A stretch of DNA of 16,956 nucleotides. It comes from Armatimonadota bacterium (GTDB taxonomy: Bacteria > Armatimonadota > Zipacnadia > Zipacnadales > UBA5352). Numbering within the stretch: the first letter of the stretch is position 1; every line of letters starts with the position of its first letter. This document shows positions 1 through 16,956 of the stretch, one piece after another. Below the pieces are notes generated by a model. The model made no database searches, was not told where the DNA came from, and saw only the letters and a program-made list of their open reading frames with translations. Where the stretch lies: NCBI GenBank assembly GCA_034722055.1, contig JAYENL010000327.1, forward strand, positions 1-16,956, given 5' to 3'. A program made the position numbers and the translations under genes.

Positions 1-44
1 ATTGTGGAAGTGTTCTTGTGGACGTCCATGGCTACCAGCGTCAT
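1..44 (-). CDS. N-terminal fragment of a probable IS110-family (DEDD/RuvC-like) transposase/recombinase, running off the left edge
   Basis: Not in the ORF track. ATG at 44 on the minus strand reads MTLVAMDVHKNTST(I/M), matching the IS110 N-terminal motif hydrophobic-G/A-x-D-V-H-K, which holds the first catalytic Asp. An SD-like AAAGGCGG lies upstream at 60-53. Only about 15 codons are visible. Confidence 0.7.
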   Translation of the reverse strand, partial: MTLVAMDVHKNTST

Positions 45-120
45 CTTTCGGTCCGCCTTTCTGGAGAATGGTTTGTACTCAACGATCTATTCCCCAAACG
101 GCGGACCGTTTCATTCTAGC
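1..120 (-). mobile_element. Left end of a probable IS110-family insertion sequence (boundary approximate, ~120)
   Basis: Lower GC than the rest of the window, the DVHK-motif ORF start, a long upstream hairpin (cggtccgcc 49-57 / ggcggaccg 100-108, extended by G-U pairs on the minus strand), and a -10-like TAGAAT at 118-113 with no obvious -35. This fits IS110 elements whose promoter is completed at the circle junction. Confidence 0.6.
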
Positions 121-128
121 CCCTCCGT

Positions 129-147
129 GAGACTGCATGGCAGTCTC
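129..147. repeat. Perfect 8-bp inverted repeat (gagactgc-atg-gcagtctc)
   Basis: Read directly from the sequence. It lies about 10 bp outside the inferred IS end and downstream of the BNR-protein gene. Confidence 0.8.
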
Positions 148-220
148 CAACAGGATCGCCGGTCGCCACGATGTGGCTAAAGGCTATGCGCCAAGTTGAG
201 GGTGCCCGCGCCCTGGCACG

Positions 221-253
221 AAACTGAATGGAGCGGGGCTACTCGCCCGCTCC
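221..253 (-). terminator. Possible intrinsic terminator overlapping the stop codon of the BNR gene
   Basis: 8-bp perfect stem ggagcggg (230-237) / cccgctcc (246-253), followed on the minus strand by ATTCAGTTT, which is only a weak U tract. Confidence 0.3.
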
Positions 254-1933
254 CTCATCGTCGGCGGCCTCGCTCGCTGGCGGCGGCATCCAGTTCGTCC
301 CCGCGATGTGAGTCACATTCTCCTCATCGTTGATGTAGTAAATGGTGAAAACATGCCCGTCCTGGAGCTGCATGGAGATGGGGTAGCCGTTATCGCCGCC
401 GTTGCCCTGGCCGTCGGCGCGCAGGACGATCTCGTTCTCATGGTCCCAGGTGTGTCCGCCGTCCTCACTCAGCACCGCCCGCACGCCCATGGCGTCCCGC
501 CGGTAGCCGTAGGTGCACAACATCCGACCGTCCTCGAGCAGCAGCAGGTTGCTGGGGTAGCCCCAGATCCCCGAGTCCATGGGCGGGCTCCACGTCCTCC
601 CGCCGTCGGAGGAGAAGCACTGGTAGGAGTTGTACTTGCCGCCATGGCCGCTGCGCATCATGCACGCGATCTCGCCCCGGCCGTTGGCGCAGATGGCGGC
701 CTCGCCGAACTCAATCTCGCCCATGGGAGGCGCCACCTCCACCACCTCCCACGTCTCGCCATTATCCTCCGAGCGGATGGCCCACACGCCCATGCGCCCG
801 TCGGCCTCGAAGCAGTAGATGGCGGTCATCCACAGATCGCCCTCGTGCAGGAAGGCGCTCGAGAGGTGGTATCCCATGCTGCCACCGGGCAGGGGCGAGT
901 CCAGCTCGATCAGCTTCGCCTCGCCGTCCGGCGGCTCGATGCGCACCCGCGGATCGCCCAGATACGCGATGGTCCCCTCCCTGGCGTGCATCCACTTCCG
1001 GCCGCGCTCCTTGATCTCGGGAAGCTGCTCCTCCGGGACGTAGATCCACCCCCGTGCGTGGGGGGTGATGACGGTGCCGTCCTCGCGCACCCGCCTGGGA
1101 TCGGTGAACATCTCGTCGGTCAGCTCCCACGTGTAGCCGCCATCGGACGAGATGGCGCCGCTGGAGCCGCCCGTGTTGTCGATGTGCGACCGCCACACAC
1201 GGGTGCCGAAGCGCGTCCAGAGCCGCCCGTCCTCCAGCCGGTACAGCGACGGGAAGCAGGCATAAACGCCCGCCTTGCGGTAGATGACCACGTGCTCGGC
1301 GTCCTCGTAGGGCTCGACGGGGATGATCCACGACATGTAGCGCACGCCCTTCCAATAGGCCTCGCCAGTATCGGGGCTGGTGATGGAGCCAAAGGTGACG
1401 GTCCGCCGCCCCTGGTGGGCCTCGTGGAGGAACTCGCCCCAGCCGTCGATGGCAAGCTCGCCATCGACCCACACCTCGATGTTGATCCCGGCGATGCGGA
1501 TCTGATAGGTGTGGAAGCCATCGGTGGTGTCCATCTCGTACGAGAGGCCGGAGTTATTCAGCTCGACGCGGTCGGGGTAGAAGGTGAGGCAGTCCTCGTG
1601 CACGCCGTCGGCGACGAGGATGGAGCTGGCCGACCGGCCGCTGCAGGAGACCGCCCTGACCGTGGCCTCCACGATCCCGCCTCGCTCCGGCCGGGCGCCC
1701 CAGCTTCGTCCGTAGCACCGGAGCTGGGTGTGCTCGGTGCCCTCATCGACGATGCGCAGTCCCTCATCGGTGAGCTCCGCGCGGGTGTTCTCGCCCTCGC
1801 TCCCGCCCCATCCTGCCTCCGTCGGCAGCACATCGACGGTGTATTCGTGCTCCCACTCCAGCGCCTCGCTGCGGAGCTGGCCGTAGGCGCAGAGGCACAG
1901 AAGCATCAGCAGACCGGCGATCGCAAACCTCAC
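239..1933 (-). CDS. Secreted BNR/Asp-box beta-propeller protein (sialidase-like, GH33-related) with an N-terminal concanavalin A/LamG-like domain
   Basis: GTG start with AGGAGG 7 nt upstream; signal peptide MRFAIAGLLMLLCLCAYG; four Asp boxes (SSDGGYTW, SEDNGETW, SSDGGRTW, SEDGGHTW); C-terminal DNGYP blade motif; N-terminal half contains FHTYQIRI...IEVWVDG, typical of LamG/ConA beta-sandwiches. Confidence 0.85.
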   Translation of the reverse strand: MRFAIAGLLMLLCLCAYGQLRSEALEWEHEYTVDVLPTEAGWGGSEGENTRAELTDEGLRIVDEGTEHTQLRCYGRSWGARPERGGIVEATVRAVSCSGRSASSILVADGVHEDCLTFYPDRVELNNSGLSYEMDTTDGFHTYQIRIAGINIEVWVDGELAIDGWGEFLHEAHQGRRTVTFGSITSPDTGEAYWKGVRYMSWIIPVEPYEDAEHVVIYRKAGVYACFPSLYRLEDGRLWTRFGTRVWRSHIDNTGGSSGAISSDGGYTWELTDEMFTDPRRVREDGTVITPHARGWIYVPEEQLPEIKERGRKWMHAREGTIAYLGDPRVRIEPPDGEAKLIELDSPLPGGSMGYHLSSAFLHEGDLWMTAIYCFEADGRMGVWAIRSEDNGETWEVVEVAPPMGEIEFGEAAICANGRGEIACMMRSGHGGKYNSYQCFSSDGGRTWSPPMDSGIWGYPSNLLLLEDGRMLCTYGYRRDAMGVRAVLSEDGGHTWDHENEIVLRADGQGNGGDNGYPISMQLQDGHVFTIYYINDEENVTHIAGTNWMPPPASEAADDEGAGE

Positions 1934-1980
1934 GTTGCGTCCTCCTTCTGGGACGGACCCGACCCTTCACGCAGCGCACC

Positions 1981-4416
1981 TCACCCCTCGCCTGGCCGGC
2001 CGACCGCCTCCATGGTGGTGGCGTCGCGCGCCAGCTCCACCGTCACCTGCTCGCCGTCGCGCACGGTCAGCACCAGCGTCCGGGCGTCGGTTCGCAGCTC
2101 GCGGCCGTCAGGCAGCGGCACGGTCATCTCGCTCTCCCCGCGGTTGAATGCCACCACGGTCTCGCCCACCCGCACCGCGTCGATGCCCTCCGCGGACAGG
2201 TCCACTACCTCAGGCGGCTCATCGCCCGCATCACCGATGAGCATCGGCACCAGGAAGGTCGTCTCCTGGACGGGCCCGGACCTCAGCTCCAGCAGCCCGA
2301 TCTCGGCATCCTCATCCGGCGTGTGATCGCGCGTGGGGTGCACGTAGTCGGGCAGGTAGCGCCCGCTCTCGGCCTCATACTCCCCGGGCTGCAGCGGCAT
2401 GACGCCGAGCTGAGCCTCGCCGCGGCTGATGCGCCAGCCCCCGGCGACCTCCTCAGCCTGCCCAATGTGGTGCAGCAGCCACGAGAAGGTCCGCGGCTGA
2501 TTCGCGGCCAGGCGGTCGTGGCAGACGGCCAGGTCGCGGCCCGCCAGCACGAAGGTGCGGTCGAAGCGCGTCAGGCCCAGCTCCTCAGGGTAGGCCGAGG
2601 AGGGGTCAGCCTCGATGATGGTGACGCCGCCCTCGGTGGCGAAGCCAGTGATCGTGGCGCGGCCCGGCTTCGGCCCCGGCCACATCTCGCCGTCGCCGTA
2701 CTGGCCCTGACCGTCCACGAGGATGGTGTTGTGGTTGCGCGTCATCTTCTCGTAGGTGTAGCCGGGATCGTGCGCCAGCACCTCGCCGCGGCCAAAGAGC
2801 ACGAAGTGCCCCTGCTCGGGGTGATTGTGGCCGGTGCCGCCCAGCCCGTAGCGGGCGCACAGCTCCGCCCACAGATGCCCGCCCAGCGGCCGGCTGACCA
2901 GGACGGCGTAGCTGGCGCCATCCCTCCAGGAGCTGCGGGCGAAGGCCGTCTCGATGTCCGGGTAGTACTGGGCCACGGGCACCGCCGCGGTGGGACTCTG
3001 TGGCTCGAGGCTCTCATCCAGCCACAGGAGGTTGTAGGCTGTGCTGCTCGGCCCTCCGTTGAGCACCTCCGCGATCCCCTGCACCACCGGGTCCTGGTAG
3101 CGCTTCGCCTCCCACAGGATCAGCCGAATGGGCGGTCCGCCCTTCGGGACCGTGGTGTCCTCCAGCGTCGCACTGTGGCGCAGCCCCGGGTACACGTGGT
3201 GGAAGCGGAAGACGGCCTGGCCGTGCAGCCCCTGGTCGGCCCACGGCACCTGCAGGCCGGTGACCTGCTCGTAGAGGTCCACGAGCATGTAGAGGGTGGG
3301 CATCGAGAAGTCCCAGTAGGCGGGGCCCTCGTGGAAGCCACCGTCGGGGCTGAAGGTGATGAAGATCCGCTCCGTCCGGTCCCACGCCCACGCCAGCCAC
3401 TCACGGGCCTCTGGGACCTCGCCGTAGACCGCGGCGCTTGCCAGCACCAGCGACAGGTGCGCGAACCAGTAGTGGTTCTGCTGGAAGCTCAAGCCACCGC
3501 CGGTGCGGCCGTTCAGCGACAGCTCGTAGACATGCCGGGCCTGGCGGCTGAAGAGCTCCCGCAGGTCCGCGCGCAGGTCCTCGGGGATGTCCTGATAGAT
3601 CCAGTCGTAGGTCAGTGCCACGCCCTCCATGAAGTACTCCGCGTCCAGGTCGGCGCCCACGTGCGGGTAGGTGGCGGCCATCTCCAGCCACACCAGCAGG
3701 CGGTCGAGCTTCTCCTGACTCGGCTCCAGCACGTGCGAGAGCGCGTAGGTCGGCAGCCGCCGGAAGGCCCCACCGTTACGCTGGCCCGGTTTGAACTGGG
3801 GCGGATCGCGGTCCAGCGGCCCGGCCGGGCTGTAGTACTGCTGCACGACCGGATCCTGCAGCCGCGCCCGCATCCGATCGATGTCATCCGCAGTAAAGAA
3901 CATGCGCGGGTGCTGGTCCGCGAGCTCCGGCAGCATCGGCTCTCGCGGGACCTCCAGAACGTTGCGCCGCAGAGACACGCTGCGGAGCGTGCAGCCGGGG
4001 CCCTCCCGAAGGATGAGACGAACGCTGTGCTGGCCGGGCTCGCGAATGACCGCCGGCCCGGCGCGCCGGTCCATGGACTCCCGGGGCAGGGTCAGCGGGG
4101 CGTCGCCCTGCTCGCCATCTACGACGACCCAGAACGAGTCCGTGCCCTTGTTGGGCGCGCTGGCCTCCACCACCACGCTGTACTCGCCGGCCGCCAGCTC
4201 ACGCTGTATCTCCACGTAGAAGTCGCTGTCCGTCGCCACCACCACGGGCTGGCCGTCACGCTCCTGCAGCTCCATCCCCTCGCCATGCTCCAGCAGATCC
4301 TCGCCCGCCACCTCCACGACCGGCTCGGTTCCCAGGATCGGCGTGTCCGTCAGATGCTCGATGTCCACGCCCGAGAACGGTCCCACGACCAGTGCGGCCA
4401 GCAGCATCTCACGCAT
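1981..4416 (-). CDS. Heparinase II/III-like polysaccharide lyase (DUF4962-type alpha/alpha toroid plus Hepar_II_III domain) with a small N-terminal beta-sandwich
   Basis: ATG with GGAGGG upstream; motifs HPRMFFT, QQNHYW, DGGFHEGPAYW, RSSW, GHNHPEQGHF..GRGEVLAHDPG and HNTILVDGQGQ, all characteristic of heparinase II/III and oligo-alginate-lyase-like proteins. 47 bp upstream of the BNR gene and probably co-transcribed with it. Confidence 0.88.
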   Translation of the reverse strand: MREMLLAALVVGPFSGVDIEHLTDTPILGTEPVVEVAGEDLLEHGEGMELQERDGQPVVVATDSDFYVEIQRELAAGEYSVVVEASAPNKGTDSFWVVVDGEQGDAPLTLPRESMDRRAGPAVIREPGQHSVRLILREGPGCTLRSVSLRRNVLEVPREPMLPELADQHPRMFFTADDIDRMRARLQDPVVQQYYSPAGPLDRDPPQFKPGQRNGGAFRRLPTYALSHVLEPSQEKLDRLLVWLEMAATYPHVGADLDAEYFMEGVALTYDWIYQDIPEDLRADLRELFSRQARHVYELSLNGRTGGGLSFQQNHYWFAHLSLVLASAAVYGEVPEAREWLAWAWDRTERIFITFSPDGGFHEGPAYWDFSMPTLYMLVDLYEQVTGLQVPWADQGLHGQAVFRFHHVYPGLRHSATLEDTTVPKGGPPIRLILWEAKRYQDPVVQGIAEVLNGGPSSTAYNLLWLDESLEPQSPTAAVPVAQYYPDIETAFARSSWRDGASYAVLVSRPLGGHLWAELCARYGLGGTGHNHPEQGHFVLFGRGEVLAHDPGYTYEKMTRNHNTILVDGQGQYGDGEMWPGPKPGRATITGFATEGGVTIIEADPSSAYPEELGLTRFDRTFVLAGRDLAVCHDRLAANQPRTFSWLLHHIGQAEEVAGGWRISRGEAQLGVMPLQPGEYEAESGRYLPDYVHPTRDHTPDEDAEIGLLELRSGPVQETTFLVPMLIGDAGDEPPEVVDLSAEGIDAVRVGETVVAFNRGESEMTVPLPDGRELRTDARTLVLTVRDGEQVTVELARDATTMEAVGRPGEG

Positions 4417-4526
4417 TGTCAGCCCTCCAGTGTGACCTGCGCTCAGAGCATGGGGGTGCGCAGATCATGTTGGCGAGTGGATGGTGGCGGGGGATTCCTC
4501 GCCTGAGGCGTTAGCCCCTTCGTCGC

Positions 4527-5612
4527 TCAGCGCCCCGCCTGCGCGGCGACGTCATCGGCGACGGGCTCACCGCCGGTGCAGAGCAGTCCTGCGGCGAGCG
4601 CCTCGTCCTGGCGCAGCGCCGCCTTCACTCCAAGCTTCGCGAGCTTCAGGGCGTAGGGCAGCGTGGCGTGCGCCAACGCCAGCGTGGCCGTCCGGGGGAC
4701 CACGCCGGGGATGTTCGGCACCACGTAGTGGATAACGCCCTCCTCAACAAAGGTGGGCTGGGAGTGGGTGGTCCTGCGCAGCGAGGTCTCGATGGCGCCG
4801 CGCGGCTCTGCGGTGACGTCGATGATCACCGCCCCGTCGGGCATGCTGCGGACCATCTGGCGGGTCACCACGTGCGCCTGTGCATCCTGCAGGATCGTGG
4901 TGCCATTGACGAGCAGCCAGGCGCGGCTCAGCGCGGCGGCAATGGCGTCGGGCTCCGGGGCGGCGACGGGTGCGTCGGGCAGCAGATTCTGGAGCTGCGC
5001 GCGGCGCCGGCCGCGCAGCTCAAAGATCGTCGCTGCCGCGCCCAGGCCCAGCGCCGAGCGCGCCGCCCACTCCCCTACCGTGCCTCCGCCGATGACCACC
5101 ACCTCCGCCTGGCCGGCGCCGGGAATCTCCCCCAGCATCACGCCCGGGCCGCCGTGAACCGTCTGCAAGAGCTGTGCGCCGATCATCACCGCCATCTGCC
5201 CCGCAATGCGGCTCATCGGCTCCAGCAGCGGCAGCGAGCCGTTGGGCAGCCGCACGCGCTCGAAGGAGATGACGGTCATCTCGCTCTCCAGGAAGGCCGC
5301 CACCAGCCACGGGCGAGTCTCGGTGTGCGTGTATGAGAACAGCGCCGCTCCGCGCGGGAACAGCTTACACTCCTCCTCCGTGGGCTGCTTGACCTTGAGC
5401 ACCAGGTCGCCGACGGACCAGGTGCCGGCGGCATCGGCGGCGATGGTGGCGCCCGCCTCGCGGTACTCCCGGTCCGGGAAGCCGGCGCCCGCGCCGGCCG
5501 AGGCCTGGACGATGACCGCGTGTCCGGCATCGGCGAGGCGCCTGACGCCCTCCGGCGTGGCGCCTACGCGCATCTCGTTGTCCTGCACTTCCCTGGGGAT
5601 CGCGATCCTCAT
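4527..5612 (-). CDS. ald: Alanine dehydrogenase-family NAD-dependent oxidoreductase (divergent), 361 aa
   Basis: Start reassigned from 5738 to ATG 5612 (GGGAGG 8 nt upstream). MRIAIPREVQDNEMRVGATPEGV, LVLKVKQP, LPLLEPMSRIAG, Rossmann VVVIGGGTVG, TTHSQPTF and HYVVPNIPGVVPRTATLAL all match the AlaDH/PNT fold. Confidence 0.8.
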   Translation of the reverse strand: MRIAIPREVQDNEMRVGATPEGVRRLADAGHAVIVQASAGAGAGFPDREYREAGATIAADAAGTWSVGDLVLKVKQPTEEECKLFPRGAALFSYTHTETRPWLVAAFLESEMTVISFERVRLPNGSLPLLEPMSRIAGQMAVMIGAQLLQTVHGGPGVMLGEIPGAGQAEVVVIGGGTVGEWAARSALGLGAAATIFELRGRRRAQLQNLLPDAPVAAPEPDAIAAALSRAWLLVNGTTILQDAQAHVVTRQMVRSMPDGAVIIDVTAEPRGAIETSLRRTTHSQPTFVEEGVIHYVVPNIPGVVPRTATLALAHATLPYALKLAKLGVKAALRQDEALAAGLLCTGGEPVADDVAAQAGR

Positions 5613-5655
5613 CGGGCATGCCTCCCGCCGGCGTCTCGTCCCGGCCCTGGCGGTC

Positions 5656-5684
5656 AGTGTACCCCCGGCCCGCCGGGCGGTCAA
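5656..5684 (-). promoter_or_regulatory. Sigma70-type promoter for the ald-like gene
   Basis: Minus strand TTGACC (5684-5679), exactly 17 bp spacer, TACACT (5661-5656); the -10 ends about 44 bp upstream of ATG 5612. Its position supports the reassigned start. Confidence 0.7.
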
Positions 5685-5969
5685 CACATGACACAACGCT
5701 GCGGGCCTGGCCGGGACCCACTCGCTGATGGCAAGCATCCGCGCTGAGGTCCTGGCGCGGCGCGCGGCGAAGAGGATGTGCCGCGCGTCCGGCGAAACAA
5801 CCTTAGGCCGAGAGGGAGTTTCCTGTGCCAGATGCAGAGACCAGGATCGCGGAGATCACGACGGATGCCCTGTTCGCCATGCGCCTTGGCGAGCATCACT
5901 ACGAGATCACCGAGCGCGGCATCGTGCCTCATCCGTAGCCGCGCGGCGGCGACACAAAGGGAGATTGAC

Positions 5970-8900
5970 ATGCATCGCTTGACGCGAATCAACGGCCAAC
6001 ACATGCTCCGTATCACCGGCCTGACGGCGCTGTGCGCGCTGGTGGCGGTGGGCGCCTTCGGGCAGGAGGAGAGACAGACCACTATGCTCCACGACTGTGA
6101 CTCGCTGGAGGGCATCAGCGTCTCCGGCGGCGCCGACTGGCCGGAGACGACGCTGGAGCTTAGCACCGACGAGCAGTACGTGTCCCAGGGTGAGGCCAGC
6201 GTGCATCTGTCCGGAGTCTCGCCGGCCGACGCCACCGGGAACTCGTACCTGTCGGTGGACTTCGACCTCGGGGGCGTGGACCTGACACGCAAGGCCATCC
6301 TCTTCGATATCTGGACGGGCGTCCCCGAGAACACCCAGGCCCTCTATGTCCGCGCCTACAACGCCGGCGGCCAGTGCGTGCTCAGCTACCTCAACTGGAG
6401 CAGCCCCATCAGCGGCGAGCGCACCACGGTGGAGCTGGTGAGGAGCTTCAGCGACGTGCTGGCCTGGGAGCAGAAGATGGTGGAGAGCGACGACCTCAGC
6501 AACGTCGCCAGGCTCCGCTTCTACATCGGCACCCACGGCAAGGGCGTGCCCTTCAACTGCTACATCGACAACATCCGCATGACGACCAGCGACATCCGCA
6601 GCTTCATGGACGTGGATGAGGCCAAGCCGAGCGTCCGGCGGACTCCCATCGTGGAGGACGGGGAGCCGCGGGCGATCATCGTGGCGCCGGCCGATAACGA
6701 GTGGGGGGCGGTGGCCGCCGAGGTGCGGGCGATGGTCCGCGACCTCACCGGCGCCGAGCTGCCTATCGCCTCCGCGGACGACATCGATGATGAGGCGTTG
6801 CGCGCGCAGACCGCCATCGTGGTCGGCAACGTCGTGGCCAACCCCCGGATGCTCTACCTCTACTCGCACGGCTACCTCTTCGCCGATGACGTCTACCCCG
6901 GCGACGGCGGCTACGAGGTGCGCACGGTGCACGATCCCTGGGGGACGGACAGCAACGCGCTCTCCATCGGCGCCAGCGATCCGGCGGGCGCCAGGGCGGG
7001 CATCACCGCCCTCCGCGAGCGGCTTGAGGCCGGCGATGACCTGGTGCTGGAGGAGCCGCTGCTGCTGGTTGAGCTCTCGGACGATGCCACGCAGCGGTGG
7101 GGCCGGGCCTTCCAGGTCGAGCCTGATGACGAGTGGCTCGAGAACCTGAAGGAGCAGGCCGAGCGCGATCTGGAGACCGGCCGGCACACGGGCCTGTTCG
7201 GGCGCGCCGCCTCGGTCGGCCTCGACTACCAGCTCACGCGCAAGGACGGCTATGCCCGCGGCTTCGTGTGGCTGCTGCAGCGCGCCAAGGAGCACCGCGA
7301 CACCGATCCGCAGACCTACGGTGGCCCGTGGGGCATGGACTCGGACTTCCGGGCGTACATGGTGCTCCCGGCCTGGGACGTCGTGGAGGAATCGCCGGCG
7401 CTGACGGATGAGGAGCGCCTGACGGCCACGCGCGTGCTGTTTCAGTGGATGCAGGAGGCAGTGGTGCCGTCTGCCGCCGGCACCGTCGGCAGCACCCGCG
7501 TCCGCCACAACCACCAGACCTTCCCGGCCCTGGGCTGCATGTTCGCCGGCGAGTACTTCCAGAAGCACTACCAGGCCGGCGAGGGCAGGCGGTGGCTGAC
7601 CATCGCGGACAAGTGCTTCCAGTTCCAGGCCCAGGCCTTCAAGCCGCACGAGGACTGCAACGGCTACCAGTGGCTGACGCTGTATCACACCCTGGCCTAC
7701 TGCCTGGCCCGCCCCCACTTCGAGTACTTCGACAACGGAAACGCCGCCCGCGACGCCGACTACGCCATCATGGGCATGGACAACCTCGCCTACCAGGTGA
7801 CCTACGGTGATACCGGCGCCTACACCGGCTGGTGGTCCGAGATGCCCTTCCTGCACGGCGCGGAGTTCTACTACCGCGACGGCCGCTACGCCTGGGCCAT
7901 CAACAAGAAGCACGAGGTCTCCGGGCGACTCAGCACCGGATGGTACGCCACTGACAGCGAGCCGACCGTGCCGGAGGACCTGATCGGGGCCAAGGCCTTC
8001 CCGCTCGACCCGCACTACTACCAGTCCCACGGCCCCGCGGAGGACCTGCCGGTGGAGCAGACCGTGGACAAGGTGGTCTTCCGCAACGGCTTCGATCCCC
8101 AGGACCAGTACCTGCTGCTCGACGGGCTCAACAACGGCGGCCACCACCACTACGACGGCAACTCCATCTCCCGCATGACCGCCAACGGCCGCATCTGGAT
8201 CGCCGACGCCTCCTACATGGCCTCGCTGCCCAAGTACCACTCCACCGCGCTGATCTTGCGCGACGGCCAGTCCGAGGCCCTGCCAAGCTACTGCCAGATG
8301 GAGCACATGCGCGACCTGCCCAGCGTGGGCTTCTCGGAGACCGCGCTGACCGACTACGCGGGCATGGACTGGCACCGCAACATCTTCTGGCTCAAGGGCG
8401 AGTGGTTCCTGGTCGCCGACGAGATGCAGGCCCGGGAGGCCGGCGACTACAGCGTCCGAATGCTCTGGCACACCATCGGCGACGTGGAGCTGGGCGAGGA
8501 CGGCCTCTCCGTGGAGCAGCAGGGGCAGCATTGCGCCATCCGCATGACGCCGGAGCTGCGCCTGATGCTCGAGCACGATGAGGAGTACGGGGCCAACTGG
8601 GGCGGCTACGAGTTCATCGACGAGGCCGTGGTGCACAAGATGACCGGCATCTGGAACGGGCGGCTGGAGGAGGGCGAGCAGGTCACCCTGTTCACGCTCC
8701 TGCATCCCTCCGGCGAGCAGCCCTCCGCTCTGCATCTCACGCGCCTGGGGCCGAACCAGGTGGCAGTCACCGGAGAGGGCGCTGACCCCACGATCGTCGC
8801 CGTCGGCGGCCCCGATGAGCGCATCTCGCTGGCCGGCCAGGCGCGCATCCGCGGTCACGCAGCGGTGCTGCGGCCCGGACTGCTGGCGCTGCTGGACGCC

Positions 8901-10796
8901 GAGAGCCTGGAGTATCAGTTCCAGGCCCTGGACCTCTACGGCGGCCAGGATGTGGAGATGAGCCTCGGCGATGGCGACGTGGTGTCCTACTGGAGCGCCG
9001 GACGGACCGCGGAGCCCTCCACGCAGGCCGCGCGCGAGTACTACCCGGAGGTGGCGGGCGTCCCCGCCGAGCAGGTGCGGGGCATGATCGAGGCCGCCGT
9101 GGCCGCCGCGCCACCGATAGTGAGACCCGAGGTGGCGGGAGCCGACGCGCCGGTGCTCGAGGAGCTATGGAGCTACCGCGAGACGCTAAAGAGCTACCTG
9201 CTGACCGGCAACCGGGCCATGTTCGCCGCCGTGGACACCGGCCTGGAGATCTCGGCCGAGCCCGACCCTCTGCCCCACAACGTCTTCGATCAGCCCCAGG
9301 AGCAGACCAACACGGTTGACAACATCGTGGACGGCGGGGTGCAGAGCACCGGGGACTGCGTCATGTGGGACGACGACCAGACCGTGACGCTGCGGATGGA
9401 CTTCGACCGCGTCTACGAGGTCGAGGACATCATCGTGAAGGCCTGGTTCGCGACCTCCTCGAGCAAGGACAAGCTCTTCCAGGTGCAAGACATCCGCATC
9501 GAGGCGTCCGATGACGGCTTCGGGCAGGACACCCGCGAGATCGCGCAGCTCACCGACACCGAGATGCACGGGAACTGGGGCGCGCCGGGCCACGCGCCGC
9601 ACAACTACGAATTCGAGGGCCTCGACACTCACGCCCGCAACCTGCGGCTGACGCTTACGCCGCGGGAGGGCACCGCCATCTACATCGCCGAGATCGAGGT
9701 CCGGGGGACCGCCGAGGGCATCGAGGAGATGGCGCTGCAGCCGGACTCGGGCGTGCCGGTGCACTCCTTCGTCGCGCTGCACGCCGCGGACCTCGATGGG
9801 GACGGCGCCGACGAGATCGTCGCCGGCTCCACCAACGGCAAGGTCTACGTCTTCGCGGCCGACGGCTCCCTGGCCTGGACGCGGGAGATCGGCGGTCGCG
9901 TGCTGGCGGTGAGCACCGCCCGGCTGGCCGGACATGACGGGCCGGTCATCGTCGCCGGCGGGACGGGCGCCACCGTCTTCGCCTACACGCCCGAGGGCGA
10001 GGAGCTGTGGAGCTTCCCGATTCCCCGCTACAAGGGCACCGGCGTCATCACCACCCTCTTCCCGGCCGACCTCACCGGCGATGGCAACCACGCCGTGGTC
10101 GCCGGCACAGAGGCCTGGCGCTACTACGCCGTCGATGCGCAGGGCCAGGAGATCTGGCGGGTGGAGAGCGTGCGCAAGTCCACGGTGGGGGCCGCCGCGG
10201 ACCTCGACGGCGACGGCAGGGACGAGGTGGTGGCCGGCACCGAGTATCACTGGTGGTCCGTCTACGATGACGACGGCTCGCAGATGTGGCGCTACAGCAC
10301 GCGCACCGGACCAGGCGTCAACGATGTGGTAGCGGAGGACGTCACCGGCGACGGCGCGCCGGAGGTGGTCTTCGGCGGCCGCGACAGCTTCCTCCACGCC
10401 CTCTCAGCGGACGGCACGCTGCTGTGGAAGTTCAACACCGGCGGGGAGGTCATGGGCCTGGCCGCGGTCCCGGCGGAGCAGGGCATGGACCTGATCGTCG
10501 GCTCCCGCAGCTTCAATCTCTACCGCGTGGACGGTGAGGGCAGGCTGGTGTGGCGCACCGACCTGGGCTATCCGGTGATGGGCGTGGCCATCTGCGCGTC
10601 GCCTGACGGAGAGCGAGTTGCGGCCGTCACGGAGGCCGGGGCGGTGCTGGTGGCCGCGCCCGACGACGGCGCTCTCGTCGGCCGCCACGAGCTGGGAGCC
10701 GCGGGCATCCGCACCATCGCCGCCGACCTGAACGGCGACGGCATCGAGGAGATCGTGGCCAGCAGCCGCGACGGGAATCTGACCGTGCTGCGTTAG
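5970..10796 (+). CDS. Large secreted modular protein (~1608 aa): CBM-like domain, GH20/GH115-type N-terminal alpha/beta domain, heparinase II/III-like lyase core, discoidin (F5/8C)-like domain, FG-GAP/PQQ-like beta-propeller
   Basis: Start reassigned from 5778 to ATG 5970 (AAAGGGAGA upstream; ATG 6003 is an alternative). Signal peptide ...LTALCALVAVGAFG. AIIVAP...VRDLTGAELPI motif. Lyase-like motifs HNHQ, PHEDCNGY, GGHHHYDGNS and YHSTALI. C-terminal DLDGDG repeats. Strong GC3 bias in this frame. Confidence 0.85.
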   Translation: MHRLTRINGQHMLRITGLTALCALVAVGAFGQEERQTTMLHDCDSLEGISVSGGADWPETTLELSTDEQYVSQGEASVHLSGVSPADATGNSYLSVDFDLGGVDLTRKAILFDIWTGVPENTQALYVRAYNAGGQCVLSYLNWSSPISGERTTVELVRSFSDVLAWEQKMVESDDLSNVARLRFYIGTHGKGVPFNCYIDNIRMTTSDIRSFMDVDEAKPSVRRTPIVEDGEPRAIIVAPADNEWGAVAAEVRAMVRDLTGAELPIASADDIDDEALRAQTAIVVGNVVANPRMLYLYSHGYLFADDVYPGDGGYEVRTVHDPWGTDSNALSIGASDPAGARAGITALRERLEAGDDLVLEEPLLLVELSDDATQRWGRAFQVEPDDEWLENLKEQAERDLETGRHTGLFGRAASVGLDYQLTRKDGYARGFVWLLQRAKEHRDTDPQTYGGPWGMDSDFRAYMVLPAWDVVEESPALTDEERLTATRVLFQWMQEAVVPSAAGTVGSTRVRHNHQTFPALGCMFAGEYFQKHYQAGEGRRWLTIADKCFQFQAQAFKPHEDCNGYQWLTLYHTLAYCLARPHFEYFDNGNAARDADYAIMGMDNLAYQVTYGDTGAYTGWWSEMPFLHGAEFYYRDGRYAWAINKKHEVSGRLSTGWYATDSEPTVPEDLIGAKAFPLDPHYYQSHGPAEDLPVEQTVDKVVFRNGFDPQDQYLLLDGLNNGGHHHYDGNSISRMTANGRIWIADASYMASLPKYHSTALILRDGQSEALPSYCQMEHMRDLPSVGFSETALTDYAGMDWHRNIFWLKGEWFLVADEMQAREAGDYSVRMLWHTIGDVELGEDGLSVEQQGQHCAIRMTPELRLMLEHDEEYGANWGGYEFIDEAVVHKMTGIWNGRLEEGEQVTLFTLLHPSGEQPSALHLTRLGPNQVAVTGEGADPTIVAVGGPDERISLAGQARIRGHAAVLRPGLLALLDAESLEYQFQALDLYGGQDVEMSLGDGDVVSYWSAGRTAEPSTQAAREYYPEVAGVPAEQVRGMIEAAVAAAPPIVRPEVAGADAPVLEELWSYRETLKSYLLTGNRAMFAAVDTGLEISAEPDPLPHNVFDQPQEQTNTVDNIVDGGVQSTGDCVMWDDDQTVTLRMDFDRVYEVEDIIVKAWFATSSSKDKLFQVQDIRIEASDDGFGQDTREIAQLTDTEMHGNWGAPGHAPHNYEFEGLDTHARNLRLTLTPREGTAIYIAEIEVRGTAEGIEEMALQPDSGVPVHSFVALHAADLDGDGADEIVAGSTNGKVYVFAADGSLAWTREIGGRVLAVSTARLAGHDGPVIVAGGTGATVFAYTPEGEELWSFPIPRYKGTGVITTLFPADLTGDGNHAVVAGTEAWRYYAVDAQGQEIWRVESVRKSTVGAAADLDGDGRDEVVAGTEYHWWSVYDDDGSQMWRYSTRTGPGVNDVVAEDVTGDGAPEVVFGGRDSFLHALSADGTLLWKFNTGGEVMGLAAVPAEQGMDLIVGSRSFNLYRVDGEGRLVWRTDLGYPVMGVAICASPDGERVAAVTEAGAVLVAAPDDGALVGRHELGAAGIRTIAADLNGDGIEEIVASSRDGNLTVLR
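9789..10793 (+). repeat. Intragenic FG-GAP/VCBS-like Ca-binding repeats forming a beta-propeller
   Basis: DLDGDGADEIVAGS, DLTGDGNHAVVAG, DLDGDGRDEVVAG, DVTGDGAPEVVFG and DLNGDGIEEIVAS alternate with G-x-x-x-W strands (GSLAW, GEELW, GQEIW, GSQMW, GTLLW, GRLVW). Confidence 0.85.
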
Positions 10797-10800
10797 GCCT

Positions 10801-12477
10801 TCAGTCGAGCTTGAAGACGACCGCGTCGTCCCACCAGACGACGTCCTGCTCGGACTGCTGGCCGCCGACCCATAGCAGGAGCACAAGTCGGCCGGCGCCC
10901 TCCGGCACGGTCACCACACCGACCATGCGCTGCCACTCGCCCTCTGATCCGTGCGTGCTGAGGAAGCGGTCTTTGTGCTGGGCGTGCCAGGAGCCATCGG
11001 CCGTCTGCCACCGGACCCTGACGGACGGGGTCCCCTCGCCCTGCAGCCGATACCACGCCGCCACCGCGCAGCGCTCACCCGGGGCGACCGCAACCGACTG
11101 GATCAGGCAGCCCTGTCGCACATCGCGCATGGTCGCTGCGCCCGGCGCCTCGTGCCCGACCTCGCGGTCCCAGCCCGGAGTGCCCTCCGAGCCGGCCGCG
11201 GCGCTCTGCCAGAAGCTCCATGCGGCCGGAGCGTTCTCCCGCTCCCAGTCCGCCGCCTGAGGGCCCTCGGGAGGCTCGGCGGTCTCCGCCGAGAAGTCAC
11301 CGTTGGTCAGCACGCTCTGCACGCCCTCAGCGGCCTCGGCGAGCACGCGCGCGGCGTGCTCCACCGGATCGGTCACCGCCCACAGCACCTCCTCGATGCC
11401 GGGCAGCAGCTCCGACCATCGCTGTTCGCCGGCACGGGGGTGCGGCGTGGGCCACCAACTCGCCTGCTCGCCGTAGAGCCAGACGTACTCATCGGCGGCG
11501 TTGAGCGCGCTCACCAGGTTCTCCTCAAGCCGCTGCAGTGGGGTCTGATCGCCGGGGTCGATGTACCAGGAGGAATCGGGCGGGTTGACATACGCGTCGA
11601 GATACACCCCGAAGCTCACCTGCACCTGCGCGCGGTAGGCGTAGCGATTCTCCGGTGAGATTAGCTGCTGGCAGGTGTTGCGGATCAGATTCGCGGCGTG
11701 CAGGTACTCGACCTCGCTGTTGAAGAGATAGGCGCGCTCGCAGCCATCGACGAGCGTCACGTCCTCGGTGACCGCGTCGAGCCAGCCGTCGATGAATGCC
11801 GGGTAGAGGCCGTACCTGTGTCCTGCCAGAGAGAGCGACGGATTGCGGGCCTGCTGGTTGAAGATCGAGAGCATGAAGAGGCTGAAGATGGTGATGTCGG
11901 GGTACTCCTCGACGACCGCCGCCATGACCTCCCGGCCCCGCTGACGGGCCATCTCTTCGTACTCCTCGAAGCTGTGCTCGGCGGCCTCCGACTGCTCCTG
12001 ATAGTCGAACTGCGGGTGACGGTAGCTCTCGGGATCGAAGAGGAGGCCGGCTATCCCGCCCTCCTTCGCCACGCGTGCGGCCGTCCGCCAGTGCTCCACA
12101 ATGATGGCCCAGCCCTCGTCGTCGAACCAGTCCACATCACCGGGTGTGGCCTTGATGTCCAGGAAGCAGTCAGTCAGCCGCTGTGGCCGCGCGGCGGCGA
12201 GATCCTCGATGATCTGATCGATGGCCTCCTGCTCCCAGACCTCGCGGCTGTGGGCGAAATCCAGGAACGGGGTGCCATTGCGACCCGTGAAACGCAGGGA
12301 GGAGCCCCGAAAGGGCTGCTGATCCATCAGCTCGAAGTTCTCCCGCAGTCGCTGCGCATTCGGCATATCCCAGCCGACGGCAATCAGCTTCTTCTGATCC
12401 GCAGCCACCTCACCGCGCAGTCCGACGACTGCGCAGATGAGCGCGAAGGCCGCGATCAGTCCCCGTGTGCGTAGCAT
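10801..12477 (-). CDS. Secreted hypothetical protein: putative TIM-barrel glycoside hydrolase domain plus C-terminal CBM4/9-like domain (paralog A), 558 aa
   Basis: ATG with GAGAGGG upstream; signal peptide MLRTRGLIAAFALICAVVG; GLLFDPESY motif; C-terminal domain starting VLTNGDFS and ending VWWDDAVVF; colinear with the neighbouring paralog. Confidence 0.8.
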   Translation of the reverse strand: MLRTRGLIAAFALICAVVGLRGEVAADQKKLIAVGWDMPNAQRLRENFELMDQQPFRGSSLRFTGRNGTPFLDFAHSREVWEQEAIDQIIEDLAAARPQRLTDCFLDIKATPGDVDWFDDEGWAIIVEHWRTAARVAKEGGIAGLLFDPESYRHPQFDYQEQSEAAEHSFEEYEEMARQRGREVMAAVVEEYPDITIFSLFMLSIFNQQARNPSLSLAGHRYGLYPAFIDGWLDAVTEDVTLVDGCERAYLFNSEVEYLHAANLIRNTCQQLISPENRYAYRAQVQVSFGVYLDAYVNPPDSSWYIDPGDQTPLQRLEENLVSALNAADEYVWLYGEQASWWPTPHPRAGEQRWSELLPGIEEVLWAVTDPVEHAARVLAEAAEGVQSVLTNGDFSAETAEPPEGPQAADWERENAPAAWSFWQSAAAGSEGTPGWDREVGHEAPGAATMRDVRQGCLIQSVAVAPGERCAVAAWYRLQGEGTPSVRVRWQTADGSWHAQHKDRFLSTHGSEGEWQRMVGVVTVPEGAGRLVLLLWVGGQQSEQDVVWWDDAVVFKLD

Positions 12478-12588
12478 CCTATGGACCCTCTCTCACATTG
12501 ATTTGAGCATAGTCAGCACCGTGGCGCCCAATGCAACGTCCGTTCATCGCTGTCTGGGCGTGGCCGCGGTGGCAGGTCTGTCCCGTCG

Positions 12589-14268
12589 TCAGAGCCTGAA
12601 GACCAGCACGTCATCCCACCAGATGACGTCGGCGGCGGACCGCTGGCCGCTGGCGTTCAGCAGCGGCACCATGAAGCCCGCCCCCTCCGGCACCGTGACC
12701 ACGCCCACCATCTGCGCCCACTCGTCGCGCGGGCCCGTGGTGTCGATCATCACGTCGAGGTGCGGGACGTGCCACGCGTTGTCCGGGGTCTGCCAGCGCA
12801 CCCGGATCGACGCATCACCCTCGCCCTCGATCCTCCGCCAGGCAACCACGCCGTAGCGCTCACCGGGATTGACCGCGACCTTCTGCAGGAAGCACCCGCT
12901 CGTCACCCCGGCCATGCGCGCCGAGCCCGGCTCCTCATGCCCGGTCTCGCGGTCCCACGCGCGCGTCCCCGAGGACTCTCGGTGCTGCCAGAAGCTCCAG
13001 CCCGGGGGCGTGCCCTCCTCCTCCCAGTCCGGCTGCGGCTCCCCGCCCTCCTCCGTCACGCTCTCCGGCTGGAAGTCGCCGTTGACCAGCAGGTTCTGCA
13101 GGTCAGCCCCCGCCTCGTGCATCTTCTGCAGCGCGAAACCGACCGGATCGGCGGCCGCGCGGAGCTGGTCCTCGATCCCCGGCAGCGCCTCGGGCCAGCG
13201 CTGTGCATCTGCGCGCGGATGCGGCGTGGGCCACCAGGAGGCCTTCTCGCCGTAGACCCACACGTACTCATCGGCCGTCTGCAGGGCGTAGCTCACGTTC
13301 TGGCCGAGCCGCTCGACGCGCTCCATCCCCTTCGGGTCGATGTACCACCTGTCATCCGGCGGGTTGATGTAGGGGTCGAGGTAGACGCCGAAGCCGACCT
13401 GCACCTGCGCCCGATACTTCGCCCTGTTCTCCGGCGAGACCAGCCGCTGGCAGTCACTCTTGATGCGATTGTAGGCGCCCAGGTAGTCAATCTGGCTGTT
13501 GAAGCGATAGGCCTGCTCGCAACCGTCCACGAAGGTGACGGTCGGCGGCGCCTCATCCAGCCAGCCATCGATGAACCCCGGCAGCAGATCGTAGGTGCCG
13601 CCGGCCAGCGCCTGGATGGGGTTCGTGCGCTCGGCGGCCATGGAGTTGACCGAGTTCATAAAGTAGCAGAAGAGGGTGATCTCCGGATACTCCTCAGTGA
13701 TCGCCTGCATCACCTCCCCGCCACGCTGCCGCGCCTTCTGGTGATACTCGACGAAGGTATGGTGCTCGAACTGTGGCTGCGAGGTCCACGCGAACTGCCG
13801 GTGCGGCTCGCGATAGGGCTCGGGGTCGAAGAGGATCCCGATCAGCCCGCCCTCGCGCGCCACGCGGGCGGCGATGCGCCAGTGCTCCACGATGCTGGCC
13901 CAGCCCTCATCGTCGAACCAGTCCACGTCGCCGGGGTTCGCGTTGACCAGCAGGAAGCGCTCCCACCCCGCCTTGGACGCCGCGTAGGCGGCCTGCAGGT
14001 CCTCGATCACCTGCTCGATGGCCGCCATGTCCCACTCCTCGTGCTGGAAGGCGAACCGGAACGCCGGGGTCTGACCCCGCCCGGTAAAGCGGATGACCTG
14101 GCCCTGGAAGGGCCGTTGCTCGACCATGTCGATCATGTTACGCAGTCGCTCGGGGTTGACCTGATCCCACCCAGTCTGGATCAGCTTCTTGCGGGGAAGG
14201 TCCTGGGCGGACACGCTCCTGGTCGATGCGACCAGGACGGCCAGTGCAAGGATCGCGAGTGTGCGCAT
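12589..14268 (-). CDS. Secreted hypothetical protein: putative TIM-barrel glycoside hydrolase domain plus C-terminal CBM4/9-like domain (paralog B), 559 aa
   Basis: Start reassigned from 14469 to ATG 14268 (GGGAGG 6 nt upstream; signal peptide MRTLAILALAVLVAS; length then matches paralog A). GILFDPEPY motif; NLLVNGDFQ...IWWDDVLVF tail. Confidence 0.8.
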   Translation of the reverse strand: MRTLAILALAVLVASTRSVSAQDLPRKKLIQTGWDQVNPERLRNMIDMVEQRPFQGQVIRFTGRGQTPAFRFAFQHEEWDMAAIEQVIEDLQAAYAASKAGWERFLLVNANPGDVDWFDDEGWASIVEHWRIAARVAREGGLIGILFDPEPYREPHRQFAWTSQPQFEHHTFVEYHQKARQRGGEVMQAITEEYPEITLFCYFMNSVNSMAAERTNPIQALAGGTYDLLPGFIDGWLDEAPPTVTFVDGCEQAYRFNSQIDYLGAYNRIKSDCQRLVSPENRAKYRAQVQVGFGVYLDPYINPPDDRWYIDPKGMERVERLGQNVSYALQTADEYVWVYGEKASWWPTPHPRADAQRWPEALPGIEDQLRAAADPVGFALQKMHEAGADLQNLLVNGDFQPESVTEEGGEPQPDWEEEGTPPGWSFWQHRESSGTRAWDRETGHEEPGSARMAGVTSGCFLQKVAVNPGERYGVVAWRRIEGEGDASIRVRWQTPDNAWHVPHLDVMIDTTGPRDEWAQMVGVVTVPEGAGFMVPLLNASGQRSAADVIWWDDVLVFRL

Positions 14269-14486
14269 GACACGCCTCCCCGACCAAAGATGATGTGCCC
14301 CAGAGGCCATTCCGTGCCGGCCGCGATCATTCCTGCCCCTATGGCGCTGGCCATCCTCCGGGCTGCTGGGCGAGCTGTCGGCGGAGTGTCGCGGCAGGCC
14401 TCCCGTCGATCTGTGGGGCCGCGATGCCCTGCTCAAGTCAGCCTGCCCGTTCGGTGACTGGTACGACACCCCGCTGCGGGACGGGT

Positions 14487-14523
14487 GACGAGGGTTCGCC
14501 GAGCCTCCGGCGAACCTTGCGTC
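14487..14523 (+). promoter_or_regulatory. Stable stem-loop upstream of the E1 fusion gene
   Basis: Perfect 9-bp inverted repeat ggttcgccg (14493-14501) / cggcgaacc (14508-14516), extendable outward with a G-U pair and a bulge; ends about 20 nt before the GGGAGG SD. Function not established. Confidence 0.4.
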
Positions 14524-14555
14524 GCGGATCTCGCGATCGTCCGGGAGGAATGGCC

Positions 14556-16898
14556 ATGCAGGACGCCGACACGCTCAGGGACATGCTGCTGCGGATGTAC
14601 CGTATCCGACTGTTCGAGGAGCGGCTGAAGGACTTCTATGACTACCGCGGCTTCGCCGGCGGGGAGATCTCCGACGATCCGGGGGCCACCGGCGAGGACC
14701 TGCTGTCATGCATGCTCTACGACTTCGCCTCCGAGGGCATGATCGGCGGTGCCGTGCACCTCTACATCGGCGAGGAGGCCATCGCGGTCGGCGTCTGCGC
14801 CGAGCTGCGCGACTCCGACTTCATCACCAGCTACCACCGAGGCCACGGCCACGCCATCGCCAAGGGCCTGGAGCTTGACCGGATGCTCGCGGAGCTGATG
14901 GGCCGGGAGACCGGCTACTCCCGGGGCTGCGGGGGCTCCATGCACATCTACTCCTACGAGCATGGGCTGCTGGGCGGCAACGGGATCATCGGAGCGGGCA
15001 TTCCGCTGGCCCTGGGGCCGGCCTTCGCGGCCAAGTACCGCGGCGAGGACAACGTGGCCGTGGCCTTCTTCGGCGATGGCGCGGTGAACCAGGGGACCTT
15101 CGGTGAGTCCCTGAACCTCGCGGCGCTGTGGGAGCTGCCCGTGATCTTCGTGTGCGAGAACAACCTGTGGGCGGCCTCGACGCCTGCGGCGATCGCTCAC
15201 TCGCAGCCCGGCCTGGCGGCGCGCGCGGAGCCCTACGGCATCCCGGGCGTCACCGTGGACGGCCAGGACGTGCTGGCGGTCAACGAGGTGGCGAGCGAGG
15301 CCGTGGAGCGGGCCCGCGCGGGCGGGGGCCCGACCATGATCGAGGCCAGGACCTTCCGCTTCGTCGGCCACGCCGGCGGGGGGCGGAGCGCCCACCGGGA
15401 TCAGGAGGCGCTGGAGGAGTGGATGCAGCGCGACCCCATCACGCTCTTTGAGCAGCGCCTGCGCCAGGAGGGCGTCATGACCGCCGGGGAGCAGGAGCAG
15501 ATGCGGGAGCGGGTCAGCGGCGAGGTGGATCGCGCCGTGGCGTTCGCGTGCTCCAGCGACTTCCCCGAGCCCCACACGCTGGAGACCATCGACGGCCCCC
15601 GCGTCATGCCGCCGGCCGAGCCCCAGCGGGCGGACGAGGACGCGGTGGCCAGCGCGCTGGTCGATCCTCGGATGATCACCCGTGTCGCCGAGATCGCCCG
15701 GGAGTACACCGGCCGGGCGCCGCTGCCGTTCAGCGAGCTGTTCCAGGAGGGCATGGCCGCGGTGGCGCACGCCGCCGAGCGCCACGATCCCGACTCCGGG
15801 CGCAGCTTCGAGGAGTACGCCCAGTGGTGGATTCGCCAGCGCATTACCAGGGCCATCGCTGACCGGCAGCGCGACATCTGGGACGACCGCACGGTGGTCT
15901 GGGTGCGGCCCAGGCGAGAGCCGGAGGAGCCGGGGCGCAGCATCACCTTCGCCGCCGCGGTCGCCGAGGCCCTGCGGGAGGAGATGGACCGCGATGAGCG
16001 CGTCTTCGTCATCGGCGAGGACATCGGCCCGGTCACCGAGCGCGAGAGTCTGTGGGAGCAGTTCCGCGAGCGCCGCGTGTGGCAGACGCCCATCTCGGAG
16101 GCGGCCTTCACGGGGCTGGCCACCGGCGCGGCGGCGGTGGGCCTGCGGCCGGTTGTGGAGATCATGTACTGCGACTTCGTGACCGTCTGCTTCGATCAGA
16201 TCGTCAACCAGGCGGCGAAGCTGAATCTCATGTCCGGCGGCAGGATCGACGTGCCGCTGGTCATCAAGACCCCGGCAGGCTGCGGGACGCGCGAGGGGGC
16301 TCATCACTCCGGCTCGCACGAGGCCTGGTTCATGCACGCGCCGGGGCTGAGGGTGGTCATGCCCTCGAACGCCTACGACGCCAAGGGGCTGCTCAAGACC
16401 GCTATCCGCGAGGACGGTCCGGTGATGTTCATCGAGCACCGCCTCCTGCGGCGGATGGAGTTCGAGGTGCCCGAGGGGGAGTGGACCGTGCCCTTCGGCG
16501 AGGCCGCGATTCGTCACCAGGGCGATGACATCACGGTGGTGACCACCTCCTACGCAGTGCCCAAGGCCCTGCGGGCGGCCCGGGCACTGGAGGACGAGAT
16601 CGGCGTGGAGGTCATCGACCCCCGCACGCTGGTGCCGCTGGACGTGGGGGCGATCTACGCGTCCCTGCGCAAGACCGGGCGGCTGCTGGTGGTGCACGAG
16701 GCGCCGGCCCGGGCCGGCGCCGGCGCGGAGATCCTCCGGCGGGTGACCGAGGGCCCGGGCTTCGATCTGCTGCGGGCCGCGCCGCGGGTGCTGGGCCGCG
16801 CTGACACGCCCATGCCCTACAGCCCGCCCCTGGAGGACGCCTGCATCCCGCAGCCGAGCGACATCGCCGAGACGATCCGGGAGATGGTGCGCGGGTAG
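14556..16898 (+). CDS. Fused ThDP-dependent dehydrogenase E1 alpha+beta (pyruvate/acetoin/2-oxoacid dehydrogenase family) with an internal sigma70 region 2-like domain, 780 aa
   Basis: Start reassigned from 14295 to ATG 14556 (GGGAGGA upstream). Alpha half: VHLYIGEEA, YHRGHGH, GGSMH, ThDP motif GDGAVNQG...CENN (15072-15164). Beta half from ~15936: AEALREEM...IGEDIG, TPISE, EIMYCDF..DQIVNQAAK, HHS, FIEH, EVIDPRTLVPLD, KTGRLLVVHE. One uninterrupted frame. Confidence 0.93.
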   Translation: MQDADTLRDMLLRMYRIRLFEERLKDFYDYRGFAGGEISDDPGATGEDLLSCMLYDFASEGMIGGAVHLYIGEEAIAVGVCAELRDSDFITSYHRGHGHAIAKGLELDRMLAELMGRETGYSRGCGGSMHIYSYEHGLLGGNGIIGAGIPLALGPAFAAKYRGEDNVAVAFFGDGAVNQGTFGESLNLAALWELPVIFVCENNLWAASTPAAIAHSQPGLAARAEPYGIPGVTVDGQDVLAVNEVASEAVERARAGGGPTMIEARTFRFVGHAGGGRSAHRDQEALEEWMQRDPITLFEQRLRQEGVMTAGEQEQMRERVSGEVDRAVAFACSSDFPEPHTLETIDGPRVMPPAEPQRADEDAVASALVDPRMITRVAEIAREYTGRAPLPFSELFQEGMAAVAHAAERHDPDSGRSFEEYAQWWIRQRITRAIADRQRDIWDDRTVVWVRPRREPEEPGRSITFAAAVAEALREEMDRDERVFVIGEDIGPVTERESLWEQFRERRVWQTPISEAAFTGLATGAAAVGLRPVVEIMYCDFVTVCFDQIVNQAAKLNLMSGGRIDVPLVIKTPAGCGTREGAHHSGSHEAWFMHAPGLRVVMPSNAYDAKGLLKTAIREDGPVMFIEHRLLRRMEFEVPEGEWTVPFGEAAIRHQGDDITVVTTSYAVPKALRAARALEDEIGVEVIDPRTLVPLDVGAIYASLRKTGRLLVVHEAPARAGAGAEILRRVTEGPGFDLLRAAPRVLGRADTPMPYSPPLEDACIPQPSDIAETIREMVRG
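15633..15878 (+). other. In-frame sigma70 (RpoD-like) region 2.1-2.4 domain between E1 alpha and E1 beta
   Basis: RVAEIAREYTGRAPLPFSELFQEGMAAVAHAAERHDPDSGRSFEEYAQWWIRQRITRAIADRQRDI aligns with group-1 sigma [65 protein letters not shown]. The WW dyad is at 15825-15830. Confidence 0.88.
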
Positions 16899-16956
16899 CA
16901 CATGCCGGCGGATCCGCGGCGGTGAGGCAGCAGTCGTGCGGGGCCTCCCCCCGACC

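Follow-up and report, generated by a model that had tools for sequence, protein, structure and literature searches.

An RpoD-like sigma-70 region 2 module, polymorphic and exchanged between relatives, in the linker of a fused ThDP-dependent E1

Region 2 of sigma-70 factors is among the most constrained of bacterial sequences. Metabolic enzymes that reach into gene expression are also familiar, and the concept of ‘trigger enzymes’ reportedly goes back to Commichau and Stulke in 2008. Such proteins are metabolic enzymes with a domain of the gene-expression machinery, and the examples in the excerpted part of PMC3901225 involve RNA binding, a DNA-binding domain, phosphorylation or regulator binding, none of them a sigma domain. 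PhyR, the anti-anti-sigma protein of Alphaproteobacteria, has a domain of sigma origin without sigma-factor function; an excerpt of PMC4598750 describes it as ECF-derived sigma2- and sigma4-like parts joined to a receiver, with NepR as cognate partner. As an analogy only, and from partial sources, the integrated decoys of plant NLRs are host target domains copied into another protein, variable and exchanged.

The locus presented here touches on all of these. In the window, a 16,956-nucleotide stretch of DNA from an Armatimonadota bacterium, one gene encodes a fused E1 enzyme with an RpoD-like region 2 (‘sigma-2’) module between its alpha and beta parts. Unlike PhyR, the insert is sigma-2 only, resembles RpoD, lies inside enzymes and is polymorphic; the PhyR-type layout was not found in the window protein by Pfam and, unlike for PhyR and NepR, no cognate anti-sigma was seen among the neighbouring genes scanned. 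In contrast to trigger enzymes, it is an optional domain whose residues for transcription are not conserved. The hosts here are bacterial metabolic enzymes instead of immune receptors as in plants, and a link to effectors or signalling is putative. Literature searches in open-licence PMC and bioRxiv turned up no description of sigma-2/E1, sigma-2/esterase or sigma-2/BNR fusions.

The fused E1 and its linker domain

The reading frame at 14556–16898 is open throughout (780 aa). The features of the gene are the following:

14544..14548, + strand: Shine-Dalgarno-like GGAGG, 7 nt upstream of the ATG at 14556, recognized in the sequence
14556..16898, + strand: gene for the ThDP-dependent E1 alpha-beta fusion (780 aa), which contains the sigma-2 module; an orphan without adjoining E2/E3
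14556..15575, + strand: E1 alpha part (Pfam E1_dh, aa 62–339)
15576..15626, + strand: Pro-rich N-terminal spacer, aa 341–357; the left edge of allele swaps is at aa 351–356
15627..15878, + strand: sigma-2 module of RpoD origin, aa 358–441, four predicted helices
15681..15872, + strand: Pfam Sigma70_r2 profile match, aa 376–439
15744..15752, + strand: QEG (E. coli 406–408), present in the window's allele
15780..15830, + strand: region 2.3 segment (E. coli 418–434), with F427, Y430 and A431 retained
15879..15935, + strand: low-confidence C-terminal spacer, aa 442–460; the right edge of allele swaps is at about aa 456
15936..16898, + strand: E1 beta part (Transket_pyr 462–631, Transketolase_C 648–770)

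An E1 alpha-beta fusion carrying Sigma70_r2 and lacking regions 1.2, 3 and 4 had been proposed from the sequence alone, and both points hold. Pfam recovers E1_dh, Transket_pyr and Transketolase_C together with Sigma70_r2 (46.5 bits against a cut-off of 24, E 3.2e-12), and no match to regions 1.2, 3 or 4 appears in the 780-aa protein up to E 0.1. All NCBIfam sigma models remain far under their cut-offs for the window protein, RpoD/SigA-type models (about 1e-14 to 1e-16) ranking above FliA/SigB-type models for the insert. GC3 is 0.915 in the insert and 0.948 and 0.947 in its flanks.

The enzyme part resembles heterotetramer-type E1s (PdhA/PdhB, AcoA/AcoB, BkdA) and natural alpha-beta fusions in its three Pfam domains, its ThDP motif and its catalytic Glu and His. 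Fused E1s with short linkers are abundant (4699 matches in the alignment search). Among 53 orthologs, alpha H94-R95, GDG173–175...NN202–203, R268 and H272 are invariant in all those covering each site, and beta E488, E515, F541, Q548, N551 and H584 in 53/53; H272, E515 and H584 presumably have catalytic roles. The ThDP/Mg motif GDG...NN and the conserved catalytic His and Glu positions are those of a ThDP-dependent E1, and alpha D173, N202 and H271 are named in the excerpted part of PMC2663715. By fold, the beta part matches human PDH E1 beta (superposition rmsd 1.6). Compared with heterotetramer-type E1s, the window protein has about 30 extra residues at the alpha N-terminus, a beta loop shorter by 4 residues and a linker that holds a folded sigma-2 domain. 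It also stays below the PDH equivalog cut-offs of NCBIfam (TIGR03182, 338 against 393.85; PRK09212, 317.5 against 321), and its locus is without E2 or E3 genes, the single E2 gene of the genome lying elsewhere. The neighbours scanned encode a Gfo/Idh/MocA oxidoreductase, a CBS protein, a P-type ATPase and others, with no regulator, defence or mobility gene among them. As judged from these features, the product is probably an orphan fused E1 of the 2-oxoacid/acetoin-dehydrogenase type that looks catalytically intact.

Origin, surfaces and constraint of the insert

The insert was predicted with confidence as a four-helix domain. AlphaFold2 places helices at 361–368, 371–384, 392–409 and 418–442, with pLDDT of 88–97 over 361–430, 82 over 431–440 and below 50 at 442–456. 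The most diverged insert (type B), folded without an alignment, reached a pLDDT of 80.7; the best structural match of this model is E. coli sigma70 (1sig; Z 9.8, rmsd 2.1, 75 aligned), and structural ranks 1–29 are all sigma-family chains. Foldseek with the same model returned nothing at E <= 0.001, the best value being 0.04, with sigma chains on top.

The donor is this class's own RpoD, the origin already proposed for the insert. Within the genome the best match is RpoD (50% over aa 360–441; 77 bits against at most 43 for other sigmas), with 32/62 residues of the window insert identical to it, and a phmmer search of the PDB gives SigA/RpoD chains at E 7e-14 to 5e-10. That alignment (E. coli RpoD 385–450) anchors the E. 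coli numbering used here. The RpoDs of the family (16 proteins) share a DEEAV start and a 2.1–2.2 loop longer by one residue, and the inserts have both; the module begins at the DEEAV-like boundary after the Ig-domain insert in the RpoD of the class. With domain 2 (2.1–2.4) of the group 1 factors RpoD/SigA the insert thus shares sequence, four-helix fold, start and loop. It differs from them in lacking regions 1.2, 3 and 4, in a proline that splits helix 2.1, in a drifted core-binding face and an acidic melting face, and in being dispensable and embedded in an enzyme. RpoD region 2 is invariant, whereas most insert alleles are only 21–45% identical to RpoD. Recent gene conversion from the host rpoD is not supported, the same codon being used at 18/32 shared residues. 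Sigma-2 modules group together at 93/93 and 63/69 in two trees, on long branches, and a clade uniting the E1 inserts with the family's own RpoD is weakly rejected (p-AU 0.015).

The sequence-only reading had listed Q406-E407-G408, Y430, W433, W434, Q437, T440 and R441 as retained and F419H, Y425R, S428E and T429E as changes, all correctly for the window insert, which also carries N409M, M413A, L402S, Y421P, K422D, K423S and K426S. Across 15 alleles the picture is different. The accessible part of bioRxiv 10.1101/2020.09.07.285775 names D403, Q406, E407 and N409 as core-binding and F419 and F427 as folding residues. The first four read E, Q, E and M in the window allele and are identical to RpoD in 10, 2, 8 and 0 of the 15 alleles, M413 being kept in none. 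In region 2.3, Y421, K422, K423, Y425, K426, T429 and T432 are retained in 0/15, the W433/W434 pair in 10/15, F427 in 14/15, and A415, Y430 and A431 in all 15. The melting segment has a charge of -2 in the window allele against +3 in RpoD and is acidic in 14/15 alleles; the domain as a whole is acidic in every allele (-3 to -8) against +2 in RpoD. Neither the region 2.2 core-binding set nor the basic/aromatic region 2.3 melting surface is present. The alleles have shed most of these surfaces and kept a folding core, and the QEG of the window is atypical: the residues first relied on are a property of one basal allele and not of the family.

That the insert does not evolve neutrally is confirmed by rejection of omega=1 (2dlnL 171). 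Its fold is under relaxed purifying selection, with omega of about 0.13–0.45. In the partition estimates, omega is 0.125–0.14 for the insert, 0.089 for alpha, 0.074 for beta and 0.003 for RpoD region 2, about a 40-fold difference between insert and RpoD, these values being blurred by a GC3 near 0.92 and by recombination. The closest insert pair has dN 0.153 and dS 0.343, and mean identity is 42.5% for the insert against 81–84% in the comparison. In type C, G012 and G010 differ by 0 amino-acid and 4 synonymous changes, which indicates constraint even on an allele without WW or QEG.

Recurrence, linker alleles and other host proteins

The insert is not confined to one genome. Among 18 family genomes, 10 carry it, 5 have a short linker and 3 (83–91% complete) gave no ortholog with these queries. 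On a check for a chimeric assembly, a Logan contig of run X1, which may be the source of the window DNA itself, was found to cover the whole gene with no mismatch, and one of run X2 to span both insert junctions, all 4 runs belonging to one study. The insert is also present in 9 further genomes assembled independently (for G001 just a part of it, at the end of a contig), and it occurs in 12 protein clusters. In the E1-core tree a single clade of 24 rows (99/99) holds all 13 insert rows and also 11 short ones, which implies at least 6 insert/short changes. Tree and distribution show that a sigma-2 domain of about 85 aa entered the linker in an ancestor shared by six genera of a single family, one gain being the parsimonious reading.

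A protein search with region 340–465 gave 5 proteins of sigma type and no E1 fusion; the E1 fusions came from the alignment search instead. Among the best 150 of 42718 representative matches, 149 were screened for a continuation into regions 3–4, the other E1 fusion fragment (P0127) being left out, and one (P0189) lacked it. Nineteen other mid-scoring candidates proved on reading to be ordinary RpoD, FliA, SigF/SigB, SigH or sigma-GGDEF proteins.

Four linker types (A, B, C and a short S) occupy the one locus and are exchanged between near-identical enzyme backbones. They conflict with the E1 tree (AU p 3e-5 and 4e-4), and the swapped tracts are confined to aa 351/356–456, with edges hugging the insert. 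P0010 and P0277 differ by 0.3% in the core and 61% in the insert; P0013 and P0277 have identical inserts and 53 differences elsewhere; P0014 and P0024 differ by 0.9% in the core, the domain missing from one. G010 has two alleles between identical flanks, such same-species pairs coming from short-read metagenome assemblies in which chimeras may occur. Since there is one fused gene per genome and its neighbourhood is unchanged whichever allele is present, a paralog with a silent cassette was ruled out. Deeply diverged alleles that cross species with such tract edges form a pattern that balancing selection also produces.

The same RpoD piece recurs in other proteins of relatives. It is embedded in an esterase and in a BNR propeller, in the latter as a clean insertion of 89 aa within a propeller loop; two stand-alone ORFs and one ECF fusion have it too. 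The E1, esterase and propeller hosts are unrelated and cytoplasmic-looking; in each the module is present or absent among kin, with similar boundaries, and insert-free counterparts of the three scaffolds are 99%, 81% and 66% identical. At most two modules occur per genome among 79 searched, with one in G000. By eye, among 20 low-copy partial matches in the 3341 ORFs of G000, the E1-RpoD case alone shows a core housekeeping domain captured internally, which indicates that random capture is uncommon; the same piece in two unrelated enzymes of relatives points to a mobile module of this lineage and not to a transcription switch.

A probable disarmed module, or a possible decoy

The reading we prefer, with a probability of about 0.5, is that the insert is a disarmed, dispensable and mobile sigma-2 module, a folded surface appendage domesticated as a passenger without a dedicated regulatory partner. 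On this view the E1 linker acquired the domain from the RpoD of the class in the family ancestor. As the alleles show, selection has retained the four-helix fold, while acidic residues have come to dominate the DNA-binding face and drift has altered the face for core binding; with the fold kept and the faces lost, the module would be a disarmed appendage on the enzyme surface, unable to melt promoters and a poor competitor for RNA polymerase. Alleles of the whole linker (A, B, C and S) pass within and between species, probably by homologous recombination because the E1 flanks are conserved, and other enzymes of the class have taken up this compact, insertable domain as well. The alternative first offered, an rpoD fragment tolerated as a linker, comes closer to the evidence and omits the allele swapping and the reuse in other proteins. 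Persistence of the insert, diverged alleles across species, constraint on type C and the rarity of random capture count against a pure passenger. Loss of a passenger would be expected, given that short in-frame alleles are available and enter by recombination, but 10/15 genomes having the gene still carry the insert.

The main rival, a variable decoy or sensor, is possible, though doubtful. Here the sigma-2 fold would bait proteins that take hold of the housekeeping sigma by its domain 2, whether from phages (anti-sigma or appropriator proteins) or from the host (sigma regulators), and their binding would soak up the attacker or alter the enzyme, the alleles being held by frequency-dependent selection by analogy with the integrated domains of plant NLRs. 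The incongruent linker types, the two G010 alleles and the narrow swap tracts suit it, as do a kept fold with a fast-varying surface, the choice of one domain in three unrelated enzymes with presence and absence among kin, and the loss of DNA and core binding that a harmless bait requires. However, no defence or regulatory gene was seen among the neighbours scanned, the domain-free short allele belongs to the same polymorphism, a decoy should resemble the invariant RpoD region 2 from which most alleles have departed, and the same-species pairs may be chimeric. Extended to the class, sigma-2 would be a mobile integrated decoy or sensor in at least three unrelated enzymes and in stand-alone form, its exchangeable alleles baiting RpoD attackers or regulators; this too is tentative.

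The sequence-only reading had favoured a trigger-enzyme device binding the beta' clamp helices or -10 ssDNA and coupling the ThDP/substrate state to transcription. Its account of architecture, origin, recurrence and non-neutral evolution stands; a conserved RNA polymerase- or -10-binding device does not, as the key residues are not kept across the 15 alleles and the domain is optional. Such a device is unlikely here, even with the residues retained in the window allele, its 32/62 identity to the host RpoD, WW in 10/15 alleles and an esterase module in G021 still 64% identical to the RpoD of that genome: regions 1.2, 3 and 4 are absent, the core-binding set is eroded and the melting loop acidic in nearly all alleles, near-identical enzymes lack the domain, and the insert omega far exceeds that of RpoD region 2. 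A complex prediction of the window insert with the host beta' clamp helices (10-row alignment, without controls) scored 0.13, the mark being 0.32, and counts neither for nor against such a device. The region 2.3 pocket accommodates the flipped -11A. A sensor that binds an adenine nucleotide or cofactor in this pocket (aromatic 419, Y430) and tunes E1 allosterically would agree with the invariance of Y430 and with an aromatic residue or His at position 419 in 15/15, but is improbable: the basic residues that would hold phosphate are gone, the pocket has an acidic rim, the domain can be dispensed with and is also found in unrelated hydrolases, and folding explains the same residues (F419, F427; excerpt of bioRxiv 10.1101/2020.09.07.285775). 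Slightly less probable still is a selfish in-frame element that encodes sigma-2 and inserts by a mechanism of its own, in the manner of Rickettsia palindromic elements or inteins; the similar boundaries in three hosts, the clean propeller insertion and the stand-alone copies fit it, but terminal repeats, palindromes and target-site duplications amounted to short chance-level repeats in 5/5 regions scanned, modules are few per genome and no mobility gene was seen among the neighbours scanned. An assembly chimera or one-genome capture has almost no likelihood left, fragmented though the metagenome-type assembly is (330 contigs), since the insert recurs, contigs span both junctions and the insert DNA differs from the host rpoD.

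For annotation, caution is needed because stand-alone sigma-2 copies already carry a ‘sigma factor’ label (P0315). If the alleles do bait sigma-targeting phage or host proteins, bacteria would have their own equivalent of integrated decoys, derived from the core transcription machinery. On the preferred reading, a disarmed and mobile module, this class of Armatimonadota/WS1-like bacteria offers a natural series of sigma-70 region 2 freed from transcription, which, across three enzyme scaffolds, separates the residues kept for folding from the faces for DNA and core binding that were shed; since each scaffold has a matched control free of the insert, domain capture, disarming and allele swapping become directly testable.

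Architecture and RpoD origin of the inserted domain

The E1 gene carries a sigma region 2 module (sigma-2) between E1 alpha and E1 beta, and the complete domain set expected by the sequence-only reading is matched:

14556-16898, + strand: open frame for the E1 alpha-beta fusion, 780 aa
aa 62-339: E1_dh (Pfam)
aa 376-439: Sigma70_r2 (Pfam, E 3.2e-12, exceeding the cut-off)
aa 462-631: Transket_pyr (Pfam)
aa 648-770: Transketolase_C (Pfam)

Pfam finds no sigma region other than region 2 in the 780 aa; the protein does not qualify as a sigma factor and, on its sequence, may be classed as a fused E1. The insert shares the codon style of its flanks and is predicted by AlphaFold2 (98 aligned rows, mostly E1 fusions, plus 10 sigma-2 profile hits) to form four helices, with a block pLDDT of 88-97, between a Pro-rich spacer and a disordered spacer. 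The call for reads across the junctions is answered by one contig of sequencing run X1 (possibly the source) that covers the whole gene and one of run X2 that covers both junctions, all four runs coming from one study. An assembly artefact is a negligible explanation of the fusion.

The insert originates from RpoD. Its closest families and structures are RpoD/SigA (NCBIfam, PDB), and its profile scores 77 bits against RpoD in the family genomes and at most 43 bits against other sigma factors. In family RpoD, region 2 is nearly invariant (16/16 genomes where RpoD was found); it follows a long insertion within the non-conserved region, opens with a DEEAV motif and has a 2.1-2.2 loop that exceeds that of other bacterial SigA/RpoD by one residue. 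The E1 inserts start at the same motif and have the longer loop.

RpoD of the class (C59:27324-29462, - strand, in the window's genome; L258:1627-4500) has a ~350-aa insert separating regions 1.2 and 2, assigned by Pfam to Big_5 Ig-like domains in the copy of genome G394 and in proteins P0147 and P0255. RpoD frames across the order are mostly about 690-760 aa, and a diverged paralog with a Big_5 remnant lies at L289:1234-2745 (G394:C361).

Allele exchange and reuse of the module

The suspected recurrence of the architecture is confirmed: the insert-bearing fusion occurs in 10 of the 18 family genomes, covering six of eight genus labels (the G001 copy is divided between two contig ends), and in 12 further long clusters of the protein collection, which also holds 18 short clusters. 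Short-linker fusions occupy five family genomes, and no E1 ortholog was found in three with the queries used. Since just 6/12 long clusters carry a precomputed Sigma70_r2 label, the domain decays below detection. When the tree is built from the E1 core without the linker, a single 24-row clade (99/99) takes in all 13 insert rows and also 11 short ones, with a minimum of six insert/short changes. Elsewhere in the order, E1 alpha and beta are separate genes (five loci sampled in other families).

The insert is dispensable and its alleles are exchanged. Four linker types exist, namely A (with the WW pair), B, C and the short S, and two groupings found in the E1 tree are rejected for the inserts (p-AU 3e-5 and 4e-4). 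Proteins P0010 (A) and P0277/P0278 (C) differ by 0.3% in the core and 61% in the insert, all differences but two lying within aa 356-456; the cores of P0014 (A) and P0024 (S) differ by 0.9%; the inserts of P0013 and P0277 are identical and their cores differ at 53 positions; and in the G010 assembly types A and C both occur at one locus with identical flanks, where the two contigs involved end and show local assembly scars. For these four comparisons, chimeric assembly retains a residual possibility.

The module is also reused in other proteins of the class. Insert profiles run against 67 genomes of the order and 79 of the class gave, among the matches listed, at least four further kinds of case. 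An acetyl-xylan-esterase-like hydrolase (AXE1/dienelactone-hydrolase-like) of G021 contains an internal RpoD-derived Sigma70_r2 (E 3.7e-18; L229:6030-8402, C96), its G048 ortholog (L235, C197) a decayed one and its G051 ortholog the start of one at a contig end; sigma-2 is absent from five close esterase orthologs, including that of G031 at 81% identity, and is present or absent within a single genus (g12). A BNR/sialidase-like propeller of G022 (L257:944-2398, C105) bears an 89-aa sigma-2 insertion (E 1.6e-8) that the 66% identical G037 ortholog lacks. Two decayed sigma-2-only frames stand alone in G028 and G048 (L230:2361-2771, neighbouring an alcohol-dehydrogenase-like gene; L232:2356-2640, neighbouring argininosuccinate synthase). 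In G424 (L287:748-2724, C35), one chain joins an ECF sigma, a bifunctional-nuclease domain and RpoD-derived regions 1.2-2-3 without region 4. The class-specific longer 2.1-2.2 loop is common to esterase, propeller, stand-alone and ECF-fusion cases. Among 20 low-copy partial matches in the window's genome, no other core housekeeping domain capture stood out by eye.

A 563-aa protein (P0189) has three sigma-2 repeats without region 3/4. Several families of the class have SigB/F-type sigma factors whose C-terminal part is long (L248, L249, L250, L251, L290, L293, L294); this part is GGDEF by Pfam in L248 and L250, the two scanned.

Residues retained, residues lost and selection

The fold is retained, the DNA face is lost and the core face is not conserved. 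Counts refer to 15 distinct alleles (19 rows minus four identical inserts), with E. coli RpoD numbering anchored on the PDB-match alignment and a one-residue gap positioned by hand in the 2.1-2.2 loop. A415, Y430 and A431 are kept in 15/15 alleles, F427 and L412 in 14, E417 in 13, and G408, G411, D420, I435 and I439 each in 12; the WW pair is kept in 10. L402, M413 and R385, residues with roles in RpoD, are kept in none, nor are Y421, K422, K423, Y425, K426, T429 and T432. The charge of segment 418-434, +3 in RpoD, is -2 to -5 in 14/15 alleles, and that of the whole domain, +2 in RpoD, is -3 to -8 in 15/15. Of the core-binding set D403, Q406, E407 and N409, as given in bioRxiv 10.1101/2020.09.07.285775, the residues are kept in 10, 2, 8 and 0 alleles, respectively. 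Predicted from its single sequence, the most diverged type still adopts the sigma-2 fold, with 1sig as best structural match (Z 9.8, rmsd 2.1, 75 residues) and sigma-family proteins at all of ranks 1-29, a result to be read with the tool's caution that chance matches between helical bundles can have Z values of this size.

An intact frame alone is no evidence of selection, because beta lies downstream. The proposed dN/dS comparison shows a non-neutral insert: under a codon model (10 sequences), its omega is 0.125-0.14 (GY models, 0.02-0.03), alpha, beta and RpoD region 2 give 0.089, 0.074 and 0.003, respectively, and omega=1 is rejected for the insert (2dlnL 171). The insert value is biased downward by saturation and recombination, its tree having three times the length of those of the flanks. 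In the closest pair, G000/G001 (44 insert codons), dN is 0.153 and dS 0.343 (alpha dN 0.052), and neutrality is not rejected for this pair alone (p 0.12); type C in G012/G010 shows four synonymous and no amino-acid changes (p about 0.004). Purifying selection on the insert is relaxed but real.

Host enzyme and possible roles of the insert

Close relatives are labelled Armatimonadia, Armatimonadota or candidate division WS1. The ThDP motif and catalytic His/Glu positions are invariant with or without the insert (53 orthologs; all those covering each site), and the window's E1 does not reach the NCBIfam PDH cut-offs. A Gfo/Idh/MocA oxidoreductase, a CBS protein and a large unknown protein form a conserved locus downstream (in the window's genome on contig C200, overlapping the window end); a heavy-metal ATPase and a molybdopterin/Fe-S cluster often lie upstream, and no adjoining E2 or E3 genes were found at the locus. 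All 18 family genomes contain a single E2 catalytic-domain (2-oxoacid_dh) match each, mostly within a short frame; that of the window's genome (C257:20124-20885) is a bare catalytic domain without lipoyl domain in a sugar-metabolism context, contig C104 encodes a separate lipoyl-domain protein, and at least four other E1-like genes are present.

The E1 subfamily has an extra ~30-aa low-confidence segment near the alpha N-terminus (window 14640-14735) and a beta active-site loop four residues shorter than in solved E1 beta chains (window about 16020-16050), which may bear on its substrate. Divergent from the E1 gene are two tandem, secreted-looking paralogs (10801-12477 and 12589-14469, - strand) with no family match above cut-off and a weak CBM_4_9 in one. 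Window 239-10796 is a glycan-degradation neighbourhood (BNR protein, heparinase II/III-like protein, alanine dehydrogenase and a 1600-aa beta-propeller/heparinase-like protein), not conserved beside E1 in relatives.

At about even odds (roughly 0.5), the insert is a passenger without a dedicated partner. If a free sigma-2 attached to an abundant enzyme were to bind RNAP or single-stranded DNA, harm would follow, and the faces for both would have been purged for that reason, leaving a compact, insertable four-helix appendage that may have been carried along by recombination in the conserved flanks. The strongest competitor, at a clearly lower likelihood, is a variable decoy or sensor. The sequence-only reading had proposed an RNAP-coupling trigger enzyme (in the sense of PMC3901225); its list of kept and changed sigma-2 residues is correct on alignment to E. 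coli RpoD, and the window's allele looked functional because it is among those nearest RpoD, yet such coupling is now improbable. A nucleotide sensor is more doubtful still, and a selfish element, against which stands the lack of terminal repeats found around the modules, is slightly less credible again.

The fusion does not belong with PhyR-type mimics as described in PMC4598750. PMC11119718 places the accessory domains found in cyanobacterial sigma-70 proteins exclusively at the ends; here the relation is inverted, sigma-2 itself being the accessory, inside enzymes. In open-licence literature, no paper on sigma-2/E1, sigma-2/esterase or sigma-2/BNR architectures was found. The kinds of event involved, domain capture and sigma mimicry, are known ones, and there is a real chance of a new kind of decoy system.
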